Shown here one piece after another: positions 1 to 64,000 of a stretch of 64,000 nucleotides of DNA (position 1 is the first letter of the stretch; every line of letters starts with the position of its first letter). The translations under genes were made by a program, and so were the position numbers. The notes under the pieces are model-generated. The model did no database searches. It was given only the letters and a program-made list of their open reading frames with translations, and was not told the origin of the DNA. Where the stretch lies: sequence record NC_019423.1. One strand, written 5' to 3'. The DNA is from Escherichia phage IME11.

Positions 1-153
1 GTTTCAGTTCTATCAAGTGGTACTACGGTATTCTGGTTAAACGTCCAGAACGTCTGGCTATGATTAAGACTGTTGCTCCTCTGTAATAGTCCGAAATAAA
101 ACAAGGGGGACTAATGTCCCCCTCTTAATAAAACTAAATGAACCACAGGAAAT

Positions 154-795
154 ATGAACATGAGCATTAACGATAAACCGACCACTGACGTAGAACTGAA
201 CGTACAGGGCAACGAAGATACCGTTAACGATATTGCAATGCCTAGTGAACTTGAAGTTCTTAAGCAACGTGCAACGTTGATGAATATTAAGTTCTCTAAC
301 AACATCTCCGTTGAGAAACTTCGTGAGAAGATTGAAGCTGCACAAGCAAGTGATGAACCAGAAGTAGAAGAAGCTGCTGTTAACCCACTGGGTGCTAAAC
401 AAGAAGCAGGCGTTAAGAAGATGACCCTGGGTCAGAAGATTCGTGCAGAACAGACTCGACTGATTCGTGTACGTATCCAGAACCTTGACCCTAAGAAGAA
501 AGACCTGCCAGGTGAGATTATCACCGTAGCTAATGAATATATGGGTACTGTACGTAAGTTTGTTCCGTTCGGTGAAGTAACCGACAATGGTTATCACATT
601 CCGTACTGTATCTATGAGTTCCTTAAAGAACGTAAGTTTATCAACATTACGACTCGTAAAGGTAAGAATGGCTTACCGGATATCCGTGCAACAGAAGCAC
701 GTGAGTTCTCCATTGAGGTACTGCCACCACTGACTGAAGCAGAGCTGGCTCAACTGGCTCAAGCACAGATTGCTGCTGGTAGCCTGAACGATTAA
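154..795 (+). CDS. hypothetical protein of the late/virion module
   Basis: ATG with AGGAAAT RBS; 213 aa; same strand as vRNAP and structural genes; hairpin plus T-run downstream. Confidence 0.55.
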   Translation: MNMSINDKPTTDVELNVQGNEDTVNDIAMPSELEVLKQRATLMNIKFSNNISVEKLREKIEAAQASDEPEVEEAAVNPLGAKQEAGVKKMTLGQKIRAEQTRLIRVRIQNLDPKKKDLPGEIITVANEYMGTVRKFVPFGEVTDNGYHIPYCIYEFLKERKFINITTRKGKNGLPDIRATEAREFSIEVLPPLTEAELAQLAQAQIAAGSLND

Positions 796-815
796 CGTAT
801 AAGCTACAGTTCAAC

Positions 816-857
816 ACGGCTCACTGGGGTAACTCCGTGGGCCGTTTCTTTTTGAAC
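816..857 (+). terminator. putative rho-independent terminator
   Basis: ACGGC...GCCGT inverted repeat followed by TTTCTTTTT after the 154-795 stop. Confidence 0.4.
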
Positions 858-865
858 CAAGAGGA

Positions 866-1708
866 ATGATTATGTCTTGTTCTGCTGAGGTAGAAGCTAA
901 CCGACTCCTAGAAGAGTTAACCAAGGGTGATGATTTTACCCTTCCCATTATTGATATGACCGGACCTGAATGGGATATCCCTGGTGGGGATAATTCACCA
1001 ATCTTTTCAGAAGTACCCCGAATCACTAACGAATCCCTTACTACTCGTGAAGTTGGTGGCTCTGGTGTATTTGATGCATTAATGGAATCTGCCGGTAAGC
1101 ATCTTAAAGCTGAGTTTAAAGAGAACCGAATTACAGGTGGTGAGTACACTAAAGCCTATATCGCTACCTTGGAAGCATGTATGGGTAACGCTGTTCAATT
1201 CCTTCTGGGTCGTGACTCTGCTTACTTCCAGGCAGCACTGGCACAGATTCAAGCAGTTACTGCACGTGTTGGTTTGGCAACGGCTAAGGCTCAGTTTGTA
1301 CTTGCTAAGGTACAGGCACTGTCTACTAAGTCTGAGTATGCCTTAACTAAGATGAAACTCTCTATTGAGGGCCAGAATTACTGTGCTGCAAAGTTCAATA
1401 TGGATGAGATTCTTCCAGCTCAGGGGCGTTTACTGCAAGAGCAATATGAAGTACAACGTGCACAGACTATGGAAACACGTTCTGACTCTTTACCAATCAA
1501 AGGTAGTATTGGTAAGCAGAAGGAGTTGTATGACCAGCAGATTACTTCATATCAACGTGATGCAGAAGTTAAAGCATCTAAATTGTTTACTGATGCATGG
1601 ATTACACAGAAGACTATTGATGAAGGCTTGAATCCACCAAATGGTTTCACTAACGCAAGTATTGATACCATTTTGACCAAGCTGAAGACTAACAACGGGC
1701 TGAACTAA
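866..1708 (+). CDS. hypothetical virion-module protein (start may be the second ATG at 872)
   Basis: 280-aa ORF; GAGGA RBS before the ATG at 872; co-oriented and tightly packed with neighbours. Confidence 0.55.
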
Positions 1709-1709
1709 T

Positions 1710-4352
1710 ATGGGTTTATTCAGTGGGAAGACCAAAGTATACGTAGCATCCTCTGTCTATAACATGGCAGGGGATATACATAAACGTCCAAACTATATGA
1801 AGACTGTAGTCATTGGTAATATTATTTCCAATACAGGATTCACTATGGCAGATACTATTTCTGATAGTTATCTGAATGGACCGGGTATTCGTATGCGACT
1901 GTTCTCTAGCTGGAGTAAGAACCACTATGATTCAGAAGTTGGTATGGCAGGTTCTTCATTAGGTGTACTGGCTAAGATTGACCCTACTGTTATAGAGGGT
2001 CAAATTACACCTCCTGCTGGAGAGTCTGTCTATGTTCAGGCAGCAGAGATAGGCTTTGCTGACTTTGAGCAATGGTGTGACCAGTATCTTTATGAGAATG
2101 CCCCAAGTCGAATCATGGAACGATTCGACATAGACATTGCTGAAGATACCAATGAAATTACTATGACCTCCTTAGATGGAGGCTCTACTATTACATTCAC
2201 ACCTACTAACTTTGAACCAGGTGCTTTGTATCTCTATGCTGACTACACATTCTATAAGTCACCTACTACTAATCCACCGGTAGAAGGTCCGACTACTGTC
2301 TATGATGATGAGGATGACTTACCCTCCACTTTATTATGGACTACCGTCTCCAGTGATACGACTGCTAATACAACTAACCTTACCAAGACTATACAGACTC
2401 ATTCTGTATACTCTGATGGCAGACCGGATGAAGACAGCACTGTCACAGAACCAAGTGTGGATAACTGGAACTCTTACGTTAAGGTTTATCGCAGAGGATT
2501 CACTGAGAAACCTGATGATGTGACTGTAGTTGTATCTGACAGAGTAATGACTCATACAAAGTTTGGTGAGATTCAATCCAGTACTGCTGTAACTACCAAT
2601 GTAGTTGATATAGGTGGTGGTGTTACTCGCACTGACACAATTACTACAACTACAGAGTCACTGGTTCGCAAGTATTCATCACAGACTACTCGTACTGATA
2701 CAGAAATGGCTGCTGCTGGTACACCTAAGATGCTTATCTATAAACAGAACTCTGGTAACGTTGCACTAGACTCACTGTTTGAAACTGAGGCTACTGATAA
2801 CCGGTTCTACCCATTCATCCCAATAAGGAACGATAAACAATGGGTAGAGAATGACCCAATCTACCCTCACTGCAAGAAGGCTCTTTATAAAGCTACCGGA
2901 GGAAAACTCAATAAAGTAACAGCAGAGCTTAAGAAGAATGATGACATTGGAGATATTCAATACATCTATGGCTCATTCGGTGTATCTCTTAATACACCAG
3001 AGGATACTGCTAAGGAATACATCTACCGTTTCTTTCAGATGGCTACTGAAGCATTCCCACCCGACCCAACTTATCCTACTTTGGAGGCAGTCATTGCAGG
3101 TTATCAGGCAGCTAATGATGCAGTTGATGACTATGTAGCATGGTGGAACAGGCAGGAAGGCCAGATTGTTGGAGCACCCCCACCGCTACCAGAATACCCG
3201 GTCATACCTAAGCGGGAGTTTAGGGTGCACAGTAATAAGCAGTACAAGTATGACATGACTATTGGCTGGAACTACGTATCTGAAACTACCCACTCAGGAC
3301 AAGCATGGGCTGGTGCTAAACAGGGACAACTACGAGCCAGGTATGCAGGAGATATAACTCTTACTCGCAAGAACATACGTACAGGTGATAGCAAAAAACT
3401 AGAGATTACCCCCACGTTTTACTCTATGCAGGAGTATGAATTACTTTGGCAGGATAGTAATAACTCTTACCGTAAACTTAGAGTACTGGGCCTACACCAT
3501 AATAACAGGGTGTATAAAAATAAATCAGTAAACATTGATGTTGCTGAGGCAATGAGTGACGCAGAAGAGAGTGGATTCATTATTCCACTACATACCAACA
3601 TCTACCGTTCCATGTCACTGGTTCGTAGCACTCAGTTATCTACTGCCTGTTCTTACTTAGTAATGAACTCATATAAAAAGGTTAAGAAAAAGTGGTATCA
3701 GTCTTCTGCCTTTAAGATTGTAGTTGTAGTGGTTGCTGTGGTTGTGTCTGTATTTACAGCTGGTGCTGGTGGTGTAGGTATACTTGGGGCATATGGTGCA
3801 GTTGGTGCATCACTAGGTTTTGTTGGATTAGCTGCTGTAATAGTTGGTGCTGTAGCAAATGCCATTGCTGGAATGATTCTGGTATCCCTTATCACAAAAG
3901 TATCCACTTCACTGTTTGGGGATAAACTAGGCTTTATCGTTGCTGCTATTGCTTCAATGGTAGCTACGAACGTTGGTACTGCTTTGTCTACTGGTACATC
4001 ATTATCTACCTTAGCAGGTGAAATGATGAATGCCCAAAACATCATGCAGCTTACCAGCTCAGTAGGTAATGGTATTAGTCAGTATATTAATGCATCCACG
4101 GCTGCTACTATTCAGAAAGCAGAGAGTGTAATGCAGCAGTACAATACTGATATGATGGCAATTAATAAGCAGTACGAAGAAATGTTTGGTACTGCTGGAC
4201 AGGGTGTAATTGACCCTATGCAATTCGTGTCAATGGAGTCGATGGAATCTTTCTTATCACGTACTCTTATGACTGGTTCGGATATAGCTGACTTGTCTTT
4301 AAACATGATTGGCAGCTACTCTGACATGACCCTTAATACTGACCTTGCTTAA
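1710..4352 (+). CDS. putative virion internal/structural protein with C-terminal Gly/Ala-rich hydrophobic segment
   Basis: 880-aa ORF; Thr/Ser-rich middle; long hydrophobic Gly/Ala/Val stretch (VVVVVAVVVSVFTAGAGGVGILGAYGAVGA...) near the C-terminus; three genes upstream of vRNAP. Confidence 0.6.
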   Translation: MGLFSGKTKVYVASSVYNMAGDIHKRPNYMKTVVIGNIISNTGFTMADTISDSYLNGPGIRMRLFSSWSKNHYDSEVGMAGSSLGVLAKIDPTVIEGQITPPAGESVYVQAAEIGFADFEQWCDQYLYENAPSRIMERFDIDIAEDTNEITMTSLDGGSTITFTPTNFEPGALYLYADYTFYKSPTTNPPVEGPTTVYDDEDDLPSTLLWTTVSSDTTANTTNLTKTIQTHSVYSDGRPDEDSTVTEPSVDNWNSYVKVYRRGFTEKPDDVTVVVSDRVMTHTKFGEIQSSTAVTTNVVDIGGGVTRTDTITTTTESLVRKYSSQTTRTDTEMAAAGTPKMLIYKQNSGNVALDSLFETEATDNRFYPFIPIRNDKQWVENDPIYPHCKKALYKATGGKLNKVTAELKKNDDIGDIQYIYGSFGVSLNTPEDTAKEYIYRFFQMATEAFPPDPTYPTLEAVIAGYQAANDAVDDYVAWWNRQEGQIVGAPPPLPEYPVIPKREFRVHSNKQYKYDMTIGWNYVSETTHSGQAWAGAKQGQLRARYAGDITLTRKNIRTGDSKKLEITPTFYSMQEYELLWQDSNNSYRKLRVLGLHHNNRVYKNKSVNIDVAEAMSDAEESGFIIPLHTNIYRSMSLVRSTQLSTACSYLVMNSYKKVKKKWYQSSAFKIVVVVVAVVVSVFTAGAGGVGILGAYGAVGASLGFVGLAAVIVGAVANAIAGMILVSLITKVSTSLFGDKLGFIVAAIASMVATNVGTALSTGTSLSTLAGEMMNAQNIMQLTSSVGNGISQYINASTAATIQKAESVMQQYNTDMMAINKQYEEMFGTAGQGVIDPMQFVSMESMESFLSRTLMTGSDIADLSLNMIGSYSDMTLNTDLA

Positions 4353-4365
4353 CAGGAGAATCCTC

Positions 4366-4809
4366 ATGGATTTGTCATTCTTAACAGGCAACCAAGCTCC
4401 ACAGCCAGCGGCTATGTCTTGGATGTCTAATAACAATCAGAATTTTAATACCCCGGCTATGAACTACAACCCAGGTGCTGCTATTGGTATGGGGGCAGGT
4501 TCGGGAGTAGCTTCCCCTACTTCTTTCATGTCTGGTTCAGCTAATCAGTTGGGCATGAACGTACCAACCTTCCAACTAGGATTAGGTGCACTTGGTTCAT
4601 TAGCTAATATTTACAGTGGTTTCCAGGCTAATAAGTTAGCCAAAGACCAGTTGAACTTTACTAAGAGTGTTACTAACACTAACCTGAATAATCAGATTAA
4701 GTCTTATAACACTGCACTGGAAGACCGTGCTCGTAGTCGTGCTACGGCAGAGAACCGTGACCAGTCTTCGGCTGATGCTTACATTGCAGCCAATAAACTA
4801 ACTCGTTAA
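4366..4809 (+). CDS. hypothetical Gly-rich virion-module protein
   Basis: Track ORF 4345-4809 begins at TTG; ATG at 4366 follows an AGGAGA RBS; low-complexity Gly/Asn-rich. Confidence 0.5.
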   Translation: MDLSFLTGNQAPQPAAMSWMSNNNQNFNTPAMNYNPGAAIGMGAGSGVASPTSFMSGSANQLGMNVPTFQLGLGALGSLANIYSGFQANKLAKDQLNFTKSVTNTNLNNQIKSYNTALEDRARSRATAENRDQSSADAYIAANKLTR

Positions 4810-4823
4810 TAGGAAACACTATC

Positions 4824-6776
4824 ATGCCGATTACATGGAGAAATGTTGATGCACCTAACTTCTCTGGGGTAGGTGACAGCATTCGCACATTTGGTAGCAT
4901 GATTGGTAACGCCACCTCCGGCTTAAGTGATGCACTGGGTAATTTCCAGAACGCTGCCAAGCAGGAGGCTGGCAATGCCGTCATGATGAATGCTATGCAG
5001 TACCAAGACCCAACTGAGTATCGTAATGCTTTGGCATCTGGTGCACTGTTTCAGGGGGTCGATCCTTCTCTGGTAAACCAGCGTACTCTCCAGAATCTGG
5101 ATGAGCGAGCAGGTACATTACTGACTCAACAAGGTCAACAGGGAACCAATGACTACAATGCTTATCGTTTTGGTCGTTTACAGAATACTGACTCTGCATT
5201 AGATAATGCTTCTCCTGCTATTCGTTTATTGTCTGAGGCTTATCAGTCTGGTGACCAGAACCGTATTAATGCTGCATTAGGTCAGACTCGTGAGGCACTA
5301 TCTGCACTCCCTGCTGACCAACAACTGGATATGTTGGGTAGTCTTCAGGGTCAAGGTGGTCAGGCTATTAACCAAGCACAGAACCGTTTTGATTTGGGTG
5401 TGGCTCAACGTAATGATGCTGATAGTCAGGCAGCTATGGGTGTAATGTCACAGATTACCCGTGGTGCTGAGAACCCTAATGATGCACGTCTGTTGGCAGA
5501 GGCATATAGCAAGAACTTGTCTCCAGTTGCTCAGGCACGTTTGCAGGGATTACTGGCTAGTGCTTATCCTGGTGTATATGGTAATGGTGTAGGTGCTGCA
5601 TCTGCTCCGGGTACTGCCGGTACTCGTCAGGGTTCCCCATATGATGTTACTTACCAGTTTGCTGGTACTTCCACTCCTATTACTCAAATGAGTATTGGTG
5701 ATGTAATCAAGCACCAGGATGGTATGAAGACGAACCAAGGTGCTTCACCTGTTGGTGCATTCCAGATTAACCAAGCTACCTTGAAAGACTTTGCTCCCAA
5801 AGTTCTCGGTTCAGATTGGCAAAGCCAGCCTCTTTCTGCTGAGAACCAGGATAAGATTGGTAAGGCTATCTTCGAACAGCGTAAGAATGGCAACCTTAAG
5901 GATACTTGGGCTGCACTTCCTAATGCTGGTGTTGGTGCATATAAGGATATGACCTGGGAAGAGATTAAACCAATTATTGCACAGGCAGAAGTTGGTGCTA
6001 ATCCGTTAGCTATGCGTCAAACTGCACAGGGTAACCAAGCTGTATCTACCTTGGCTCAGGGTATGATTGGTACTCGTTCTATGCAGGATAACACCGGTAG
6101 TCTTAATACCGACTTCCTTGGTACTGTCACTGATAATACCCCGGTAGGTGAGATTGCTAATCGACTGTTGGAAGGTGACTTTAAAGGTGCTGACCGTAAC
6201 TGGGTACTGAACCGACTAACTGATATTTCTCAACGTGGGAATATGTCACCAGCTATGGCTGCTGCTGTTATGCAACGTGCACAGACTGGCGTACCGGAAG
6301 GTTACATTAGCCGTGCTATTGATGCGGTTAACCCATTCATTACCAATGAAGCTGGTAATGGTATGCGTCTTAATGACCGTCAGGTAGAGCAGTTAATTGA
6401 GGGTGTACGTCGAGGCGAACCACTGGAAGGTAGTGTACGTAACCTGAGTCGTGCTCAGGCAGCACAGAACATTCAGGCAGCACAGACTGCTTATGATGCT
6501 GCTGTAGCTGCACTGATGAATACCCAGAACAAGATTAACACTGGACAAAGTGGTCTTACTGCATTGTTACCTGCACGACAGGAAGCTGTTACTAAAGCTG
6601 CTGCAATGCTACAAGCTGCTCAAGGACAAGTACAAGCAGACCCGGCTAACCTGGCTCCAAGAGGTTTCCAGTCACAGGCTAGTGTGGACAGAGCGCGAGC
6701 CAAGGAAGATGAAGAGCGTGCTGCTCGATACTTACGTCAGGCACAAGGTTTGCCTGAGTATATGCAACCTCGTTAA
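4824..6776 (+). CDS. putative virion protein with possible lytic-transglycosylase-like segment
   Basis: 650-aa ORF directly upstream of vRNAP; segment GAFQINQ...WAALPNAGVG weakly resembles SLT-domain motifs; strong terminator downstream. Confidence 0.5.
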   Translation: MPITWRNVDAPNFSGVGDSIRTFGSMIGNATSGLSDALGNFQNAAKQEAGNAVMMNAMQYQDPTEYRNALASGALFQGVDPSLVNQRTLQNLDERAGTLLTQQGQQGTNDYNAYRFGRLQNTDSALDNASPAIRLLSEAYQSGDQNRINAALGQTREALSALPADQQLDMLGSLQGQGGQAINQAQNRFDLGVAQRNDADSQAAMGVMSQITRGAENPNDARLLAEAYSKNLSPVAQARLQGLLASAYPGVYGNGVGAASAPGTAGTRQGSPYDVTYQFAGTSTPITQMSIGDVIKHQDGMKTNQGASPVGAFQINQATLKDFAPKVLGSDWQSQPLSAENQDKIGKAIFEQRKNGNLKDTWAALPNAGVGAYKDMTWEEIKPIIAQAEVGANPLAMRQTAQGNQAVSTLAQGMIGTRSMQDNTGSLNTDFLGTVTDNTPVGEIANRLLEGDFKGADRNWVLNRLTDISQRGNMSPAMAAAVMQRAQTGVPEGYISRAIDAVNPFITNEAGNGMRLNDRQVEQLIEGVRRGEPLEGSVRNLSRAQAAQNIQAAQTAYDAAVAALMNTQNKINTGQSGLTALLPARQEAVTKAAAMLQAAQGQVQADPANLAPRGFQSQASVDRARAKEDEERAARYLRQAQGLPEYMQPR

Positions 6777-6792
6777 AATACTTCATACTAAT

Positions 6793-6816
6793 AAAAGCCC
6801 TCCGGGGCTTTTTTCT
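6793..6816 (+). terminator. rho-independent terminator
   Basis: AGCCC-tccg-GGGCT hairpin followed by TTTTTT, directly after the 4824-6776 stop. Confidence 0.7.
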
Positions 6817-6879
6817 TTAACTGGCTTACTGTAGAGTAAGCTTCCTATATACGATATAAGTTTGAACAGGAAACATGCT

Positions 6880-9800
6880 ATGTCAACATTTGACCGTCTG
6901 GCAGGTTTCGCAGACAGCATCACTAATGCTAAGCAAGTCGATGTCTCTACTGCAACCTCTCAGAAGCAAGCTGCACAAGGGCAAAGCCCTTTCCAATTAA
7001 CCCCAGAGAACGCTTACAATCTCCAAACAGGACGAGTAGGTAATCTTGGAACTGGTGCATTCGATCCAGGTTCACTTCAGGCTGATTTCACCCAAGCCTC
7101 CCCATTAGAAATCATTAATAAGTACGGTAATGAGCAAGGTCTACAGATTCTTAATAGCCGAGCTAATGCTGCTGATGTCGTACGTCAGGACTTATCTAAA
7201 CAGCGTACTAACTCAGAAGCATTTGGCGATACTCTTTCTGGTGTTGGTCTTGGTGTTGCTAATACCCTTGGGGGCATTGCTGCTCTTGGCACAGGTCTGG
7301 TCAATGATAATGCCGGGGCATCCATTGCTTCCGGGATGGATTGGCTGAATGAAGGTGTACATAATCTACAGTCTGATGCACTGAATGCTACTCGTAAGGT
7401 TGTTCAGAATCAGAACCAGATTTCTGCACAAGAGAACCAGAAACTCTATGAAGAAGATATCAAAAATGGGGAGAGCAGTTTGGTTGCCTCCTTGTCTCGC
7501 ATTGGTCGTGACGCTTTTGATTCTGTTGCTAATACACTTGATAATGGTATGGCTGCTTCCGATGGACTGAGTGAAGGTGTTGGTTCTCTCTTTACTGGTG
7601 GTCCACTTATCCGTGGTGTGTCTGCACTAGGTAAAGTAATGGTAGGTGGGGATAAAGCTGTTAAGGGTATTACCCTAGCTGCTGAGTTAGGTTCACGTCC
7701 TGCACAGGTTGCTCTGTCTGCTGGTCGTGTTGCTGCACCTGCTGTAGCAATCGGTGGTATGGAAGCTGGTGGAGCATACCAACAGACTGCTTCTGAAATC
7801 ATGAAGATGTCTCATCAAGAGTTGGCAAGTAAGTCTCCTGTATATCGACAACATATTGCTGATGGTTTATCTCCTGATGAAGCACGCCGTCAGACTGCAT
7901 CTGAAACAGGTATTACTGCTGCTGGCTTAACTGCTCCAGTTGCTGCTGCTACTGGTCCACTGGTATCTCGTTTTGAACTTAACCCACTTAAGGTAGGTTC
8001 ACTGGCTGGTGCTGGTTCTAACATGCTCCGTGAAACTGTAGAAGAGGGTATTCAATCCGGCTTCGGTCAGTTCGCACAGAACACTGCAATTAAGGAAAAT
8101 GTTGATGCATCCCGTGACACCCTCAAAGGGGTTGGTGAGCAAGCAGGTCTGGGTGCACTCTATGGCTTTGGTAGTGCTGGAGTTGCTCAAGCTCCTGGTG
8201 CAACTGTTAAAGCTGCTGGTGCTGCCGTTGGTCCTACTGTACGTACTACCTTGGCTGGTGCTTCTCTGGTTGGTAATGCACTAGCAAAAGTAGCTTCTCC
8301 TATCACTAACATTCTGGTTCAACGTGGAGAAGAAGTTGCTAAGCGAAATGAACAAGCATCTCCTGTATCAGATGCTACCGTTAATGCTGCTGCACAAGAA
8401 GCTACTGCTCAAGCAGAACAAGCACAAGCAACCGTACAGGAAGCAGTAGATGCAATGGATATTTCTCCTGAAGAGAAAGCTGCTGCTACTCAGTATGCTG
8501 CTGACTTAACTCAGGCAATGAAGTTTGACCCAGTAGAACTGGAGCAAGCTAACCCGGCAATCCGTGAAGCTGTTTCTGGTTCCACTAACCGTGTTGAGGC
8601 TATCCAGAAGATGGCTGACTTGGTTAATACTGCCGAAGACCCTAACATTCAAATGGAAGCTGCTATTCAGATGTATGACAACATCATGTCTATGGATAGC
8701 TTCATTAACCGTGACCCAGGTGCACTAGCTAATCTGGAACAAGGCTCTCCTGCTGCTAATATTGTTGACCAGTTCTCTGGTCTGATGGCTAACGTTCAGA
8801 ATACACCGAAGGTACTTCGTGCATTCCGTGCTATTCATTCCATGATTCAGGAACAGGCTGAAGCAGGTAAACTGAAAGCTACTGAAGAAGCTAACCAAGC
8901 TCAGGCAAACAACATTGCTATGGCTGCTGATATGTCTCCAGAAGTTCTGGATGCAGATTCAGTGAACATGGTTCTGAAACATGCTAGTGAAGGTAAGATT
9001 ACACTGGGGAATCGTCAACGTGCTGCCCTGCAATCGGCTGCTGCTGTCTTACAGGGTGCACGTGAGTTCGACGCTAAGGCAGAAGAACTTGGCTTACGTC
9101 CTCAAGACATTGTTAGTAAACAGATTAAAACTGACGAATCTCGTTCTAATGAAGGCCAGTACTCTGCGTTGCAACATGCGAAACGCATTCGCTCTGCGTA
9201 CAACTCTGGTAACTTTGATTTGGCCTCCGCTTACCTTGACGACTTTATGAAGTTCGCCCAGCACATGCAGAATAAGGTCGGAGCGTTGAATGAGCATCTG
9301 ATTTCGGGGAATGCGGATAAGAATAAGTCTGTTCACTATCAGGCTCTCTCGCCTTCCCGTGAATGGGTACGTAGTCGTACTGGCCTCGGTGTTAATCCGT
9401 ATGATACCAAGTCGGTTAAGTTTGCCCAGCAAGTAGGACTGGAAGCCAAGACCGTAGCTGATATTGCTAATGCACTTGCTACGGCTTACCCGGAGCTTAA
9501 TGTTTCTCATGTTAAAGTTACTCCATTAGATTCACGTCTGGACAAGCCTGCTGCCCAGGTGGTTAAAGAGTTCCGTCAGGGCAATCTTGACGCTGCTCAA
9601 TCCCAACAGACTAATGAACCAGTGAATCAGGTTGATGAATCTCCTGCACCAGTGCAAGAGGCCACTACTACTGTACAGCCTAAAACTAAACCAGTGGTAG
9701 AAAATAAATCTGCTCCTGTTAAGGATACTAGTTCAAAACCAGAAGAAGTAACTACTACTGAGTCTGAAACAGTAGATACTGCCCTCACCAATGAGGATAC

Positions 9801-12800
9801 CACTCAGGAAGTAGCTGAAACTAAAACGGAAATGGAAACAGTGTTCCCTGTCTATAACAATGACAAGACACCGAGCCAGTTCCTTAAAGCATTTGCTCTG
9901 CCGGAAGAACCTAAGACTCGTACCATTGGTTCTGAATCTCCTTTGACTGATGTTAAGCAAGCACTGTCTTCTGCTGCTCGCTTTGAAGCATTCACACAAA
10001 AAGAAAATAACGCTCTCACGGGTGATGTGATGAAACGTTATCAAGACTTACTAGGCTTTGGTGAAACTCTGAAGAGTACTCTGTCTGACCGTCTGGCTAA
10101 GTTCCTTGCTAACAAGAATGTTGGTAAACGTTTTGCAGAGGGTACTGAGGCTAACCGTTGGGTAGGTGGCAAACTGCTGAATATCGTTGAGAAAGATGGC
10201 GACACCTTTAAGTTCAACGACCAGTTGTTGGAGACTGCTGTACTTGCTGGATTGCAATGGCGATTAACTGCTACGCAGAATGCTGCCATTAAAGACATGA
10301 AAGACGTAGCTGCTATTACTGGTGTAGAAGTATCCTTGTTACCTGATGGTATTCTGGCTGACTTTGAGAATGCTCAGACCCTGGTTGAAGCTACTAACTC
10401 ACTGGCCCAAAAGATTGAATCTTACTGGGGTTTGAATCGTAATCCAAATGCACCACTGGGTTATACCAAAGGTATCCCAATGGCAATGGCTACGGAGATT
10501 CTGTCTTCTCTCATTGAGATGGGTGAAGTTAAAGAGTCTATGCTGGATGTGTCTGAAATTGACCCAGCCTCCAATAAGACTGTTGGTCTGTATACTATTG
10601 AGAAGCTGGATGATAATGATGCCATTAATAATTTTCCTACTGCTATTGAGGAAGCTGTCCTCGTAGAACCAGAAGAGAAAATGTACTTCGGTGATGATAT
10701 TCCTTCCGTGGCTCAAACTCAGTTACGTAACCCGGCTGTTAAGAATACCCCGGAACAGCAAGCTGCTCTTAAAGCAGAACAGGCTACTGAGTTCCGTGTA
10801 CACATGCCTATGGTTAACTTCTATGAAGCATTGGGTCGTGACAACATTCTGGAACTGATGGGTGCTGGTACTCTTAATCCTGAATTACTGAACGTAAACA
10901 CTGCTAAATCATTGGAAGGTAAAAACCTGTCCGTGTCTATGGCATACGATTCCTTGTTTGGGGTAATCAATCAGGTTCAGGAACAGGAGAACGGACTGGA
11001 TACACCTATTCACTATGGTTACAACATGACCCGTGTAGGTCGTATGCAGATGCTTGGTAAGAATAACCCACAATCCAGTAAGCTGGTTCGTGAAGCAATT
11101 CTGCCAACCTTCTCTACTATCGACTTGAGTAATGAAAACAGCCAAACGTTCTCAGACTTCCAGTTAGGTCTGGCTCAGGCATTAGGCATCAAGGTACATA
11201 ACATGTCCCGTGAAGCTATGTCTGAAAAGCTGACTAAAGCTCTGGAAGGTAATCTGAAACCTGCTGTTGATATGATGGTTGAGTTTGATAAGTCTGGTCA
11301 CTTACCTACTGATGCAGTGGATATTCTGAAGACCTCTTTAGGTGGCGATAAATCATTCGTAGCTCTCATGGCTCTGATGGAATATGCCCGTTACCTGAAT
11401 AGTAACGACCGTGCTAATTTTAATACCCCACTGTACGTTGAAGCCGATGGTGTAACCAACGGACCAATTAACGCAATGGTATTAATGACCGGTGGTAAGT
11501 TCACTCCAGACTGGATTAAGAATACTGCTAAAGGTGGTTTGTTCTTCGGTAAAGCTGGTAAGACTATGAACGAGCATCGTTCACAGGATGACAGTGTTGA
11601 CCTGTATGAAGCATCTACTAATGGTCTGCAACAGGCACTTGGTGAATTACGTAGTACTTACCGTAACAACGTTCCTGTTATGAGCCAGATGAGTCATCTC
11701 CAGAAGTTAATGGACCTGTTCATCAAAGACTTTAACCTGAATGAAGACGGTACACTGGACCTGAAACGTGGTATCGCTAAAAATCCACTAACCATTACCA
11801 TCTATGGTTCTGGTGCTCGTGGTATTGCTGGCAAGATGGTTAGTGCAATTACTGATACCATCTACGAACGCTTCAGCGACGTTCTGCAAGCTCGTGCTGC
11901 TGACCCTAGCATTTCCCCGGCTATGGCAATGTTTGGTAAGGAGGCTGCATCTGAGGCCGATGCTCAGGCTATGCTGGATACTTTCCTTACTTCTATGGAA
12001 GCACTGACTGGTAATGTTCCAGTTATGCGTAAGGGTGAGTTGTCTATTCAGCAAGCAGAAGGTGCTCTGACTGGTAAGTTAGACCCACAGAAGTTTACTG
12101 TATCTGGTAATGCCCTGAAGAACTTACAAGAGAACATGCTTCACCTGTTCGTTGAACCAATGCGTACTGGTATCCGAAATACTGTTGGTGAAGGTCTGAT
12201 GCATTCTACTGAGAACTTACAGAAGGCTACCCAGATTCAATCTCTGGTATTGCAGGATATGTTCCAACAAGCAGTACAGGCTAAACTGGCAGAAAAAGAA
12301 AAAGACCCAACATGGAAGAAAGGTGATTTCTTAACACAGAAAGAACTGAATGAAATTCAGGAATCATTATCTCCACTGGCTCCAATGATTGAGACTGGCT
12401 CACAGACTTTCTACATTGCTGGTAGTGAGAACACTGATGTTGCTAACCAAGTACTGGCTACTAACTTAGATGACCGTATGCGTGTGCCAATGAGCATCTA
12501 TGCTCCTTCACAAGCAGGTGTTGCAGGTATTCCATTTATGACCATCGGTACTGGTGACGGCATGATGATGCAGACCCTTTCTACTATGAAAGGTGCTCCG
12601 AAGAATACCCTGAAAATCTTTGATGGTATGAACATTGGTATCAATGACATCACTGATGCAAGTCGTAAAGCTAATGAGGCTGTATATACTTCCTGGCAGG
12701 GTAACCCTATCAAGAATGTTTATGACTCCTTTGCTAAGTTCATGAAGAACGTAGACTTCAGCAAACTGTCTGATGAAACCAAACAGGCTATCGCTAAATC

Positions 12801-15800
12801 TGCTCTGGAATACGACCAGCGTGAGGGTGCTACTGATGACCTGTTACGTATTGGTGCTGAACAGATTGAACGTAATCTGCGTAACATTGCTCTGGGTGTA
12901 GATATTCGCCACAAGGTAATGAACCAGGTACAGACTACTGTTGACCAGATGGCTGCTGTAGGTGCTCCTTATGTGAACAACGGTAAAATTTCTCTGGAAG
13001 GTCTGACTGTAGACCAACAAGTAGCTAAGCTGAACGAACTGTTTGATGTTGAATTAAACAAGCGTCGTGATGCAGTACGTGCTGCTAAAGCAGAACCAGT
13101 GAAAGAAGTACCAGCAATGGAACAGGTTGGTCGTGTACTGAAGTCTGGTGTACGTCTACTGTCTAATACTGCTATTACTAAGTTGGCTAAAGAGATGACT
13201 CCAGAACAGGCTGCTGTACTGAAAGAAGTACAGAACTCCCTTGCTGCTAAAGACTACAAGGTTGTTTATGGCACTCCTTCTCAACTGGATGCCTACGCTA
13301 TTGAGAAGAACATTACTCGCCCAGCACCGGAAGATATTGAAGCTGCTGAAGCTGGTAATGCATACGGCTGGACTAACTTTGATGATAAGACCATCTACTT
13401 AGTTACTCCTTCCTTAGAGACTCTGGTTCATGAATTGGTACATGCTTCTACTTTTGAATCTGTACTGGCTCACTATGAAGGTACTCCTAATGAAGCAGTT
13501 CAGAATATTGAAGACCTGATGAACCAGTTCCGAACTCTGGATGTTAAGGATGAATCCCCGGCAGTACGTGAAGCATATGCTGATGCACTCAATACCATTA
13601 ATGGTCACTTGTCTAATGGCTTTATTGAACCAGCAATGGCTAAAGCTGCTGCACTGAATGAGTACATGGCATGGGGCTTAACCAACCGTGAACTGATTGG
13701 TAAGCAGAAGAAAACCACTGCACTTAAGGCCATGGTTCAGTCTGTGTATGAAGCAATCAAACGTCTGGTATTCGGACGTAAGAAAGCCCCTGCTAACGCA
13801 GATGATATGTTCTCTGGCTTACTGTTTAACTCTTCTGTAGTTATGCGTGGGCAGGCTCCTACTGCTGCTGTAGCCAAGGACACTACTCTGTTCCATAACA
13901 AAGCATATGGTGACAATACTCGTCTGGAAGAGCTAGGGAAGACCTTCGATAAACTGATTACTAACTACATTGGTTCAGAACCAGTACAACAAGTAATTCG
14001 TAAAGGTAAGTTCTCTGATGCAGTAGTGAATGCAACTAAAGTAACCCGTGATGTTCAGGCTCATGGCTTCACTATGAATATGCAGGAACAGCGTCTCTTT
14101 ACTAACATTGTTGCTGCACTGGCTACCGAAGCTGCTATTAGTCCAGCTGCTCTGGCTCGTGCACAAGAATACTATGCACACGTAACCAAGAACCTGACTG
14201 TTGAAGCGTTCATGACTGACCCGGATAGTACTAACCCTGCTGACCGTTACTACGCACAGCAGAAGTTCGATACCATCATGGGTGCTAACAACATTGAGTT
14301 TGATGCACAAGGTCGTTCTTCCTTACTGCCTACCTTTGTGGCACTGGCAATGGTAAGTGAAGATGTACGTAATGTGCTGGCTGACATTCCTGTTATGAAA
14401 GCAGATAAGCAATCCGGTAATACCGTTGATGCAATGCTGACTAATATCGGTACTGCTGCAATGGCTAGTCTGAATGCTCGTGTAGCAGGTGATACTAAAG
14501 CTACCAATGTACAAGAAGGTATGGATGCACTGGCTCAGACCATCATGCAGACCAGTCTTAATGCACAGTCATTCTATGATTCCGTCGCCACTCCTAGTGG
14601 TAATGCTATAGACCGTGCTAACCAGTATCTGGTGGACTCTATTGATGTACTGTCTACCCGTGCTTTAGAAGGTGCTCGTGAAGTTGCAGCTAATACCAAG
14701 AACCCGTTGGTTAAAGGTGCTGCTCATGCTGCACAACTGGTAGCTGCTATTGCTACAGAGAAGAATGGTGCAATCGTAGCTGAAGGTGTTATGGCTGCAA
14801 TGAACCAGGGTAAAGCATGGCAACCTTTCCACGACCTGGTTAATGACTTAACCGGACGTACTAAGAGCAATGCTTCTGTATATGATTTGATTAAAGCAGT
14901 TCGTGCACAGGTACAGGCTGACCGTCAACAGTTCCGTGAACACTTACCTACCACTATCGCATCCAAGTTCAGCCGTAAGCTGACTAATGATGAGTGGAAA
15001 GCAATGCATACCGGTATGGGTAAAACTGACTTGGCTGTCCTGCGTGACACTATGTCTTTGGCTGAAATTCGTGACCTGCTGACTGACCAGAAGATTGTTG
15101 ACCGTGAGGTGAATAAGCTGGAAGCAGATTTACAGAAACAAGCAGGACGTAACTGGCCTTTGATTAGCCGTAAATCTAAGCAACTGGCTCAGTACATGAT
15201 TAACGGTACAGTCGGTAGTAACCTGCTGCGTAATGCTACTGCAATTTCTCGTATGCTGGGTGAACGACAGGCTGCACGTTCTACCGTAGATGTGGCTCAA
15301 CTGGATAAGCTGATTACCTTGTATGCACTGGAAGCAATGAATAAGACTGACCGTGAGATGTTATCTTCACTGGCTCAGACAGAAATTGAAGGTATGGACT
15401 TTGCTACTTCTTATCTGGTTGGGCAGCGTAAAGATGAAATGGCTAAAGCCAAGTCTGATATGCGTGCAACCTTGAACCAGTACAAAGGACATATCCCCAG
15501 TGAAACTAAACAGGGTGTTAACCTGATTGTTGCTGAAGATAGTCAGTTTGCTGATTTGATTGAGAAGTCCTATGTACGTCTGGGTACTTATCAAGGTAGT
15601 TCTGCTAACCGTGGTCCAGCACGTAGCTACTACTTTGCACCAGTACAGGCACAGGCTCCATTCTCACAGGGTATATTACAGAACGTTCGCAATACTGCTG
15701 GTGGTGTGGACCTTGGTACAGGCTTTACGATGGGTTCCATGGTAGCAGGTCGTATCACTGACAAGCCTTCCGTAGACCGTATCACTAAAGCTCTGGCTCG

Positions 15801-17232
15801 TGGTGAACGTGGTAATGAACCACTGCTGCCTGTATATGATGACAAAGGGAATGTGGTTGCTTATGAGCAATCCATTGACCCTAACATGCTGAAGCACATT
15901 GAGGGTGAGAACCATCTTGCTCGTGCAATCGGTGTATGGCGTGGTCGTCAGGTAGAAGAGGCTAAGGCTCAGCGTTTCAACGATATGCTTATTGAGAACC
16001 TACATAGCATGTATGAGAACGACATTAAGATGTCTGCCTCTAATAAGTCCCAGTACGTTAACCTTCTTGGTTCTAAACTGGACCCAGTAACTGCCGATGC
16101 TCTTAAGCTGATGAATAGTGAAACTCGTCAGAAAGCAGAAAGCCTGTTTGGCCCGGGTGAGTTGTGGGTACGTCGTGATATGCTCAACGATGCTCTTGGT
16201 TATCGTGCAGCTTCTGTAGGGGATGCCTGGTCTGGTAATTCTCGTTGGTCCCCAGAAACACTGGATACCTTCAAGAAAGCTATGCTAGGTGTATTTGGCA
16301 ATCGTGCATATAAGTACACAATGGGTGGTGAGAACCTGGTTCAGAACTTAGTTAAAGAAGCTAAGACCCTGATTGTAGTTAAGTCAGTAGTCGTACCTGC
16401 AGTTAACTTCCTAGCTAACCTTTACCAGATGGTTGCTCGTGGTGTACCGGTTAAGAACATTGCTAAGAGCATTCCACAGAAGACTGCTGAGATTAACCAG
16501 TACCTGAAATCTCGTCTACGTCAGGTAGATGCAGAAGCAGAATTACGTGCAGCTACTAACCCGAACCAGATTCGTAAACTTAAGGCTGAGATTCAGTCCA
16601 TCTCTGATAGCCATAAGCGTTTAAGTATCTGGCCTCTGTTAGAAGCTGGTGAGTTCTCTTCAATTGCAGATGCTGGTATCGGACGTGATGACATCCTTAT
16701 TACTGAGGGTAAACTTCACGAATACATGGATAAGCTGGCTGATAAGCTACCTAAGTCTGTACGTAACGCAGGTCGTTATGCACTTATCACTAAGGATACT
16801 GCTCTCTTCCAGGGTATCCAGAAGACGGTTGAGTACTCTGACTTTATCGCTAAAGCAATCATCTATGATGAACTGACTCAGCGTAAAGGTAAGACTCGTG
16901 AGGAAGCACTGGGACGTGTAACGGAAGAGTTCATTAACTATGATCGTTTACCTGGTCGCTTCCGTGGGTATATGGAAAGCATTGGCTTAATGTGGTTCTA
17001 CAACTTTAAGATTCGTTCTGCAAAAGTTGCAGTGTCCATGATTCGTAATAACCCAGTACATGCTGCTATGGCTATGTTGGCTCCAACCCCTACCATGTTT
17101 GGTAATGTTGGTTTACCTATTCAGGACAACATCTTCAGCATTGCTGCACAGGGCAATCTCGGTTACTCCTTCGGTTTCGGTCAGGGCTTACGTGCCCATA
17201 ACCTGAACCCTTGGCTCAATCTTACTAACTAA
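6880..17232 (+). CDS. virion-encapsidated giant RNA polymerase (N4 vRNAP-like)
   Basis: ~3450-aa single ORF (track start 6862 is TTG; ATG at 6880 follows AGGAA). T7-like motif A YVEADGVTNGPIN (Asp codon 11446-11448), motif B RGIAKNPLTITIYGSG (~11770-11815), motif C KIFDGMNIG (Asp codon 12622-12624). The two Asp are 392 aa apart, the spacing I recall for N4 vRNAP. Confidence 0.9.
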   Translation: MSTFDRLAGFADSITNAKQVDVSTATSQKQAAQGQSPFQLTPENAYNLQTGRVGNLGTGAFDPGSLQADFTQASPLEIINKYGNEQGLQILNSRANAADVVRQDLSKQRTNSEAFGDTLSGVGLGVANTLGGIAALGTGLVNDNAGASIASGMDWLNEGVHNLQSDALNATRKVVQNQNQISAQENQKLYEEDIKNGESSLVASLSRIGRDAFDSVANTLDNGMAASDGLSEGVGSLFTGGPLIRGVSALGKVMVGGDKAVKGITLAAELGSRPAQVALSAGRVAAPAVAIGGMEAGGAYQQTASEIMKMSHQELASKSPVYRQHIADGLSPDEARRQTASETGITAAGLTAPVAAATGPLVSRFELNPLKVGSLAGAGSNMLRETVEEGIQSGFGQFAQNTAIKENVDASRDTLKGVGEQAGLGALYGFGSAGVAQAPGATVKAAGAAVGPTVRTTLAGASLVGNALAKVASPITNILVQRGEEVAKRNEQASPVSDATVNAAAQEATAQAEQAQATVQEAVDAMDISPEEKAAATQYAADLTQAMKFDPVELEQANPAIREAVSGSTNRVEAIQKMADLVNTAEDPNIQMEAAIQMYDNIMSMDSFINRDPGALANLEQGSPAANIVDQFSGLMANVQNTPKVLRAFRAIHSMIQEQAEAGKLKATEEANQAQANNIAMAADMSPEVLDADSVNMVLKHASEGKITLGNRQRAALQSAAAVLQGAREFDAKAEELGLRPQDIVSKQIKTDESRSNEGQYSALQHAKRIRSAYNSGNFDLASAYLDDFMKFAQHMQNKVGALNEHLISGNADKNKSVHYQALSPSREWVRSRTGLGVNPYDTKSVKFAQQVGLEAKTVADIANALATAYPELNVSHVKVTPLDSRLDKPAAQVVKEFRQGNLDAAQSQQTNEPVNQVDESPAPVQEATTTVQPKTKPVVENKSAPVKDTSSKPEEVTTTESETVDTALTNEDTTQEVAETKTEMETVFPVYNNDKTPSQFLKAFALPEEPKTRTIGSESPLTDVKQALSSAARFEAFTQKENNALTGDVMKRYQDLLGFGETLKSTLSDRLAKFLANKNVGKRFAEGTEANRWVGGKLLNIVEKDGDTFKFNDQLLETAVLAGLQWRLTATQNAAIKDMKDVAAITGVEVSLLPDGILADFENAQTLVEATNSLAQKIESYWGLNRNPNAPLGYTKGIPMAMATEILSSLIEMGEVKESMLDVSEIDPASNKTVGLYTIEKLDDNDAINNFPTAIEEAVLVEPEEKMYFGDDIPSVAQTQLRNPAVKNTPEQQAALKAEQATEFRVHMPMVNFYEALGRDNILELMGAGTLNPELLNVNTAKSLEGKNLSVSMAYDSLFGVINQVQEQENGLDTPIHYGYNMTRVGRMQMLGKNNPQSSKLVREAILPTFSTIDLSNENSQTFSDFQLGLAQALGIKVHNMSREAMSEKLTKALEGNLKPAVDMMVEFDKSGHLPTDAVDILKTSLGGDKSFVALMALMEYARYLNSNDRANFNTPLYVEADGVTNGPINAMVLMTGGKFTPDWIKNTAKGGLFFGKAGKTMNEHRSQDDSVDLYEASTNGLQQALGELRSTYRNNVPVMSQMSHLQKLMDLFIKDFNLNEDGTLDLKRGIAKNPLTITIYGSGARGIAGKMVSAITDTIYERFSDVLQARAADPSISPAMAMFGKEAASEADAQAMLDTFLTSMEALTGNVPVMRKGELSIQQAEGALTGKLDPQKFTVSGNALKNLQENMLHLFVEPMRTGIRNTVGEGLMHSTENLQKATQIQSLVLQDMFQQAVQAKLAEKEKDPTWKKGDFLTQKELNEIQESLSPLAPMIETGSQTFYIAGSENTDVANQVLATNLDDRMRVPMSIYAPSQAGVAGIPFMTIGTGDGMMMQTLSTMKGAPKNTLKIFDGMNIGINDITDASRKANEAVYTSWQGNPIKNVYDSFAKFMKNVDFSKLSDETKQAIAKSALEYDQREGATDDLLRIGAEQIERNLRNIALGVDIRHKVMNQVQTTVDQMAAVGAPYVNNGKISLEGLTVDQQVAKLNELFDVELNKRRDAVRAAKAEPVKEVPAMEQVGRVLKSGVRLLSNTAITKLAKEMTPEQAAVLKEVQNSLAAKDYKVVYGTPSQLDAYAIEKNITRPAPEDIEAAEAGNAYGWTNFDDKTIYLVTPSLETLVHELVHASTFESVLAHYEGTPNEAVQNIEDLMNQFRTLDVKDESPAVREAYADALNTINGHLSNGFIEPAMAKAAALNEYMAWGLTNRELIGKQKKTTALKAMVQSVYEAIKRLVFGRKKAPANADDMFSGLLFNSSVVMRGQAPTAAVAKDTTLFHNKAYGDNTRLEELGKTFDKLITNYIGSEPVQQVIRKGKFSDAVVNATKVTRDVQAHGFTMNMQEQRLFTNIVAALATEAAISPAALARAQEYYAHVTKNLTVEAFMTDPDSTNPADRYYAQQKFDTIMGANNIEFDAQGRSSLLPTFVALAMVSEDVRNVLADIPVMKADKQSGNTVDAMLTNIGTAAMASLNARVAGDTKATNVQEGMDALAQTIMQTSLNAQSFYDSVATPSGNAIDRANQYLVDSIDVLSTRALEGAREVAANTKNPLVKGAAHAAQLVAAIATEKNGAIVAEGVMAAMNQGKAWQPFHDLVNDLTGRTKSNASVYDLIKAVRAQVQADRQQFREHLPTTIASKFSRKLTNDEWKAMHTGMGKTDLAVLRDTMSLAEIRDLLTDQKIVDREVNKLEADLQKQAGRNWPLISRKSKQLAQYMINGTVGSNLLRNATAISRMLGERQAARSTVDVAQLDKLITLYALEAMNKTDREMLSSLAQTEIEGMDFATSYLVGQRKDEMAKAKSDMRATLNQYKGHIPSETKQGVNLIVAEDSQFADLIEKSYVRLGTYQGSSANRGPARSYYFAPVQAQAPFSQGILQNVRNTAGGVDLGTGFTMGSMVAGRITDKPSVDRITKALARGERGNEPLLPVYDDKGNVVAYEQSIDPNMLKHIEGENHLARAIGVWRGRQVEEAKAQRFNDMLIENLHSMYENDIKMSASNKSQYVNLLGSKLDPVTADALKLMNSETRQKAESLFGPGELWVRRDMLNDALGYRAASVGDAWSGNSRWSPETLDTFKKAMLGVFGNRAYKYTMGGENLVQNLVKEAKTLIVVKSVVVPAVNFLANLYQMVARGVPVKNIAKSIPQKTAEINQYLKSRLRQVDAEAELRAATNPNQIRKLKAEIQSISDSHKRLSIWPLLEAGEFSSIADAGIGRDDILITEGKLHEYMDKLADKLPKSVRNAGRYALITKDTALFQGIQKTVEYSDFIAKAIIYDELTQRKGKTREEALGRVTEEFINYDRLPGRFRGYMESIGLMWFYNFKIRSAKVAVSMIRNNPVHAAMAMLAPTPTMFGNVGLPIQDNIFSIAAQGNLGYSFGFGQGLRAHNLNPWLNLTN

Positions 17233-17266
17233 ATAAAAAAGCCCCTCTAGTGAGGGGCTTTACTTT
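17233..17266. terminator. bidirectional rho-independent terminator between convergent vRNAP and minus-strand block
   Basis: AAATAAAAAA-GCCCCTC-tagt-GAGGGGC-TTTACTTT: 7-bp GC stem flanked by an A-run and a T-run. Confidence 0.7.
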
Positions 17267-17501
17267 AGAATCTTTCAATTCGTTTATTTAGTACATATAG
17301 ATAGGAACCCATAGCTTGATGTTGTAACCCAAGCAGGTATTTCTCTTCCGGTTCAATATCACGTGCTTTGGGACTGAGTAATAAATCACCTAAAGCTTCA
17401 TACTTCTCTTTGAGATTATCTCTTTCCACTAATACTCTTACTTGATATGCTGCAAATGATTTAGTCATGTGTTCTCCACATCTTAGGCTTACGCCCTTCA
17501 C
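17265..17501 (-). CDS. hypothetical protein
   Basis: 78-aa ORF at the distal end of the minus-strand block. Confidence 0.4.
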   Translation of the reverse strand: MKGVSLRCGEHMTKSFAAYQVRVLVERDNLKEKYEALGDLLLSPKARDIEPEEKYLLGLQHQAMGSYLYVLNKRIERF

Positions 17502-17694
17502 TTAGGAATTTACCAGTCTCCTTAATCTTCTGTAGTGTTTCCTCAGAAGGGAACCACAGGAATGAGAAGTAAAGTTTCTTAGCTACGTAACGAGTTACTC
17601 CTAGTTTCTCTGCGATTTCATCAAATGAATATGTACGGACGGTATTGTTGAGAATGGCCTCACGAACAACAGAGGTAATAGATACTTGTGTCAT
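17461..17694 (-). CDS. hypothetical protein (possible small DNA-binding protein)
   Basis: 77-aa ORF; short HTH-like stretch; overlaps its neighbour by 41 nt. Confidence 0.4.
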   Translation of the reverse strand: MTQVSITSVVREAILNNTVRTYSFDEIAEKLGVTRYVAKKLYFSFLWFPSEETLQKIKETGKFLSEGRKPKMWRTHD

Positions 17695-17704
17695 GCTATC
17701 TTCC

Positions 17705-18205
17705 TTACAGAATTACCCAGTCTTCTGCTAATACATCTGATTGGGATGGAACCCAAGGCATAAACTGGTCATCGACAGTTTTGATTCCCAACCACGGGCG
17801 TGGCTTCAGTTCATCAGCAAATCCTGGACGCTCTAAGCTACTACTGTTCCAATCTTGAGCGTCAACGTACTCAACATACATTCCTTTTCCGTTCCAACCT
17901 TTGCGGGCTAGCTTGAATCCTGATTTGAGAAGCTCTACTGCATGACCAAAGGTACAACCTTTTTCTACGTCATGGTATGCAGCTTCGAATGCAGTTTTAG
18001 GTGACCAGCTAATATAGCCACGGAACTGAGGATGGTTGGACTTCGAGTCTGGATACTCAACTAAGTAACCTACTTCTAGCGGGTCTTCATCTGCTGGTAC
18101 ATCCCAGCCACGAAGTTTGCAGTATGTTTCTTTGTTCATCCGGAAACCATTTACACACTTGGTTCCGATATAGTTGGTGAAATGGACTTTAATTTCTTCT
18201 GACAT
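17705..18205 (-). CDS. DUF2829-domain (Tad2-like) protein with extra N-terminal domain
   Basis: ATG at 18205 with GAGGT RBS (track ORF extends to 18343). C-terminal half LKSGFKLARKGWNGKGMYVEYV...RPWLGIKT...MPWVPSQSDVLAEDWVIL matches the DUF2829 pattern as I recall it. Confidence 0.5.
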   Translation of the reverse strand: MSEEIKVHFTNYIGTKCVNGFRMNKETYCKLRGWDVPADEDPLEVGYLVEYPDSKSNHPQFRGYISWSPKTAFEAAYHDVEKGCTFGHAVELLKSGFKLARKGWNGKGMYVEYVDAQDWNSSSLERPGFADELKPRPWLGIKTVDDQFMPWVPSQSDVLAEDWVIL

Positions 18206-18349
18206 AACTACCTCAAATGATAAAGCCCTCACTAGGAGGGCTTGTTTTGTTTTGGCTTCTAAAGCCTTACCACATGTCGGGTAGTTCTGTACCTTTCGGT
18301 GAAAACTACCATATACCTGTTTGCTAAATGGTGCAACCACCACTAACTT

Positions 18350-18598
18350 TTATTTAGAATATTGCCCTTTCGTATACTCAATGAAGTATCCGAACTTAGC
18401 TTCATACTCTGTAGGGGGATGTTTGCTTACATGGTGTTTAGCCATACTAAGTAATTCCTTTTCCAACTTATTTACATTGATTGTATCTGCTGTTTCCCCA
18501 ATAGGGAACTTATGGTGGTAAGCTGGTTCAGAAGTAATTTTTCCGCTTTTAGCTAAAACTTTAACGGAAGCAAACCCAACTTTAGGGTTTATATCCAT
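18350..18598 (-). CDS. hypothetical protein
   Basis: 82-aa ORF abutting its neighbour. Confidence 0.4.
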   Translation of the reverse strand: MDINPKVGFASVKVLAKSGKITSEPAYHHKFPIGETADTINVNKLEKELLSMAKHHVSKHPPTEYEAKFGYFIEYTKGQYSK

Positions 18599-19020
18599 TA
18601 GATTTTACAACCCCCACCTTCACACTCATTATTTTCCAGGAAGCCCTTCAGCATTTCTTGGCTCTGAGCTTGCTCATGCAGATTCTGCTTAAGCAGGTAA
18701 CCTTCCAGTAACCAGACCTTATCGATTGCATTTTCATAGGCAATCTTACGCCCAATTTCTTCGTTGAAGTTTCCCGGGGATGCACAGGCAGACTCACCAG
18801 TAACAGTGAAGCCATTCTCCAGAACCAGTACACAGAAAGTCAGCAGAGATAGTGACTGTACTTCCTGGTTCTTAATGGTTGCTAAGTCTGGTAGTACAGA
18901 TGCTGCACCATCCAGGCCAGTAAAGAAGTAAGTACCAAGTACTTTACTCTTGATGTGGTCAGGGGTAATGCGTGGAGCTTTATCAGCACCAGCTTCTTTA
19001 ATCTGTTGTTCGAGTTCCAT
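18598..19020 (-). CDS. N4 gp49-like protein (Phage_gp49_66 family)
   Basis: ATG at 19020 with GAGGA RBS (track start 19047); segment TFCVLVLENGFTVTGESACASPGNFNEEIGRKIAYENAIDKVWLLEGYLL resembles the gp49/Sf6 gene 66 family. Confidence 0.5.
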   Translation of the reverse strand: MELEQQIKEAGADKAPRITPDHIKSKVLGTYFFTGLDGAASVLPDLATIKNQEVQSLSLLTFCVLVLENGFTVTGESACASPGNFNEEIGRKIAYENAIDKVWLLEGYLLKQNLHEQAQSQEMLKGFLENNECEGGGCKI

Positions 19021-19046
19021 AGATTCCTCAGTGTTTATGTTATTCA

Positions 19047-19069
19047 AATAAAAAAGTCCCCCAGAGGGG
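19047..19069 (-). terminator. putative rho-independent terminator downstream of the tRNA cluster
   Basis: Minus-strand reading gives CCCC-tct-GGGG followed by ACTTTTTTATTT. Confidence 0.45.
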
Positions 19070-19328
19070 CGACTCTAGGGGACTTAGTACTATTTACCCA
19101 TAGCTGGGAGGCTTTTGGTTCTTACCACGAAGACAGTCCACGCTGACTAGGCTTGGGATTGATAGTCCCGTTCCTGTGGTAATTACTCAGGCTAGGATTT
19201 AAGGAGTTCCTATTCTCCAGCGAAATTCCCGTCGAGGGGAATAACAATACAATAGCAGTCACTGGACTGTCTTACCAGTGTTGTCTTTAGAGTGCTATGC
19301 AATCAGGACTATGTTACTGCTGAATGGG

Positions 19329-19402
19329 TGTCCACTACTGGATTTGAACCAGTGACTTTCCGATTATTAGTCGGTTGCTTTCCCCGTCTAAGCTAAGTGG
19401 AC
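19329..19402 (-). tRNA. tRNA; manual fold gives anticodon loop CUAAUAA (anticodon AAU, Ile-reading) - needs software confirmation
   Basis: 74-nt cloverleaf: 7-bp acceptor GTCCACT/AGTGGAC, D arm GCTT/AAGC, anticodon stem CCGA/TCGG, T arm ACTGG-TTCAAAT-CCAGT; CCA not encoded. Confidence 0.6.
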
Positions 19403-19408
19403 TTATTA

Positions 19409-19484
19409 TGGTTACCCAGGCAGGATTCGAACCTGCGTCCTAGTTGGTTTACTAGTGGGGCTTTACCACTAAGCCTACTGGGTA
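19409..19484 (-). tRNA. tRNA-like gene with encoded CCA and non-canonical anticodon loop (6 or 8 nt)
   Basis: 76 nt: perfect 7-bp acceptor TACCCAG/CTGGGTA, D arm GGCT/AGCC, T arm GCAGG-TTCGAAT-CCTGC, discriminator A plus CCA. The anticodon arm only pairs as CTAGT/ACTAG with a 6-nt loop (AAACCA) or as a 4-bp stem with an 8-nt loop. Confidence 0.55.
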
Positions 19485-19724
19485 TTAATAGGGGAGTCAT
19501 GCCAGGCTTTAACTGGCTCCTTCTTCGCAATCCTTACATACCCCTACATAATTATTGCGTTAAGCTTTTTTGTTTAAGTTTAAGTGAAGGCGTTCTTGCT
19601 GACTCATTGTTGGATGCTCCCGGGTATCTGAACTATTGAACGGGTGTTTCCAGCCATGCAGGCGTTCAAGATGTTTGGGAGCATAATTCTTTCAATTCAG
19701 AGTAGCACTGTTGCAGTCGTCACT

Positions 19725-19798
19725 GCCCATAGGTAAGGATTCGAACCTTACAATACCGTTAGTTTGCAACGTCGCTGTACCATTTCGCGTTCTATGCA
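19725..19798 (-). tRNA. tRNA-like element, possibly degenerate
   Basis: T arm TAAGG-TTCGAAT-CCTTA present; acceptor pairing has a G-G mismatch; anticodon loop lacks U33; resembles the neighbouring element. Confidence 0.3.
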
Positions 19799-19812
19799 AT
19801 GCTACTTTGAAT

Positions 19813-19879
19813 TGGTTCCGGCGTCTGGACTCGAACCAGAACACTCACGTTTGTGCACAACGCTAGTACCTACACCGGA
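19813..19879 (-). tRNA. compact tRNA-like gene (67 nt, encoded CCA, anticodon loop GUGCACA suggesting GCA/Cys, reduced D arm)
   Basis: Acceptor TCCGGTG/CGCCGGA (one G-U), T arm TCTGG-TTCGAGT-CCAGA, anticodon stem GCGTT/AACGT, 3' ACCA; only 7 nt where the D arm should be. Confidence 0.4.
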
Positions 19880-21105
19880 ATTAATTGCCAGGGATTCCAC
19901 CTGGCTCTATCTGTTTTTATAGTCACTCAGATATCGTCTGGACTTGTTGTGGTGACCGGTACTGATCTCCGGCATAAGGCGCTTATTCGGCGGCGTCGAG
20001 CTTGCTTATTCGCTTGAGCCATCCTCGTGAGTCAGCCACGTCCCACTGCGCATCAGCCTGCACATTCACCACAACGGAAAGAGCACTGATGCGCTCACTT
20101 GGGACTCCTTAGCCATAACCCACGGGCTTCTGGTACACCAATGCTCTTACCTGTTGTGTGCCCATTATTAATCACACCGGGCCAGTGCGCCGAATTTGTT
20201 TACAAGGAATCGGAAGACCTTGCTGACTTATAGGCTATTACGCCGCCATCAGAACAACATCATCGTTTGCATTTATGTTATTGGTTCGTTTCTAAAAAAC
20301 CACATAATCGCTTACGAAAACTATCAAAGAGTACACTTACTCGACTGGTTAAACTACATCTGTCCAGCTCCGCAACAAATATACTCATTGATAGGATGTC
20401 ATAATAGGGGAGGGAGGACGAATCCCTCTTTACCCTATGGTTTAGTTTACATGTAAGACCTAACATCTCTATGCTGGATGAATAGCGTAATGAACTATCC
20501 GACATCATTGGTTAATGTTGTGCTCAACATGAGCGTTAGTTGATAAGGGATCTGAAGCCTTATCCTAAAGATACTAACCTTTGGGATATAGCCTAAGATT
20601 CAGAAATGGCCCCTATAGGGAGAGGCCATTGATTAACCCGAATGTTGCTTTACATTTTCTGTGATAACCCATTCTTAAAATAGTCTACCTGACGGATGGG
20701 AGTTAACCCTAGCGTCAGTGCCATACGGCAAAGATTAAGTTAAGAAAGGTTACGATAGGAGTTCCTATCTCAAAGGATTCTAACAGAACCCTTCACGATA
20801 TTAACTATTCATTGTGAAATTCTTTGTTTCCTTCAGCAGGTTCTACACCCAAGAAAAAGCTAACTTTTCCACTTAGTTTAGATTGAACCAATGGACTTCG
20901 GAGAGTATTAAAGCCCACTGGTTCGGTTGTTGTTGTTACTCTGGCGGCTTGTCACCACCGTGTTTACCACTGCATTTCCACAGGATAATGACAGTGATGA
21001 TAAAAGCTATGTATGGAGCCGACACGTCTATAATCCTGACCAGTAGTAGCATCAGGACTATAAACACTACCACACCTAGCAGCAGCTTCTGAGCCACCTA
21101 CCAGA

Positions 21106-21546
21106 TTAACTACGTTTCAGGCCAGCGAACAGTGAAGGTTTCGCAGCAGGTTTCTCTACTGGTTCTTCAGCCTTAACTTCTTCCTGCACAACTTCTTCTT
21201 GTGCTTCTGGTTCAGCTACTGCTTCTTCTTCAGGTTCCGGCGTAGAACTCTCGTTCTGACCACCAGTAGAGGTCTGGGTTTCTTCTACCTTTACCTCTTC
21301 AACTACTTCTTCCGGCTCTGGTTCTACCGGGCGATGTTTAGCTTCTTGAGGGTTCTTACGAGAACGGCGAGTTTTCTTCTCTACTCCCACGGGTGGAGTA
21401 TCTTCATGAACCTCTTCGTTGATGCCAACGGAGGCAGTACCATCTGCATTGATGACAATACTAATGTCACCAGCAAGATTGATTTGATCATCGACATAAG
21501 CCTGTACAGCAGCTTCTACTTCGGACTGGTTCAAAATGATTTGCAT
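21106..21546 (-). CDS. acidic Glu-rich hypothetical protein
   Basis: 146-aa ORF with ATG start; extremely Glu/Val/Pro-rich C-terminal half; stop overlaps the RuvC-like start. Confidence 0.5.
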   Translation of the reverse strand: MQIILNQSEVEAAVQAYVDDQINLAGDISIVINADGTASVGINEEVHEDTPPVGVEKKTRRSRKNPQEAKHRPVEPEPEEVVEEVKVEETQTSTGGQNESSTPEPEEEAVAEPEAQEEVVQEEVKAEEPVEKPAAKPSLFAGLKRS

Positions 21547-21547
21547 A

Positions 21548-22102
21548 TTACGCCTTTAATAACTTAATGAGGTTCTGGAAAGCTGAGAGATTTACACCAG
21601 CATGTATTGCACCGATTGCATCTGCTAAGTGCTCATTCTTATTCAGAAGTTTACCCTTCTTATCAGTGAGCCAGTTGGCTTCAGGATAGATGGCATGAGC
21701 AGCACGAATCATCGTGTCTTTGGATGCAGTTTTATCACCGACCAGTGCAAGTTTGTTTTCAATTGGGGATACTTCAAAGATTGGACAACCCAATGCACGA
21801 AATGCACCTATTAATCCTACGCATACGCCATATGATTTCATACCGTTAGCAGACTGAGAGCCTACTGGTACTTCTACGAATACTGCTTTAGCAGATCGTA
21901 ACCATTCTTCACAACCAAGAAACAAATCGTGAGCGGCTTGTATATCTTTGGAGTTGGTTCGAACTTGTTTGTTGTGGTCAACTTCAGTTTGAACCAGTTT
22001 AAGTTCGACCTGCTCGAAGACGCCGGACTCAATGTCCAGCATCCCACGAGCTAAACCCCAATTGCGGAGACTAATGTCTGCACCGACAATTGGGATTTTC
22101 AT
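21548..22102 (-). CDS. RuvC-like Holliday junction resolvase
   Basis: 184 aa; N-terminal KIPIVGADIS, mid VFVEVP, C-terminal HLADAIGAIHAG match RuvC-family acidic catalytic positions. Confidence 0.6.
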   Translation of the reverse strand: MKIPIVGADISLRNWGLARGMLDIESGVFEQVELKLVQTEVDHNKQVRTNSKDIQAAHDLFLGCEEWLRSAKAVFVEVPVGSQSANGMKSYGVCVGLIGAFRALGCPIFEVSPIENKLALVGDKTASKDTMIRAAHAIYPEANWLTDKKGKLLNKNEHLADAIGAIHAGVNLSAFQNLIKLLKA

Positions 22103-22899
22103 TATTTCTTACCGAACAGTGATTTACCACCAGCAGGAGTAGTACCTGTGCCAGCACCTGGTTTAGGAGGCAATCCACCTTTACCATTACCACCGGCAGA
22201 ACTCTTAGTTTTATCACGAGTCTTGCCTTTGTTCTTCTCCAACCATGCTGCATGGAATACAGCCAGTTCTGGGGTCAGTTCTTTTTCAGCCTTCTCTGCT
22301 TCCTGAGCCTCAACGACTGTGACCAGCAGTTCCGGGTGAAACACTTTCTGAATCTCGTTTACTTCACGGGTTTCACCGGAGTCAACGTAACCGTTGTCAC
22401 CCTTGACCTGCTTAGCTTCCAGAACCTTTTCCAGAGCAAAGGTAACAGTCTGTCCAACCAGTTCAACCGGAACCATGACAGACTTATTAACTTCTGCTTT
22501 AGCGTCGAAATCGTAGACTTTAACAATCTTCTCTTCGAAATCTGCTTCAGGCAGTTCAGTACCAGTTGCCATCAGCATCATGTCATTAATGACAGTGTAG
22601 CCAGGCAGGAAGTACTCTTTACCGTTCTTCTCGTAAGTTGGCTTGTTGCCTTTAGCATTACCGGAAGTGAAGTACACCTGGGCACGGAACTCACCGGCAG
22701 GTACGCCATCAGAGTTCTTCAAGTTTTCAATAATTAACTGCATCCAGTCTGCACCAGAGTCAGCTTTACCTACGTAAGCTACTTTTACAGTACCGGTGTA
22801 GATATCGGATTCTTTTGCACCGAAGCCACCACCACCCAGGGAGTCTTTAACAGCTTCAACGTTTTTGGTTTTTTCTTTCAGATTACTGAACAATGACAT
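22102..22899 (-). CDS. putative single-stranded DNA-binding protein (N4 SSB-like by size and position)
   Basis: 265-aa ORF with Gly-rich N- and C-terminal tails, sited between recombination and resolvase genes; assignment is by synteny and size only. Confidence 0.4.
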   Translation of the reverse strand: MSLFSNLKEKTKNVEAVKDSLGGGGFGAKESDIYTGTVKVAYVGKADSGADWMQLIIENLKNSDGVPAGEFRAQVYFTSGNAKGNKPTYEKNGKEYFLPGYTVINDMMLMATGTELPEADFEEKIVKVYDFDAKAEVNKSVMVPVELVGQTVTFALEKVLEAKQVKGDNGYVDSGETREVNEIQKVFHPELLVTVVEAQEAEKAEKELTPELAVFHAAWLEKNKGKTRDKTKSSAGGNGKGGLPPKPGAGTGTTPAGGKSLFGKK

Positions 22900-22938
22900 A
22901 TGATTTTCCTAATAAGTGATTAACAACCAGGCAAACGC

Positions 22939-23691
22939 TTAAGCGTAGTATTCAGCCAGATGGTCTAAGAGTTTCTGGGCATCGTTGTCGATATAAGTCT
23001 CGGACTTATCGAACATACCCATTGGGGAACGAAGTCGTTTGCCAACTGACTTCTTGGTTGGACGGGTCTGGAATACGTGCTTATACCCTAAGTCACGTTC
23101 TTCTTCCGTAATTTCAAGCATCTTGTTCCCATACTTCTCCAGTTCTTTAATGTCTACGCGTTCTGCGTAAACTACTGTAGAGAAGTAGGCTTCAAGTCCG
23201 TTATTCTTCAGGGAGCCTTTCACTGGGATGAATGTTTTAATCACACCAGCAGCTTCATCCAGTTCGTCTTTAGCATGTGCAGTAATGATTACTGGCTTAC
23301 CAAATTTAACAACTTTCTGTTGTAGCAGTACTTTAAAGAATTGTGCAAAGTCCCCCCAAGCCTTTTGCGTATTTGCAGAAGGCAGAACATACTGTGATTC
23401 CAGCATGTCCATCATGAAGGTTGCTGAGTCAATAATGATACCATCAACATCGTCTGCCATTTCTCCACCCGGAGATGCAACATCAAATGCTTCCCAGATT
23501 TGATATGGGTCTTCAATGTTATAAGTGTTGAACTTGTTACGGAAAGGCAGACGCTTACCTGCTTCAGTATTCAGATATAACCAGCGTTCCTGGTTCCGGA
23601 TGTTGCGCAGTGATGCTGATTTACCACTCGCTGAGAATCCTGCAATCAGGATTAGCTGAGTGTTCATATCATTGGAGATTTCTTCGGACAT
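22939..23691 (-). CDS. Sak4-like RecA-fold ATPase (AAA_24-like)
   Basis: Walker A GFSASGKSAS and Walker B IIIDSATFMMD in a 250-aa protein. Confidence 0.6.
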   Translation of the reverse strand: MSEEISNDMNTQLILIAGFSASGKSASLRNIRNQERWLYLNTEAGKRLPFRNKFNTYNIEDPYQIWEAFDVASPGGEMADDVDGIIIDSATFMMDMLESQYVLPSANTQKAWGDFAQFFKVLLQQKVVKFGKPVIITAHAKDELDEAAGVIKTFIPVKGSLKNNGLEAYFSTVVYAERVDIKELEKYGNKMLEITEEERDLGYKHVFQTRPTKKSVGKRLRSPMGMFDKSETYIDNDAQKLLDHLAEYYA

Positions 23692-23747
23692 TATTTTTCC
23701 TCGTTTAGTTTAGGAGTCCTTCAAACCAAAGAAAGACTCCTGTTTGC

Positions 23748-25901
23748 TTATTTGCCAGCGAAGCGTTTAGCCACGGTGACCATTACGGTTGCATTCAATT
23801 CATCATCCGGCAACGGATTAGCCAGTTTCTTATTGAATGAGTAGACGGCTTGCTGTACTTGAGCAAAGTCCCAACCACTGTCTACTAATGCCAGTGCGTA
23901 TTTAATCATTTGATTATTACGATTACCGGAGGCAATACGACCAGCGAACCAACGCTCCAGATTATCCAACGACTGTACTTCCTTCATCTGGTTCTGGAAC
24001 TGCTCGTTCTTACTGGTACGAGGAATAAAGTCACGCACGTCCAACAGATTCGCATCAAGGTTGTAATGATAGGAACCAGTTTCACAGGACATCCACTTCT
24101 TGGCTCGTTGGTTAGCAGACTCATCCGTTTCGAATGGTAGCCAAGCCATAACGTTATTCATGAACTCTTTGTATTCCTCAGTGTCGAGGTGTAACTCATA
24201 GTTCATTGGAATAATTAGACGGAAGCGGTTCTCTTCATTAGAATGACGCTTAGTGGTATAGGTCATGAACTTATATTCCTTCATTAGTTCATGGCACGTA
24301 TGCAGTGGTACTCCACCATCACAATCAATAACAATCATGTTAAATCCTGGAATAACGTTCTCTTCAGAACGATGCCCATTCTTCATGTGATGGTTTACCC
24401 AGTGCATACCGGGAGCTTGGGTTAATACATGTAGCTGGTCAAACGGTACACGTTCACCAACATAGTCATAAGCAAAGCTATCACTATATGCCACCAGCAT
24501 CTCATTGGTGTCAGTCTCTTTCAGAGTCTCACCACGGAAGAACTCAATACCTTCATTGAAGGTCTTCTTAATAATGATGTGCTGTTTGTAACCCCATGCT
24601 GTAGCAAGAGTCATCATCTCATTACGAGCTGCATTACCACTCTTATAGAAAGGTAAAGACTCCAGTAAGTCAGCATGAGTTACTTCTTTACCTACGGAAG
24701 CAATGTACTTAGCCAGCTTCACATAAGCCTTCTCACGATTGAGGATTGTCTGGAATGCTGCCCCGGATTCCTCTACGAGCAGGATTGCTTGTTTAAGGTG
24801 AGTCATTTCAATGAATGAACTCTGGTCAACAAACGCCAGTGCACCTGCCAGCTTAAGAGCCTTGAAGTAACGGTGGGATATTTCAGCCTTACGAATTTCT
24901 TCGTGGTCAGCCATAGCCTCTGCTTGTTTCTCACAATCAATTTTGTAAGTAATCAGAGCAATACCCACTGCATCTTCCACAATCATCTTAAAGCCAAACA
25001 GGTTTGGGTCAGCCAAACTATGGAAGTGGTTAGCCCACTTACCAAGAGACTGTACGTTATCCTGCTTAATCAGGTTGCGGTAGATTTCTTCCGGGGTCAG
25101 CGTTGCATGTGCTCGTTTGTCTAAGTGCCCAATGGCAAACAGGCAGCGACGTGCATACCCTGTATCCAGGAAATCATAGAACTGGTCTTCAGTCTGACCA
25201 CCGTCCAGCAACTTACTTGGAGTACCAAATAACAGTAGGTTAGCGGGGGTCTTACCATCCAGTTCTTCGCCACGAACACTTTCAGCAGTGTTCTTGGTTA
25301 GTTTCTGCTTAACTTTCCCCTGGTCATACAACTCAAGGAACAGGTTAAGAACTTCAACGTTAGCAATGAGGTTGGAACCAATCTCATCAATCTGTAGGTT
25401 AATAGCGCCACAACCAGCCATAAGCAGTTTGTGACGAAGCTGTTTTACAGCAGGTGCTGTACCGGAGTCGAATGTGAATGGGAATGCCCCAGCACGTTTA
25501 TATTCTGCTTCAACTTTATCAAACTCTTCCTGCTGGTCAGTGCCCTGACGTGCAGAACGTTCGTTAGCAATCTTCCATAGACGGTCATTTGCAATGACGG
25601 GCATGGTGTCTTCCATAAAACGTTTACGGAAGCCAGTCATGAACCCGTCTTCAATGATATTTACTGAGTGACCTTTACCGAAACCAGATGTAGCCAACGC
25701 CATAGCGTAGATGTTTACCGGCAGGTCACCACGGTCTTTAGTTACGATGGTTGCACCCATGCAGGATGCCATTTTAGCCAAGAAGTAGGCCACTTCGACA
25801 CGGAAGAATCCCCGGTCATTATTCTGGGTTTTATTGCAGAGCACATCTACGATTTCTTCAATCGCTGGATGGTGCACTACTCCGGTAAGGTCAATACTCA
25901 T
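23748..25901 (-). CDS. putative DNA primase / replication initiation protein
   Basis: Track ORF to 25958 starts at TTG; ATG at 25901. Contains hhhDxD-type motif MIVIDCDGG and a C-terminal region reminiscent of primase C-terminal domains. Confidence 0.5.
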   Translation of the reverse strand: MSIDLTGVVHHPAIEEIVDVLCNKTQNNDRGFFRVEVAYFLAKMASCMGATIVTKDRGDLPVNIYAMALATSGFGKGHSVNIIEDGFMTGFRKRFMEDTMPVIANDRLWKIANERSARQGTDQQEEFDKVEAEYKRAGAFPFTFDSGTAPAVKQLRHKLLMAGCGAINLQIDEIGSNLIANVEVLNLFLELYDQGKVKQKLTKNTAESVRGEELDGKTPANLLLFGTPSKLLDGGQTEDQFYDFLDTGYARRCLFAIGHLDKRAHATLTPEEIYRNLIKQDNVQSLGKWANHFHSLADPNLFGFKMIVEDAVGIALITYKIDCEKQAEAMADHEEIRKAEISHRYFKALKLAGALAFVDQSSFIEMTHLKQAILLVEESGAAFQTILNREKAYVKLAKYIASVGKEVTHADLLESLPFYKSGNAARNEMMTLATAWGYKQHIIIKKTFNEGIEFFRGETLKETDTNEMLVAYSDSFAYDYVGERVPFDQLHVLTQAPGMHWVNHHMKNGHRSEENVIPGFNMIVIDCDGGVPLHTCHELMKEYKFMTYTTKRHSNEENRFRLIIPMNYELHLDTEEYKEFMNNVMAWLPFETDESANQRAKKWMSCETGSYHYNLDANLLDVRDFIPRTSKNEQFQNQMKEVQSLDNLERWFAGRIASGNRNNQMIKYALALVDSGWDFAQVQQAVYSFNKKLANPLPDDELNATVMVTVAKRFAGK

Positions 25902-26878
25902 GATGGAAAATATCTCTCTCTTTGTTTGCAAATGGACGCGACAGGGCAGTACAGACAACGCTTAACCTGCCCCTCCACGACCTTGATAGCACCCTTGCCA
26001 CCTTTTTCAGCCATGAAGATACGGGCAGATGACATATCGTCAAAGTTTTTAGTACTTCTGGCTCCAGGTACATCTACCTTAGAAGCATCAGAGAAGTATT
26101 TGAACTGTGGCTCTGTTCGCCACAACTCCTCGTCAGTACATTCAGGGATTTGCTCTTCAGGAGCATCCCAGTACTTCTCAATGAGGTGAATCTTCTCTTC
26201 TACCCAACGTTCAGTCTTCTCGACAGATAGCAACGGAATATCCTTATGCATAATACGATTAGCAGGATAATTCGGATTGCTATTAGCCATGTGTTTCATG
26301 AAGTCAGTGAAGATGTAGTTAATACGAATTACATCCTCGGTAATGATGTCGTTGTGAATCCAACGATACAAGCTACCTTGCATCTTGTGTTCATCATCAC
26401 GGGAACCAGCAACCCAGGAATAGGTTGAGGTAGACTTAAAGTCTTGCAACAGACCTTCTGTTACGATGTCGAACTTACCACCGATAGTCCAACCCTTAAC
26501 TATCTTGGTTCCACGTTGTTCAATGTAGATTGGAATAATGTCAGGGTTAGCATCAAAGTCTGCTTTGGTTGGGTTAATGACTACTGCATCAATTACTCGT
26601 TGAGGATAACCCAACTTCTTCAATGCAGTCTTATGACCTAGCTTCCAGGCTTTCTCGATAGAGTCATGTAAGCCAGTACCCATTGATGTGGAGACGAAAT
26701 CCATAACATCAATAGACTGGTCACTGAAATCTACACGATGTTTCATGACAATTTGCTTAAGAGGTTTAAGCAATGTAGTAGCAGACAGATACTTAGGATT
26801 GTCTACGTAATCATACTCATCATGCAATAGCCATACAGCCAGAGCCAGTGAGACATCATGGTTGTTGGTTATCTTCAT
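25898..26878 (-). CDS. PD-(D/E)XK nuclease, Cas4/RecB-like with C-terminal Cys cluster
   Basis: 326 aa; GGKFDIVTEGLLQDFKST fits the D...(D/E)xK core; C-terminal CLYCPVASIC (C-x2-C-x5-C) plus an N-terminal Cys suggest an Fe-S cluster. Confidence 0.5.
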   Translation of the reverse strand: MKITNNHDVSLALAVWLLHDEYDYVDNPKYLSATTLLKPLKQIVMKHRVDFSDQSIDVMDFVSTSMGTGLHDSIEKAWKLGHKTALKKLGYPQRVIDAVVINPTKADFDANPDIIPIYIEQRGTKIVKGWTIGGKFDIVTEGLLQDFKSTSTYSWVAGSRDDEHKMQGSLYRWIHNDIITEDVIRINYIFTDFMKHMANSNPNYPANRIMHKDIPLLSVEKTERWVEEKIHLIEKYWDAPEEQIPECTDEELWRTEPQFKYFSDASKVDVPGARSTKNFDDMSSARIFMAEKGGKGAIKVVEGQVKRCLYCPVASICKQRERYFPS

Positions 26879-27351
26879 CAGAAGGTAATCCTATAACGAT
26901 AAATATTTTCCCAATTAATGGACTCGAAAAGGAATCCTCCAGGAAAGCATGTGTATGTTTTACAATGGTCCTTGTACTCATACTCAATCTTCTTCCACTT
27001 ACGCATGAAGGAAGGTCTTTCATTACTGTAAACCCAATCGGTACAGGATTCTTCTTCCTTAACTGCTTCAGCACTAGCCTTAGAATCAATGAAAGCTTTA
27101 GCAAGTAGACGATTAGTGTAATGAACCAGCTTCTCACAGTCATACACTGTAGTGTTTCCTGGCTTACCATTACCCATACGGGCAGCAGCATTTCGCCATA
27201 GAGCTTTAAAGGCACAACCCTCATCGAAGGTCATGCCCAGTGCTTGGATAATATCCTCGCACTCTGCTTGATATGGCTCTTGCTCTTTCCGTTGAGGGTG
27301 CTTAACTGGTACTACATACCAGTTATTCAATCCACCGGAGAGCTTAGTCAT
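26878..27351 (-). CDS. hypothetical protein (possibly DUF3310-like)
   Basis: 157-aa ORF, ATGA overlap with neighbour; segment ALWRNAAARMGNGKPGNTTVYDCEKLVHY. Confidence 0.4.
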   Translation of the reverse strand: MTKLSGGLNNWYVVPVKHPQRKEQEPYQAECEDIIQALGMTFDEGCAFKALWRNAAARMGNGKPGNTTVYDCEKLVHYTNRLLAKAFIDSKASAEAVKEEESCTDWVYSNERPSFMRKWKKIEYEYKDHCKTYTCFPGGFLFESINWENIYRYRITF

Positions 27352-27656
27352 TATTCCCCCTTGGGAACCATGTTTGCTTGGAACTCTGGTTCAGACATTA
27401 GGCCCAGGTTGTTAATAGACAGATAAACAATGTCTTTCAAATCAACCGAGGTGTCGAAACGCTGGTCCAGACTAATCTTCAGAGAGTGATTGGCACGAGC
27501 CAAATCTTTATAGGTCACATGAGGTTCGTCAGTGAGCAACATTGTGTTCATAGTAAGCAGGGAACCGTCATCCACCTTAGGAAGCTGGAAGATTACCTGT
27601 GCTGCTATCATCCAATGATATTTTCTGACGACGGTTTCTTTAGTACTTTTAGTCAT
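27351..27656 (-). CDS. hypothetical protein
   Basis: 101-aa ORF translationally coupled between DNA polymerase and downstream gene. Confidence 0.4.
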   Translation of the reverse strand: MTKSTKETVVRKYHWMIAAQVIFQLPKVDDGSLLTMNTMLLTDEPHVTYKDLARANHSLKISLDQRFDTSVDLKDIVYLSINNLGLMSEPEFQANMVPKGE

Positions 27657-30232
27657 GCGAATGCCTTTTGAATTGTTTGATGAACTTCTTCTGGGGTAGC
27701 GTGATTTGGAATTTCAATCTCGTTAGCCCACGTTGGGTAGAACAAGGATAGTTCCCCACCCAAACCAACTTCTGGATGAGCAATATCAGGATGGTCTTGC
27801 CAGTTAACAGCCTCAACCAAGTGCTTGTTCGTGTACTGCAAGGTATCCATGTTGTCACGAATCATGAAGTACTGGGCATCATGAATGTGAATACTAGGAC
27901 GTATATCTAATCTGAACTCACTGGCTCTGACTTTACGCATAAACTCGGAACCCGCACGGTTATTCAGTAGACACCAGCTTTGCCCTAAAGCATTACCAGC
28001 GGTTCTGCCTTCAGCTTCTGCTTCATACGGAGTCTTACATGTCCCACGTAAAACCTGAGCCAGTAAAGGAGTACGCACTCTCAAACCGAATGCGGCAGTA
28101 ACATAACCAGTTTTGGCAGCTTCGTCTAGCTTAGCCTGAACCCACCTGTCACTAACTACATAGAGGTCGTGATAACGTTTCTCTGTAGTCTTAGCCTTCT
28201 CTTCAGAGAAGCCACAGTTTTTCATTAAGCCCATATACGTACCACCATAGGTAAGCAAGAAGGTTGGAGCCTTCGAGTCACTACGCAATGATTTGTACTT
28301 ATGCTGAATGGAGTTAATGGATTCTACCGTGTCTTCAATGTCTGGCATCTGCTCACCAAAGTAAGCATATGCACGGAGACTGTGCCCATCATAGCCATCG
28401 GTATACACCTTAAGCTTCTGTGGGTCTTTAGTAGTCAGTGCAGAGATTCTGTCTTCCAGCGAGGCGAAATCCAAGCCGCAAAATACCCAGCCAGGGGCTG
28501 CTTCGAAACATTTCTTAATCTTCTTGGCATATTTAGAGCCGGATGGAATTGTTTGTAGATTTGGCTCTGAAGCCGATAGCCTACCGGAGACTGTGCCTCC
28601 CAGATTGAGGTTGCCGAATAGGTAGTGCCAACCATCCGGTCCCGGTTGGGCATTCCTGAAAGCTGGTATAAAGCTAGTGATAATCTTATCCACGAGCTTA
28701 TAGTCGATAAGTGCATTGAGCAGTTCCTTAACATCTTCACTCTGCGTATGTGTACGCAGTGCTTTAATAGTGTCACCGTCAGTAGCAGGTTGCTTGCTCT
28801 TAGTAAGACCAAGAACTGGTAAGCCAATATAATCAAATAACAGTTTTTGTAATTGTGGACCAGAGTTTGGATTAAACTCGATGTCACAATCAGCAAGTGT
28901 TACCTGCTTCTTCTTCAACTTAGCATTCTTATCATCTACCCATTCCTGACGAAGCATCAGGGTGAAATTCTTCATGAGCTTAGATTCACGAATAGTTTTC
29001 AGAGCCTGGTTCCTGTCAGTTTCCATCTCTTTAGCTACTTGGTTAACGGTTTCCATATTCATGGGCATACCGGTTAACTGCATCTGAATAATGTCTTCAC
29101 AGGCTGGTTTAAAGATGTTGTTGTAAACATCCAGTTGGTCATCAGCAATGAGAGTATCCCAGTGCTTCTCATAGGTGTACCAAGTACACAAACCATCAAT
29201 GAGGTTGTAGCGTAACAGCTGTTCATTAGGAATAAGACGGATGTCTTTAATATCATCCTGAGCATAGTTACCAGCATACTCCTGAGCCTGGTCTTTCAGA
29301 CTAAGGTGATTACCAGCACAGCTGTTAGTAGCCAGGTAGGTGATTAACTTAGTACAGTCCCAATTACGTAGCATGATATCCATGCCATGCAGTAAGCCTT
29401 CTGTATCAATCAGGTTATCCATGAATAACTGATAGATGAGTACGTACACGTCATAGCTAATGTTGTGATACATCTGCCGTTGAGTGTACTTAATAAAGAA
29501 CTCACGTAGAAGATTTCGAACAACATCATTTCTATTGATACGCCCGTATGGTGCTTCTGTAGCTCCAGGAATCGGCTCGTAGTCCACATTAAAGGCTATG
29601 CCTTGTGTCTTACTCCAACAGAATGTAATTGTTCCTATACCGGCGTTATAGTGCTTTAAACCGAATGCTTCGATGTCTATAGCCAGTGGCTTATTCATCT
29701 CAAGCAGCTGGTCTAGCCAGGCTTTAATCTTCTCTGGGGTATCCGGGTAAGCTTCAAACTCAATGATTCCTTGTCCTGGTTCAGCATACTGTCCACGAAT
29801 GTGGTTAAGTAATGCATCCATACCTTGAGCAATCTTGGATTTCACTACAGGTGGGTCATAAAAGACCTGCCTGTAGCTAGGTGCATAGATAACCTTTTGA
29901 TTACCCCATACTGAATCACAAACATAGCCAAGGTTAGCCTCTGCTTTAGCTTCTTTAGTCAGTATTTTGAAGTAATCAGAATCGGTACAGATAATGTACT
30001 GAGTTTCTGCATCATCCAGTACTTGCTGCAATTCCTGCTGTATGAACTCCTTAATCTCCCTTGCAGGAGTCTTCTTCTTGCCTGGGGCAGAATGAAGTTC
30101 GATGAAGATGAAATCTTCCATGCTTAGGTCATTAGGCAGCAGGTAGGTTTTAATCATCTCCTCCCTTCGGATTTGATGACCGAGGATAGCAATAGGATAC
30201 TTACCCGTATCTTGAGAGGTGATGTAACGCAT
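27653..30232 (-). CDS. family-A DNA polymerase with 3'-5' exonuclease domain
   Basis: 859 aa; exo motif LAIDIEAFG; Pol motif A CGLDFASLEDR, motif B KAPTFLLTYGGTYMG, motif C IHIHDAQYF; ATG with AAGGT RBS. Confidence 0.85.
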   Translation of the reverse strand: MRYITSQDTGKYPIAILGHQIRREEMIKTYLLPNDLSMEDFIFIELHSAPGKKKTPAREIKEFIQQELQQVLDDAETQYIICTDSDYFKILTKEAKAEANLGYVCDSVWGNQKVIYAPSYRQVFYDPPVVKSKIAQGMDALLNHIRGQYAEPGQGIIEFEAYPDTPEKIKAWLDQLLEMNKPLAIDIEAFGLKHYNAGIGTITFCWSKTQGIAFNVDYEPIPGATEAPYGRINRNDVVRNLLREFFIKYTQRQMYHNISYDVYVLIYQLFMDNLIDTEGLLHGMDIMLRNWDCTKLITYLATNSCAGNHLSLKDQAQEYAGNYAQDDIKDIRLIPNEQLLRYNLIDGLCTWYTYEKHWDTLIADDQLDVYNNIFKPACEDIIQMQLTGMPMNMETVNQVAKEMETDRNQALKTIRESKLMKNFTLMLRQEWVDDKNAKLKKKQVTLADCDIEFNPNSGPQLQKLLFDYIGLPVLGLTKSKQPATDGDTIKALRTHTQSEDVKELLNALIDYKLVDKIITSFIPAFRNAQPGPDGWHYLFGNLNLGGTVSGRLSASEPNLQTIPSGSKYAKKIKKCFEAAPGWVFCGLDFASLEDRISALTTKDPQKLKVYTDGYDGHSLRAYAYFGEQMPDIEDTVESINSIQHKYKSLRSDSKAPTFLLTYGGTYMGLMKNCGFSEEKAKTTEKRYHDLYVVSDRWVQAKLDEAAKTGYVTAAFGLRVRTPLLAQVLRGTCKTPYEAEAEGRTAGNALGQSWCLLNNRAGSEFMRKVRASEFRLDIRPSIHIHDAQYFMIRDNMDTLQYTNKHLVEAVNWQDHPDIAHPEVGLGGELSLFYPTWANEIEIPNHATPEEVHQTIQKAFA

Positions 30233-30241
30233 AGCTTTACC

Positions 30242-30772
30242 TTAGAAAATCAGATGGGAAGCTGCATAGTACTCAATAGAAGGCAGAATCTTCTCATACT
30301 GTTTTATTGCCATAGTATCACCAGCAAGAGTCCAGGCTGCTTCACGAGTACGTGGCAGTTCCTTGTACTTACCAGTCTGGTCTTGTGCTACCAGGCATTC
30401 AGGTAAAGCATCACGTACATCCTGATAGGACATACAACCACGAACCAGGCGATATACAGTCTGGTTCACAAGGTGTACTTCCATAATCAGACGACTGGAG
30501 GCTTTCAGATACTTGTCCATTGCAGGCCATAGTTCTGGATTAAGTGTTAATCGTTCACCGTAGGTTGGAGGTCTGGAAGCATTAGAACGCTGATAGAACT
30601 CCCCTTGATAAAGAAATCCAGCTGATACATCAATACCATTGATACGGTCATTCTTATCAATGATACCGTTTAACACACTATCAAGACGAACCAGTTCTGC
30701 TAAGAACAGGTGTTTGACTATCTCGCTGCTATTGGCAACTTGACCAATAGTCGCTGAACCAATCTGAGGCAT
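30242..30772 (-). CDS. hypothetical protein
   Basis: 176-aa ORF between helicase and polymerase. Confidence 0.45.
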   Translation of the reverse strand: MPQIGSATIGQVANSSEIVKHLFLAELVRLDSVLNGIIDKNDRINGIDVSAGFLYQGEFYQRSNASRPPTYGERLTLNPELWPAMDKYLKASSRLIMEVHLVNQTVYRLVRGCMSYQDVRDALPECLVAQDQTGKYKELPRTREAAWTLAGDTMAIKQYEKILPSIEYYAASHLIF

Positions 30773-30782
30773 ATATCCTCCC

Positions 30783-32093
30783 TTAGAAAGTTAGACCACC
30801 ATACTTACTGGCAAGATTGCCGTAGAACACTACTCGCTTACGGGCACGAGACACAGCGACGTAAAGCAGACGGGCAACCATATCAGGTTGGCGACAGCTT
30901 GAGAGGTCATCTGCATCAATGAAGATTGTGTCGTAAGTAGAGCCTTGTGATTTATGGACAGTACATGCATGAGTAGCACGTAGGTCTGGAATGGTTTCTT
31001 TAAGACGGAAGTATGGTTCCCAGTTCTTCTCTTTACCTAGCCACTTAACCAAACGGTTGAAGTATTCCGGGTCAGTAGGTACTGGAACTTCACTTACGAT
31101 ACCACCGTAACCAAGGTCCAGAGTACTATCACGAACTTCCAGTTCCAGGTCACCTGTAACCTTAATCATGCGAGTACTACTGTCCTGGTCAATGAGTTTT
31201 ACGTCTTGCTCGATAGACAGACGGTCATCCACCCCCAAACGAACAGCAGAGTTAGAAACTAACTGTTCACCAATGGAGTATTCACCTACGTAGCCATTGG
31301 CTTCACGAATGTAGTTATTGTAATTAATAACCTGGTCATTTGTGTAAGCAACAATACGGCTGTTGGTAGGTTGAGTGAAGTGACTGAGAACCAGTTTCTC
31401 CATCTCTTCCCCCTGTACCCAGTCAATAATGCCTGGAATACATTTAATAGGCAGGAAGCCTGTCTTACCTTCCACCGTATCACGCAATTGCTGGTGCAAT
31501 GCTTTGAGTTCCGGTGCATCGGTACGCATCTGTTCAGTCAGATAGTGTGTTGGGATATTACCTGCATACACTGGAGACTTATTCTCTTTAACAGGTAGAA
31601 GCTGAGAAGCATCTCCTACGAATACCAGTTTACACTGGTGAGTACCTTCACGAGCATACTTAAGTAACTGACGGTCAATCATGGATGCTTCATCTACGAA
31701 GATAATTTTGTTCTTCTTAATAGTGAATGATTTAGATGGCACTACGTTAGCCTCACCAGTCTTAAAGTCATTCTTAACAATCAGACCCTGGAAGGAATGA
31801 TAGGTAGACGTTGGACGACCTGTAGCTTGAGCCAGAACTTCAGCAGCTTTGTTCGTGGTCGCAGTCATAACAACTTCGTTATACAGAGGCTTGGTTCCCA
31901 TTAGAGAACAAGTTTCCATATATGCAGGCATAGTGTCATCAATGAGGTGCGACATCAGGAATGTCTTACCAGTACCTCCTGGGCCTGAAATTCCAAATTC
32001 GGTAGCATTAGGGTCGAGCAGGAAGTCGAAGAACTCCTTCGCAACCGCTTCTTGCCCCTTGTTCAGTGGGGCTTTGGTAGGTTTGGAAAACAT
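30783..32093 (-). CDS. SF1 DNA helicase (Dda/RecD-like)
   Basis: Walker A GPGGTGKT, Walker B FVDEASM, motif VI-like TVHKSQGSTYD. Confidence 0.8.
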   Translation of the reverse strand: MFSKPTKAPLNKGQEAVAKEFFDFLLDPNATEFGISGPGGTGKTFLMSHLIDDTMPAYMETCSLMGTKPLYNEVVMTATTNKAAEVLAQATGRPTSTYHSFQGLIVKNDFKTGEANVVPSKSFTIKKNKIIFVDEASMIDRQLLKYAREGTHQCKLVFVGDASQLLPVKENKSPVYAGNIPTHYLTEQMRTDAPELKALHQQLRDTVEGKTGFLPIKCIPGIIDWVQGEEMEKLVLSHFTQPTNSRIVAYTNDQVINYNNYIREANGYVGEYSIGEQLVSNSAVRLGVDDRLSIEQDVKLIDQDSSTRMIKVTGDLELEVRDSTLDLGYGGIVSEVPVPTDPEYFNRLVKWLGKEKNWEPYFRLKETIPDLRATHACTVHKSQGSTYDTIFIDADDLSSCRQPDMVARLLYVAVSRARKRVVFYGNLASKYGGLTF

Positions 32094-32105
32094 TAAAATC
32101 TCCAG

Positions 32106-32126
32106 TAAAAAACCCTCCGTAGAGGG
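32106..32126 (-). terminator. putative rho-independent terminator
   Basis: ACCCTC-cgta-GAGGGT hairpin with adjacent A-run on plus (T-run on minus). Confidence 0.45.
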
Positions 32127-32594
32127 TTAGATGTAAGGGGTTAAATCCGGGGGAGTATAGTCTTTCCCTTTCATAACTTTCATATTCTCATTGAAGACAG
32201 GTTCCCCATCTTCAAACTTAGAATAGTTTGAGCGATTGACTTCAGCCAATGCTCCGGGGACATTCATCCCAAGGAAAGTACCGACGCCAGTTGCTGTAAC
32301 AATCTGGTCTGCCAGCGAGTCCAGCAAAGCTAAGCGATTGCTATTCGCTGGGAAGATAGCCATGTGGTTTGCTTTCATCAGCAGAGATAATTTACCCAAA
32401 GCAGCCTGTGCATCGGCTAACACTTGCATACTATCCTCACAGGATGGGGTCAACTCATCTAACATTTCACATACTTCTTCCAGATGGCAACCAATCTGGG
32501 TACTAATGTTTTTACTCGTTGGATTTGGTACTGCTTTCCGGAACCAGGCTTCCGTATTTGCCAGCGTACAAACGGATGAACTTTTCATGTTCAC
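32127..32594 (-). CDS. hypothetical protein, possibly MazG-like NTP pyrophosphohydrolase (start uncertain)
   Basis: 155-aa ORF; acidic helix pattern HLEEVCEMLDEL and LLDSLADQIV; overlaps the upstream gene by 83 nt. Confidence 0.35.
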   Translation of the reverse strand: MNMKSSSVCTLANTEAWFRKAVPNPTSKNISTQIGCHLEEVCEMLDELTPSCEDSMQVLADAQAALGKLSLLMKANHMAIFPANSNRLALLDSLADQIVTATGVGTFLGMNVPGALAEVNRSNYSKFEDGEPVFNENMKVMKGKDYTPPDLTPYI

Positions 32595-32907
32595 TCTCTT
32601 GGTTAAGGTGGCGATTATTATATGCCTCCAGAATCAAGTCTCTTACATATGAGCGAATCTCATAAGCAGGACCAACTTGTTCTGACAGCCAATCAGCCAC
32701 ATGGGTTGGTAAAGGTCGTAATACGTTTTCCATGAACGTCCGACGTGTGTCGGCTGGTTCAATGTTTAGAGAACGCAATCGCAAAGTAACCGTAGTGGGG
32801 TGAACCCCCAGCGTCTTAGCGATAGTTGCGAGGGACAGACCAACAGCATTCATGCGAATGATGTCTTCATCAGTTGCTTTGCGATTACTTCTGAATACTT
32901 TAGACAT
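32512..32907 (-). CDS. small HTH DNA-binding protein
   Basis: 131 aa; helix-turn-helix-like GLSLATIAKTLGVHPTTVTLRLRSL. Confidence 0.5.
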   Translation of the reverse strand: MSKVFRSNRKATDEDIIRMNAVGLSLATIAKTLGVHPTTVTLRLRSLNIEPADTRRTFMENVLRPLPTHVADWLSEQVGPAYEIRSYVRDLILEAYNNRHLNQESEHEKFIRLYAGKYGSLVPESSTKSNE

Positions 32908-33133
32908 AGCTTATTTCCTCCTCAAAATTACCCTCACTTTATTACAAGTGAGGGCTTTTGAACAGGCTAGGACTGGTTCTTATACCATTCTCCGAACTCT
33001 TTCATCGCATCTTCTAGAGACAAGCCTTCAAAGAATTGACCAAAGTGTCCGTTGTACTTCACACAAATCCTTATAACGGTTTGCTTTAGGGGTGTGATTA
33101 CTTCCCGTATATCCACCTTATCAATGCTAACCA

Positions 33134-35185
33134 TTACTTAGCAGCCTTAACCAGCTTGGTAGCTAACTTAGCTTCTTCCTCAGTCAAACCCATTGCAGTG
33201 AATGACTTCTTAGCATGACGCTTATAGTCTTGCAGAGCATGGCCTTTCTGATAGTCGGAGTACGACGTATCGTTCAGGATGCTACGCAGATTATCAGCGT
33301 GTTTACCAGATGGAGCTACTTTAGTGGCAGCAGCAGAACGCGTAGGTTTAACTGTCTTATCCTGCTTAACAGCTTTAGGTTCTGGTTTACGTGTAGAACG
33401 TACATCAGCAATCTTAGCTACTACATCACTGCCGACACCGAATGCACCCCAAGGCTTTCTGGCTTTGGAACGCAGTTCTACCAGAAGGTCAGCAGCAGCT
33501 AACTCATCTTCTTGGGTTGGTGCATTTAGGAACTCTTTAACCAGTTCCTGGATTTGTTCTTTCACAGTAGGAGCCTTCTTATTAACAGGTTTAAGGTCAG
33601 TAGCCTTCACTGGTTCAGTAGCTACAGCTTCATTCAGTGTCTCTTCCATATTCAGTGCCTCTTTATTAGCAACTGTACGGAATTGTTCTACAGAACCAGA
33701 TGTAAGATTAGTGTATTTGAGGTTAGTACCACGGTGACCACCAACCATAATAAGTGTGGTAGGTGAACTATGGTTCCCAACGATGGCATCATTAAGTAAT
33801 TTCTTACCTACTTCTGTTTTAGACAGATAGATGCCATTGTTAACGTTATTACGTTCTTCTTCCGGCAGTTCAGCAATAATATGATATGCAGATACACGCA
33901 TCTTATTGGTGCTGTACTGAGGAACAGCAAATACATCTTCCGGTGCTACTTTACCAAGGATAGTTACGTTACCACCGAAGCTACGGATATAACTCATGGA
34001 TGCTACATGCAGACCATTTGAGCAGTCCTGACGACGGTCAGGGTCTACCAGGTCTTCACGCACTTGCACTTTACAGCCTACCCATTGACGGATATTGCCT
34101 GAATGACAGTCAACGAATACACGACGTTTGTGTTCATCTTCTCCTTTATACTGAAGACGTTTCAGGAACAGGATTGAACCATCATCAGCAATAGGCAGTT
34201 CAGCAGTCTCCATGAATTTCATCAGGTCTTCCACTGAGTGCAGACGGTCTTTAATAACCGGAGCCAGACGCTCAAGGAACTTAGTAAAGCCTTTGTAGTC
34301 TTTCAGCTTGGCAGACTGACGTAGGTGACGTTGTAGGTTTTCAACTCCAGGGATAACCCCATTGTTGGTGACAGCAACAACTACTTCATCTTCCCTCACA
34401 TCAGTGTGGAAGTTAGCATCATCGGTACTAATAGCCCCCAATGCAGCTAACTTCTCAGAAGCAGCAGCCAGTTTATCCTGGTTCGTAGTTTTAGTTACTT
34501 CTACGTAAGGAAATGGCGTTTCATCACGATTGGTAAATACAACGTGTACTCCTTTGATGTGCTTGGCTTGTTTAGAAAACTCACCCATCTCATCATCGGA
34601 TACTGCACGAATTGCAATAGGCCATTCTTGTGCAAGAGTACGGTTGGTATGGTCATAACCACAACGCAGTACGTCATTGATAAAACGAACCAGTGCAGGA
34701 TGGTTGTGGTCCTTATCCCAGCCAGTAACCCACATCAGATTGTCACGTCTGTCATAATAGCCATCTGTTACTGTTACTTCTGGTTCATTAGCCTGTACAG
34801 CCAGGAAGGTATCCATAGCTTTAGATACTAATGTTTTAGTAGGATTGCCTAGCTTAATATCAGAAACGATACGGGCAGGTGGAGCACCTGTACCATCTTC
34901 GAAGAACTCTTTCAGTTTAGCTTTTGCTACCTTGAAGAAACGGACGAATCCGTTAGTGTTCTTCTCTGCTTCCAGATATTCAGTACGTAGTTCTACTTCT
35001 GGTGCAATGTTTACTTCTACTTGGTCTTTGGTAGTTCCCAGACCTTTGGTTTGTGCTTCAGATACAATACGAGCAACCCGTGGGTCGCTCTGTGGATATA
35101 CAACCGTGGAGCCATCTGGCTTCCACAGTGTAAGGTTACGACTGTCAACTGCCAGTGCGATGATAGAAATCAGTTCGATTTTCAT
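33134..35185 (-). CDS. rIIB: rIIB-like protein (by position next to rIIA-like gene)
   Basis: 683-aa ORF immediately downstream of the rIIA-like gene; assignment is by synteny, not motif. Confidence 0.4.
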   Translation of the reverse strand: MKIELISIIALAVDSRNLTLWKPDGSTVVYPQSDPRVARIVSEAQTKGLGTTKDQVEVNIAPEVELRTEYLEAEKNTNGFVRFFKVAKAKLKEFFEDGTGAPPARIVSDIKLGNPTKTLVSKAMDTFLAVQANEPEVTVTDGYYDRRDNLMWVTGWDKDHNHPALVRFINDVLRCGYDHTNRTLAQEWPIAIRAVSDDEMGEFSKQAKHIKGVHVVFTNRDETPFPYVEVTKTTNQDKLAAASEKLAALGAISTDDANFHTDVREDEVVVAVTNNGVIPGVENLQRHLRQSAKLKDYKGFTKFLERLAPVIKDRLHSVEDLMKFMETAELPIADDGSILFLKRLQYKGEDEHKRRVFVDCHSGNIRQWVGCKVQVREDLVDPDRRQDCSNGLHVASMSYIRSFGGNVTILGKVAPEDVFAVPQYSTNKMRVSAYHIIAELPEEERNNVNNGIYLSKTEVGKKLLNDAIVGNHSSPTTLIMVGGHRGTNLKYTNLTSGSVEQFRTVANKEALNMEETLNEAVATEPVKATDLKPVNKKAPTVKEQIQELVKEFLNAPTQEDELAAADLLVELRSKARKPWGAFGVGSDVVAKIADVRSTRKPEPKAVKQDKTVKPTRSAAATKVAPSGKHADNLRSILNDTSYSDYQKGHALQDYKRHAKKSFTAMGLTEEEAKLATKLVKAAK

Positions 35186-35189
35186 CAGA

Positions 35190-37754
35190 TTAGTTACCTT
35201 TCAGTTTATTTAGACGATTACGGTAGAGGGACTTAAACCCAGGAATATCCTCTGGATTCTTCTTAAGGTGTTTTACCAAACTACCTAAGTCCAGCGTCTG
35301 TAGGATGTCATTTTTATTCCAGCTATAGCTGAATAACTCTTTGTAACCATTAAGTATCTCATAGTACTTATGGTTACGTGGATTAACCATCTTTACATAT
35401 GGCTCTAAGTCATTCACTGACTTAATACAACCCATTTCAACAAGTTTTTCTTTGTTGTTGAGTGGTCGATTACGTAAAAAGTCATATGCCCATTCATACT
35501 CTGGTTTAAAAATCAGATTCTGTAATGGTTTGAATGTTAGACCTAGTATGTTGAGGATTTCCCAATACTCTCTGTCATCCAGTCCTATGTATTCCAGAAT
35601 ATCGATGCGGTGTTCAGTAACATATTTCTTGAAGCCTTTACTGGTAATAACTGACATCAATTCACTAAAGCGAACATCATCAATGTGGATAGCACCTCGT
35701 CGTTTGGCCTTGTTAGCTTCGATTTGATTACGGCAGACAACTGTCTCTGCTTTCATCTCATCGGTCAGCTCATACCATTTCCACATGGTTCCAATCTGAG
35801 CAGTTACAGAACTACCCGAACCAACCTGATTGGCTAGTACGTAGTACTTAGGTTGCTCCACTTCAACGAAACCGTGCTTCTCATGACGACTTGGGTCAGC
35901 AAATCCCTTGTCAATGAATGGCTTATATATCAAATCACCGCTCTTATCCCATCCAAGAGTAGTACCAAGAACTGCATTCAATGAAATCAGTGCATTAGTT
36001 TTACCTTCTGCTTTGGTTTTATTGGCAGCTATTGTCTTAGCCCGTTTCTCAGCAGCCATCTTAGCCTGTTCCCTGCGGAAGTTAGTTGGTTTGTCCCACT
36101 CATTATATTGAGTAAGGTCAATTACCCGATAACCCATAGCAGTGAACTTAGCTACAGCCTCTTCTGCTGCACCCTTCTTAGGACCAACGACGTGAACAAA
36201 AGCTGTACGCTCCAGGTCACCTCGGTTGTACTCAGGGAAGTATGAGAAAGAGTCTGCACAATCAGATAAACGTCGGGTAACTACAACATTCTTGGTAGTG
36301 AATATGCCAATACTCTGGTGGGAGTTATGGTAAATCTTAAAGTAGTCAGTAAGTTTACCTTTCACCAGGTCTACAGTGTTACCTTGATTCATTATGTAAC
36401 CAGACCACTTAACACCAGAAGCTTTTAAAGCAGCAAGCTGGGGTAAATGTAGATGACGGTATACTAAATCCTGAAATAAGGTTGCACAGTCTGCACGTGT
36501 ATGTTTAAGAGCACCCATAGCCTTACTATATAGTTTTTTAAGTCCTGCATATTCAGGACGGGCTAATAATGCCTTATTGGATAAGTTACGCCAGTGCTTG
36601 ATGTGGTGCTTACGTTGCTTAGCCCATAAACTGGAGGACATATAGCGTTGAACAATTGGGTCTGTAACAGCACCCAGGAAAGAAGGATATTCCCAGAAGC
36701 GAGTAGAGGATTTAGAGGCATATTCTTCAACCTGCTTAATAGCTTCAGGAATCTTAGCCTTAATCTCTTTCTCCATACGGTCTACTAAATCTACACATAG
36801 AGTAGTAATACCATCGTCGGTTAACTTCTGGTTAGATAGTGTTTCTCGACTAGGAGCAATAGCCAGCGTATCTGGTGCAGCCTGAACTACTAAATTGTCA
36901 GCACCAATAATATTCATGAAGTTGAGGATAAGACCTACAGCCTCTTCACTAGCTGGGCTGGATACAATTGGGTACATTACGTTACCGTAGCGAACGTATA
37001 TGTTACTGCTTCCCATATAGCCTTGATACCAGCTATCAGACATATCATATGAACCAGGCTCAAATGACATGCCTAGTGTACTCAGTAGAGTGTAGTCGCC
37101 CTGCTGAATACTATTACTCTCGTCTGTTCTAATGAGTTTGGGGGTACTTAGCTCAGCTTTAATCTCACCGTTAAACACGATTGACTTGATGTAATGTACA
37201 AAGGTATTTACATCATGCTTACCTAGCTGGAATTTAACTTCCAGACCAGATTCCTTAGTAGGAATATTAGTAACAATAGGAACAATACCAGGCTTACCAT
37301 CATTCTCAATCGCAGCCTTAGCTACGTTATATACAGACATCTTTCCTTGGTTCCATGAAGTAACCTGGAAGCTATCTGTATAAGCGAATGGGGATTTACA
37401 TCCCAGACCAAAGCCACCAGTAACACTACTGTTGGACTTCTTAGTAGATGCACCATAGACACCATAGATGGAACCAATGAGTTCATCTGGGATTCCGTTA
37501 CCGAAGTCACGGAAGGTAATAAAGTTGTCTGTATCAATGGTAATACGGATAGGGGTATCAGTTTTACCTGCTTCAATATGAGCATCCCAACTGTTACAGA
37601 TAGTCTCACGAACTACTGCCAGAGTAGGATTGTTATACAGGGAAGTACTTAATACATGAAAGAATGCCGGGTCATCAGAGATGCCAAAGGCAATAGTTTC
37701 TTTGCCACCCAGTGTCGCTGAGGTAGCTACTTCATTGGTATCTGCAACTAACAT
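35190..37754 (-). CDS. rIIA: rIIA-like protein with GHKL-type ATPase N-terminal domain
   Basis: 854 aa; N-box ETICNSWDAH and G1-box DFGNGIPDE near the N-terminus. Confidence 0.65.
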   Translation of the reverse strand: MLVADTNEVATSATLGGKETIAFGISDDPAFFHVLSTSLYNNPTLAVVRETICNSWDAHIEAGKTDTPIRITIDTDNFITFRDFGNGIPDELIGSIYGVYGASTKKSNSSVTGGFGLGCKSPFAYTDSFQVTSWNQGKMSVYNVAKAAIENDGKPGIVPIVTNIPTKESGLEVKFQLGKHDVNTFVHYIKSIVFNGEIKAELSTPKLIRTDESNSIQQGDYTLLSTLGMSFEPGSYDMSDSWYQGYMGSSNIYVRYGNVMYPIVSSPASEEAVGLILNFMNIIGADNLVVQAAPDTLAIAPSRETLSNQKLTDDGITTLCVDLVDRMEKEIKAKIPEAIKQVEEYASKSSTRFWEYPSFLGAVTDPIVQRYMSSSLWAKQRKHHIKHWRNLSNKALLARPEYAGLKKLYSKAMGALKHTRADCATLFQDLVYRHLHLPQLAALKASGVKWSGYIMNQGNTVDLVKGKLTDYFKIYHNSHQSIGIFTTKNVVVTRRLSDCADSFSYFPEYNRGDLERTAFVHVVGPKKGAAEEAVAKFTAMGYRVIDLTQYNEWDKPTNFRREQAKMAAEKRAKTIAANKTKAEGKTNALISLNAVLGTTLGWDKSGDLIYKPFIDKGFADPSRHEKHGFVEVEQPKYYVLANQVGSGSSVTAQIGTMWKWYELTDEMKAETVVCRNQIEANKAKRRGAIHIDDVRFSELMSVITSKGFKKYVTEHRIDILEYIGLDDREYWEILNILGLTFKPLQNLIFKPEYEWAYDFLRNRPLNNKEKLVEMGCIKSVNDLEPYVKMVNPRNHKYYEILNGYKELFSYSWNKNDILQTLDLGSLVKHLKKNPEDIPGFKSLYRNRLNKLKGN

Positions 37755-37781
37755 TTATTTACTCTCTAGATTAAATGTTGC

Positions 37782-38030
37782 TTACATTAGAACTTGTTTA
37801 CATTTATCAAAAATAGCCTTACGAAGTTCAGCTTCTTCCCGTGGTTCATCATTGGGATGGTGACCCACTGGACTATTTTGAAAAGCATTCATTAGGAATA
37901 AGACCTGATACTCGGTTAATCCATTAATCTGAATGCTATACGTTTTCTCTGAGGCGATATTTACATTAGCCATTACGTTTACCTGCCATTGCTTGCAATA
38001 CAAACACAGCCATATCTGATGCCATGTCAT
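37782..38030 (-). CDS. hypothetical protein
   Basis: 82-aa ORF, overlaps neighbour. Confidence 0.35.
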   Translation of the reverse strand: MTWHQIWLCLYCKQWQVNVMANVNIASEKTYSIQINGLTEYQVLFLMNAFQNSPVGHHPNDEPREEAELRKAIFDKCKQVLM

Positions 38031-38340
38031 CTGTTATATCGTTGACAGTCCCATAAGGGAGTGGGCCATTCTCTTCCCAGTTATCTAACGTGTTTTGCAC
38101 TTCAGCTAAACCAGCCAGTACCATTTCCTTGCTTGGTTCCAGCCATAATTTACGTTCTTCTGCCAGTGCAGCAATACACATACGGAGAGAAGCAATATTT
38201 GCAGGGCAAGCAGCAATATCTCCAGTTACTGCAATCTCACTAAGTGGTACAGCCTTACCGGTTTTACTATGAATTACTTCAGGATTTATCATGAATTTGC
38301 TCCAGGTTATGGGCAGGAATAGGGAAGCATGGATAGTCAC
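37966..38340 (-). CDS. hypothetical protein
   Basis: 124-aa ORF. Confidence 0.4.
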   Translation of the reverse strand: MTIHASLFLPITWSKFMINPEVIHSKTGKAVPLSEIAVTGDIAACPANIASLRMCIAALAEERKLWLEPSKEMVLAGLAEVQNTLDNWEENGPLPYGTVNDITDDMASDMAVFVLQAMAGKRNG

Positions 38341-38497
38341 CGGTAGGGTCCAGTGTTACTGATACATGCAGTGTATTGGTCATTTGGGTTAGCATCTGGG
38401 CAGCATTGAAGTCATCCTGAATACAGGCATACACAATGTCACCCTTCTCACCTTCACACATTACGGGTGTGTCTTTGATACGGTATTTAGCAGGCAT
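38279..38497 (-). CDS. hypothetical protein
   Basis: 72-aa ORF. Confidence 0.4.
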   Translation of the reverse strand: MPAKYRIKDTPVMCEGEKGDIVYACIQDDFNAAQMLTQMTNTLHVSVTLDPTGDYPCFPIPAHNLEQIHDKS

Positions 38498-38516
38498 ATG
38501 CCCTCCTGAAAGAGTT

Positions 38517-38541
38517 AATTGAAACCAAAAAAAGACCTCCC
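38517..38541 (-). terminator. rho-independent terminator
   Basis: GACCTCC-cgga-GGAGGTC with 7-nt A-run on plus (T-run on minus). Confidence 0.55.
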
Positions 38542-38557
38542 GGAGGAGGTCTTAGGT

Positions 38558-38797
38558 TTACTTACTATTTTCTTCAATGAAGCGTCTCATACGTTCCTTT
38601 GCTTCATCATGTTCACGAATTGCTTCATAATCACGAGCAAAGTAGTAAATGCACCACAAACCAATTTCACTTACAAAGAGCAGAATGCTGGCTCGAATGA
38701 ACTGCATATCTGTTTCTAATACAAAGGCTACTTTGTATGCGAAGATTAGTGTGAGTAAGGCACTAGTTAGCATTGTGTACAGAGCTAGTTTTTTCAT
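38558..38797 (-). CDS. small membrane protein
   Basis: 79 aa with two predicted hydrophobic helices. Confidence 0.45.
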   Translation of the reverse strand: MKKLALYTMLTSALLTLIFAYKVAFVLETDMQFIRASILLFVSEIGLWCIYYFARDYEAIREHDEAKERMRRFIEENSK

Positions 38798-39738
38798 TCA
38801 GTAATAGTCTCACCGGGGATTAACTTACGGAATTGGATAAAGTGAAGCAGGTTACCTGAATACAGATTCCCTTCTTTATCCATGGATGTAACACCTTGTT
38901 CCCAGGTAACTGGGTTCATGTTATTCACGTACTTCTCACCAAGGTTCATAGGCGTAGCTTGATGTTCCGTTGGAGAAGCATGAATAGGTTGGTTTTCCAC
39001 TAACTTAGCGAACAAGCCGAGGTCTTCTTCGATAGTAGAAGGGCGTCCTTCAAAGTTGTTATAGGAAGCTCGTGCACAACGTGCAGCACTCACTTTGAGA
39101 AGTAATCCATACATTTCTGCAATACTTGGTTCATCGCGTGTAACTCGATTACGTTTGCAGAAATTATAAGCCCCAACACGGTCACTATGAGTAATATATG
39201 GCAGATGCCAATGTCCATGCGATAGTGTTTTTGGTGAACTCTCTTCTTGTGCCTTACGCATTGCTTGAGCCAGTTCACGAATTTCTGGTTGTGCATCTTT
39301 GTGGTCACGCAGTCCATAGAAGTTAGCCCAGCTTGTTGAAGTTACCACTACACGGATATGTGTGAATGGTTCCAGAATACGGTTAACAATCTGCTTATGT
39401 ACTTGCCCACGACGCAACATTTCAGCATAGGTGGCAACACTGGATGCAGCCTGTTCCCAGATAAAAATTGCATCACTGCGTTGGTCTTCTGATAGCTCTT
39501 CAAATGCTTGCATACCTTTCTGGTTCTTACCCCAGTGACTTGGCATCACTGGTTCATTACGAACTTGTTCGATGAACTTAGCAGTGGGGATAGCACGACT
39601 ACTTGAAGCATTACGGTTGAATACACGGTGGGTCATAAACTCACTGTGAATGAATCGGGGATAAACCAATTCAAAGGTTGTGATACGAGTTCCTGTTTCT
39701 GGATGAACGGAATCTGCAATTACTGATGCCTTAATCAT
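38794..39738 (-). CDS. thyX: ThyX-like flavin-dependent thymidylate synthase (putative, motif variant)
   Basis: 314 aa; segment FMTHRVFNRNASSSRAIP resembles the ThyX RHR-x7-S signature but with THR in place of RHR. Confidence 0.45.
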   Translation of the reverse strand: MIKASVIADSVHPETGTRITTFELVYPRFIHSEFMTHRVFNRNASSSRAIPTAKFIEQVRNEPVMPSHWGKNQKGMQAFEELSEDQRSDAIFIWEQAASSVATYAEMLRRGQVHKQIVNRILEPFTHIRVVVTSTSWANFYGLRDHKDAQPEIRELAQAMRKAQEESSPKTLSHGHWHLPYITHSDRVGAYNFCKRNRVTRDEPSIAEMYGLLLKVSAARCARASYNNFEGRPSTIEEDLGLFAKLVENQPIHASPTEHQATPMNLGEKYVNNMNPVTWEQGVTSMDKEGNLYSGNLLHFIQFRKLIPGETITE

Positions 39739-40181
39739 TAGAATGACCTTAGATAGTTGGTGATACCACTTCTCGTCTCTGTGATTCTCTTAACCTGAAC
39801 GTATACCAGCTTAAACTCACTACGAGGTAGTTCTTGTAATACTGCTACACCTTCAGTAAGGGCCACAGAACACGCTACAGCGGTTTCTTCTTTAAAGGAG
39901 TACAAGTCTTCATACATGAGGGCTTCATACTCTTTACGGAGCATACAGAGAGCAACTCTTGCCTTATCACTTACTTCTTGTGAACCAGCAGACATAGCTA
40001 AGCTGTATATGATAAAGACTTGTTCAAAAACAAAGTCCAGTAATCTATCAGGGGTATTAGTACCCATGAATAATTTTGTTGTATAGGAACGAGCTTTACG
40101 GTTGAGTTCATACTCATCCTCTATGCCTTTATTATAAAGAACAGGATTTCGTTCCCTTTTTCTTAGGAATGGGATACGCAT
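39738..40181 (-). CDS. hypothetical protein
   Basis: 147-aa ORF with ATGA coupling. Confidence 0.45.
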   Translation of the reverse strand: MRIPFLRKRERNPVLYNKGIEDEYELNRKARSYTTKLFMGTNTPDRLLDFVFEQVFIIYSLAMSAGSQEVSDKARVALCMLRKEYEALMYEDLYSFKEETAVACSVALTEGVAVLQELPRSEFKLVYVQVKRITETRSGITNYLRSF

Positions 40182-40567
40182 TAGTATTTACTACCTCTTC
40201 TATACCAGGGGTAGTGGTGAGTAGTACTCTTACCCTTGAACAAGTCACGAGTAATGGGATTCTTTCGTAACTGCTCCAGGTATAGGTACATGTGACCTTC
40301 TCCTGGATATGCCCAGAACTTATCTATGATATGGTCTACCTTAGATTTCAGATGCGGTTCTGGGGGAATGTATGAGGTGGTATTAAAAGGTCTTCCAGTA
40401 GTCCATCCTTTCTGAACAAGAACCTGCATTGTTGTATAAAGATCTAATTCACTTTCATTCTCTACTTGGTCATGAATAGTTTTACCCAAAGTAAGCATTG
40501 CAGTTTGTTCCAGCTTACTTAAGTCCAGCCCATACAAGATAGACTTACCATTTCGTCTGTTTGACAT
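40181..40567 (-). CDS. hypothetical protein
   Basis: 128-aa ORF. Confidence 0.45.
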   Translation of the reverse strand: MSNRRNGKSILYGLDLSKLEQTAMLTLGKTIHDQVENESELDLYTTMQVLVQKGWTTGRPFNTTSYIPPEPHLKSKVDHIIDKFWAYPGEGHMYLYLEQLRKNPITRDLFKGKSTTHHYPWYRRGSKY

Positions 40568-40583
40568 ACGAGTACCTGTAATT

Positions 40584-40609
40584 AAAAAAGCCCACGGGTT
40601 ATGTGGGCT
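40584..40609 (-). terminator. rho-independent terminator
   Basis: AGCCCAC-gggttat-GTGGGCT with A-run on plus. Confidence 0.55.
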
Positions 40610-40682
40610 TGGATTAGGAGAAGGATAAGCAATGAGCTGGAAGCAACTTCCAGAAGTACCCTCTTAGGGATACTTCGGTTAG

Positions 40683-40925
40683 TTACTCTGCTTTACTGCC
40701 ACCATTGGTTTGAACAACAGTTACATTTGTAACCTGGTTCTGACCTTTGTTGGACAGTGCCCAAATAAGTGCTACTACCCAGAAGACTAAAGACCAGCCT
40801 AATACGATATTAAGCACACCAATGCCCCACTTAGAGGCATGGCCTCGTGTAAAAGCGATGATAGTAGGGATAAGGTATACAGCTAATACAAATAACAGAA
40901 CAAGGATTGCTGCTAAAGATTCCAT
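40683..40925 (-). CDS. superinfection immunity (Imm)-like membrane protein
   Basis: ATG at 40925 with AGGAA RBS (track start 40961 is GTG); two TM helices; YLIPTIIAFTRGH...NIVLGWSLVFWVVALIWAL resembles the Imm family. Confidence 0.5.
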   Translation of the reverse strand: MESLAAILVLLFVLAVYLIPTIIAFTRGHASKWGIGVLNIVLGWSLVFWVVALIWALSNKGQNQVTNVTVVQTNGGSKAE

Positions 40926-40998
40926 GATGGTTCCTATGTAGGGTTGAGTTAGTTTCTTCACAAATAGCCCAACTATGCTGGGCTATTTAGGCAGCTAC

Positions 40999-41208
40999 TT
41001 ACTCAGAGTCTTTGCTTGCAGGTGTAAGAGCTTTCTTCAGGTAATTGCGTACTGAACGATAGGTTTCTTTGGTTTCTATATAGTTATTATCTACAAATAT
41101 GACGCGTGCATGGTCAGACTGTGGAATCTGTTCTACTGCAATTACATTTGCAGCATTAATGGTTAAGCGTACATCTGAGGTTGCATGAGTTACTTGAAAT
41201 ACTGACAT
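40999..41208 (-). CDS. hypothetical protein
   Basis: 69-aa ORF. Confidence 0.4.
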   Translation of the reverse strand: MSVFQVTHATSDVRLTINAANVIAVEQIPQSDHARVIFVDNNYIETKETYRSVRNYLKKALTPASKDSE

Positions 41209-41217
41209 GAGTTTTCC

Positions 41218-41724
41218 TTATTTACTGCTTCTTGCAGCTACTGGTTTGTTTTCCTGGTTCTGATACTTGCCATTGTAATTAGCAGGTTCCTGAACCAGAT
41301 GAAATAATACTTGAGCTATCCCAGAACCAGCCGGGATATGCAGTTTTTTACGACCATGATAGACCAATTCGAGGGTAAGATACCCTTTCCATCCTGGTTC
41401 GATTACTGTATTAAATACGGATAATGCACGTCTTGCCCATGTAGACTTGTCGTGAACGATAGCCACACAGGATGGTGACATGTTGAACTTCTCAATTGCT
41501 GAAGCCAATGCGAATTTACCGAGATGGCGTGATACTTGATCTCCATCAACGACCTTCACCATTGGAATCAACCCAAATAAGCAATAGAAGGTAATATCTT
41601 GTTTGATGCGAATATCATAACCAGCTTCACCTAATCCATAGCTTACACCATGTTCGGATACCTTACGGTCTGGTACATCCAGCAACTGAGATGAACGATA
41701 TAGAGAATTACCATTAACAACCAT
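41218..41724 (-). CDS. dcd: dCTP deaminase (dUTPase superfamily)
   Basis: 168 aa; VSYGLGEAGYDIRI, VIEPGWKGYLTLEL and IPAGSGIAQVLFH fit Dcd-family motifs. Confidence 0.65.
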   Translation of the reverse strand: MVVNGNSLYRSSQLLDVPDRKVSEHGVSYGLGEAGYDIRIKQDITFYCLFGLIPMVKVVDGDQVSRHLGKFALASAIEKFNMSPSCVAIVHDKSTWARRALSVFNTVIEPGWKGYLTLELVYHGRKKLHIPAGSGIAQVLFHLVQEPANYNGKYQNQENKPVAARSSK

Positions 41725-42899
41725 TATTTCATTCCTTTAGGGATATGAACTACCTCCCCAAAAGGTACGGTAGCATTGGGATTATTCAGAACACACCAGA
41801 TGATAGGGATATCAAATGGTAATTCTTCCATTGGACGAACATACATATCAGAGAATATGATTGCAGCGGTTGGCTTATTCTTAATAATCCAATCTCGTAC
41901 TGGTTCAAGGTTTGTACCACCACGGCCTGTAATCTTAATCTCTTCGAAAGTATCTTCTTCAGTGATGTCTATTTCTTCCTGAATAATATCGTCGAAGGTA
42001 ATTAAGGACATCTTCTTAGGATTAAACTGGCTCTTAACATAGGCAACCTCTGAGTTAAAACGCAGAGAGTCAGCACTACTAATAGAACCAGATACATCCT
42101 CAAAGTAGGCTAAGTGTCGTAAGCGTCCTTCATCATCTTCCAGGGAAGGTAGATAAATGTCAAAGAAACGACGGTTAGGTCTGGCCCACGTATAATGTGT
42201 GTCATCAATGTCGGTAAAGAAGTTCATCAGAACTTCCTGCCAGGGAACCACTGGTTTAAGGAATTGGGTAATAACCTCTTCCATGCGACCAGCACCTTTA
42301 CCGGGCATTGTTCCACCAGCCATCTTCTGGCTCTGCATTGCACGTACTACGTTGTTGACAACAGCACCCTGGGACTGCCCCGAAGAGGGAGCTTTCATGT
42401 CGCCAGCAAGACCTGCTCCAGCACCCCCAGACGGCTTCTGCCTTTTCTGAGGGTTCTTCATCAGGTCATCGTAGATGTCTTCTTCGACCCATCCTTTATA
42501 TTGAGGGTCTTTGCAAATACCTTTATCAATGCCAGTGAACTTATAACCATCTTCCTCTAACTGAAGGTTAATGAAGTGATCACATGCCTGGTTCCAGACT
42601 TCCGGGTCACGGCTTCCACAACGGATGCCATGTAGATATGCTACATGCCAGAGTTCGTGCATTAACACTGTTTCCCTTGCATCTGGGCACATCCAGATAA
42701 AGAAATCTGGGTTGAAATGGAGTTCTATCCCATCAGTACATGCAGTGGGACAATCCTCACGTTTCCATGAGAACTTAAGACTACACAGCAATGAACCAAA
42801 AAACGCTGCACTGCGTCCTAGGAAAGCGTTGGCCTGAATACGGTCATACTCACGCAAGAGTTGTTCATCACTAAGTGTGTGCTGAGGTATCTGGTTCAT
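41724..42899 (-). CDS. VWA-domain protein with N-terminal HExxH metallopeptidase-like domain (DUF2201-type)
   Basis: ATG at 42899 lies 8 nt after the AAA gene stop (track ORF extends to 42983). HExxH in VLMHELWHVAYLHG; MIDAS-like DxSGS in YFEDVSGSIS. Confidence 0.6.
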   Translation of the reverse strand: MNQIPQHTLSDEQLLREYDRIQANAFLGRSAAFFGSLLCSLKFSWKREDCPTACTDGIELHFNPDFFIWMCPDARETVLMHELWHVAYLHGIRCGSRDPEVWNQACDHFINLQLEEDGYKFTGIDKGICKDPQYKGWVEEDIYDDLMKNPQKRQKPSGGAGAGLAGDMKAPSSGQSQGAVVNNVVRAMQSQKMAGGTMPGKGAGRMEEVITQFLKPVVPWQEVLMNFFTDIDDTHYTWARPNRRFFDIYLPSLEDDEGRLRHLAYFEDVSGSISSADSLRFNSEVAYVKSQFNPKKMSLITFDDIIQEEIDITEEDTFEEIKITGRGGTNLEPVRDWIIKNKPTAAIIFSDMYVRPMEELPFDIPIIWCVLNNPNATVPFGEVVHIPKGMK

Positions 42900-42906
42900 A
42901 GTGTGA

Positions 42907-43959
42907 TTACCCGTGAATGTAACGAGAGATATTAGCAGCAGCCTTACGCCATTCAGGAGTAGCCTGAAGATCTGGTAATGCATTGCCTACTGTACGGAAG
43001 TACAGAATCTTATGGGTGAATGTTTTAAAGCGTTCAATATACTGAAGAACATCAGCAAAGTTTTCTTCAGTAGTTTTGTTAGCCAGATGGTTAACGGTAG
43101 CCCAGCACAGGTTGTTATCTTCCGGTAGTGCACAGCCCATAGGGTCTTTAACTACCTTCTCAATCGTAATCATACGATTGTACACCTGAGTAAACTGAAC
43201 AAATTCTGTAGCTTTACCAGCAGTAACGTGACCTGCATAGTAGATAGAATCTTCATCAGGCAGAGCACCTTCTGGCAGGTTCTTGAGGTCTTTGTTAACA
43301 AAGTCCCAAGTACGAGGACAACAGAACGTTTTGTTTTTATGAGCAGGGTCGAAGTCATGTAGATAACCAGGGTTAGCATGTAAGAATGCAACCAGACGTT
43401 CATCCCATTGCTGAGGAACCATTACGTCTTCAACAAAGATGTCGAAGTTAAGTTCCATTTCAAAGTGAACCACACGAGACTGCATTGCAGTACCTAGTGG
43501 GTTAACAATGGCACGGTCGGTAGCTTTGTTACCAGCACATACAATCATCACATTAGGATGAAGTTTTTTCTGACCTGTCATACGGTCCAGAATCAGTTTG
43601 TATGCAGCAGCTACTACTTCTTTCTTAGCTGAGTTGAACTCATCAAGGAATAAGAGCCAGCCATTATACCCTTCTGGTAATTCATCCCCCTCAATAGGAA
43701 ATAAGTCAGCGAATGGGATAAATTCTGCACGGTCACCATTACGAAATGGTAAGCCAGAAAGGTCTTCCGGGGCAGAAGTAGACAGACGGTGGTCTATCAG
43801 CTTCATACCAAATTCTTCTGCAACAGAACGAATAATTGCAGATTTACCCATGCCCGGTGATGAAGTCAGGAACGGTACGTTACCTGCTCTAAGGGCACGG
43901 ATAATAAAGTTACGAGCTTGACGTGTATTACATACGGTCAAGGAGTCAATGCTTGCCAT
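42907..43959 (-). CDS. MoxR-like AAA+ ATPase
   Basis: 350 aa; Walker A SPGMGKSA, Walker B LLFLDEFN, sensor-like VCAGN; immediately upstream of the VWA partner. Confidence 0.7.
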   Translation of the reverse strand: MASIDSLTVCNTRQARNFIIRALRAGNVPFLTSSPGMGKSAIIRSVAEEFGMKLIDHRLSTSAPEDLSGLPFRNGDRAEFIPFADLFPIEGDELPEGYNGWLLFLDEFNSAKKEVVAAAYKLILDRMTGQKKLHPNVMIVCAGNKATDRAIVNPLGTAMQSRVVHFEMELNFDIFVEDVMVPQQWDERLVAFLHANPGYLHDFDPAHKNKTFCCPRTWDFVNKDLKNLPEGALPDEDSIYYAGHVTAGKATEFVQFTQVYNRMITIEKVVKDPMGCALPEDNNLCWATVNHLANKTTEENFADVLQYIERFKTFTHKILYFRTVGNALPDLQATPEWRKAAANISRYIHG

Positions 43960-43993
43960 TTACTTACTCTCCTAAAGTTAATGGAATTACTAA

Positions 43994-44323
43994 TTAAGAT
44001 TTGGTGCAGGGATATGCCTTGTGTACTGAGTACACAACAATTTGAGATGTATTCTTCAATTTGAGGATTGCAGAGTCATAAATAACTACTTTGGCAATCT
44101 TAGGCAGAATGTCTGAATACTTAATACCATCTGGAACACAGTTATCAGTGTTCTCGATGTAAGCAATCATACTGCCCATGAAGAATCCTTGTCCGAATGC
44201 ATCACGAGTGTCATCCAGGTAAGCCTGAGCACCTTCCAGAATTGGTTCTGGTTCAATTGCTTGTGCATTTGGGGCCAAAGCTATCAGTGCAGCTACGGTA
44301 AAACCTTTAAGTAAAGTTTTCAT
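43994..44323 (-). CDS. secreted/periplasmic small protein
   Basis: 109 aa; signal-peptide-like N-terminus MKTLLKGFTVAALIALAPNAQA. Confidence 0.5.
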   Translation of the reverse strand: MKTLLKGFTVAALIALAPNAQAIEPEPILEGAQAYLDDTRDAFGQGFFMGSMIAYIENTDNCVPDGIKYSDILPKIAKVVIYDSAILKLKNTSQIVVYSVHKAYPCTKS

Positions 44324-44509
44324 TTAGTTACCTTTCATTTCATTGAGATGAAGTACACCGATAGGGGTTAATGACCACCCAAGACCAGCATTGAACTGTA
44401 CTAAGCCCAGCTTCTTAAGAGACTGTGCGGTTTTGTTATTACGGTTGCTGGTGGCAGAGCCACCTTGAACCATACGAAGGAAGATTGCTTGGGACTGAGT
44501 TAATTTCAA
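44324..44509 (-). CDS. hypothetical small protein
   Basis: 61-aa ORF, tightly packed. Confidence 0.35.
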   Translation of the reverse strand: MKLTQSQAIFLRMVQGGSATSNRNNKTAQSLKKLGLVQFNAGLGWSLTPIGVLHLNEMKGN

Positions 44510-44715
44510 AGGTAATATCCTTCCAGGTTTATTGGTGTTACGAATGTACTTGCTGATAGACAGAAAGACTTACCAGTCTCTACTGCAACAGCAGCAGGTT
44601 TACCATCAGGTAGGTGAATCTTTAGACATACCGTCTGGTTATAAATAAAACCATTAGCAGGCTGCACATCACCAAAAGTTACCTCATTGTTCTCAGAACG
44701 ATTTGTTACTTTCAT
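44506..44715 (-). CDS. hypothetical small protein
   Basis: 69-aa ORF with ATGA coupling. Confidence 0.35.
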   Translation of the reverse strand: MKVTNRSENNEVTFGDVQPANGFIYNQTVCLKIHLPDGKPAAVAVETGKSFCLSASTFVTPINLEGYYL

Positions 44716-44933
44716 TTCTTCTCCGGTACGAACTGCATTACACAGTTTTGGTTACGAGGGATATTCAATTCACATTCATGCTTGAGGGTTTGTGTTACAG
44801 AGTTTGGAGTAGAACCAAAGTAGGTATTAGAAATAGCTACAAATCCTGCACCTATTAAACCACCCAGTAAGAATGAGAAAAATGCAATCTCTTTATACAT
44901 TTCCTGGCTCCAGATGTAGAAAACCCCAGTCAA
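44712..44933 (-). CDS. small single-TM membrane protein
   Basis: 73 aa with one hydrophobic helix (IAFFSFLLGGLIGAGFVAI). Confidence 0.4.
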   Translation of the reverse strand: MTGVFYIWSQEMYKEIAFFSFLLGGLIGAGFVAISNTYFGSTPNSVTQTLKHECELNIPRNQNCVMQFVPEKK

Positions 44934-44961
44934 TGCTGGGGTTTATCTATCAGTTTATGCT

Positions 44962-45222
44962 TTATAGACCGTGTGGTCGGCATAGGCTGCCCGAACCAAA
45001 GGAACGGTGTCCAAGTCGGCCCAGTATTAGATTGCTTACTTCAGCAGCAGCACGACTGAATGCTTTAAAATCAAAGGTTACAATACCGAAGAGTGGGGCT
45101 GCGATAGCAGCTGCCATGACTGGCGTCAGGTCAATCAATGACATACCCAAGATTAAGTGGGCAGCGTAGGCAATAAGGCCCATTACAGCACCACAACCGT
45201 ATCCAATAGCAATTTTACGCAT
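44962..45222 (-). CDS. small membrane protein
   Basis: 86 aa with two hydrophobic segments. Confidence 0.4.
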   Translation of the reverse strand: MRKIAIGYGCGAVMGLIAYAAHLILGMSLIDLTPVMAAAIAAPLFGIVTFDFKAFSRAAAEVSNLILGRLGHRSFGSGSLCRPHGL

Positions 45223-45282
45223 AGTTACCTTCTTAGTTAGTAGGTTGATTTACATATTTATATAACAGACAAACAATAGTCA

Positions 45283-45311
45283 AAAAAAGACCTCCCTTCA
45301 ATAGGGAGGTC
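45283..45311 (-). terminator. rho-independent terminator
   Basis: GACCTCCC-ttcaata-GGGAGGTC with A-run on plus. Confidence 0.55.
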
Positions 45312-45356
45312 AAACTTGAGGGTTTCATTTCAGGGTTTATAACCCCAAGAAAGCAA

Positions 45357-45671
45357 TCATACTTGCTTGGTTAGATAATTCAGATACTCTTCCGGGTCAT
45401 CAAAGAAATCATCTTCAGTTTCAATATACCAATCCACCCAACGGTCTTCTAAACCCATCTCCACTAGTTCTTGATCAGAGATAGTCTCATCCCACATCTC
45501 AATACCGTTAGCATTAGCATAATTGCCTTTGACATTGTTCTCATACTGAAATAGGTCATAGTCTGCTAATGCATTCTTAATCTTAACAGCTTCCTGAAGA
45601 CTATCTGTCTCTACATGAAATGCCTTCATTGGCACTTGAGGAATGTGCCATACACGCAATTTTTGTGTCAT
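45357..45671 (-). CDS. acidic hypothetical protein
   Basis: 104 aa, Asp/Glu-rich. Confidence 0.45.
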   Translation of the reverse strand: MTQKLRVWHIPQVPMKAFHVETDSLQEAVKIKNALADYDLFQYENNVKGNYANANGIEMWDETISDQELVEMGLEDRWVDWYIETEDDFFDDPEEYLNYLTKQV

Positions 45672-45737
45672 TTTTACTCTCCTATAAATACAAGAAAGCC
45701 CTCACAAGGAGGGCTATAACCACGAAAAGAAATACAC

Positions 45738-46571
45738 TTACTCTGCAACAGTAATAGCGATGGTTACATCGACAGTACCATTGGTAACTACTACAGAAGT
45801 AGCTTCACCAGCAGCCACTGGTTTAACTGTCAGCACATTACCAGCAAGGGTAGCTGTAGCACGAGCAGAATCCGGAGCAGTTTTGATAGTCAGCGTACCA
45901 GCAGAAGAACCAACAGGCATAGCAGCAATTGTTACGGTCTTACCGGCAGCGGTATCAGCAGCAACAGACAGAGCCAGTGAATCAGGAGTAGCTACCAGTG
46001 AGCTTGCTTCGTAGTAGCCTACAGCCAGCAATGAGGTATCTTCTACAGTGGTTCCATTAGCATCAGTAACAATTACTTTATAAGTACCAGCAGAAGCAGC
46101 TGTTACGTCATTAAGAGTCAATGTTGCAGTAATAGCAGATGCGTTCTCACCTGAATCAATATCAGCGAATACTGCACCAGCGGTATCAGCTTTAAATTGC
46201 CATTTATAAGTAAATGGTGCTTTACCACCTGCTACATCAACATGCCAGTTAATATCTTCACCTTCGATAGCGGAGATTACACGAGGCAGTTTGGTAGCAA
46301 TAGTCAGTCGTGGAGTTGCTTTCATATCAATAGAGATAGACTGCATATCCACGATGTTGTTAGGCCAGAAACCTGCTTCAGCAGGGTTTTTAGCAGAGCG
46401 TTTATACAGCAGATCACGTACACCGTGATAGATAACTAAGCTATCAGGGTAAGTGGCATCTGGGTGTACAAAGGTTCCTACTTCTACTGAACCACCGGGG
46501 ATAGAACCACCGGCATCCAGTACAGTTGCGACATTAGTGGTTTTGTTAAAACCTACTTTCAAAGTTGGCAT
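45738..46571 (-). CDS. Ig-like (Big-type) repeat protein
   Basis: ATG at 46571 with GAGGA RBS; Thr/Ala/Val-rich beta-strand repeats (TYKVIVTDANGTTVEDTSLLAVG, VTNGTVDVTIAITVAE) typical of bacterial Ig-like domains. Confidence 0.5.
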   Translation of the reverse strand: MPTLKVGFNKTTNVATVLDAGGSIPGGSVEVGTFVHPDATYPDSLVIYHGVRDLLYKRSAKNPAEAGFWPNNIVDMQSISIDMKATPRLTIATKLPRVISAIEGEDINWHVDVAGGKAPFTYKWQFKADTAGAVFADIDSGENASAITATLTLNDVTAASAGTYKVIVTDANGTTVEDTSLLAVGYYEASSLVATPDSLALSVAADTAAGKTVTIAAMPVGSSAGTLTIKTAPDSARATATLAGNVLTVKPVAAGEATSVVVTNGTVDVTIAITVAE

Positions 46572-46620
46572 ATCAATTTCCTCATAAGTAAATAGCAGGG
46601 TTAGTATACACGATGGGTAA

Positions 46621-46645
46621 AAATAAAAACCCACCTAGTGGTGGG
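46621..46645 (-). terminator. rho-independent terminator
   Basis: CCCACC-tagt-GGTGGG with A-run on plus. Confidence 0.55.
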
Positions 46646-46861
46646 TTAGTTGATTACACAGTAGAGAGCAAAAGCCATCCATCCTGCCATTACAAAGCAG
46701 CCAAATGAATATGCCCCATAGTAGCAATAGGCAAACTTAGACTTGTGGGCACGAACTATCGTAGCCAGAACCAGTACAGATAAAACTATCAGTATTAGCT
46801 GAAAGATTACTTCAAAATTGATTAGCATAGTTGTTACCTCCAAGCAAAAAATAAGCCTCAC
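46646..46861 (-). CDS. small membrane protein
   Basis: 71 aa with two hydrophobic helices. Confidence 0.4.
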   Translation of the reverse strand: MRLIFCLEVTTMLINFEVIFQLILIVLSVLVLATIVRAHKSKFAYCYYGAYSFGCFVMAGWMAFALYCVIN

Positions 46862-47012
46862 TCCCGAAGGAATGAGGCTAGTTTACTAACACACTTGCAC
46901 AGTCCAACCATTGTAGGAATCTACGAAGGCAATCCAGTCATCTTCTGACCAGAAGATAGAACAAACTCCTGGGGCTTTGAATCTATATAAACCTTGTCTA
47001 TAGGCTTCTTTT

Positions 47013-48230
47013 TTAACTAAGGGCATAATCAGTCTCCAGAATGTCCTGCCAGAGGCTGTCATCCAGCTTACCAGCAGAGAACTCTTGCCCCAATACCTGA
47101 GACAGGATGAAGCCCAGCAGGTCACTCTTAGCGATGTCAGACAGAATCTGATTGTACTGACGACGCAGGTCATTACCGTAGTTAGGATGGCAACGGAAGC
47201 AGTCATGCACAGTCATTACAGGGAATGGTTTCTTAGGCAGAGTGTCAATCATATCTGCTACTACCTGACGGTCTACATAAGCAATAGTACATGGGTCAAG
47301 ATAATCAATGATTGATAATGATAAGAAGCCAGATTTCTCATAGTGGCTCCATAGCTCTTGTACCTTCTCCAGATTACCTACAATCTCCCCATATTCTGAT
47401 GGACCTTCATCACAGAGTTCTCTCACAGCTTCCACTAAGTCACGGTCGAAGTTACAACGACGCAGCATCTCACGTACCACCATCCCATCAATTGAGTGAG
47501 TGATGTTAGCAGAGAGCATACGAGTCTTCTCTTCAGTACCCTGAACCATACGAGTGATGTCGAATGGCTTACCTAAGAAGTTAACAGTCTGTACTTCAGG
47601 AACCATTACCTTAATGACAGCGTGGAAGTTGTCAGGCAGTACCCATATATAACGGTTGGCATCCGGGTTACCACATTGCAGTAAGAACTTGTTCAGTGCC
47701 CAAGGACCACTTGCAACAGTTTCCATTACATTCTCAAAAGTCTTGAGACGAATACCTTCACCGAATACCTCTTTGGGCTTGGCTTCTGAGCCGTAGAATG
47801 CAGTCATAACTGCTTGCTTGGTGTCACTACGTTTAATACGGGATGCTTCACCAAGGATGTCCAGCATCTTGTGATAGATGACTGTATAAGCATCACGACG
47901 TAATGGCTTACCATTCTCTCCCATGTAGTTAACTACGTTACACAGTTCAGCAGCAGAACGGTCACCAGTCAGGCAGGCCAGTAACTGCAAGCCTGATGAT
48001 GTAGCATCCAGAGCTACGGCATAACCGATAGGCTTACCTGCTTTCATATCTTTCCATGCGTTTACACCAGCAAAGAACAGTGCAGATTCTTCAGCCTCAT
48101 CTACCAGATTAAGCAGGTTAGTTTCGTTCTCATCGAACCAAGCAATACGCTCATCCCATGTCTTCTTATCTAAGCCATAGTTATTGGCGATATCTACTTT
48201 CAGGTATTCACGAGCGGTTAACAGTTGCAT
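47013..48230 (-). CDS. T7-like RNA polymerase catalytic subunit (N4 RNAP II large-subunit-like)
   Basis: 405 aa; motif A AVALDATSSGLQ, motif B TKQAVMTAFYGSE, motif C MTVHDCF. Confidence 0.75.
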   Translation of the reverse strand: MQLLTAREYLKVDIANNYGLDKKTWDERIAWFDENETNLLNLVDEAEESALFFAGVNAWKDMKAGKPIGYAVALDATSSGLQLLACLTGDRSAAELCNVVNYMGENGKPLRRDAYTVIYHKMLDILGEASRIKRSDTKQAVMTAFYGSEAKPKEVFGEGIRLKTFENVMETVASGPWALNKFLLQCGNPDANRYIWVLPDNFHAVIKVMVPEVQTVNFLGKPFDITRMVQGTEEKTRMLSANITHSIDGMVVREMLRRCNFDRDLVEAVRELCDEGPSEYGEIVGNLEKVQELWSHYEKSGFLSLSIIDYLDPCTIAYVDRQVVADMIDTLPKKPFPVMTVHDCFRCHPNYGNDLRRQYNQILSDIAKSDLLGFILSQVLGQEFSAGKLDDSLWQDILETDYALS

Positions 48231-48287
48231 TTTATGTTCCTTTTGCTTCTTGGCTCCCCACTATGGAGAGCCTGCTTATTGGATGGA

Positions 48288-48527
48288 TTAGCCAGCATTA
48301 AATGATGCCAATACTATTCCTGGTTCCACACCTTCGGTGGCAATGCCCAGATATTCAACGTTTACTTTGTCAGGGGAAGAGCACCAAGCGGAGTATAGTT
48401 TCCATTCCCCGTCTGGGTTAATAAGGCGAGCTTCCTCTTCAGTTTTAGCCGCTACTACAGCAGAATCGTATGAATCCCATCCCGTATTTTCTTCCTGGCT
48501 AATAAGCCATAGTTTTAATCTACTCAT
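48288..48527 (-). CDS. hypothetical protein
   Basis: 79-aa ORF between the two RNAP II subunit genes. Confidence 0.4.
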   Translation of the reverse strand: MSRLKLWLISQEENTGWDSYDSAVVAAKTEEEARLINPDGEWKLYSAWCSSPDKVNVEYLGIATEGVEPGIVLASFNAG

Positions 48528-48697
48528 CGTTTACTAGCTCCTTATCTTAGATGGTTACTACGTCTGCAGTTAGTTTGTAAATTATGGTTTTACTCTTAGG
48601 GTTCTGTAGCTTGTAAAGCTTCTCAAAGTATAAGCACTTCACATATGTACCTGAGTAAATACACTCTTCATTAACCCATAGCTCATAGGAGCCAATG

Positions 48698-49516
48698 TTA
48701 GTCTTCATTTACTAACTCCTTATCAGCGAACTCCAGCACAGCTTTGTTGTAACTGGTTCCCTGATAGTTGATGTGGTAGCCACAGGCATATGTACGCCCA
48801 CGTTTGTCATATTTGTGAGCCAAGGAGAAGTTATTGCCTTCTTTGGTTACTAGCTCCATTACTTCCTTAGCTGTACGACTGTACTTCTCAAAGGCTTTAA
48901 CACGTTTCTCATAGTCCTGACGGGTTTCACCTTCTTTGGGTTTATCCATGTTAGGACGAGAGTCTTTTACGTAGTTAGCAACGTCCCAGTTAATGCAGAG
49001 ACGTTGATTATTCATACGGTTGATGTGGTCAAGACAGACGTCCATCTCATGATGGTTCTTCTTGAGGATGATGCTTCCTTTGCTTTCGTAGTAACCGGTG
49101 TCACGGTTACTCATAACAGGCTTAGGAGCACTTACGATAGGCAATGGGTACTGGAATGCTTCCAGTTCCATCTGTACATCTTCACCAATCTCATAAATAA
49201 CACCGAACTTGTCGATGGTAGGGTCATAGTTGAAGCAGTCATTCTCTGCCATCTTATACAGACAGTCAGCGATGTACTGAGCATCATCTGAGTGACTCAT
49301 GAGGGAGCCAATCATAGTTTGAATGTCAGCTCGTTTATGTAGGGCAATCTGCACCATTGCATCAATGAGCAGCTTATAATCAATTTCTAAATAGGCAGCG
49401 AATGCCTTAAAGTCAATTTCTTTGGAGTCCTCGAATTCCTTCCTCATGCGAGGCAGGAGCTGATTTTTATTGAATAGTACTTCGAGTTGCTTCTGATGTT
49501 CGATTGACGAGTACAT
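48698..49516 (-). CDS. putative RNAP II small subunit (by position and size)
   Basis: 272-aa ORF immediately downstream of hairpin promoter 49546-49564 and upstream of the catalytic subunit; assignment is by synteny. Confidence 0.45.
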   Translation of the reverse strand: MYSSIEHQKQLEVLFNKNQLLPRMRKEFEDSKEIDFKAFAAYLEIDYKLLIDAMVQIALHKRADIQTMIGSLMSHSDDAQYIADCLYKMAENDCFNYDPTIDKFGVIYEIGEDVQMELEAFQYPLPIVSAPKPVMSNRDTGYYESKGSIILKKNHHEMDVCLDHINRMNNQRLCINWDVANYVKDSRPNMDKPKEGETRQDYEKRVKAFEKYSRTAKEVMELVTKEGNNFSLAHKYDKRGRTYACGYHINYQGTSYNKAVLEFADKELVNED

Positions 49517-49545
49517 CGCTTATTCTCCTAAATGTGATTAATAAC

Positions 49546-49564
49546 CAAAAGCTGCGGAGCAGCT
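49546..49564 (-). promoter_or_regulatory. N4-type vRNAP hairpin promoter (template on plus strand, transcription leftward)
   Basis: CCAAAA-AGCTGC-GGA-GCAGCT: 6-bp stem, GGA loop; CC at 49545-49546 sits 11 nt 5' of the loop-centre G (template +1/+2, giving a GG-initiated RNA). Confidence 0.6.
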
Positions 49565-49569
49565 ATTAC

Positions 49570-49830
49570 CTAACGCTTAGTCCAAAAGGTAATACGAATA
49601 CTATTTTCATTACCAATGTAGTCGATACGTACATGCAAGCCATTACCATTAAACTCATTGCTTTTATTCTGATAAGGCCAGACTAGGCTAGTCATAGGTA
49701 TTTTAATGAAACCTGATATGTGTCCTAGTTTAGTACGGCTCTTTAATTCGTTCTGTAATGCACAATAGATATCGTGTCGTGTAAGTGCTCTGGCTCTGAC
49801 TTGAGCAGACCATAATTCTTCATAAGTCAT
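49570..49830 (-). CDS. hypothetical protein
   Basis: 86-aa ORF. Confidence 0.4.
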   Translation of the reverse strand: MTYEELWSAQVRARALTRHDIYCALQNELKSRTKLGHISGFIKIPMTSLVWPYQNKSNEFNGNGLHVRIDYIGNENSIRITFWTKR

Positions 49831-49832
49831 TA

Positions 49833-50183
49833 TTAACTCCAGTAGTTGTAAGCATCGCCTAAGTGTTTACGCCATGCTTCTGGTAACAGTACATTTCCAG
49901 TTACGTTAATGAATTGGTATGGGTCCAGATAGTCATTACTCATAACTTTGAAATCCCATTGTGGATTAGAAGATGCATAGGCAATGAAACCTTCAATGAA
50001 GCCATAGATAGCACCCTCTTTAATCCGGTTACCATAACCATCCTTTACTGGAATGGCAAAGCTATTACCATAATGACCATAGGCCATACCCCAGCGAGCA
50101 CCATGCTTCTTATATGCTAATTTGGCAGCAGCATTATTATGCTGCCCAAGTAAATTGGTAGTGAATACTAAGATTTCTTTCAT
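49833..50183 (-). CDS. hypothetical protein
   Basis: 116-aa ORF. Confidence 0.45.
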   Translation of the reverse strand: MKEILVFTTNLLGQHNNAAAKLAYKKHGARWGMAYGHYGNSFAIPVKDGYGNRIKEGAIYGFIEGFIAYASSNPQWDFKVMSNDYLDPYQFINVTGNVLLPEAWRKHLGDAYNYWS

Positions 50184-50186
50184 GAA

Positions 50187-50567
50187 TTATCCTTTTGGAT
50201 TTTCTACAAAGTAGTTATACATAGCCTTTACTAGCTTCTCTTTAATAACTTCACCATGACATGGTTTTGGATAGCAGAAGCACTGTAAGGCTAATCCTTT
50301 CTCGTCAATGGCTTTATTACCAAGACGATTAAGTTCATCCAGCACAACTGGATTACCTTTATCAATCTGTTCTTGTAACCAGACTCTATACTTAGCAATT
50401 ACTTGCTCTCTGGTTCCATGTTTACCAATGACGAATGGATTGCCTAATGGTGAGCCACGTCCAATATACTCACCGGATTTACCGTGATGTTTATTAACAA
50501 TAATGATTGGACGTGCAGATACACCTAGTAAAGCATTGGTGTCGTCACCTAATGACATAATCTTCAT
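50187..50567 (-). CDS. DUF4326-like protein
   Basis: 126 aa; GRGSPLGNPF...AKYRVWL resembles the DUF4326 WGNPF-type signature. Confidence 0.4.
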   Translation of the reverse strand: MKIMSLGDDTNALLGVSARPIIIVNKHHGKSGEYIGRGSPLGNPFVIGKHGTREQVIAKYRVWLQEQIDKGNPVVLDELNRLGNKAIDEKGLALQCFCYPKPCHGEVIKEKLVKAMYNYFVENPKG

Positions 50568-50878
50568 GGTTTAAGTACCTGAAATGCAAACACAGGACGT
50601 TTACTACGCCACTGGTTCATAGCTAATTCACTAGTTTCAGAACCATCATGTAAGTCATAGATAAATGAGATTACATAGTCTGGTTCCTCTGGGAAGTTCT
50701 CTGTAGAGAATGGTAGACCTGATTCCTTAAGGATTGGAACTAGTGGTGATTCAGCATTGCAGTACAGAGTAAACTCTTCATTGAATGCTTGGCTTGTCTG
50801 AGATACATAATCAATATTACGCATCATCTTATCTACATCAGTAAATGTAGAATCATGAATTACTAGAATAGTTTTCAT
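50564..50878 (-). CDS. hypothetical protein
   Basis: 104-aa ORF, ATGA coupling. Confidence 0.4.
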   Translation of the reverse strand: MKTILVIHDSTFTDVDKMMRNIDYVSQTSQAFNEEFTLYCNAESPLVPILKESGLPFSTENFPEEPDYVISFIYDLHDGSETSELAMNQWRSKRPVFAFQVLKP

Positions 50879-51129
50879 ACCTTTCTCAATGTCCCATAGA
50901 TGTTATTATTGACAATACTCAAATCACAGAAACCAATCTCTTCTTGTCTCCCAGCGGATACCCAGATATTGTTTTCTGTTAGCTTAGGTTTCTTAGAGAA
51001 TCCTATTAATGAGGTATTAGCACTCTTATACTGTCGGGTATATAACGCTATATACTTAACCCAGTGAGGCACTTGAATAGTATGTTTCATATACTCCACA
51101 GTCTTGCCTGTAGGATATGTAATAATCAT
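50875..51129 (-). CDS. hypothetical protein
   Basis: 84-aa ORF. Confidence 0.4.
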   Translation of the reverse strand: MIITYPTGKTVEYMKHTIQVPHWVKYIALYTRQYKSANTSLIGFSKKPKLTENNIWVSAGRQEEIGFCDLSIVNNNIYGTLRKV

Positions 51130-51347
51130 TTCTGATACCCTTCTATGAAGTTAGTACGACGAATGAGCTGAGTAGATGCCTTAACAGCCGTCTTCTTGAA
51201 CTCATCTTTGTGTTGGTTTTCCAATATCTTATCCCATTCTTTCTGGTTCCGGCGTTTCTGTAGAATACGACTACACTTCTTATGATTAGCAACTCCTTTA
51301 CGTTTATTACATATAGGGCAAACACCATAATCAGTTGAGTACATCAT
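51126..51347 (-). CDS. small Cys-containing basic protein (possible Zn-ribbon)
   Basis: 73 aa; CPIC...KKCS pattern; basic. Confidence 0.4.
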   Translation of the reverse strand: MMYSTDYGVCPICNKRKGVANHKKCSRILQKRRNQKEWDKILENQHKDEFKKTAVKASTQLIRRTNFIEGYQK

Positions 51348-51652
51348 TGGCTTAAAGCCTCCATTAATATTTTACGAATAACGTTAACATCAGATTCAGT
51401 ACCAATTAAGCCAACAGGTTTACCTGTACTATCTGTTACAAAGGATGCAATCCTTTCCATCTCTGCTATAATTAACTTGTCACCACTAATAAGACGATTA
51501 CGAAGGTAAGCTTCATAAGCTACCTCTACATCTTCTACCGTGGTTCTTTCATTACGAGAGAATGGATTACTTAATGGAAAGGGTAAATGTACCCTTATAT
51601 TCCTGTCAGCTACCTTAGCTAAATGAGGAAGTATACATACTATTTCATTCAA
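51344..51652 (-). CDS. hypothetical protein
   Basis: 102-aa ORF. Confidence 0.4.
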   Translation of the reverse strand: MNEIVCILPHLAKVADRNIRVHLPFPLSNPFSRNERTTVEDVEVAYEAYLRNRLISGDKLIIAEMERIASFVTDSTGKPVGLIGTESDVNVIRKILMEALSQ

Positions 51653-51734
51653 GGTTATTTCTCCTATTTAAATACATATCTAACTATTCAAGAATAAAAA
51701 ATAGAAGCCCTCCTAATGGAGGACTCCTTACAGT

Positions 51735-51947
51735 TTAGGAATATAGCTTGAATAGTTTTACTAATAACTCCATTACAAACCAAATCGTATAACCAATAGT
51801 TACACCACTGAGTAATGAACTGAAGTAACCCAATACAACAGCAGCAATATAATTATCACTGTTTTTAAGTGCACATAGTGCTTCTTTACCATTACGCTTC
51901 TGCCAACCATTCATGATTAGCAGTGTTACTAAGATAATAATTTCCAT
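51735..51947 (-). CDS. small membrane protein
   Basis: 70 aa with two hydrophobic helices. Confidence 0.4.
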   Translation of the reverse strand: MEIIILVTLLIMNGWQKRNGKEALCALKNSDNYIAAVVLGYFSSLLSGVTIGYTIWFVMELLVKLFKLYS

Positions 51948-52132
51948 TAGTTGTTTCCTAAGATTGATGGATGGTTGAAGGTTACGATACGAGCTTTACT
52001 TTGTTTAAGTCCTGCATCAATGAACTCTTGTAATTGTTCATTGGTCATGCTGAGTGCCCGTTTACTTGCTACATTACGATTACGCATACGTGATACGTCT
52101 TCTTTGGTTCCCATGATTAATGACTTACGCAT
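51947..52132 (-). CDS. hypothetical small protein
   Basis: 61-aa ORF. Confidence 0.35.
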   Translation of the reverse strand: MRKSLIMGTKEDVSRMRNRNVASKRALSMTNEQLQEFIDAGLKQSKARIVTFNHPSILGNN

Positions 52133-52289
52133 GATTTAGTTGTCCACATAAAACGTTGAGGGTTACTGTTACGTACAATACGCACAGCAATGAGATGACC
52201 TTTCTGTACCAGACCATAATGTCTTATCTGAGGACCACTGGTCATACGATACATAGCTTCTTCAATAGCAGCCTCTATATCGGTGAACA

Positions 52290-52508
52290 TCACTGGTTCC
52301 TCTTAGCATAGTCTTCTGCTTCCTTAGCCCAGAGTTGCTTACGAACTTCTTTAGCTACGATGGAAGCAAACAGACACTTAACGAATACAACTGGTAGCTT
52401 ACAGATAAGTACCAGCTTAGTGATTACCCACTTGGCTCCATTGAGGATGTAACCACGTAGGCGATACAGCACATAACAGAGTATTACAAACGCAATGAAG
52501 TCCAACAT
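52290..52508 (-). CDS. small membrane protein
   Basis: 72 aa, hydrophobic N-terminal half. Confidence 0.4.
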   Translation of the reverse strand: MLDFIAFVILCYVLYRLRGYILNGAKWVITKLVLICKLPVVFVKCLFASIVAKEVRKQLWAKEAEDYAKRNQ

Positions 52509-52512
52509 AGTC

Positions 52513-52698
52513 TTACTCCTTATGGAGTTTACGGATTTGTTTACGGGTAGGTTTAGTTACAAAGAAGTGGTCATAGCAACGACCATTTTCATCTTTTACA
52601 GATACCTGCCAACGAGCATTCAATGTCATCTTACTGCCCCAAGGCTGTAATGTAACAATCAACTTCTGTGAGTTATAACGGTTACATACTGTACGCAT
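52513..52698 (-). CDS. small basic protein, paralog of 53352-53558
   Basis: 61 aa ending KPTRKQIRKLHKE; shares N-terminal MR and C-terminal KPT(K/R)KQIRKL with its paralog. Confidence 0.45.
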   Translation of the reverse strand: MRTVCNRYNSQKLIVTLQPWGSKMTLNARWQVSVKDENGRCYDHFFVTKPTRKQIRKLHKE

Positions 52699-52803
52699 AA
52701 TGGTTACTCCTTCATCTAATATAAATCTATATCTATTGAGTTACTGTTTCAGTACCCTTCGTCTAAAGATACTCAAAAAGTAGAAATAGCTTATCGTCTA
52801 GTT

Positions 52804-52831
52804 AAAAATAAAAGACTCCCCGAAGGGAGTC
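52804..52831 (-). terminator. rho-independent terminator
   Basis: GACTCCC-cgaa-GGGAGTC preceded on plus by AAAAATAAAA (T-run on minus). Confidence 0.55.
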
Positions 52832-52841
52832 CAGTGGTTGA

Positions 52842-53318
52842 TTAGAAAGTCAGTTTACGAGCATATTTATTCTCGTCTGCTGGGATGTCAGCAGCCTCTG
52901 CTTTCACTCGACGAAGTTGAACTTGCAGGTTAATGATACCTTCTTCACCTGGTTCCAGGTTCTGAGCATATTCAATTAACTGTTCCAGCAAGTCGTTCTG
53001 TGCACAACGCATAGCACGGAAGTCAGCATTGCTGCTATTAGTAGGCAGTGGTTCCTGAGTATCCAGTGGAATACCAGTGGGCAAAGAGATGAACTTCTCT
53101 TCTTCAGAGCCTTCATTAGCTACATAACCAATGTTTAACCAGAACTGTGCCTTAGGCTTAGCAGCTTTAGATTCAGTAGAAGCAGCAGCGTTAGATTGAC
53201 CGAAAGTGAATTTTTGAATAGACATTTTGTACTCTCCAGATTTATGTGATTTACGGGTGAACTCGTCGGTGAGAACACCCAAACAAAAGGATAAAAGTTC
53301 AATGATTAGTGGATGCAT
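52842..53318 (-). CDS. hypothetical early protein (probable start near 53228)
   Basis: 158-aa track ORF; internal MSIQKF start more plausible; directly downstream of hairpin promoter 53329-53347. Confidence 0.45.
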
Positions 53319-53328
53319 TTACATCATC

Positions 53329-53347
53329 CATAAGACGCGGAGCGTCT
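53329..53347 (-). promoter_or_regulatory. N4-type vRNAP hairpin promoter
   Basis: CATCCATA-AGACGC-GGA-GCGTCT; CC at 53328-53329 is 11 nt 5' of the loop-centre G. Confidence 0.6.
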
Positions 53348-53351
53348 AGTT

Positions 53352-53558
53352 TTAGATTGCTTCTTTACGAAACTCTCTACGCAATTTACGGATTTGTTTC
53401 TTGGTAGGCTTAGCAGGGAATGAATGACAAGCAACATAGTGCTGTCTCTCTGTTACGTTAGTAATCTCTGAGAACCAAAGATTCCACTGAGCATCCATCT
53501 TACCTAACAATCCACCATTGTTACTCTTGTTTGCAAACAGGGAAGTTTGAATACGCAT
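53352..53558 (-). CDS. small basic protein, paralog of 52513-52698
   Basis: 68 aa with C-terminal KPTKKQIRKLRREFRK; flanked by two hairpin promoters. Confidence 0.45.
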   Translation of the reverse strand: MRIQTSLFANKSNNGGLLGKMDAQWNLWFSEITNVTERQHYVACHSFPAKPTKKQIRKLRREFRKEAI

Positions 53559-53587
53559 AGCTTAATCTCCAATAGTTAAATGATAGC

Positions 53588-53606
53588 CAATAGATGTGGA
53601 GCATCT
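53588..53606 (-). promoter_or_regulatory. N4-type vRNAP hairpin promoter
   Basis: AGCCAAT-AGATGT-GGA-GCATCT (one T-G in stem); CC at 53587-53588 is 11 nt 5' of the loop-centre G. Confidence 0.55.
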
Positions 53607-53612
53607 TGGTTT

Positions 53613-53813
53613 TTAAGGAATGTAAGAAAACCAGGTTAGCAGTTCAGCTTTAGCTTTCTGATACTTACTGTCTACATTTTCATCTGAGATATCTATGTCT
53701 GATTCTCCATAATGATGGAGGTCAGACTGATATTGTTCTTGCTGACGAACGGCTTCTTCAAAGCGTTCTAAAGCTTCTTGTGGAGATTCAGATTTGCAAT
53801 CTGTTAGAGACAT
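53613..53813 (-). CDS. hypothetical small acidic protein
   Basis: 66-aa ORF. Confidence 0.4.
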   Translation of the reverse strand: MSLTDCKSESPQEALERFEEAVRQQEQYQSDLHHYGESDIDISDENVDSKYQKAKAELLTWFSYIP

Positions 53814-53815
53814 AC

Positions 53816-53998
53816 TTATTCCTTAGTTAGTTCAACTATAAAGTTATCTAGTTTCTGCCTAGCTATTTCACACGATTCTACTATTGATTCATAGTCATCA
53901 GGGTCTGCTGAACCAGCCCAACTATCTGCAATTGCTGATTCTGCGTAGTTACTAATTAGCTTTTTAAGCTTCTCTGCTTGCTTAGGATTAAGGGACAT
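53816..53998 (-). CDS. hypothetical small protein
   Basis: 60-aa ORF. Confidence 0.4.
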   Translation of the reverse strand: MSLNPKQAEKLKKLISNYAESAIADSWAGSADPDDYESIVESCEIARQKLDNFIVELTKE

Positions 53999-54041
53999 TT
54001 TACTTCTCCTAAAGTAGATAGTTATCTACTTTTGACTATCT

Positions 54042-54068
54042 ATCTAATGTTCAAAACAGGAGACTCCG
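54042..54068 (-). terminator. putative terminator hairpin
   Basis: GGAGACTC-cgaa-GAGTCTCC downstream of 54087-54410. Confidence 0.4.
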
Positions 54069-54086
54069 AAGAGTCTCCTAGGTGAC

Positions 54087-54410
54087 TTAGTCTTTAGTCA
54101 GGATGTCAATTACTTTAGAATATTCTGCGTTATAGATACGAGCGTTCTCTGAATCTTTGCAGAAATCTTCGATACTTTTCTTACGCAGAGTCTCGTTCCT
54201 AGCTGTTTCCTCTGCCAGTTTATTAACAAAGGTATGCATTTCTAATTTAGTACGAATGGCTTGTTTCTCTGCCATAGTACTTACATATGAATTAAGCATA
54301 CCTACTGCTTTAGTTGCTGTACCAAATGTATCTGCAACAGTAGTAGCAGCTGAGTTAACAGTACCAAGTAAAGTTCCTGCGGTCATACGTACAGTAGCGG
54401 TAGTAGTCAT
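54087..54410 (-). CDS. hypothetical early protein
   Basis: 107-aa ORF, first gene downstream of hairpin promoter 54449-54467. Confidence 0.45.
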   Translation of the reverse strand: MTTTATVRMTAGTLLGTVNSAATTVADTFGTATKAVGMLNSYVSTMAEKQAIRTKLEMHTFVNKLAEETARNETLRKKSIEDFCKDSENARIYNAEYSKVIDILTKD

Positions 54411-54448
54411 GATGATAGCTCCAATAGTTGATGATAGGACGACATGTC

Positions 54449-54467
54449 CATAACATGCGGAGCATGT
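54449..54467 (-). promoter_or_regulatory. N4-type vRNAP hairpin promoter (the one furthest to the right in this window)
   Basis: GTCCATA-ACATGC-GGA-GCATGT; CC at 54448-54449 is 11 nt 5' of the loop-centre G. Confidence 0.6.
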
Positions 54468-54643
54468 GTAACGTGTAAGGTGGGGTAGGGTAGTGGCTAC
54501 ACCGTCAACATACCGGGGGGGCTAGTTGAGTGTAAGGGTGTAGCCCCAGCCACACCACTGTAGCCATACATAGCTATCATCATTTTGGTATGCAAAAATA
54601 CCATAGCTATCCTACTTATAAGCAGTTAAATAGGAGGAAGCTT

Positions 54644-54964
54644 TCAGGTGATTATGCGTGCTATACCAGGGTAATAGTCCGGATGGTTAGGATTACCACT
54701 ACTATTCCTTACGGTAGCATCTTTGATAAATACATGGGCATAATCACCGTATGGTATGAATACTGACTCACCATTTTGCAGGATAACTATCTCTGCATTA
54801 CTGTTAGTAAGTAGCTTATGTCCCTGTGCAAAGTCTGCTAACTCTCCTGGCTCCATTATTAGTGTAGAAGTTCCATGGGTCATAATGTGGATGATTGCTT
54901 TTTCTGGTACAGAGGAATAATGCAGTAAGTCCGTACCTTTCATTCCTAATAGTTTAACGTTCAT
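54644..54964 (-). CDS. small protein of tandem paralog family (member F)
   Basis: 106 aa; core EPGELADFAQGHKLLTNSNAEIVILQNGESVFIP shared with 55265-55615 and others. Confidence 0.5.
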   Translation of the reverse strand: MNVKLLGMKGTDLLHYSSVPEKAIIHIMTHGTSTLIMEPGELADFAQGHKLLTNSNAEIVILQNGESVFIPYGDYAHVFIKDATVRNSSGNPNHPDYYPGIARIIT

Positions 54965-55268
54965 GCTTCAGTACCTGTTTAAGAAGACTATCCATGTAAT
55001 AGCAGTATGCCTCGGAGTTATCATCGTTGATTGGTAATCCAATGAACCCGAAGGTGTATATACAGAAGTGATTAAGTTCATGAACCAAGGTGATAGGGTC
55101 ACTATCTTGTGCATAGATAAGTACCGAACCATCAGATAGCAGTGTAGTTACACCTTTGCTTTGTTCCTCTGGTTCACAGCCCTTAGCTTTCTTGTACTTC
55201 TTAATGAAGGTATCCCAGTCGAATACTACCTCTAACTGTACCGGATAGGGGGATGTGTTTAGTTTCAT
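54954..55268 (-). CDS. small HExxH-motif protein (putative mini metallopeptidase-like)
   Basis: 104 aa; LVHELNHFCIY contains HExxH; embedded in the paralog array. Confidence 0.45.
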   Translation of the reverse strand: MKLNTSPYPVQLEVVFDWDTFIKKYKKAKGCEPEEQSKGVTTLLSDGSVLIYAQDSDPITLVHELNHFCIYTFGFIGLPINDDNSEAYCYYMDSLLKQVLKHER

Positions 55269-55615
55269 AGAGATACCTTTGGATAAATGGTGCGTACTCT
55301 TTTAAAATCTTTATTAGGTCTACCATCTATAGTAAGCCCAACAAACCCTTCTTCTATCCTTGGTTCAAAGAACAAGAATGCAGATTCACCAGCAGGTATC
55401 TTTATGGATTCCCCTGGATTAAGGATGGTTAAATTAGCAGGGCTGTTGAGTAGAAGGATGGAACCACGAGTACTATCTGCTAACTCACCGGGTAACATAA
55501 GCATATGACAGTCTTGCGGGAGTAACCAATCAATAGCTTTAGTGACATTCTCAGAGTAAACGGATACCTCATCTGTATACTGGTGAAGGAATAATACTCT
55601 ATTCATAAGGTACAC
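55265..55615 (-). CDS. small protein of tandem paralog family (member E)
   Basis: 116 aa; core LPGELADSTRGSILLLNSPANLTILNPGESIKIP. Confidence 0.5.
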   Translation of the reverse strand: MYLMNRVLFLHQYTDEVSVYSENVTKAIDWLLPQDCHMLMLPGELADSTRGSILLLNSPANLTILNPGESIKIPAGESAFLFFEPRIEEGFVGLTIDGRPNKDFKRVRTIYPKVSL

Positions 55616-55923
55616 TCGTCGCTAGATAAATATGAGGTAGAAGGATAGAGGGTAATAAGTCTACCTGTTAGGGTAGTTACTACCATAGGTTCACAGGAGG
55701 AGTAGATGTATACAACTACATTCTCTGGAACTTCAATGGAAGTATCTATTTTAATAAAGGTAATAGGTACACCCAACATGAGGCAGGTTCCGATGAACTC
55801 ATCCGCTTTTTCACATTGTTCGTAGTACATGGTCATAGGTGTGCTTATCCTCAACCAATGGGATTTACCTACCCCCAGATTAAGGGGACTGGTACTACGA
55901 TAACTCAAACCATAGAAGTGCAT
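55603..55923 (-). CDS. small protein, possible divergent member of the paralog family (D)
   Basis: 106 aa; weaker similarity (ADEFIGTCLMLGVPITFIKIDTSIEVP). Confidence 0.4.
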   Translation of the reverse strand: MHFYGLSYRSTSPLNLGVGKSHWLRISTPMTMYYEQCEKADEFIGTCLMLGVPITFIKIDTSIEVPENVVVYIYSSCEPMVVTTLTGRLITLYPSTSYLSSDECTL

Positions 55924-55926
55924 AAC

Positions 55927-56304
55927 TTACTTCCTTACATAGTAGTAACGATAGTCATCATTATCATGACGACTATCCCACTGGTAGTCATGAGATATCA
56001 TCATGAAAGGTAGAGCATCATATGCACAACTAACGGTGTATACTGAGGGAGGAATGATACATACAACCTTACGGTCACAACCAGCTAAGAATAGCTGACC
56101 CCTTACTTCATGATAATCTTCTAAAGTAGGAACCAGTATTACTCGTTGGGGACTGCTGTTCATCACTTCTTCTAAAGTGAAGTCAGTTGTAAACAATAGT
56201 TCCCCTTTAATAAAACTGGGGGCGGTCATTATGAATTTCATGATTGATTCTCCTTCCTTTAGGAATAGGTCTGAAGTAAATGGAAAGTGTTTTATTAAAG
56301 ACAT
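55927..56304 (-). CDS. small protein of tandem paralog family (member C)
   Basis: 125 aa; core VPTLEDYHEVRGQLFLAGCDRKVVCIIPPSVYTV; overlaps member B by 98 nt. Confidence 0.45.
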   Translation of the reverse strand: MSLIKHFPFTSDLFLKEGESIMKFIMTAPSFIKGELLFTTDFTLEEVMNSSPQRVILVPTLEDYHEVRGQLFLAGCDRKVVCIIPPSVYTVSCAYDALPFMMISHDYQWDSRHDNDDYRYYYVRK

Positions 56305-56605
56305 TATGGTCAGCTATCAATTCCCAACCAGGTATCTTATAGAAACGTACACCGGGGAAGATCATACTAAAGTCATTGTAAAACGAAAGATCATACACCT
56401 TTGGTTCAGTAAGTATCTTAGTATTGAGTTGCAGATTGGATAGGAAAAGAGAACCAATAACTTCATGGGACTCTTCGCAGTCAGGTAAGAATACCGTTTG
56501 CCACGGGGTAATGAACTTACTTACTACTTCTGGTTCCCCTAGTAGATAGGGTTCCTGCTTATGAAGTACTCCAGTAATATCAATATCAAAAGCGTAGATG
56601 CTCAT
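56207..56605 (-). CDS. small protein of tandem paralog family (member B)
   Basis: 132 aa; core LPDCEESHEVIGSLFLSNLQLNTKILTEPKVYDL. Confidence 0.45.
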   Translation of the reverse strand: MSIYAFDIDITGVLHKQEPYLLGEPEVVSKFITPWQTVFLPDCEESHEVIGSLFLSNLQLNTKILTEPKVYDLSFYNDFSMIFPGVRFYKIPGWELIADHNVFNKTLSIYFRPIPKGRRINHEIHNDRPQFY

Positions 56606-56620
56606 AGTTGCATACCTCCT

Positions 56621-56657
56621 GAAAAAGAAATGGGGTAGAGCCTCTCGACTCTACCCC
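56621..56657 (-). terminator. putative rho-independent terminator
   Basis: 9-bp stem GGGGTAGAG/CTCTACCCC with 8-nt loop, preceded on plus by GAAAAAGAAA (T-run on minus). Confidence 0.45.
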
Positions 56658-56805
56658 TTACCGTTTTCTATCACGGGTCAGTTCATCACCCTAGATACAT
56701 GTGTATCGTTAGCCTACTAGGTAGGAAAGGAGCCGGGTAACCCTGACTGTAGAAGTTATTAACTCTTTACGAGTACCGCCACTGTCTACTAGGCGGTATG
56801 ACTAA

Positions 56806-57096
56806 TCACATCGTCACCGTCATCCGAACGCTGTCTTTGCTTCGTTTGATGGAGACACTATGAGGTAATTTTGTGAAGAACACAAGAGCTGAAAAGCGTT
56901 TTTCTAAAGAGTAAGTTTCTCTTGGTTCTAGGATTTTAATGCCAGGACGATTCTCTAACAGCATCATCCCAGCTAATTCATGATAGGTGTCTTCATCATG
57001 CGTAATGATAATATCACCTGAAAGGAAGCCAGTCTTAGTGTGGTCTAGCTCCTTGTATTCATCTTTAGAGTCCTGGACTCTCATATAGATTCTCAA
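56806..57096 (-). CDS. small protein of tandem paralog family (member A)
   Basis: 96 aa; core YHELAGMMLLENRPGIKILEPRETYSL; first minus-strand gene next to the divergent junction with terminase. Confidence 0.5.
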   Translation of the reverse strand: MRIYMRVQDSKDEYKELDHTKTGFLSGDIIITHDEDTYHELAGMMLLENRPGIKILEPRETYSLEKRFSALVFFTKLPHSVSIKRSKDSVRMTVTM

Positions 57097-57267
57097 AGGT
57101 TACTCCTTTAGGGAATAAGGTCATCGGAACATTACATACTATTTAGTATCATGAACTTTTTCTATATCATGACTAAAGTGTAACTGTATGGTATGGTTTC
57201 TTCAAGGGGTATCTCACCCCAAGAAAAGAATCTTCGTTAATAGACATAACTTTGTAGAGAGATAAGT

Positions 57268-57957
57268 ATGAGTGAGTTAACCAGACAGCAAATTATTAAT
57301 GCACTACCTGCTAACTTCAAAAATAGTGTAAGCCAGGAATTGGTAGACACGATTAACAACATTACCCAAGACCAGCTGGTTGCTGAGGCATTCCGTGAAA
57401 ACTTCATCTCTTACTCTGGTGTAATGAAGGAGGGTAAGTTCAAGACACAGGACTACATGAATGCAGTTCAGTATGTGACTTACAAACATATGGGCTATTC
57501 CAATAAGGAAGCCTACTTCAAAACATTCCCTAACCGACAAGCAGAACTTGTAGCACGGGGAACCAGTGAGAAAGATATTAGTGCTTATGTATCTGCTTAC
57601 CACAGGGGTAAGCTAGTTAACCTCATCATGGAACAAAGTTTGGTTCCAGTGTGGATTGTGAACCAAGACAATTATCAGAAGGCAATCAATGTTCAGGTTG
57701 AACTGATGACTACAGCAGCAAGTGAGAAGGTAAGATGTGATGCAGCTAACTCTATCCTTACCCACTTAGCTAAACCAAAAGACCAGGTAACTAACATCAA
57801 TCTGGACTTGAGAGAGAACTCCGGGTTGACCGACCTCAAAGCAACACTTGCTGCATTAGCTGAACAGCAAATCAATGCAATCAATAGTGGTGTACCTACT
57901 AAAGAGATTGCTGGTTCTAAACTAGTACGTGCAGATGAGGACATTACAGATGTCTGA
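57268..57957 (+). CDS. putative terminase small subunit (by position)
   Basis: 229-aa ORF immediately upstream of and overlapping the terminase large subunit; assignment is by synteny. Confidence 0.4.
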   Translation: MSELTRQQIINALPANFKNSVSQELVDTINNITQDQLVAEAFRENFISYSGVMKEGKFKTQDYMNAVQYVTYKHMGYSNKEAYFKTFPNRQAELVARGTSEKDISAYVSAYHRGKLVNLIMEQSLVPVWIVNQDNYQKAINVQVELMTTAASEKVRCDAANSILTHLAKPKDQVTNINLDLRENSGLTDLKATLAALAEQQINAINSGVPTKEIAGSKLVRADEDITDV

Positions 57958-59539
57958 GTTAATTAAACAGGAACTGGATGAATGGCTAGACCAGGTGGAT
58001 TATTCCCACCTTAACTCTTCTAACTATGTTCCCAGTCAGTTTGCTCTTACCTTTGCCAACTTTATTAAGTTGGTTAATGGTAAGGAAGGTGAATCCAACA
58101 AAACACCACCAGTTCACTTGAAGATGTTGGATAAGATGATTAGCCCGAACCAGTATGTAGTTAACCTGTGCTTCCGTGGTGCAGGTAAGACTGCTGTGTT
58201 CATGGAATACTTTACATTGTTCTTGGCAGTGTTTGGACACTTACCAAGTCTGGGAAAAGTAGAAGGAATGATTTACGTATCCGACTCAATGGATAACGGT
58301 GCTAAGTCTGCACGTAAGAATATTGAGTTCCGGTATAAGAATAGTGAGTTCCTTCAGCAGTGGATACCTGAAGCTACCTTTACGGATAACCTGTTAGAGT
58401 TCCGTAATGCAGAAGGGCATCGACTGGGTGTTAAGTTGTTTGGTGCTAAGACAGGTCTTCGTGGTACGAAGATATATGGTAAACGTCCAACACTCTGTGT
58501 ACTGGATGACTTGATTAGTGATGGTGATGCTAACTCTAAGACTAGCATGGAAGCTATTAAAGATACCGTCTATAAAGGTGTGAACCATGCTCTTGACCCA
58601 ACCCGTCGTAAAGTAATCTTCAACGGTACTCCCTTTAATAAGGAAGACATTATCATTGAGGCTGTTGAGTCTGGTGCATGGGATGTAAACGTATGGCCTG
58701 TATGTGAGAAGTTCCCTTGCAGTGAAGAAGAATTTCAGGGTGCATGGGATGACCGTTTCTCTTACGACTACATCAAAGCCCAATACGATATGGCAGTTAA
58801 GACCGGTAAGCTGGCAGGCTTCTATCAGGAACTTATGCTCCGTATCAGTTCTGAGGATGAGAGACTGGTTCAGGATAGTGAAATTAAATGGTACAGCAGG
58901 CAGCAGCTATTAAGGATGAAATCCTGCTACAACTATTACATTACAACTGACTTTGCTACTTCGGAGAAACAGACCAGTGACTACAGTGTCATATCAGTTT
59001 GGGCTTATAGTTCTAATGGAGATTGGTTCTGGGTTGATGGTGTGGCTAATCGCCAGCTTATGGATAAAAACTTTGATGACCTGTTCCGTCTGGTTCAGGA
59101 ATACCAACCACAAAACGTTGGTGTCGAAATTACAGGACAACAGAATGGATTCATCTCACTCCTTCAGAAAGAAATGATTAACCGTAACGTCTTCTTTAAC
59201 TTTGCTACCTCTGAGGGTGGTAAGCCAGGCATCCGTCCTGTAACCTCTAAGCTGTCACGCTTTAACCTGGTAGTTCCATGGTTCAAGGCTGGTAAGATGT
59301 ATTTCCCGGAAGAGTTGAGAGATACAACTATTATGGGGCTGTTCATGGGCCAGATTAAACTAGCTACCATTAATGGAATCAAAGGTAAGGATGACTGTAT
59401 TGATACTATTTCCATGCTGGGTTATCTCAATCCTTGGAAACCACAAGCAGGTATGACTATGGTGGATAGTAAGGGTGACCCAATGTGGGATGAGGAAGAA
59501 GAAGATAGTGTTAACCCACTACGTTCATATATTGTATGA
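57950..59539 (+). CDS. terminase large subunit
   Basis: ATG at 57950 with GAGGA RBS (track start 57929 is GTG); Walker A CFRGAGKT, Walker B LCVLDD, C-terminal nuclease-like acidic motifs (ITTDFATS, DDCIDT). Confidence 0.8.
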   Translation: MSELIKQELDEWLDQVDYSHLNSSNYVPSQFALTFANFIKLVNGKEGESNKTPPVHLKMLDKMISPNQYVVNLCFRGAGKTAVFMEYFTLFLAVFGHLPSLGKVEGMIYVSDSMDNGAKSARKNIEFRYKNSEFLQQWIPEATFTDNLLEFRNAEGHRLGVKLFGAKTGLRGTKIYGKRPTLCVLDDLISDGDANSKTSMEAIKDTVYKGVNHALDPTRRKVIFNGTPFNKEDIIIEAVESGAWDVNVWPVCEKFPCSEEEFQGAWDDRFSYDYIKAQYDMAVKTGKLAGFYQELMLRISSEDERLVQDSEIKWYSRQQLLRMKSCYNYYITTDFATSEKQTSDYSVISVWAYSSNGDWFWVDGVANRQLMDKNFDDLFRLVQEYQPQNVGVEITGQQNGFISLLQKEMINRNVFFNFATSEGGKPGIRPVTSKLSRFNLVVPWFKAGKMYFPEELRDTTIMGLFMGQIKLATINGIKGKDDCIDTISMLGYLNPWKPQAGMTMVDSKGDPMWDEEEEDSVNPLRSYIV

Positions 59540-59545
59540 GGAATT

Positions 59546-60253
59546 ATGATTAAACTAACCGAGCTGTATAAGAGTCTGGCTCTAAGTGTTCTGAATAACA
59601 CCAGTGTTGTTACTGATGATAAGAAGGACATTGAGACAGATAAGAAAGAATACATCCTCGAATTTATTAATGAGGGGCTTACCCGTTTACACGGCAGGTT
59701 CCCACTTAAAACTGAGAATATATTCGTAGAAATGAGGGAGGGTAGAACAGAGTACCCATTGCTCAAGCGATACTCTTTTATGGGGTTTGACCCTGAGCTA
59801 GCCCAGTACCCTTTCATAATGGATTCAGTAACTAACCCATTTGAGGAGAATGTGATAAAGATACTGATGGTGTATGACTCTTGGGGGGAACGTCGAGGAC
59901 TTAACGACAGCCACAATCCACATGGGTTATTCACCCCAAGACCAGACACGTTACAGTGTATTCGTCCTCGTCATTGTGAAGTACTTACGGTAACATATCA
60001 GGCGAAGCATCCAACTCTTACTGTAGAAGGTGAGAACCAGGAAGTAGACCTGCCTGATTCCTTACTGCCTGCATTAAAGTACTGGGTAGCATATAGCTAT
60101 TACACTGGCCTCAACACTGCTGAAAGTACAAGTAAGGCAGCAGAGTATTTGCAAATGTACGAGTCAATCTGTGGAGAGGTTAAGGACTATGACCTTGGTA
60201 GCAGCAGTGAGTCAAACACCAATACATTATTTGAAAGAAGAGGGTGGATATGA
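59546..60253 (+). CDS. hypothetical structural-module protein
   Basis: 235-aa ORF with AGGAA RBS between terminase and tail fibre. Confidence 0.5.
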   Translation: MIKLTELYKSLALSVLNNTSVVTDDKKDIETDKKEYILEFINEGLTRLHGRFPLKTENIFVEMREGRTEYPLLKRYSFMGFDPELAQYPFIMDSVTNPFEENVIKILMVYDSWGERRGLNDSHNPHGLFTPRPDTLQCIRPRHCEVLTVTYQAKHPTLTVEGENQEVDLPDSLLPALKYWVAYSYYTGLNTAESTSKAAEYLQMYESICGEVKDYDLGSSSESNTNTLFERRGWI

Positions 60254-62940
60254 ATTCTCATAATCCGTTTAACACAGGTGGTAGTGGGTGCACTAATGAT
60301 TTTCGTTCTGCTGACCAGTTAGTAGACCGAATTATTGGTGACGCCTACCATGTAGTAAAAGAGGTATACCTTGCATTAGGTAACCTTACCTACATCTATA
60401 ACTACCTACAGAAGTACGGCCTAATTATTACTGTAGACAGTGAAGATGCAATCAAGGATATCCCCTTATCAATTGGTAAGTTTGCACGTGTCTACAACAA
60501 ATCAGAAACGGCTGGGTACTACTTCACTGACTACCTGTATGTAGCAGATGATACTACAGGCATCCCATCGAATGACCCAACTGCAACTGGTTCATGGGTA
60601 AGTACGAAAGCTACCGGCTCTAATGCATCTTTCGTGCGTATCTGGAAGTATCGGGCTGAGGCCGATGGCGTTACTTCGATAGAGCTACCCACGGATATTC
60701 CAATTGTTGGAGTGCAGACCATTTACGTGGAGGGTGTAAGACAGGACATCAATGAAGGCTTCTCCTACAATGAGGGCACAGCTACAATCACATTAGCTGA
60801 CTCTCTAGAAGCTGGTAATCTGGTTACCGTTATTATAGGTATAACTGACCCAGATTTGGATGTGGATGTTTTCGCCATACTCAAGAACAGCGATGGGGCT
60901 TCCAACATTGGAACCAGCGATGGTAGTACTGTTCAACAAGAATTAGACACTGCACTAAAGAGCTTCATTAGTTTGGAAAAAGGTGGGGTTCTTACCAAAC
61001 GTAACCAATTAGTCTATGACGGAGAGTCGTTTTATAATTGGAGAGGGGACTTACCTAAGACTATCCCAGCAGGTAGCACTATTAGTAGCTTGGGGGGAGT
61101 TGGTAAGAAAACCTGGGGCGTCATCTCAATGACTGAAGCTTCTCAGTTGCTCTGGAAGCGTAATAAATTAATCACTGCAATTACCGGTGTAGGTGGGTTG
61201 TTGGACTCCCAATGGGTAAGTATTTGGGAGTTCGCCAATGAAATTGTAGACATGCCCACCAGCAATCCCCAAACTTGGGACTGGACACCAGCATTTGTAG
61301 CAGCCCGTGACTACATCGAGTCTTATGTGCAGCAGGTTGCAGTTAACTCTACCATGTGGGGAACCAAGACACTCTTCGTGCCTTCTGGTATTTACTTGCT
61401 TAAAGAAGAGGTACTGTTTACTCAGTACGCTAACAGCAGAGGCTCACTCTCTACAGGGTATCGTATCGTCGGTGACGGTATGACATCCACCGTCATTCAG
61501 CCTGTAACGGACGGACAAACTGCCTTCAGAGCTACTAACTGTAAGTTCAATCTACAGGATATTGGTTTCCGTGCTGGGGCTAAGTACAACAAGGGTGTGG
61601 TGATGGGTTCCACTGATAAGTGGGAACCAGTTTTCCACTCTAACTGGGACCGTGTTGGATTCTCTGGTTTTGCTCGTGGTGTTGTAGGCAACCTGGTATT
61701 TGACAGTACTTTTATTGACGTCTTTGTTCAAGAAATTACAGAGATGCAGGACATTAGCGAGTACTCTGCTGGGGTAGACTTCCCTGCCTATATGGGTCCA
61801 GCTAACAATAGCAAGGATGCTGTAAACACAGGGGACTGCTCCAACAATATTACGTTTATTCGTCTTACTGTAGAAACTGCTAAGACTAACAACGCAATCA
61901 TGATTAACTTACGAGGCAGGAACAACTCGTATGCTAACCATGCATTTAACTTCTTTGCTGGTCACGTAGAGACACACAACCGTTACGCTAAAACTCTGTC
62001 AGTACAGAACAGTATTAACATTAACGCATTTGGTGTGATTTTTAGCCAGAACGGTGATGAGGATACGCCTCCTACTCGTGTAATGTATTTCAACAACGCT
62101 TCAGACATTTGCCTGCAAGCTTGTCGTATCATTACTAATAACGTGGTTGCTGCCTATGCAGATACTGATACTAAGATGATTGCAGTAGAGGGCAACTCTG
62201 GTAACGTATCGTTCCCTCACACTTACGTAAGGACCCCTTACTACAACCTCAATACGTACAATGCTGGTATAGCGTATTGTATTGATAGCTCTAATGCTAC
62301 CCGTGGTGTGCGTTCTTATGACGATACTGGTGTCATCATTAACCAGTACTCCAACAAGAAGGTTGCCAGCAGACGTAGACTGACCAGCATGAATAGTATT
62401 GGCCTCTCCTTTGAAGAAAGGGTAGAGGCAGATGGTTCTTTAGTATGGGCTTACAGTACATCACGTGATGATACAACAGTTCCTACTGACAGAATGTCTC
62501 TTACTTCGGCTGGTGCACTGCAAACCACAGGTAACCTACAGATTGGTGCAATGTCTTCTTCTGGGGTCACCCGTGGAATTGACTTTATCAACAACGGTGA
62601 CAAGAGTACCATCACTGCACGTATTCAGGCAGATAATGTAGGGCGACTGTACTTTGGTTCCTATGGCTTAACCCAAAACTGGGTAATGGGTAGTAATACA
62701 TTTAACCCAACTACTGATAACACCCATAGCATGGGTACAGCAGCAAATAGAATCAATGCAGTTTACGCTGTAGTATTCCGCTTCTCTGCAACAGTAGGTA
62801 TCTTTTCTGGTTCTGGTAGCCCAGAAGGCATAGTAACTGCTGGAGCCGGTTCTATGTACTTAAGGACAGATGGTGGTGCTAATGCATCAATGTATGTTAA
62901 AGAAACCGGTTCAGGTAACGTAGGGTGGGTAGCCAAATGA
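60250..62940 (+). CDS. tail fibre / tailspike protein
   Basis: ~897 aa (track start 60244 is GTG); beta-rich Ser/Thr/Asn/Gly composition; C-terminal GSPEGIVTAGAGSMYLRTDGGANASMYVKETGSGNVGWVAK resembles conserved podophage tail-fibre C-termini. Confidence 0.55.
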   Translation: MNSHNPFNTGGSGCTNDFRSADQLVDRIIGDAYHVVKEVYLALGNLTYIYNYLQKYGLIITVDSEDAIKDIPLSIGKFARVYNKSETAGYYFTDYLYVADDTTGIPSNDPTATGSWVSTKATGSNASFVRIWKYRAEADGVTSIELPTDIPIVGVQTIYVEGVRQDINEGFSYNEGTATITLADSLEAGNLVTVIIGITDPDLDVDVFAILKNSDGASNIGTSDGSTVQQELDTALKSFISLEKGGVLTKRNQLVYDGESFYNWRGDLPKTIPAGSTISSLGGVGKKTWGVISMTEASQLLWKRNKLITAITGVGGLLDSQWVSIWEFANEIVDMPTSNPQTWDWTPAFVAARDYIESYVQQVAVNSTMWGTKTLFVPSGIYLLKEEVLFTQYANSRGSLSTGYRIVGDGMTSTVIQPVTDGQTAFRATNCKFNLQDIGFRAGAKYNKGVVMGSTDKWEPVFHSNWDRVGFSGFARGVVGNLVFDSTFIDVFVQEITEMQDISEYSAGVDFPAYMGPANNSKDAVNTGDCSNNITFIRLTVETAKTNNAIMINLRGRNNSYANHAFNFFAGHVETHNRYAKTLSVQNSININAFGVIFSQNGDEDTPPTRVMYFNNASDICLQACRIITNNVVAAYADTDTKMIAVEGNSGNVSFPHTYVRTPYYNLNTYNAGIAYCIDSSNATRGVRSYDDTGVIINQYSNKKVASRRRLTSMNSIGLSFEERVEADGSLVWAYSTSRDDTTVPTDRMSLTSAGALQTTGNLQIGAMSSSGVTRGIDFINNGDKSTITARIQADNVGRLYFGSYGLTQNWVMGSNTFNPTTDNTHSMGTAANRINAVYAVVFRFSATVGIFSGSGSPEGIVTAGAGSMYLRTDGGANASMYVKETGSGNVGWVAK

Positions 62941-63134
62941 GTAAGCAAACTGTTATCAGAGATGCAGCGGGTAATGTGATTAACATCGGTCCTTGGGATT
63001 TTGTTAAAACTGTAGAGACTGATTTAAGCACAGGTGAAGACTATCTGGTCATAAATAATCCTATGCCAGATGGTTGTTATGAGAGTACTGCTGAGATTAC
63101 AACTCTACCTGATGGTGGATTATCAGCTGAGTAG
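62937..63134 (+). CDS. hypothetical small protein
   Basis: 65-aa ORF; ATG overlaps the tail-fibre stop (ATGA). Confidence 0.35.
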   Translation: MSKQTVIRDAAGNVINIGPWDFVKTVETDLSTGEDYLVINNPMPDGCYESTAEITTLPDGGLSAE

Positions 63135-63190
63135 TAACTAAGGCTAGGGGGGTGTTAGCCCCCTTAAAACTACAACATGAGGAATGACCC

Positions 63191-64000
63191 ATGAATAAGG
63201 TGTTTACCCAACCCACAGGCCCAGTGGCTAAACAGGTTAATAAGCAAACTATAGCCCGATTGCTGGGTATAAAGACAGCACAAGTAGGTTATATAAATAG
63301 GCTCTCCCCTATTGATTCATATACTGTACTTTTTGATGAGTCCTCTCAGTTGCCCTTTTACAGAGGCTCAGCATTAGGTACTCCAACCTCATGGGCTTAT
63401 AACGCGGCCCTAGACGTGTTGGACATAACAACCACATCTGGGACTTATTCCCTGGTTCTAGCTAATAAAGTTAAAGAGCTAGAGAACAATCTAAAATCAG
63501 AAGATACAGGCAAAGGGGCTGATACTGTTAAAGTACGTAAAGGTAGAGCAAGCATTACTCCTGCTCGTACTGTGGCAGAGTTGTTATTAGATGGTATGGC
63601 TGGATTGCGTAAAAATTTCGGGGCAATTGGTAATGGTATTGCTGATGATACCAATGCTATCAATGATATGTGGGAATGCATGTATGATGCATCCTACAAA
63701 AGATTTGGAGCACTCACTGATGAAGCAGCTATCAGTTTTATGCTTCAAAAAGGCCCAGCTTGTTTAGTTGAAAATGGGGTGTATGTTTACTCTGGCCCCG
63801 GTTTAACTTTTCCAAGTGGTGCTGCATTTGTAATGAATATCCATGGTGAAAGTGCTCTTTCGTCTAAGTTCCTTATTACTTCAGATGCTTATCTTTTTGA
63901 TTTGGATAATAACCCAGTACATAGTTATTTAGGTAAATTAACTATTCATGGGGGGCGAGGGGCTGTACGAATGAAATCCGATGCCCGAACTACGGCGGGT
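63191..64000 (+). CDS. tailspike / depolymerase with pectate-lyase-like beta-helix N-terminal motif (3'-truncated by window end)
   Basis: ATG with GAGGAA RBS; open frame to window end (270 codons, absent from ORF track); motif GAIGNGIADDTNAINDMW resembles the G-D-G-x-T-D-D-T signature of Pectate_lyase_3-type tailspikes. Confidence 0.55.
   Translation, partial: MNKVFTQPTGPVAKQVNKQTIARLLGIKTAQVGYINRLSPIDSYTVLFDESSQLPFYRGSALGTPTSWAYNAALDVLDITTTSGTYSLVLANKVKELENNLKSEDTGKGADTVKVRKGRASITPARTVAELLLDGMAGLRKNFGAIGNGIADDTNAINDMWECMYDASYKRFGALTDEAAISFMLQKGPACLVENGVYVYSGPGLTFPSGAAFVMNIHGESALSSKFLITSDAYLFDLDNNPVHSYLGKLTIHGGRGAVRMKSDARTTAG

Follow-up and report, generated by a model that had tools for sequence, protein, structure and literature searches.

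The giant open reading frame of Escherichia phage IME11 as a virion RNA polymerase gene orthologous to N4 gp50

The 64,000-nucleotide stretch of Escherichia phage IME11 DNA considered here (NC_019423.1; hereafter the window, at its full length) contains one reading frame of exceptional size, and this locus raises the question of which protein it encodes and whether that protein still has the attributes of a polymerase. An earlier note, made from the letters alone, had described a single ORF of about 10.35 kb with a product of about 3450 residues, read as a virion RNA polymerase (vRNAP). The gene indeed occupies positions 6880 to 17232 of the + strand, from an ATG at 6880 to a stop codon ending at 17232, and its translation gives 3450 amino acids plus the stop (10.35 kb) in a frame free of internal stops. 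The mechanical ORF call began at a TTG (6862-17232) with the ATG at 6880 in frame. This ATG lies 8 nt after a Shine-Dalgarno-like AGGAAA run; since residue 1 falls opposite Met1 of N4 gp50 in the phmmer alignment (MSTFDRLAGF vs MSVFDRLAGF) and the annotated start in Escherichia phage 24-32N is the same, ATG 6880 is the supported start.

Using phmmer, we aligned the product with N4 gp50, the comparison that the earlier note had proposed as a check. Residues 1-3449 match residues 1-3499 of gp50 (full-length cryo-EM chains) end to end with 5015 bits, a score that takes the match beyond chance, and residues 999-2069 match the crystal chains of mini-vRNAP (2po4, 3c2p, 3q0a) with 1689 bits. The length of 3450 residues lies within the ~3000-4100 expected of a polypeptide of the gp50 family. 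Identity to gp50 is 66.9% overall; it is highest in the mini-vRNAP region with 71.5%, followed by the C-terminal domain (CTD) with 68.6% and the N-terminal domain (NTD) with 59.3%. Four Pfam families, N4_RNAP_helical, vRNAP_dom_2, vRNAP_dom and vRNAP_plug (PF21624, PF21894, PF21769, PF21867), are matched with 100-336 bits, the cut-off for these vRNAP domains being 27 bits, and PHROG 2206, 'virion RNA polymerase', is matched over positions 5-3405 of its 3406. We therefore regard it as nearly certain that this ORF is the N4 gp50 orthologue, and thus the vRNAP, of a coliphage that is N4-like and belongs to the G7C group (Gamaleyavirus, Schitoviridae).

The window vRNAP has the same NTD-polymerase-CTD layout as N4 gp50 (PDB 2PO4, 3C2P, 3Q0A, 9PNQ, 9PNR, 11GP) and is 50 residues shorter than the 3500 of the latter, the insertions and deletions between the two being concentrated in two flexible linkers (N4 933-1028 and 2110-2148), the first of which is not resolved in the N4 structure (Table 1). 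For the NTD of N4, a part in genome injection and an association with both membrane and gp51 have been proposed, whereas encapsidation depends on the CTD, which also autoinhibits the polymerase (domain limits and roles in PMC13492108 and PMC13434306). Both proteins are devoid of cysteine, a peculiarity already pointed out for N4 vRNAP (PMC2784036): the window protein has none in 3450 residues, where about 35 would be expected from the window's remaining long ORFs, and among the matches listed the family has 7 in 495,482 residues (132 of 139 representatives with none, the other 7 with one each).

Table 1. Coordinates of the vRNAP domains and motifs, the neighbouring genes and the early promoters in the window (aa, residues of the window vRNAP)
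Feature	Position	Strand	Remarks
gp52 homologue (ejection protein)	4366..4809	+	57% identity to N4 gp52, E = 1e-47
gp51 homologue (ejection protein), directly upstream of vRNAP	4824..6776	+	48% identity to N4 gp51 over 620 aa
Terminator-like hairpin with T-run, between gp51 homologue and vRNAP gene	6793..6812	+	
N-terminal domain, ~aa 1-914 (= N4 1-919)	6880..9621	+	59.3% identity to N4 residues 1-997
Linker 1, ~aa 915-984, shorter than in N4	9622..9831	+	most window-vs-N4 indels in N4 933-1028
Polymerase (mini-vRNAP) domain, ~aa 985-2071	9832..13092	+	phmmer to crystal chains, four Pfam domains, 71.5% identity
Promoter -11G recognition residues R1084, W1094	10129..10161	+	= N4 mini-vRNAP R119, W129; both kept in alignment
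T/DxxGR motif, TRVGR, aa 1384-1388	11029..11043	+	R1388 = N4 R424; invariant in 10 vRNAPs
Motif A, YVEADGVTNGPIN, from aa 1519	11434..11472	+	catalytic D1523 (GAT 11446-11448) = N4 D559
Motif B, RGIAKNPLTITIYGSG, from aa 1630	11767..11814	+	K1634, Y1642 = N4 K670, Y678
Motif C, KIFDGMNIG, from aa 1912	12613..12639	+	catalytic D1915 (GAT 12622-12624) = N4 D951
C-terminal domain, ~aa 2082-3450	13123..17229	+	68.6% identity to N4 residues 2104-3500
CTD subdomain C1, aa 2083-2326	13126..13857	+	HExxH (HELVH, nt 13429-13443), E2211, NEYMAWGL (E2261)
Terminator-like hairpin, both strands scored, 6 nt past vRNAP stop	17238..17261	.	+ and - genes converge there
P3-equivalent vRNAP early promoter	49545..49564	-	upstream of RNAPII subunit homologues gp15 (48698-49516, -) and gp16 (47013-48230, -)
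P2-equivalent vRNAP early promoter	53328..53347	-	upstream of gp2 homologue (52842-53318, -)
P1-equivalent vRNAP early promoter	54448..54467	-	upstream of gp1 homologue (54087-54410, -)

Motifs T/DxxGR, A, B and C follow one another in this order in the polymerase domain with the two catalytic aspartates, and motifs A, B and C lie exactly where the earlier note had put them. The equivalents of N4 R424, K437, D559, Y612, R666, K670, Y678, D951, K114, R119 and W129 are all kept in the alignment, and the R, D, K and D residues of the motifs are invariant across 10 diverse vRNAPs. The position of N4 mini-vRNAP K267, a putative DNA contact, is occupied by Asn in the window protein. The role of R119 and W129 at promoter position -11G is described in PMC13492108, and the N4 catalytic residues, including D559 and D951 in mini-vRNAP numbering, are listed in PMC2784036, citing Kazmierczak 2002; in gp50 numbering these two are D1556 and D1948, and they align with D1523 and D1915 of the window.

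From D1523 to D1915 there are 392 residues, as computed previously from codons 11446-11448 and 12622-12624, and the same spacing, which the earlier note had given for the N4 catalytic pair, is found between the two aspartates of gp50 (PMC2784036). This exact value is shared because the two proteins are close orthologues with no insertion or deletion in between. As a signature of the vRNAP family it was rejected: N4, the window, 24-32N and JWAlpha have a spacing of 392, six other subfamilies have 391, 384, 372, 356, 365 and 368, and over the wider Schitoviridae it ranges from 355 to 419 (median 391, exactly 392 in 3 of the 94 measurable family cluster representatives among the matches listed). 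A spacing of exactly 392 marks only the near relatives of N4.

The polymerase had also been called T7-like, which holds at the level of motifs and fold and does not extend to the sequence as a whole. The window vRNAP has motifs T/DxxGR, A, B and C in common with T7 and mitochondrial RNAPs, and by transitivity, through the 71.5%-identical N4 crystal structures, its polymerase domain would adopt the right-hand palm-fingers-thumb fold. Pfam RNA_pol (T7-type) gave no match in the window vRNAP at E <= 0.1, and the phmmer PDB matches included neither T7 nor mitochondrial RNAP chains. In size the window protein exceeds T7 RNAP about fourfold; in the latter, the catalytic aspartates D537 and D812 are 275 residues apart. 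No sequence match to T7 RNAPs was to be expected since the N4 papers report motif-level similarity only, together with the shared right-hand fold (PMC13492108). Unlike the T7-like enzymes, a vRNAP of the N4 type would be packaged and injected and would recognise a DNA hairpin rather than a duplex. The virion RNAP gp66 of crassvirus phi14:2 is likewise a giant polymerase ejected from the virion, but it is described in the literature as fundamentally distinct in global structure, and it is absent from the phmmer matches of the window protein.

The surroundings of the gene also correspond to those of N4. The synteny gp52-gp51-gp50 is common to N4 and the window, and the same order is found in JWAlpha, Rexella, RHEph16 and DEV. 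The hairpin promoters mentioned by the earlier note as lying elsewhere do exist: the pattern CCAWAA-NNN-GC-GGA-GC occurs three times in the window, with 0 expected by chance, and the three hairpins pair one to one in alignment with N4 P1, P2 and P3. All have a 6-bp stem and a GGA loop, with a C in the template at a distance of 11 nt from the centre of the loop, the hairpin of P1 being formed in the template (+) strand. They conform to the form expected of early promoters for this polymerase family, in which a stem of 5-7 bp bears a 3-nt loop with a central purine at -11. N4 and the window thus have in common three hairpin promoters with GC-GGA-GC cores, the loop of P1 being GGA in the window vs GAA in N4. 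Many shuffled sequences equal the P1-like hairpin in stability (z = -1.2), although its sequence is kept with N4 P1. The homologues of gp1, gp2, gp15 and gp16 downstream of these promoters are 65-69% identical to their N4 counterparts.

The mechanism of N4 vRNAP (PMC13492108, PMC13434306) can be projected onto these elements. The gene would be expressed late and a few copies of its product would enter the capsid via the CTD; packaging of the window vRNAP is likely because its CTD is 68.6% identical to that of N4, which is needed there for encapsidation. On infection the protein would pass through the tail after the ejection proteins gp52 and gp51 and would be anchored at the inner membrane by its NTD. 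[quoted passage not shown] D1523 and D1915 would hold the catalytic metals, R1388, K1634 and Y1642 would handle the NTPs, the CTD may autoinhibit the polymerase and early transcription by vRNAP may also help to draw the genome in. In N4, early transcription is rifampicin-resistant and depends on hairpins and on gyrase and SSB (PMC13492108, PMC13434306). Whereas sequence, motifs, orthology, synteny and cognate promoters were observed here, we infer by homology that the window vRNAP is packaged and ejected, depends on hairpins for initiation and is autoinhibited, and its presence in IME11 virions is likewise predicted from homologues, as vRNAP is found in virions of N4 and, by mass spectrometry, in those of other phages (Moo19 gp67 and B2 gp30; PMC11654681).

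The first subdomain of the CTD, C1, carries an HExxH motif that has already been pointed out for N4 (PMC13434306). All 139 giant vRNAP cluster representatives among the matches listed possess the motif, and HELVH, E2211 and E2261 do not vary among 8 diverse vRNAPs. An 'internal virion protein' from a different phage (PDB 9sfn_G, E = 6e-6), a structure on which a literature search found nothing relevant, shares the C1 module, which occurs twice in one vRNAP (P0025). C1 was considered as a candidate zincin-type metallopeptidase, which would combine HExxH and a third ligand further downstream with a zincin fold. No peptidase family was matched by C1, Pfam at E <= 10 returning noise only, and a search for homologous proteins gave 3 fragments. 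The AF2 model of C1 from the single sequence was poor (pLDDT 58), and Foldseek of this poor model against PDB recovered only N4 gp50, with an rmsd of 12 A, followed by helical-bundle noise. On the strength of the signature HExxH...E...NE(F/Y)MAWGL, C1 might be a catalytically active metal-dependent hydrolase and more than a scaffold, an idea that we put forward tentatively and consider rather unlikely.

Other readings of the ORF have to be weighed. In the literature on N4 and DEV, vRNAP counts as the third of the ejection proteins and shares an operon with gp51 and gp52. As the gp52-gp51-vRNAP synteny is also present in the window, one could imagine that the protein serves mainly as a structural component of ejection, in analogy to T7 gp16, with a polymerase domain that is vestigial in this lineage. 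In N4, however, the ejection role adds to that of polymerase and does not replace it; in the window all the catalytic residues checked and both -11G-contact residues are kept, the polymerase domain is the best conserved part of the protein and three cognate hairpin promoters still stand ahead of the early genes, so that this reading seems to us very improbable.

The labels in GenBank would make the ORF something else again, since orthologues are called 'DNA polymerase' in PBM-2, PBM-3, UE-M6 and ST4 and 'translation initiation factor 2' in phi G17, but Pfam, PHROGs and PDB give vRNAP only, motif B shows K...Y of the RNAP type at the positions of N4 K670 and Y678, and the close relative 24-32N has a 'DNA polymerase' of its own annotated in a different part of the genome; we attach practically no credence to these labels. 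The unusual length and the mechanical start at an upstream TTG could also suggest an assembly or reading artefact joining several genes. Such an artefact is next to inconceivable for a frame collinear over its full length with the 3500-residue gp50 and with 139 giant cluster representatives (3236-4182 aa) among the 150 matches listed, and whose gene is covered for at least 80% in one place by 57 phage records. The reading as the vRNAP orthologous to gp50 is retained, and we found nothing of substance that speaks against it.

Among relatives, the annotated vRNAP of Escherichia phage 24-32N (Gp57) has 97.1% DNA identity and 42 amino acid differences, all point substitutions and evenly spread, and about 50 Gamaleyavirus records have 92-94% DNA identity. 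The Gamaleyavirus coliphages 24-32N, Mimir124, phi G17, PhAPEC5 and PhAPEC7 have the same gene, length and neighbours as the window; PhAPEC5 and VTCCBPA_322 appear with about 360 bp extra inside the vRNAP gene that the window lacks. In distant Schitoviridae (Pseudomonas DEV gp71, Vibrio JA-1, roseophage R7L, Rhizobium RHEph16), vRNAPs of 21-35% identity are also giant single chains with no Cys in which R, D, K and D of the motifs are kept, along with a homologous CTD and, in most, HExxH, but their Asp-Asp spacing is 356-372 and not 392, and the residues opposite N4 R119 and W129 are not conserved.

The vRNAP gene, its motifs, domain structure and mechanism are already established for N4, of which full-length cryo-EM structures appeared in 2025-2026, and near-identical phages already carry the annotation of the gene; this locus adds nothing new to the biology of vRNAP. 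A by-product of the analysis is that several GenBank orthologues prove to be mislabelled as 'DNA polymerase' or 'translation initiation factor 2'. If C1 were indeed a hydrolase, the entire vRNAP family would share this property, which would not be peculiar to the window, with cell-envelope processing or self-processing during ejection as possible roles. For the phage itself, the vRNAP fixes the identity of the window as the genome, circularly permuted and nearly complete, of an N4-like coliphage from the G7C group, and accounts for the hairpin promoters and the early-gene block found elsewhere in it.

The + strand of the window contains a single very long ORF in a mechanical ORF call, from a TTG at 6862 to the stop at 17232; six codons inside it an ATG at 6880, preceded by AGGAAA, opens a product of 3450 aa with no internal stops. 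Escherichia phage 24-32N, its nearest relative in GenBank, has its start annotated at the same position, and the N-terminus MSTFDRLAGFADS... pairs with Met1 of N4 gp50, the virion RNA polymerase (vRNAP) of phage N4, in a phmmer search against PDB chains. The ORF of ~10.35 kb and ~3450 aa, the three motif peptides and the two catalytic Asp codons (GAT 11446-11448 and GAT 12622-12624, 392 residues apart) described in an earlier note were all recovered at the positions claimed in the translated ORF.

Features of the vRNAP region and early promoters of the window
Feature	Nucleotides	Strand	Residues	Remarks
gp52 homologue	4366-4809	+		57% identity to N4 gp52; upstream of gp51 homologue
gp51 homologue	4824-6776	+		48% identity to N4 gp51; directly upstream of vRNAP gene
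Terminator-like hairpin	6793-6812	+		between gp51 homologue and vRNAP gene
Motif A, YVEADGVTNGPIN	11434-11472	+	aa 1519	
Motif B, RGIAKNPLTITIYGSG	11767-11814	+	aa 1630	
Motif C, KIFDGMNIG	12613-12639	+	aa 1912	
C1 subdomain	13126-13857	+	aa 2083-2326 (N4 2124-2375)	first C-terminal subdomain
HELVH	13429-13443	+	aa 2184-2188	within C1
Terminator-like hairpin	17238-17261	both strands scored		after vRNAP stop; + and - genes converge there
P3-like hairpin	49545-49564	template +		aligns with N4 P3; upstream of gp15-gp16 homologues (-)
P2-like hairpin	53328-53347	template +		aligns with N4 P2; upstream of gp2 homologue (-)
P1-like hairpin	54448-54467	template +		aligns with N4 P1; upstream of gp1 homologue (-)

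This gene is real, correctly interpreted, and a known and annotated one of a well-characterised kind. Its DNA is 97.1% identical over the full length to the gene that 24-32N has annotated as "virion RNA polymerase" (the proteins differ at 42 of 3450 positions, evenly spread) and 92-94% identical to about 50 other records of coliphages and of Shigella and Klebsiella phages, including phi G17, PhAPEC5, PhAPEC7 and, besides these, three records named Gamaleyavirus. Full-length N4 "Virion DNA-directed RNA polymerase" chains in the PDB (11gp, 9pnq, 9pnr and others) are matched end to end (query 1-3449, target 1-3499, 5015 bits), and residues 999-2069 match crystal chains 2po4, 3c2p and 3q0a of mini-vRNAP, the central polymerase domain of N4. 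Four vRNAP-specific Pfam domains (N4_RNAP_helical, vRNAP_dom_2, vRNAP_dom and vRNAP_plug) score 100-336 bits for cut-offs of 27, and phrog_2206, "virion RNA polymerase", is matched across its entire profile.

Some orthologues (MH358458/NC_070870, PV053165, PV029541, PP301343, OM982646) are evidently mis-annotated, as "translation initiation factor 2" or as "DNA polymerase", and the 24-32N record has an antisense "hypothetical protein" annotated within the vRNAP gene (L002 21215-21631). In PhAPEC5 (KF192075/NC_024786) and VTCCBPA_322 (PP989839) the match is split in two pieces that span ~360 bp more than the query, which suggests an insertion inside the gene that the window lacks. The distal C-terminal domain (CTD), aa 2652-3397 (nt ~14833-17070), also matches phrog_19273, a profile of 4846 positions and unknown function (E = 4e-24); this match suggests that the C2 module of the CTD also occurs in a further family of phage proteins, larger still.

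Pairwise alignment by MAFFT with N4 gp50 (from NC_008720) gave 66.9% identity overall, with 59.3% in N4 residues 1-997, 71.5% in mini-vRNAP (998-2103) and 68.6% in 2104-3500. The N4 catalytic residues, given in PMC2784036 with reference to Kazmierczak 2002 as R424, D559, K670, Y678 and D951 (mini-vRNAP numbering), align with R1388, D1523, K1634, Y1642 and D1915 of the window protein. N4 K437, Y612, R666, K114, R119 and W129 are also conserved, R119 and W129 being the pair that reads the hairpin promoter's -11 guanine and stacks on it (PMC13492108); the positions aligned with these two differ in the six vRNAPs that are more distant (Rexella to JA-1). With 50 aa fewer than gp50, the window protein is shortened mostly within N4 933-1028 and 2110-2148, the two flexible linkers that join the N-terminal domain (NTD), polymerase domain and CTD and are unresolved by cryo-EM (PMC13492108, PMC13434306).

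From motif A to motif C there is no indel relative to gp50, which explains why both proteins have their two Asp 392 residues apart. The N4 value given in the earlier note was thus right, but the exact number does not hold family-wide. Among ten vRNAPs aligned from different Schitoviridae subfamilies, 392 is found in the window, N4, 24-32N and JWAlpha, and the others have 391 (Pokken), 384 (Rexella), 372 (RHEph16), 356 (R7L), 365 (DEV) and 368 (JA-1). When 1.84 billion cluster representatives were searched by phmmer with the C1 subdomain, 367 matched, and giant proteins (3236-4182 aa) make up 139 of the 150 matches listed. A simple motif pattern located both Asp in 94 of those 139; their spacing is 355-419 (median 391) and exactly 392 in three. 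As the spacing varies to this extent, a sequence spacing of exactly 392 only marks a close relative of N4.

The motif R, D, K and D are invariant in all ten aligned vRNAPs, and the motif B Tyr is substituted in DEV only. The "T7-like" description is borne out by the four motifs and the published N4 structures but not by sequence searches, since phmmer against the PDB and Pfam gave no link from the window protein to T7 or mitochondrial RNA polymerases; the N4 literature itself rests this relationship on motifs and structures (PMC13492108). The window protein contains no cysteine, where the composition of the window's other long ORFs would predict ~35; the ten aligned vRNAPs also have none, and the 139 giant representatives among the matches listed have 7 in 495,482 residues. 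This absence has long been noted for the N4 and roseophage vRNAPs (PMC2784036).

The hairpin promoters that the earlier note mentions as lying elsewhere were found as three copies of CCAWAA-NNN-GC-GGA-GC-NNN (none expected in shuffled sequence) on the + strand, the template for the leftward early genes. They align one-to-one with the N4 hairpins at 96, 565 and 4554 in NC_008720, the P3-like core being identical. Each has a 6-bp stem and a GGA loop (-4.7 to -5.7 kcal/mol), a C in the template 11 nt from the G at the loop centre, and a - strand ORF 22-50 nt downstream. These ORFs encode homologues of N4 gp1 (66%), gp2 (69%) and gp15 (65%), the last followed by gp16 (68%), the genes transcribed by vRNAP in N4 (PMC13492108, PMC13434306).

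Relatives share only ~91% identity with the early region and match it as numerous separate segments, a pattern suggestive of mosaicism. Just beyond the P1-like promoter (~54500-57000 onward) come further small ORFs on the - strand, followed by + strand genes; P1 of N4 is ~100 nt from the left end of its genome. Because genes continue past this promoter and the GC skew turns at ~52-56 kb, the window seems either to run across the genome termini or to derive from a record that is circularly permuted. ARAGORN also called two adjacent tRNA-like genes on the - strand (19327-19402 and 19409-19484), one a tRNA-Ile with anticodon AAT and the other with an aberrant 2-nt anticodon loop call.

The gp52-gp51-vRNAP gene order is also found in JWAlpha, Rexella, RHEph16 and DEV. 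Judged from its sequence, the window has the prerequisites for every step of the mechanism proposed in N4 studies (PMC13492108, PMC13434306). The N4 capsid packs about four vRNAP copies, with the CTD needed for encapsidation (PMC13492108, PMC13434306), and vRNAP was detected in virions of the related phages Moo19 and B2 by mass spectrometry (PMC11654681). By analogy with N4, the ejection proteins gp52 and gp51 would be expelled after receptor binding to form an envelope-spanning conduit, and vRNAP would follow through a 30-35 A channel, its domains only loosely joined like "beads on a string". The NTD would remain with gp51 at the inner membrane while the polymerase domain and CTD refold in the cytoplasm, the CTD keeping the plug, together with the motif B loop, autoinhibited. 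The polymerase would then bind promoter hairpins that gyrase-driven supercoiling extrudes and host SSB stabilises, and transcribe the early genes.

The C1 subdomain carries a module with the signature HExxH...E...NE(F/Y)MAWGL, whose H, E, H, E2211 and E2261 (in NEYMAWGL) are invariant in eight diverse vRNAPs aligned; the conserved HExxH of N4 C1 was already mentioned by Bellis et al. 2026 (PMC13434306). A Pfam search of C1 for a zincin-like or other domain returned nothing, and a single-sequence AF2 model was poor (pLDDT 58), Foldseek with that model returning only N4 gp50. An "Internal virion protein" of 1337 aa (9sfn_G) is also matched by the C1 profile at E = 6e-6, the alignment including its HEAVH and ELVAWGLT. 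In some metagenomic vRNAP homologues, the NTD-polymerase linker holds a second HExxH/ELVSWGL module copy (P0025) or, as judged by eye, a helicase-like insert with the P-loop GSAGTGKTT (P0028, 4082 aa) and a possible acetyltransferase-like insert (P0029). All 139 giant vRNAP representatives among the matches listed have a HExxH at the equivalent position, and a zincin-like fold in C1, if present, would belong to the vRNAP family and not to this window in particular.

Follow-up and report, generated by a model that had tools for sequence, protein, structure and literature searches.

Of the four tRNA-like elements encoded on the minus strand of the Escherichia phage IME11 genome, only one, tRNA-Ile, has the features of a decoder; the other three (tRNA2, el3, and el4) are tRNA-shaped RNAs that are unable to read codons in the normal way. 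The analysed window (the whole stretch of 64,000 nucleotides from NC_019423.1) belongs to an N4-like coliphage of the genus Gamaleyavirus. The T-loop motif GGTTCRANTCC occurs four times in these 64 kb, always on the minus strand (at 19340, 19423, 19737, and 19827) and once per element, versus a chance expectation of 0.14 from shuffled sequences. All four elements lie within an approximately 1.3-kb island of structured RNAs, arranged back to back from 20386 to 19054 on the minus strand and flanked by gp47-like and gp48/49-like genes; the island ends at a strong intrinsic terminator (19054..19085, minus strand) with a 13-bp stem followed by a T run. An earlier note, made from the sequence alone, had described four minus-strand tRNA-like genes forming a cluster with non-canonical members. 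All four were confirmed where that note had put them, and the ARAGORN and Rfam results upheld the truly non-canonical nature of some members. In particular, the tRNA-software check proposed in the note, run here with ARAGORN and Rfam, did not give canonical 7-nt anticodon loops for all four elements, and the claim of an unusual cluster therefore survives it. The existence, folds, conservation, covariation, and non-canonical loops of the four-element cluster are demonstrated by the comparisons described below. A full-text literature search returned no N4 small-RNA data.

The element at 19329..19402 (minus strand) is called tRNA-Ile(aat) by ARAGORN and scores 65.6 bits with the Rfam tRNA model, and its minimum-energy fold is a canonical cloverleaf, which bears out the clean fold with an apparent AAU anticodon previously obtained by hand. 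It alone among the four combines a 5-bp anticodon stem with a 7-nt loop (CUAAUAA), U33, and a purine at position 37; a D arm with G18-G19, a free 7-bp acceptor end, and a discriminator followed by CCA, either encoded or added, are found in both tRNA-Ile and tRNA2. The terminal A of tRNA-Ile is not encoded, since its 3′ end reads ACCC. The IleRS identity set comprises A35, U36, A37, A38, A73, C4-G69, U12-A23, and C29-G41, and all of these elements are present; the sole departure is at position 34, which is A instead of G or lysidine. An A34 is very unusual in bacterial-type tRNAs except tRNA-Arg(ACG). The aat anticodon is kept in all Gamaleyavirus relatives examined, and the phage uses ATT twice as frequently as ATC (34.1 versus 16.9 per thousand codons). 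From these sequence features, tRNA-Ile is predicted to be a working decoder that reads AUU, the preferred isoleucine codon of the phage, by a Watson-Crick pair. A tRNA-Cys(ACA) is also present in relatives, and phage codon use for TGT and TGC is 5.3 versus 2.1 per thousand. tRNA-Ile resembles the canonical phage elongator tRNAs of codon compensation in its full cloverleaf and its match to an over-used codon, and differs from them by A34, whereas tRNA2, el3, and el4 fail the requirements for decoding.

In tRNA2 (19409..19484, minus strand), ARAGORN, Rfam, and folding confirm the intact acceptor, D, and T arms, the encoded CCA, and the restriction of the anticodon arm to a 6- or 8-nt loop that had been noticed before. 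As read from the sequence, the CUAG/CUAG symmetry of this arm permits these two registers only, and a 7-nt register is absent. ARAGORN reports the element as ‘tRNA-???’ with a two-base anticodon, and therefore with a 6-nt loop; the Rfam tRNA model matches it above threshold (42.8 bits) by skipping the anticodon arm as an 18-nt insertion; and its minimum-energy fold has a 5-bp anticodon stem with the 6-nt loop AAACCA, the centroid fold likewise giving a 6-nt loop. In UE-S5 phages, tRNA2 appears as ‘tRNA-Undet-NNN’ by tRNAscan-SE (PMC11927229). An origin from the host was rejected, as no blastn match to tRNA2 was present in 5,426 Escherichia coli genomes. Among its phage relatives, the anticodon arm is kept, the acceptor stem carries a compensatory change from A-U to G-C, and all substitutions are structure-preserving; the homologue in KP8 has an unrelated loop that is likewise not 7 nt long. 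Purifying selection on tRNA2 is only weakly shown by these comparisons, since all relatives are at least 90% identical. The CCA encoded in IME11 is lost in the relatives ST4 and E20, in which a loop base is also changed (CCA to CTA), a combination that, judged from the sequences, would also be compatible with early decay of tRNA2. A hairpin, GCCAG-TTAAAGC-CTGGC (19501..19517, minus strand), lies approximately 16 nt upstream of tRNA2 and recurs in relatives.

The 8-nt register of tRNA2 (UAAACCAA) had been put forward as the architecture of a +1 frameshift-suppressor tRNA, in which an 8-nt anticodon loop would read a four-base codon. Such a loop is geometrically possible, the tRNA body and CCA end are intact, and a loop length other than 7 nt is shared with known suppressors. 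However, +1 suppressor tRNAs of the sufD/sufJ type carry one extra loop base, with their 5-bp stem, U33, and variable loop remaining normal, whereas the 8-nt register of tRNA2 leaves a stem of only 4 bp (or 5 bp with a bulge), places A instead of U at position 33, and reduces the variable region to merely 2 nt. Since, moreover, both computed folds take the 6-nt loop, the loop base is altered in relatives, and the loop of the KP8 homologue is unrelated, we consider the frameshift-suppressor reading very improbable.

The element first placed at 19725-19798 received no ARAGORN call and no Rfam match in a 1.6-kb search that admitted E values up to 10, and its fold does not surpass shuffled sequence (z-score -0.1). 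Its acceptor mismatches, remarked on before, are real, and comparison with relatives explains them, because the ‘acceptor’ stem extends into a 10-bp enclosing helix. What had been missed is that this element, el3, is part of a larger RNA, in which it forms a domain enclosed by a helix. Alignment with F22, E20, Bas96, and Salmonella phage TR2 delimits a module without CCA (19701..19806, minus strand) that consists of the enclosing helix (19806-19797 with 19710-19701), a tRNA-like core with a 5-bp stem, D arm, short variable ‘anticodon’ arm, and T arm (19796-19728), and a hairpin GCAGT-GACG-ACTGC (19726-19713). The D arm is thus present and the acceptor end is closed by a further helix, while the ‘anticodon’ loop, GCAAACU here and UAGCCAU in relatives, is devoid of U33. 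In this alignment, pairing holds in 97.6% of the cells, and both sides have changed in 9 of 33 pairs, with none of 500 shuffles being as good. The module is kept between Escherichia Gamaleyavirus and Salmonella Triduovirus, with compensation in five of the 10 enclosing-helix pairs, and in TR2 the 3′ strand of this helix passes directly into the beginning of the tmRNA-like RNA described below. The suggestion that el3 and el4 arose by duplication, made from a common ‘cgttg...gcaaac’ core, was rejected: the core is shared only by the IME11 versions, whose relatives carry TGTCGTGCACGGCA in one element and CGTTAGCCATACG in the other, and a covariance model built from the 67-nt el4 misses the 74-nt el3.

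The most conserved segment of the entire island, a fact unnoticed in the first reading, is el4 (19813..19879, minus strand), which is identified by conservation, stem covariation, and fold. The tRNA region is highly mosaic among relatives, and only three segments of the island are alignable with N4, of which that of el4 is 92.0% identical and the other two 79.5% and 82.6%. Across N4, AL25, KP8(-like), and Gamaleyavirus phages, representing three genera, el4 is 92-100% identical. Its length of 67 nt agrees with the earlier note, and a 9-nt linker (UAGGUACUA) takes the place of a D arm. This linker joins a 7-bp acceptor stem to a 5-bp stem with the loop GUGCACA, which is followed by a canonical T arm and the end A73-CCA. 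The loop is 7 nt long here (with G32 and C37) and 6 nt long in N4, and we regard el4 as non-decoding because of this difference in length between phages. ARAGORN gave no call for el4, and Rfam gave no match even at E up to 10 in the 1.6-kb search; in other records, it is labelled tRNA-Undet or tRNA-OTHER. An el4 covariance model finds matches within its own subfamily only. Candidate distant homologues beside the tag RNAs of other phage families score merely at the generic tRNA level with this model (approximately 30 bits), and their homology is therefore not established.

A conserved leader (19880..19944, minus strand) precedes el4 and forms two hairpins, AGUC-CAGA..UCUG..GACU and GCCAGG-UGGAAUC-CCUGGC, the second of which is similar to the hairpin upstream of tRNA2. 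Over el4 and its leader, seven pairs are changed on both sides yet still paired, and covariation is found in two stems. The same leader closes a tmRNA-like RNA, with compensatory changes, in an unrelated phage contig (L064). Two further structural proposals for el4 did not hold: the extended 9-10-bp arm of its minimum-energy fold (UACU/AGUG) was rejected, as its pairs are broken in KP8 and L019/L024, and the idea of an invariant kissing loop formed by the palindromic GUGCAC is weakened by GUGCCC in Bas96.

These comparisons bear on the possibility that tRNA2, el3, and el4 are decaying, functionless tRNA pseudogenes carried along in a recombining tRNA region. The strong mosaicism of that region would fit such decay, as would the varying loop base of tRNA2 and its loss of CCA in ST4 and E20, the el3 fold that is indistinguishable from shuffled sequence, and the variable sequence and length of the el3 and el4 loops. 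Against it stand the compensatory changes on both sides of pairs in el3 and el4, the conservation of el4 over three genera above the level of the flanking alignable sequence, and the retention of el3 from Escherichia Gamaleyavirus to Salmonella Triduovirus with half of its enclosing-helix pairs compensated. We therefore consider decay of the three elements unlikely, and most likely they act as tRNA mimics or processing modules.

The predicted architecture of el4 is that of the tRNA-like domain (TLD) of tmRNA, in which an acceptor stem and a T arm are combined with a single helix and a GG-containing, unpaired D loop. Mycobacteriophage DS6A encodes a TLD-only tmRNA (Hudson, Lau and Williams, 2014; PMC4131195), which was proposed, after Mao et al. 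(2009), to be an SmpB titrator. Both are small phage RNAs with an acceptor stem, a T arm, a stemless D loop, and no message part; however, el4 lacks G3:U70, shows no sequence similarity to tmRNA ends, and is not matched by tmRNA models. Having C3-G70 in place of G3:U70, it does not qualify as an alanine acceptor of the true TLD type. Another comparison is offered by mitochondrial tRNA-Ser(AGY), a tRNA without a D arm, to which el4 is similar in its length of 67 nt and the short linker in place of that arm, and from which it differs by a fully canonical bacterial T loop, GG in the linker, and a non-decoding loop of 6-7 nt.

Directly upstream of el4 and its leader, the island contains an unannotated tmRNA-like RNA (core at 20160..20386, minus strand), likewise unnoticed in the first reading and supported by sub-threshold Rfam tmRNA hits, a family alignment, and covariation. 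Its best Rfam scores are 33.1 bits for tmRNA_permuted versus a gathering threshold of 47 bits and 20.2 versus 84 bits for beta_tmRNA, and the scores at five other loci are similarly sub-threshold; neither this locus nor any of 20 related ones yielded a tmRNA call with ARAGORN. On the minus strand, the core begins with helix A (20386-20380 with 20335-20329), which encloses a GGAGCUG..UCGAG remnant, and continues with a PK1-like pseudoknot (20325 to approximately 20271) that was read by eye only and whose register varies between families. The tag frame comes next, followed by a helix-5-like hairpin that holds the stop codon (20252-20223, outer stem paired in 91.8% of cells), then a PK2-like pseudoknot (20222-20190) with 97.6% pairing in stem 1 and 88% in stem 2, all three pairs of the latter covarying, and a further hairpin (20183-20160). 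The helix with the stop codon and its flanking pseudoknots are thus arranged as in tmRNA. The covariation score of this RNA is 0.291 versus 0.146 in shuffles (0 of 500). The candidate tag frame GCA AAC GAT GAT GTT GTT CTG ATG GCG GCG TAA (20238..20270, minus strand) would encode ANDDVVLMAA*. It is without a start codon, with an in-frame TAG eight codons upstream, and in relatives it occurs in 24 distinct nucleotide versions that specify 14 peptides, always with 10 codons followed by TAA, TAG, or TGA, the two remaining frames being closed. Accordingly, the frame has the properties of a tmRNA tag: it is start-less, begins with GCA, ends in a hydrophobic residue followed by A-A, and is conserved at the peptide level.

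The tag RNA has relatives in 759 phage records, among them that of the classic phage P1, as well as in 145 complete E. coli genomes; a 14-mer tag scan of viral contigs gave many chance matches in coding sequence, which were filtered out. This RNA is absent from Rfam 15 and is unannotated in all of the matches listed, and a full-text literature search found no description of a tmRNA-like RNA of enterobacterial phages. The core is followed by a long-helix module, CACAACAGGTAAGAGCATT[insert]AGTGCTCTTTCCGTTGTGG (20069..20158, minus strand), with the same kind of enclosing helix as in el3, which is repeated with varying inserts in related phage RNAs, and then by the 3′ part of the RNA (19946..20072, minus strand), made of the shared blocks GTGGTGAAT..GCAGGCTGATGCGC.. 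and a closing segment GCCGGAGATCAGTACCGGTCACCACAAC that are common to T1-like and lambdoid phage contigs. A close known system is the circularly permuted two-piece tmRNA (Rfam RF04321, ‘tmRNA*’ in ARAGORN). The tag RNA shares with it the gene order of a long helix and then a pseudoknot or hairpin, the AUAAAU-GCA-AAC-GA sequence leading into a 10-codon tag that ends hydrophobic-A-A, and the stop codon within a helix-5-like hairpin, and its best Rfam matches are tmRNA_permuted and beta_tmRNA. Near-identical tag ends (ANDERFLMAA and ANDNAFLMAA) are found in complete permuted tmRNAs of viral contigs. The differences are the sub-threshold score, the lack of an ARAGORN call, a would-be A3-U70 pair, and the lack of a usable TLD and of CCA. 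The acceptor-like strand of the tag RNA reads GGAGCUG and would supply A3, and just a 14-nt hairpin without CCA occupies the TLD position. No tRNA-like domain with G3:U70, a T arm, and ACCA, and no CAGCUCCACCA-like end, was found in the tag RNA region; a search of the window for a tmRNA 3′ end (CAGCTCCACCA) gave nothing relevant; and the GGTTCRANTCC scan found no T loop upstream of 19837.

A tag frame retained across 14 peptide variants with no TLD in cis raises the question of whether a split tmRNA, with 20386-20160 as its message part, receives its TLD in trans from el4 or from one of the other tRNA-like elements in the island. El4 directly follows the tag RNA and has a TLD-like architecture; KP8 and Felixounavirus have tRNA-like RNAs with odd anticodon arms and G3:U70, A73, and CCA near their tag RNAs; and viral contigs also carry complete permuted tmRNAs with similar tags. 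However, el4 has C3-G70 and is without alanine identity, its closed structure shows no evident way of pairing with the tag RNA, and the two RNAs are separable: el4 is present and the tag RNA absent in N4, while the reverse holds in T1-like and lambdoid contigs. Since N4 has el4 without a tag RNA, el4 cannot depend on it. A split tmRNA of this kind is therefore decidedly unlikely. The idea that el4 forms the 3′ terminus of a one-piece tmRNA was rejected, as both of its acceptor strands are local, an upstream TCCGG[CT]G partner was not seen near the tag, and the spacing from tag to el4 is 359 nt here and in KP8 and 246 nt in UE-S5b.

With moderate confidence, we propose that the cluster yields a working tRNA-Ile and three non-decoding tRNA-shaped RNAs that are cut from an island precursor, tRNA2 and el4 serving as tRNA mimics. 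The island would be transcribed as a single precursor ending at the terminator (19085-19054), and its tRNA shapes would draw host RNase P, 3′ exonucleases, and the CCA-adding enzyme, which presumably cut it into defined, stable pieces. Of these, tRNA2 and el4 may persist as CCA-ended tRNA mimics, occupying host tRNA-binding factors instead of decoding, and the adjoining tag-encoding RNA, with its shared modules, would derive from a permuted tmRNA. A Pfam scan of the ORFs flanking the island found no SmpB-like or RNA-processing protein. There are precedents for tRNA shapes that do not decode. RNase P and 3′ processing enzymes use tRNA-like processing signals to define RNA ends, and the tRNA cluster of phage T4 produces the stable ‘species 1/2’ RNAs. 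The t-elements of plant mitochondria are tRNA-like processing signals (PMC1920247). The island elements resemble t-elements and T4 species 1/2 in being tRNA-shaped, non-decoding, and embedded in longer transcripts or tRNA clusters; el3 differs in being closed by a long helix, which has not been described for t-elements.

Phage tRNAs are also known to counter tRNA-cleaving defences, and by association tRNA2 and el4 could be anti-defence decoys for host effectors that target tRNAs, such as anticodon nucleases or acceptor-end modifiers. Conservation is seen in their acceptor stem, T arm, and CCA, in contrast to a freely varying decoding loop, and a protein with a Tad2-like anti-Thoeris domain (17705-18343, Pfam scan) is encoded in the accessory region that holds the island. 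Their loops, however, are unlike any host anticodon loop with which they were compared by eye, and we regard a decoy role as quite unlikely.

The usual explanation of phage tRNA genes is that they help with codon usage. The IME11 island has one decoder among four tRNA-shaped genes, with the others apparently kept by selection across phage genera, and this retention suggests uses of the tRNA shape other than decoding, such as processing, mimicry, and defence or counter-defence. The tag-encoding tmRNA-like neighbour may matter more than the four elements themselves. RNAs with a tag and pseudoknots but without a TLD in cis are found in N4-like, T1-like, lambdoid, Felix O1-like, Vi01-like, and P1 phages, and it is conceivable, although doubtful at present, that a previously unrecognised, horizontally shuffled phage RNA family derived from permuted tmRNA has the odd tRNA-like RNAs as its tRNA-like partners or its processing modules. 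If so, phages would run or subvert ribosome rescue via a split tmRNA with degradation tags of their own (...LMAA or ...LAVA), and the tRNA half would be provided, or obstructed, by mini-tRNAs of the el4 type or by the KP8 and Felixounavirus tRNA-like RNAs with G3:U70. If the tag RNA is translated, phages would have an as yet undescribed means of disturbing bacterial ribosome rescue or substituting for it.

Escherichia phage IME11 is an N4-like coliphage of the genus Gamaleyavirus (Schitoviridae; top match vB_EcoP_CU10EC, 98%). Its 3,456-aa ORF at 6862-17232 is the virion RNA polymerase known from such phages. The tRNA-like elements sit in an ORF-poor minus-strand stretch of ~2 kb, which is bordered by a gp47-like ORF (21106-21546) and a gp49/66-family ORF (18598-19047) and closed by a strong intrinsic terminator (19085-19054, minus strand); the tRNA genes of N4, AL25, and KP8 occupy the same genomic position. 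Each element has one copy of the T-loop motif GGTTCRANTCC, and these four minus-strand copies are the only ones in the 64-kb window (0.14 expected); the earlier description of four tRNA-like elements proved accurate for each of them. ARAGORN and Rfam call two of the four (19329-19402 and 19409-19484), one of these with a two-base anticodon, and Rfam finds no tRNA match for 19813-19879 or 19725-19798, even at E-values up to 10. The best reading of the four elements is one working tRNA and three tRNA mimics, all part of an island in which stable RNAs are arranged as modules. Two further features lie nearby. The ~250 nt between the tRNA-Ile gene and the terminator (19078-19330, minus strand; ~82% conserved in KP8, partly in N4) contain as their sole ORF a 46-aa frame with a GTG start (19122-19262), and may encode a small protein or a further non-coding RNA. 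A 212-aa ORF (17705-18343, minus strand), whose C-terminal part matches Pfam PF11195 (E = 6.6e-24), a Tad2-like domain (Thoeris anti-defence 2), is located ~1 kb downstream of the island, which thus has an accessory or anti-defence neighborhood.

The element at 19329-19402 (minus strand) is identified as tRNA-Ile(AAU) by ARAGORN and Rfam (65.6 bits), which bears out the AAU anticodon previously read from a manual fold. It contains the IleRS identity elements (A35, U36, A37, A38, A73, C4-G69, U12-A23, and C29-G41), position 34 being the only departure. The aat anticodon is common to all relatives examined, and tRNA-Ile with this anticodon is annotated both in GenBank records and in a publication describing the UE-S5 phages (PMC11927229). 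The 29 long ORFs of the window use ATT and ATC at 34.1 and 16.9 per thousand, respectively, and the AAU anticodon fits the commoner codon. This skew is stronger than that of E. coli, and the phage Cys codons are used at 5.3 (TGT) vs. 2.1 (TGC) per thousand. Close relatives encode a second A34 tRNA, tRNA-Cys with anticodon ACA (UE-S5b, L001, 2700-2779; locus L012, 11404-11482), again fitting the preference for U-ending codons. Thus, the A34 tRNAs of these phages correspond to codons that end in U. Their A34 probably stays unmodified, since a tRNA-Cys carrying inosine would also decode UGA, a stop codon. The tRNA-Ile(AAU) is of ordinary function and unusual solely in A34.

The second called element, tRNA2 (19409-19484, minus strand), is the 'tRNA-???' with the two-base anticodon in ARAGORN; the Rfam alignment (42.8 bits) skips its anticodon arm, and tRNAscan-SE reports it as tRNA-Undet-NNN in UE-S5 phages (PMC11927229). 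As the earlier note had observed, the segment CCACUAGUAAACCAACUAGG pairs only as CUAGU/ACUAG (6-nt loop) or CUAG/CUAG (8-nt loop); no register among all those checked gives a 7-nt loop, and both the minimum-energy and centroid folds choose the 6-nt loop. The suggestion that the 8-nt loop marks a +1 frameshift suppressor fails on stem length, U33, and variable-loop length, and also on loop conservation. The KP8 homolog (~74% identical, annotated as 'tRNA-Leu') carries an unrelated 6- or 8-nt loop, and a second KP8 tRNA-like RNA has a loop of 4 or 6 nt. We found tRNA2 in 18 Gamaleyavirus records. Five distinct sequences share the anticodon arm except for one loop base (CCA to CTA); among them, acceptor pair 6-67 changes on both sides from A-U to G-C, a G-C pair of the T stem becomes G-U, and the D loop varies while retaining GG. 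The encoded CCA is lost in ST4 and E20. There is genuine evidence for selection on tRNA2, but it is slender, given how closely related these sequences are.

The element at 19813-19879 (el4, minus strand) was correctly described as a 67-nt element with a reduced D arm. It is found at ~89-100% identity in ~60 records, including N4, AL25, KP8-like, and Gamaleya phages, with weaker matches in a few others. Just three island segments can be aligned between this phage and N4, and the el4 block is the most similar (92.0% vs. 79.5% and 82.6%). No variation is seen in the acceptor stem, T loop, ACCA, or the 9-nt linker UAGGUACUA standing in for the D arm, whereas covariation occurs in the 'anticodon' stem of 5 bp (C-G with U-A, U-A with C-G) and, in KP8, in the T stem. 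This phage and KP8 have the el4 loop GUGCACA, N4 and others have GUGCAC, and Bas96 has GUGCCC; this cannot be a decoding loop. With its 7-bp acceptor stem, unpaired D loop containing GG, single helix, canonical T arm, and A73-CCA, el4 has the architecture of the tRNA-like domain (TLD) of tmRNA; however, it has C3-G70 in place of G3:U70. As a precedent, the 'TLD-only' RNA of mycobacteriophage DS6A (PMC4131195) comes closest. A covariance model finds strong el4 copies confined to this subfamily. In every case el4 is preceded by a 65-nt leader (19944-19880, minus strand) that contains two covarying hairpins; leader and el4 together have seven pairs changed on both sides. The same leader also ends the tmRNA-like RNA of an unrelated phage contig (L064).

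The remaining element, el3 (19728-19796, minus strand), was delineated by alignment with relatives. The acceptor mismatches noted for 19725-19798 are real and result from el3 having no free end. Its order is AGUAGCAUUG, CAUAG, D arm, short arm, T arm, CUAUG, G, the hairpin GCAGU-GACG-ACUGC, AA, and the 3' strand CAGUGCUACU, so that the outer 10 bp surround the whole module. An alignment of five sequences, one of them from Salmonella Triduovirus TR2, has 97.6% of its cells paired and 9 of 33 pairs changed on both sides, five of these in the enclosing helix; none of 500 shuffles equals this pairing, and slid controls reach at most 53%. The 'anticodon' loop varies among phages (GCAAACU vs. UAGCCAU), and the proposed duplication linking el3 and el4 is unsupported. 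The tmRNA-like RNA of TR2 starts with UUUGAU-AGUUUUCG, immediately after the 3' strand of this enclosing helix. At 20158-20069 and 20386-20329, helices of the same type enclose inserts that vary, and such helices occur in many other phages as GUAAGAGCAUU[insert]AGUGCUCUUUCC. The interval between el3 and tRNA2 holds an additional candidate helix-enclosed module (19612-19685, minus strand; UAUGCUCCC...GGGAGCAU).

An unannotated tmRNA-like RNA (tag RNA; 20160-20386, minus strand), matching Rfam tmRNA_permuted below threshold (33 bits), carries the tag frame GCA AAC GAU GAU GUU GUU CUG AUG GCG GCG UAA (ANDDVVLMAA*; 20270-20238), which lacks a start codon and has an in-frame UAG eight codons upstream. 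A filtered pattern scan of viral contigs, together with annotated phage records, yielded 45 related loci with 24 distinct tag sequences and 14 peptides, including ANDDVVLMAA, ANDEQFLAVA, ANEEMYLAVA, ANDNVFLAVA, and ANDDLMMVAA. Every related locus has 10 codons followed by a stop, with all three stop codons represented; third codon positions are the most variable, and neither of the other frames is open. The stop codon lies within a covarying helix-5-like hairpin followed by a covarying H-type pseudoknot, a PK2-like structure with 97.6% of cells paired in stem 1 and 88% in stem 2, where 3 of 3 pairs covary; a PK1-like pseudoknot, whose pairing was read by eye, lies just upstream. The covariation score is 0.291 vs. 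0.146 in shuffled alignments (0 of 500 as high). The tmRNA models match five additional tag loci below threshold, and neither ARAGORN nor Rfam calls a tmRNA in any enterobacterial-phage tag locus tested. ARAGORN does detect complete permuted (two-piece) tmRNA genes on IMG/VR contigs L033, L037, L065, L081, L101, L130, and L075; these have closely similar tags (such as ANDERFLMAA and ANDNAFLMAA) and tag-end nucleotides, and probably represent relatives, or ancestors, of the tag RNA in enterobacterial phages. In the window, the TLD position of a permuted tmRNA is occupied solely by GGAGCUGGAC-14 nt-CAGUCGAG. A T-arm-like hairpin, GAGGG-AUUCGUC-CUCCC (20412-20428, minus strand; read by eye, also in UE-S5b), lies ~40 nt upstream of the acceptor-like strand GGAGCUG (20371-20365), and may be a remnant of a permuted tmRNA acceptor piece.

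The tag RNA core matches 759 phage records, spanning N4-like and T1-like phages, Felixounavirus, Kuttervirus, Erwinia phages, and P1, and is present in 145 of 5,426 complete E. coli genomes; among the matches listed, none carries an RNA annotation at this place. A full-text literature search found no prior description, which is not proof of absence. Alanine-identity tRNA-like RNAs (G3:U70, A73, CCA) with odd or defective anticodon arms occur near the tag RNA of their own phage in KP8 (L007, 1658-1732) and Felixounavirus Alf5 (L153, 1666-1747); in Alf5 the element is directly 3' of the tag RNA, which begins at a TTGACA-17-TATAGT promoter. UE-S5b has three additional unannotated T-arm elements (~2270, 2330, and 2470). 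In P1 (L151, MH422554.1), a tag RNA encoding ANDDLMMVAA* (~1490-1660) lies between dmt and the tRNA-Asn/tRNA-Thr genes, which are followed by a long-helix module with a T-arm insert; the tag RNA and this module are both unannotated in that record.

Two of the odd elements were already annotated in other records as undetermined tRNAs. What appears to be new is that they are conserved and covary, that a helix encloses el3, and that there is a link to a tmRNA-like RNA which is widespread but unannotated. We propose that the island is made as a single precursor, in which host tRNA-processing enzymes would use the tRNA shapes to cut and stabilize its pieces, and that tRNA2 and el4 would then persist as CCA-ended mimics. 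The species 1 and 2 RNAs of T4 provide one analogy for such processing. Another is given by plant mitochondrial t-elements, where tRNA shapes serve as processing signals (PMC1920247). Candidates for the host factor engaged by tRNA2 and el4 are SmpB, defence nucleases, and acceptor-end modifying enzymes; the nearby Tad2-like anti-Thoeris gene weakly favors, by association, an anti-defence role.

Follow-up and report, generated by a model that had tools for sequence, protein, structure and literature searches.

Escherichia phage IME11 (NC_019423.1) is an N4-like coliphage of the G7C-like type (Gamaleyavirus). An ORF-poor stretch of its genome consists of structured RNAs on the minus strand, a presumably co-transcribed array that has the same orientation as the tRNA genes and extends the phage tRNA cluster. 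All positions given here refer to the window, i.e., the whole stretch of 64,000 nucleotides that was analysed. The core of the array (20325-20158, minus strand) is a tmRNA derivative that resembles most closely the coding piece of two-piece (permuted) tmRNAs. This module is homologous to tmRNA, has a covarying structure, carries a tag under coding constraint and is widely distributed, and it is not itself a tmRNA because no alanine-type tRNA-like domain occurs in any locus examined. The reading we prefer, to which we assign a probability of about one half, is that the phage supplies the module as a coding piece for trans-translation by the host and that a tRNA-like partner is coupled to it in trans.

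Structured RNAs in the ORF-poor stretch

The preliminary description had outlined 1.2 kb without a convincing ORF (19880-21105). The gap is real from about 19880 to 20935, where ORFs of at least 25 aa are short, overlap one another and lie on both strands, but its right edge had been set too far out: 20936-21097 (minus strand) is probably a real gene for a small, hydrophobic membrane protein of 53 aa, found intact by tblastn in six related loci. Since the DNA is identical in most relatives, the coding evidence for this ORF is modest (85% amino acid identity in L178, the most divergent of the six). With this gene taken into account, the non-coding stretch is therefore ~1.05 kb long (19880-20935). 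Its left part is indeed GC-rich (0.50-0.54 at 19800-20199 vs. 0.38-0.46 on both sides), and the related phages compared have no convincing genes at this position, the ORFs called there being tiny and in conflict between annotations.

Along the minus strand, an upstream X-like hairpin (AUCAAUGAGUAUA.../...UGUACUCUUUGAU, 20323-20392) folds at -22.5 kcal/mol; its stems are kept in all Gamaleyavirus loci around a hypervariable interior that is wholly different even in L003, a locus 96% identical over the flanking 730 nt. The tmRNA-like module comes next and is followed by the “X” hairpin (20076-20157), which folds into a long conserved stem, ACAACAGGUAAGAGCAUU/AGUGCUCUUUCC, around a variable interior. 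The X stem recurs with unrelated interiors in many phages and shows a compensatory change from A-U to G-C between two loci (L004 vs. L005); the hairpin is possibly a processing site. “Y1” (19946-20075) is a tRNA-shaped element with conserved ends and a 10-bp closing stem, GUUGUGGUGA/UCACCACAAC, inside which lie the hairpin GUGCAGGCUGAUGCGC, a variable middle and the hairpin GCCGG-AGAUCAGUA-CCGGU. Conserved ends and a variable middle recur in 28 distinct copies. Y1 lacks CCA, G3-U70 and a canonical T-loop; the loop of its 3′ hairpin (AGAUCAGUA) is 9 nt long, and the UUC within it is unconserved. In a few relatives, L177, L151, and L199, the Y1 stem encloses canonical D- and T-arms. Beyond Y1 lies a degenerate tRNA-Cys-like gene (19817-19891, minus strand) with the acceptor UCCGGUG/CGCCGGA, an encoded ACCA and most of its D-arm missing, which ARAGORN detects at relaxed thresholds only and which is labelled tRNA-Cys in the annotation of relatives. 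A tRNA-like RNA with a 6-nt loop lies at 19409-19484. Among 85 unique modules, 42 are followed by X and 33 by Y.

The variable interiors of X1, X2, and Y1 have no blastn match at E ≤ 0.01 in 5426 E. coli genomes, which speaks against their being host-derived or host-targeting. A simple promoter scan returned nothing above shuffle expectation, and the one “terminator” found by a simple scan is merely the 3′ strand of X2. Thermodynamic z-scores, -1.49 on the minus and -2.67 on the plus strand, are uninformative; pseudoknots lie outside the folding model.

The three repeats listed in the preliminary description are all present, each 1-2 nt from where it had been placed: a 9-bp inverted repeat, GCGCATCAG/CTGATGCGC (plus strand, 20048-20056 and 20086-20094), the hairpin ATAAG-gcg-CTTAT (19974-19986) and the palindrome AATGGCC...GGCCATT (20605-20630). 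By chance, 1.2 kb should contain an estimated ~0.5 perfect 9-bp inverted repeats within 100 nt, and this one is unconserved as such. Its right arm is half of the conserved hairpin GUGCAGGCUGAUGCGC (20063-20048, minus strand), and its left arm falls in a segment that differs among relatives; L004, for instance, does not have it. Together, X and Y1 hold this repeat and the hairpin at 19974-19986.

An ORF-poor region with inverted repeats could also be a DNA-level element, such as a replication origin or a packaging or regulatory site, or it could contain ordinary small protein genes, as the “hypothetical protein” calls in relatives suggest (e.g., the 77-aa Gp51 of phage 24-32N and ten tiny CDS in phage nithesis). 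We consider either explanation barely credible. The replication origin suggested earlier finds no counterpart in the data: cumulative GC skew drops steadily over 17000-24000 without a turning point. The conserved features are instead RNA helices, and their pairings are strand-specific because they include G-U pairs, which work only on a minus-strand transcript. As for small genes, annotations disagree on the ORF calls, which overlap the pseudoknots, and a 76-aa ORF (20278-20508) that runs across the tag and the PK1-like region has an upstream half that is hypervariable among close relatives. A structured non-coding RNA, also proposed earlier, is on the other hand borne out and can be made specific as a minus-strand array with a tmRNA-derived core, because of partial matches to four Rfam tmRNA models, covariation in five helices and a tag frame under coding constraint.

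Kinship with tmRNA and the tRNA-like half

The module (20158-20325, minus strand), supported by sub-threshold Rfam matches and by homologous modules, resembles the mRNA-like domain of tmRNA and extends from GAUAGUUUUCG to the end of pseudoknot 3. Its 5′ part (20278-20322) is PK1-like: AGUUUU (20322-20317) pairs with GAAAC (20292-20288) as helix 1, and AUUAU-G-UGGUU with AACCA-AUAA as helix 2. This part includes a conserved GUUUUCG, mostly unpaired, that resembles the D-loop motif of tmRNA, and its UAGUUUUCGUAAGCGA resembles UAGUUUCGACAAGGCAA, which belongs to the 5′ tRNA domain in a genuine permuted tmRNA of a phage. The tag frame read from the sequence (20238-20270) consists of the resume codon GCA (20270-20268), which opens a tag of 10 codons, and the stop codon UAA (20240-20238); a UAG follows. 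The stop codon lies in the loop of a helix-5-like hairpin (20223-20252; CUGA...UCAG with inner GGC/GCC), downstream of which come pseudoknot 2 (PK2; 20190-20222; CAAGG/CCUUG and CCGA/UCGG) and pseudoknot 3 (PK3; 20160-20188; GCAC/GUGU and GCCC/GGGC), the latter with the conserved loop GAUUAAUAA (20173-20165). The preliminary description had overlooked both the tag reading frame and the pseudoknots at 20325-20158.

Changes on both sides of a pair were counted in 122 cells, vs. 41 ± 6.6 in 500 shuffles, none of which reached that count, and 13-33 in slid controls. Covariation concerns five helices, namely helix 5 and both stems of each of PK2 and PK3. The outer stem of helix 5 is 99% paired, and the helix 5 pair at columns 87/110 is split evenly between A-U (18 sequences) and G-C or C-G (18). 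In PK2, columns 117/138 are C-G in 18 and U-A in 15, and columns 130/149 are G-C in 18, A-U in 10 and C-G in 4. Columns 153/177 of PK3 form a G-U pair in 30 of 36 sequences; the transcribed strand is therefore the minus strand. Helix 1 of PK1 is paired in 94.7% of cells, yet it is almost invariant, and helix 2 aligns poorly across subtypes; the modelled PK1 is plausible.

Four tmRNA covariance models match the tag region in three unrelated loci, all below threshold. The tag region of phage IME11 scored 33.1 bits (E 4.4e-4) with tmRNA_permuted (RF04321; gathering threshold 47) and 21.1 bits with alpha_tmRNA (RF01849; 50), that of L004 scored 32.3 bits with tmRNA_permuted and 24.1 bits with beta_tmRNA (RF01850; 84), and that of L006 scored 15.2 bits with tmRNA (RF00023; 47), over model positions 56-294. 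None of the models reached its gathering threshold in these three loci. Aligned directly, the tag region scores 57-58 against genuine permuted tmRNAs of viral contigs vs. 21 against E. coli ssrA.

With standard tmRNA (ssrA, RF00023), the module shares a resume GCA without a start codon and a 10-residue tag that begins with AND and ends in two small hydrophobic residues (ANDENYALAA in the host). It also shares a stop codon in the loop of helix 5, a plausible pseudoknot before the tag and, with compensatory changes in helix 5, PK2, and PK3, covarying pseudoknots after it. Bases -6 to -4 before the resume codon are AUA, which matches A84-U85-A86 of E. coli tmRNA, the bases that set the frame with SmpB. 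Unlike standard tmRNA, the module has no acceptor stem, G3-U70, T-arm/ACCA or P2 closure and has only two pseudoknots after the tag; it falls below every Rfam tmRNA threshold, is invisible to ARAGORN and is encoded by phages inside tRNA arrays. Its closest sequence relative is the coding piece of two-piece tmRNAs (RF04321, RF01849, RF01850; among them permuted tmRNAs on the viral contigs L018 and L046), with which it has in common AAUAAAUGCAAACGA at the resume codon (the tags there are ANDERFLMAA and ANDNAFLMAA), a D-loop-like UAGUUUCGAC motif followed by a GC-rich strand, and a coding function on an RNA apart from the CCA end. Genuine coding pieces, however, begin with a 5′ acceptor strand (GGGGCUG), then the D-loop-like GGUUUCGAC, and are encoded just downstream of the acceptor piece with which they pair. 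Neither an upstream acceptor piece nor an acceptor strand was found in any family locus; the D-loop-like GUUUUCG alone is present. In several groups, the module directly follows a promoter (L004 and L093, in which a sigma-70-like promoter abuts the D-loop-like motif) or a terminator (Stx-type loci), leaving no room for a 5′ acceptor strand.

The tRNA-like half was sought by several means. ARAGORN found no tmRNA in the 64-kb sequence, either by default or with relaxed settings (-ps90, -ps80), or in ~127 family loci, and Rfam at gathering thresholds returned only two tRNAs and no tmRNA across all 64 kb. Neither these searches nor Rfam at E-value thresholds revealed a standard or permuted tmRNA with an intact tRNA-like domain. 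A custom scan of the 64 kb for a hidden Ala-type acceptor/T-arm (T-arm, U70, G3 and a 7-bp acceptor stem) gave chance-level matches only; the best (CCGUGGG...CCUAUGG, T-arm at 19752-19735) has no CCA, and ~0.5 such matches are expected by chance. Thus ARAGORN, the custom scan and Rfam revealed no acceptor stem with G3-U70 and 3′ (A)CCA. Nor does a T-arm with a canonical T-loop adjoin an acceptor 3′ strand, T-loop motifs on the minus strand being confined to tRNAs and tRNA remnants at 19329-19891. The sole G3-U70 and ACCA element that recurs across family loci is an 82-nt RNA of Felix O1-like contigs, rejected as a tRNA-like domain on account of its UCU anticodon loop: it replaces the normal tRNA-Arg(UCU) and is a D-armless variant of it. 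The X stems do not act as a P2-like closing helix, their compensatory changes occurring within each hairpin and many members having no upstream copy; a long P2 helix linking a tRNA-like domain to the pseudoknot ring is accordingly not among the features found. Y1 was rejected as a tRNA-like partner paired to the 5′ end of the module, given that the segment before its 3′ hairpin varies without covariation with that end, as was a G/C-rich hairpin at 20438-20404 as a T-arm, whose T-arm register fails in relatives. No base-pairing link between the module and a partner was found in the Y1 pre-hairpin segment or the X stems.

The tag reading frame

The tag of phage IME11, GCA AAC GAU GAU GUU GUU CUG AUG GCG GCG, encodes ANDDVVLMAA and is followed by UAA UAG. 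As in tmRNA, the frame opens at a resume codon, usually alanine, without a start codon and closes at a stop codon; an in-frame UAG lies 8 codons upstream. In a set of 129 homologous loci, the tag is exactly 10 codons long in 127. The family comprises 24 peptides in 37 DNA versions, ANDDVVLMAA alone having six different encodings, and the stop codon, fixed in position, may be UAA, UAG, or UGA. On a minimum spanning tree, codon positions 1, 2, and 3 changed 23, 22, and 44 times, and synonymous changes account for 38 of 89 in the tag frame vs. 9 of 86 and 21 of 87 in the two alternative frames. The pattern scans required the first tag codons (GCAAACGA), so that conservation at those codons is partly ascertainment. 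The divergent members Marshall, Hena2, and SE131, which came from BLAST and not from the pattern scan, nevertheless keep the tag frame: the Marshall tag (GCU AAU GAU AAC ACG UUC CUG GCA GUA GCU UAA) specifies the same peptide as that of K751 with three synonymous changes, and those of Hena2 and SE131 read ANDAQFLAVA and ANDNAFRVAA. From these patterns the tag frame appears to be translated and under coding constraint.

Precedents for phage-encoded tmRNA genes differ from the module in the parts that they comprise. The tmRNAs of mycobacteriophages (Bxz1, Cali, Catera, etc.) and of Bacillus phage G are likewise phage genes that intervene in host ribosome rescue, but they are complete, whereas the enterobacterial phage module is the mRNA-like half alone. 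Mycobacteriophage DS6A also has half a tmRNA, albeit the opposite one, a tRNA-like domain (TLD) without a tag, and tmRNA is strongly inhibited by a similar molecule, which perhaps titrates SmpB (PMC4131195). The 2014 census recorded no ssrA in any enterobacterial phage.

The DS6A molecule is a mirror-image precedent for an inhibitor or decoy, in which an untranslated mimic of the tmRNA body would titrate factors that bind tmRNA elsewhere than at its tRNA-like domain, namely SmpB at secondary sites, ribosomal protein S1 and RNase R, and so weaken or redirect trans-translation in the host. Such a mimic would fit with the lack of a tRNA-like domain and with GUUUUCG, conserved though unpaired in some subtypes. 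A pure mimic, however, leaves unexplained the third-position and synonymous excess confined to the tag frame, the synonymous recoding of the first codons in Marshall, the exchange of stop codons at a fixed position and the strict length of 10 codons, and we regard a decoy as rather unlikely. Coding constraint without a tRNA-like domain would also be accounted for if the putative pseudoknot shortly upstream of the alanine codon recruited ribosomes in an IRES-like manner, without initiator tRNA, and if the free ANDDVVLMAA peptide competed with ssrA-tagged and phage proteins for ClpXP/SspB. We know of no native bacterial or phage RNA on which translation starts in this way; the module has neither a Shine-Dalgarno sequence nor an in-frame start codon, and the 6-nt spacer and overall layout are of the tmRNA type and not of the IRES type, which makes a free peptide highly improbable.

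Distribution, proposed role and significance

BLAST and pattern scans located the tag module in ~800 phage records and in 171 of 5426 E. coli genomes. Its hosts are Stx/lambdoid, Felix O1-like, Vi1-like, Chaseviridae, and N4-like phages and belong to at least six unrelated groups. None of the records examined annotates the module, and a full-text literature search turned up no mention of tmRNA-like elements in these phages, the genome notes stating “no tmRNAs.” The module is always on the tRNA strand, adjoining or within tRNA arrays. In lambdoid prophages, it occupies the leader of the late operon, with Q on one side and the holin gene on the other, and, in Stx prophages, lies just upstream of the tRNAs and the stx genes. 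The lambdoid late-leader “moron” sRNAs (StxS, AgvB, AsxR, Pas sRNAs, STnc100) share this niche downstream of Q and PR′, but they are Hfq-dependent base-pairing RNAs of 50-80 nt without a tag frame or pseudoknots. Known prophage sRNAs (STnc100, AgvB, AsxR, and others) had no Rfam match at gathering thresholds in 14 loci.

This distribution bears on whether the module is an inactive relic of a once complete (permuted) phage tmRNA, hitch-hiking in mobile tRNA-array modules and now functionless. The defining half of tmRNA is indeed missing, the neighbouring tRNA-like genes are visibly degenerate and the region is mosaic. A relic would nonetheless be expected to accumulate frame-breaking changes, yet nearly all copies keep 10 codons and a stop; its helices covary, it persists across the phage groups and E. 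coli genomes listed above, and it is conserved even though the sequence immediately around it is hypervariable. We therefore hold a relic to be very unlikely. The degraded acquired segment envisaged earlier was right in one respect, the modules being mosaic and common to unrelated phage families, but they are conserved and constrained and not decaying; the degraded parts are the adjoining tRNA-like genes at 19725-19891.

In the preferred reading, that of a coding piece for host trans-translation, the module would be cut from a precursor, e.g., at the flanking X hairpins and tRNA-like elements, and would then serve as a phage-specified template in the infected cell. Because it has no tRNA-like domain of its own, it would have to be coupled in trans to an aminoacylated tRNA-like partner and host SmpB. 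The partner may be the tRNA-like domain of host tmRNA or one of the anticodon-less tRNA-like elements found alongside it in each phage group. The outcome would be the release of ribosomes that stall during infection, with nascent chains that carry (A)ANDDVVLMAA at their end in place of the host (A)ANDENYALAA. Expression, processing and the whole coupling step are what we infer here, and to our knowledge trans-translation from a template untethered to a tRNA-like domain has never been shown. A broader proposal, which we put forward tentatively as a possibility short of an expectation, is that enterobacterial phages of six or more unrelated lineages carry a kind of split tmRNA that had gone unrecognised. 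A free-standing tag module, loaded in trans via host SmpB and a separate or host tRNA-like domain, would rewrite the degradation tag or boost rescue, and the X/Y scaffolds would form a modular RNA array that delivers the module and other cargo RNAs.

The module sits in very well-studied genomes, those of Stx prophages included, and in therapeutic-candidate coliphages and Salmonella phages, and standard tools (ARAGORN, Rfam/PGAP) are blind to it. With a covariance model of the module, ~800 deposited phage genomes could be annotated and spurious small ORF calls cleared. Some lambdoid/P22-type phages have long been known to depend on host tmRNA, a dependence that is directly testable with these elements. 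tmRNA is thought to act only as a covalent or base-paired union of tRNA-like and mRNA-like domains, and a conserved, coding-constrained mRNA-like half without a detectable tRNA-like half challenges this picture: either an untethered template would be usable in trans-translation, or these phages may interfere in a new manner with ribosome rescue and ssrA-dependent proteolysis.

Genomic setting of the ORF-poor region

The stretch 19300-21200 matches coliphages of the genus Gamaleyavirus (G7C-like, N4-like, Schitoviridae), the top match being Escherichia phage 24-32N (95.9% identity, 91% query coverage). Other relatives cover 57-81% of it, in 2-7 pieces, which indicates that the region is mosaic. 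In the three related records examined, only tRNAs and small hypothetical ORFs are annotated, and the ORF calls are mutually inconsistent. The preliminary description had delimited here an ORF-poor region of 1.2 kb (19880-21105). Between 19880 and 20935, the only ORFs are short, overlapping and spread over both strands, but the right end is probably a real gene, as 20936-21097 (minus strand) codes for a hydrophobic protein of 53 aa that six related loci retain intact, the most divergent of them at 85% identity, and the ORF-poor stretch therefore shrinks to about 1.05 kb. Its left part is indeed GC-rich (0.50-0.54 at 19800-20199 vs. 0.38-0.46 around it), and the three repeats first reported all exist, each displaced by 1-2 nt from the position then assigned to it. 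The 9-bp inverted repeat among them is compatible with chance and the pair is not conserved, the right arm being half of a conserved hairpin and the left arm lying in a variable segment.

Three further features lie in or near the region. A block with about 95% conservation among Gamaleyaviruses (20521-20813), nearly free of indels and lacking codon periodicity, lies between indel-rich flanks and may be a promoter, a regulatory site or a further RNA; it includes a hairpin (20605-20630) whose plus strand reads CTATAGGGAGA, an exact match to the 3′ portion of the T7 class III promoter. A G-rich/C-rich hairpin, GAGGGAUUCGUCCUCCCUC (20404-20438, minus strand), located between AUAGGG and CCCUAU, is conserved with variation in Gamaleyaviruses; it was rejected as a T-arm, being T-arm-like in this phage and out of register in relatives. 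Just beyond the tRNAs, a 149-aa ORF (18598-19047, minus strand) appears, by position alone, to correspond to the 393-nt Gp52 gene of phage 24-32N, annotated “anti-CRISPR protein.”

A ten-codon tag and its distribution

A structured non-coding RNA, one of the explanations initially proposed for the region, is supported on the minus strand by sub-threshold Rfam tmRNA matches, covarying helices and a tag frame under coding constraint. Upstream of the minus-strand tRNAs called by ARAGORN (19327-19402 and 19409-19484), a permissive Rfam scan aligned tmRNA_permuted at 20238-20386 (minus strand, 33.1 bits for a gathering threshold of 47, E = 4.4e-4) and, on the same strand, alpha_tmRNA (21.1 bits, sub-threshold). 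The aligned part includes AUAAAU GCA AAC GAU GAU GUU GUU CUG AUG GCG GCG UAA UAG. Read directly, an alanine resume codon (GCA, 20270-20268), with no start codon, opens the ten-residue tag ANDDVVLMAA (20270-20241), which ends at UAA (20240-20238) with UAG next, whereas the host tmRNA tag is ANDENYALAA. That such a frame would specify an unconventional free peptide is the less likely reading.

A sensitive BLAST search with 19900-20480 (minus strand) matched 797 phage records, nearly all of which share the tag region (~20311-20159). Carriers belong to mutually unrelated groups: Ackermannviridae (K751, Marshall), Felixounavirus and Kolesnikvirus (pinkbiff, Hena2), Chaseviridae (Faunus), a Klebsiella siphovirus (GP-1), Grimontviridae (SE131) and other N4-like phages. 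The module is unannotated in every phage case examined, and in the carriers examined it lies on the strand of the adjacent tRNAs, inside or at the head of the tRNA array. A lambdoid version, likewise unannotated, occurs in 171 of 5426 complete E. coli genomes; in one prophage examined it sits within an 870-nt gap between the Q antiterminator and holin genes, and on Stx-type prophage contigs a terminator-like hairpin is followed at once by the module and then by tRNA genes. When one genome per species was scanned, the module was found in Enterobacterales only (Escherichia, Pseudocitrobacter, Rouxiella, Erwinia, Rosenbergiella, and Pantoea).

Pattern scans of viral contigs retrieved 129 copies of the module, 127 of them with exactly ten codons. 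The ten-codon copies specify 24 peptides, each starting with AN and D or E and ending in A-A or V-A; ANDDVVLMAA alone has six DNA versions, which differ at synonymous sites only, and across the 129 copies the stop codon is UAA, UAG or UGA. On a minimum spanning tree of the 37 distinct tag sequences, codon positions 1, 2, and 3 account for 23, 22, and 44 changes, and synonymous changes make up 38 of 89 in the tag frame vs. 9 of 86 and 21 of 87 in the other two, which are interrupted by stops in most of the 37. Since the pattern fixed GCAAACGA, constraining which tags could be retrieved, three weak BLAST matches beyond its reach were fetched as a check. The tags of Marshall (GCU AAU GAU AAC ACG UUC CUG GCA GUA GCU UAA), Hena2 (ANDAQFLAVA) and SE131 (ANDNAFRVAA) have ten codons each, and Marshall differs from K751 by three synonymous changes that leave the peptide identical. 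Judged by these substitutions, the tag frame evolves as translated sequences do; beside them, a functionless relic is a less likely explanation. The main rival to the trans-translation role proposed below, a decoy that titrates tmRNA-binding factors, has a precedent in mycobacteriophage DS6A, which has a tmRNA reduced to its tRNA-like domain (TLD; PMC4131195), but leaves the synonymous-site pattern and the stop-codon interchange unexplained.

Structure and relation to tmRNA

In a structural alignment of 36 sequences (pairwise <96% identical; hand-written structure with pseudoknots), 80.6% of cells are paired vs. 72.3% in shuffles, and two-sided changes affect 122 cells vs. 41 ± 6.6 in shuffles (0 of 500 as high) and 13-33 in slid-partner controls. 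The covariation comes from the stop-codon hairpin and from the two post-tag pseudoknots, PK2 and PK3, each in both of its stems. The first stem of PK1, the pseudoknot-like fold before the tag, is nearly invariant, its second stem aligns poorly across subtypes, and folding energies of single sequences were uninformative. G-U pairs, one of them a PK3 pair that is G-U in 30 of the 36 sequences, fix the minus strand as the transcribed one, and a DNA element is the less likely interpretation of the conserved segment.

A tmRNA-type tRNA-like domain was found neither in the window (ARAGORN, relaxed settings) nor in about 127 family loci (ARAGORN). Rfam at gathering thresholds returned two tRNAs and no tmRNA over the entire 64-kb window, and a custom search for a T-arm followed by an acceptor strand bearing U70, together with a 5′ strand that bears G3 and matches it, gave no credible candidate. 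In GP-1-like phages, and in some Felix O1-like ones, GUUUUCG is preceded at 7-10 nt by the end of a good sigma-70-like promoter, and in Stx-type prophages by that of a terminator; consequently, a 5′ acceptor strand cannot belong to the module. The element has the mRNA-like features of a tmRNA but, lacking the defining tRNA-like ones, does not qualify as a tmRNA.

The module aligns with scores of 57-58 to the permuted tmRNAs of viral contigs L018 and L046 vs. 21 to E. coli ssrA, and Felix O1-like and Klebsiella loci give partial matches to tmRNA, beta_tmRNA and tmRNA_permuted; on these grounds, it is best described as a derivative of the coding piece of a two-piece tmRNA. L018 and L046 (tags ANDERFLMAA and ANDNAFLMAA) have the same resume context, and their 5′ tRNA-like segment holds UAGUUUCGACAAGGCAA, similar to UAGUUUUCGUAAGCGA in the module. 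A scan with the 14-mer ATAAATGCAAACGA also recovered genuine tmRNAs, almost all permuted: of 26 called by ARAGORN on IMG/VR viral contigs, 24 have the permuted two-piece architecture and the other two the standard one, an indication that phage or prophage contigs commonly carry permuted tmRNAs.

Comparative analysis thus establishes, at the level of sequence, a conserved, structured, tmRNA-derived RNA, and we assign a probability of about 0.85 to its identity as a tmRNA-derived, selected tag module. Apart from Bacillus phage G and DS6A, a 2014 census located viral ssrA exclusively in mycobacteriophages (PMC4131195). A 2025 tmRNA database, whose pipeline inspects tRNA-like segments, holds 79 phage tmRNAs and forms without CDS, a genome report including Felixounavirus phages found no tmRNAs, and no element of this kind is mentioned in studies of the Stx late leader and of prophage sRNAs. 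A full-text literature search retrieved no description of the module, and within the literature covered a tmRNA derivative with the mRNA-like domain only appears to be undescribed in enterobacterial phages.

Companion RNAs and a proposed role

Two elements come after the module on the minus strand: a long hairpin, X (20157-20076; stem ACAACAGGUAAGAGCAUU/AGUGCUCUUUCC, variable interior), and then a 130-nt tRNA-shaped element, Y1 (20075-19946; closing stem GUUGUGGUGA/UCACCACAAC). Other phages have the same X and Y stems around very different interiors, some of which include canonical D- and T-arms. X follows about half and Y about 40% of unique modules, and both are frequent, non-obligatory companions. 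X as a P2-like closure of the module and pairing of Y1 with the module's 5′ end were tested, with negative results. An X-like hairpin with conserved stems also precedes the module (20392-20323, minus strand), its hypervariable interior being wholly different even in a phage 96% identical elsewhere. In the window and eight comparison loci, this 40-90-nt interior is unrelated in sequence and length, and near-identical phages differ in it; the stems are fixed and the cassette they enclose is hypervariable. The interiors of X, Y1 and this upstream hairpin match neither E. coli genomes nor any Rfam family. Module junctions (19946-19955 in the window, and three array junctions elsewhere) contain CA-rich runs, CCACCACAACACACAACAGG among them, that may be similar to the C/A-rich motif targeted by the host sRNA GcvB and mimicked by the prophage anti-sRNA AgvB.

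Several tRNA-like genes accompany the module. Two degenerate ones lie downstream (19725-19891, minus strand): a tRNA-Cys(GCA)-like gene with its D-arm mostly deleted and ACCA intact, and a remnant whose T-arm is perfect (UAAGG-UUCGAAU-CCUUA, 19752-19735) but which has no acceptor stem to match; at this position, relatives have intact or differently called tRNAs (Cys, Ala, Ser-like). The gene at 19409-19484 (minus strand; ARAGORN “tRNA-??? (ac),” Rfam tRNA 42.8 bits) has good acceptor, D and T arms, an encoded ACCA, no G3-U70, and an anticodon loop of only 6 nt (CUAGU-AAACCA-ACUAG), which is incompatible with normal decoding; related Gamaleyaviruses conserve the gene, annotated there as “tRNA-OTHER.” In six Felix O1-like contigs, a tRNA-like RNA of 82 nt (CGGGGCG...CGCCUCG-ACCA), not called by ARAGORN, is encoded 155-266 nt past the resume codon, in place of the normal tRNA-Arg(UCU) of sister phages. 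It lacks a D-arm, has a long variable region and combines the alanine identity elements G3-U70 and A73 with a UCU (Arg) anticodon loop, and could be a mischarging or dual-identity tRNA. In Salmonella phage Marshall, ~215 nt after the tag, and in contig L203, there is an anticodon-less mini tRNA-like element in which a GNRA-capped hairpin replaces the anticodon arm. Its acceptor stem is irregular (AUGGGAG/CUCCAAU, G-A at 3:70), its T-arm is canonical and its CCA is encoded; lying just downstream of the tag module in Ackermannviridae, it is similar to a TLD-only RNA.

We tentatively propose, at somewhat under even odds, that the module acts as a template for trans-translation. It would be co-transcribed with the tRNAs and then excised from the precursor at the hairpins and tRNA-like elements that flank it. 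Lacking a tRNA-like domain, it would have to obtain alanyl-tRNA-like function and SmpB from elsewhere, either from host tmRNA or from an accompanying anticodon-less tRNA-like RNA. Acting as such a template, the module would free stalled ribosomes in infected cells, and the nascent chains on them would receive a tag specified by the phage.
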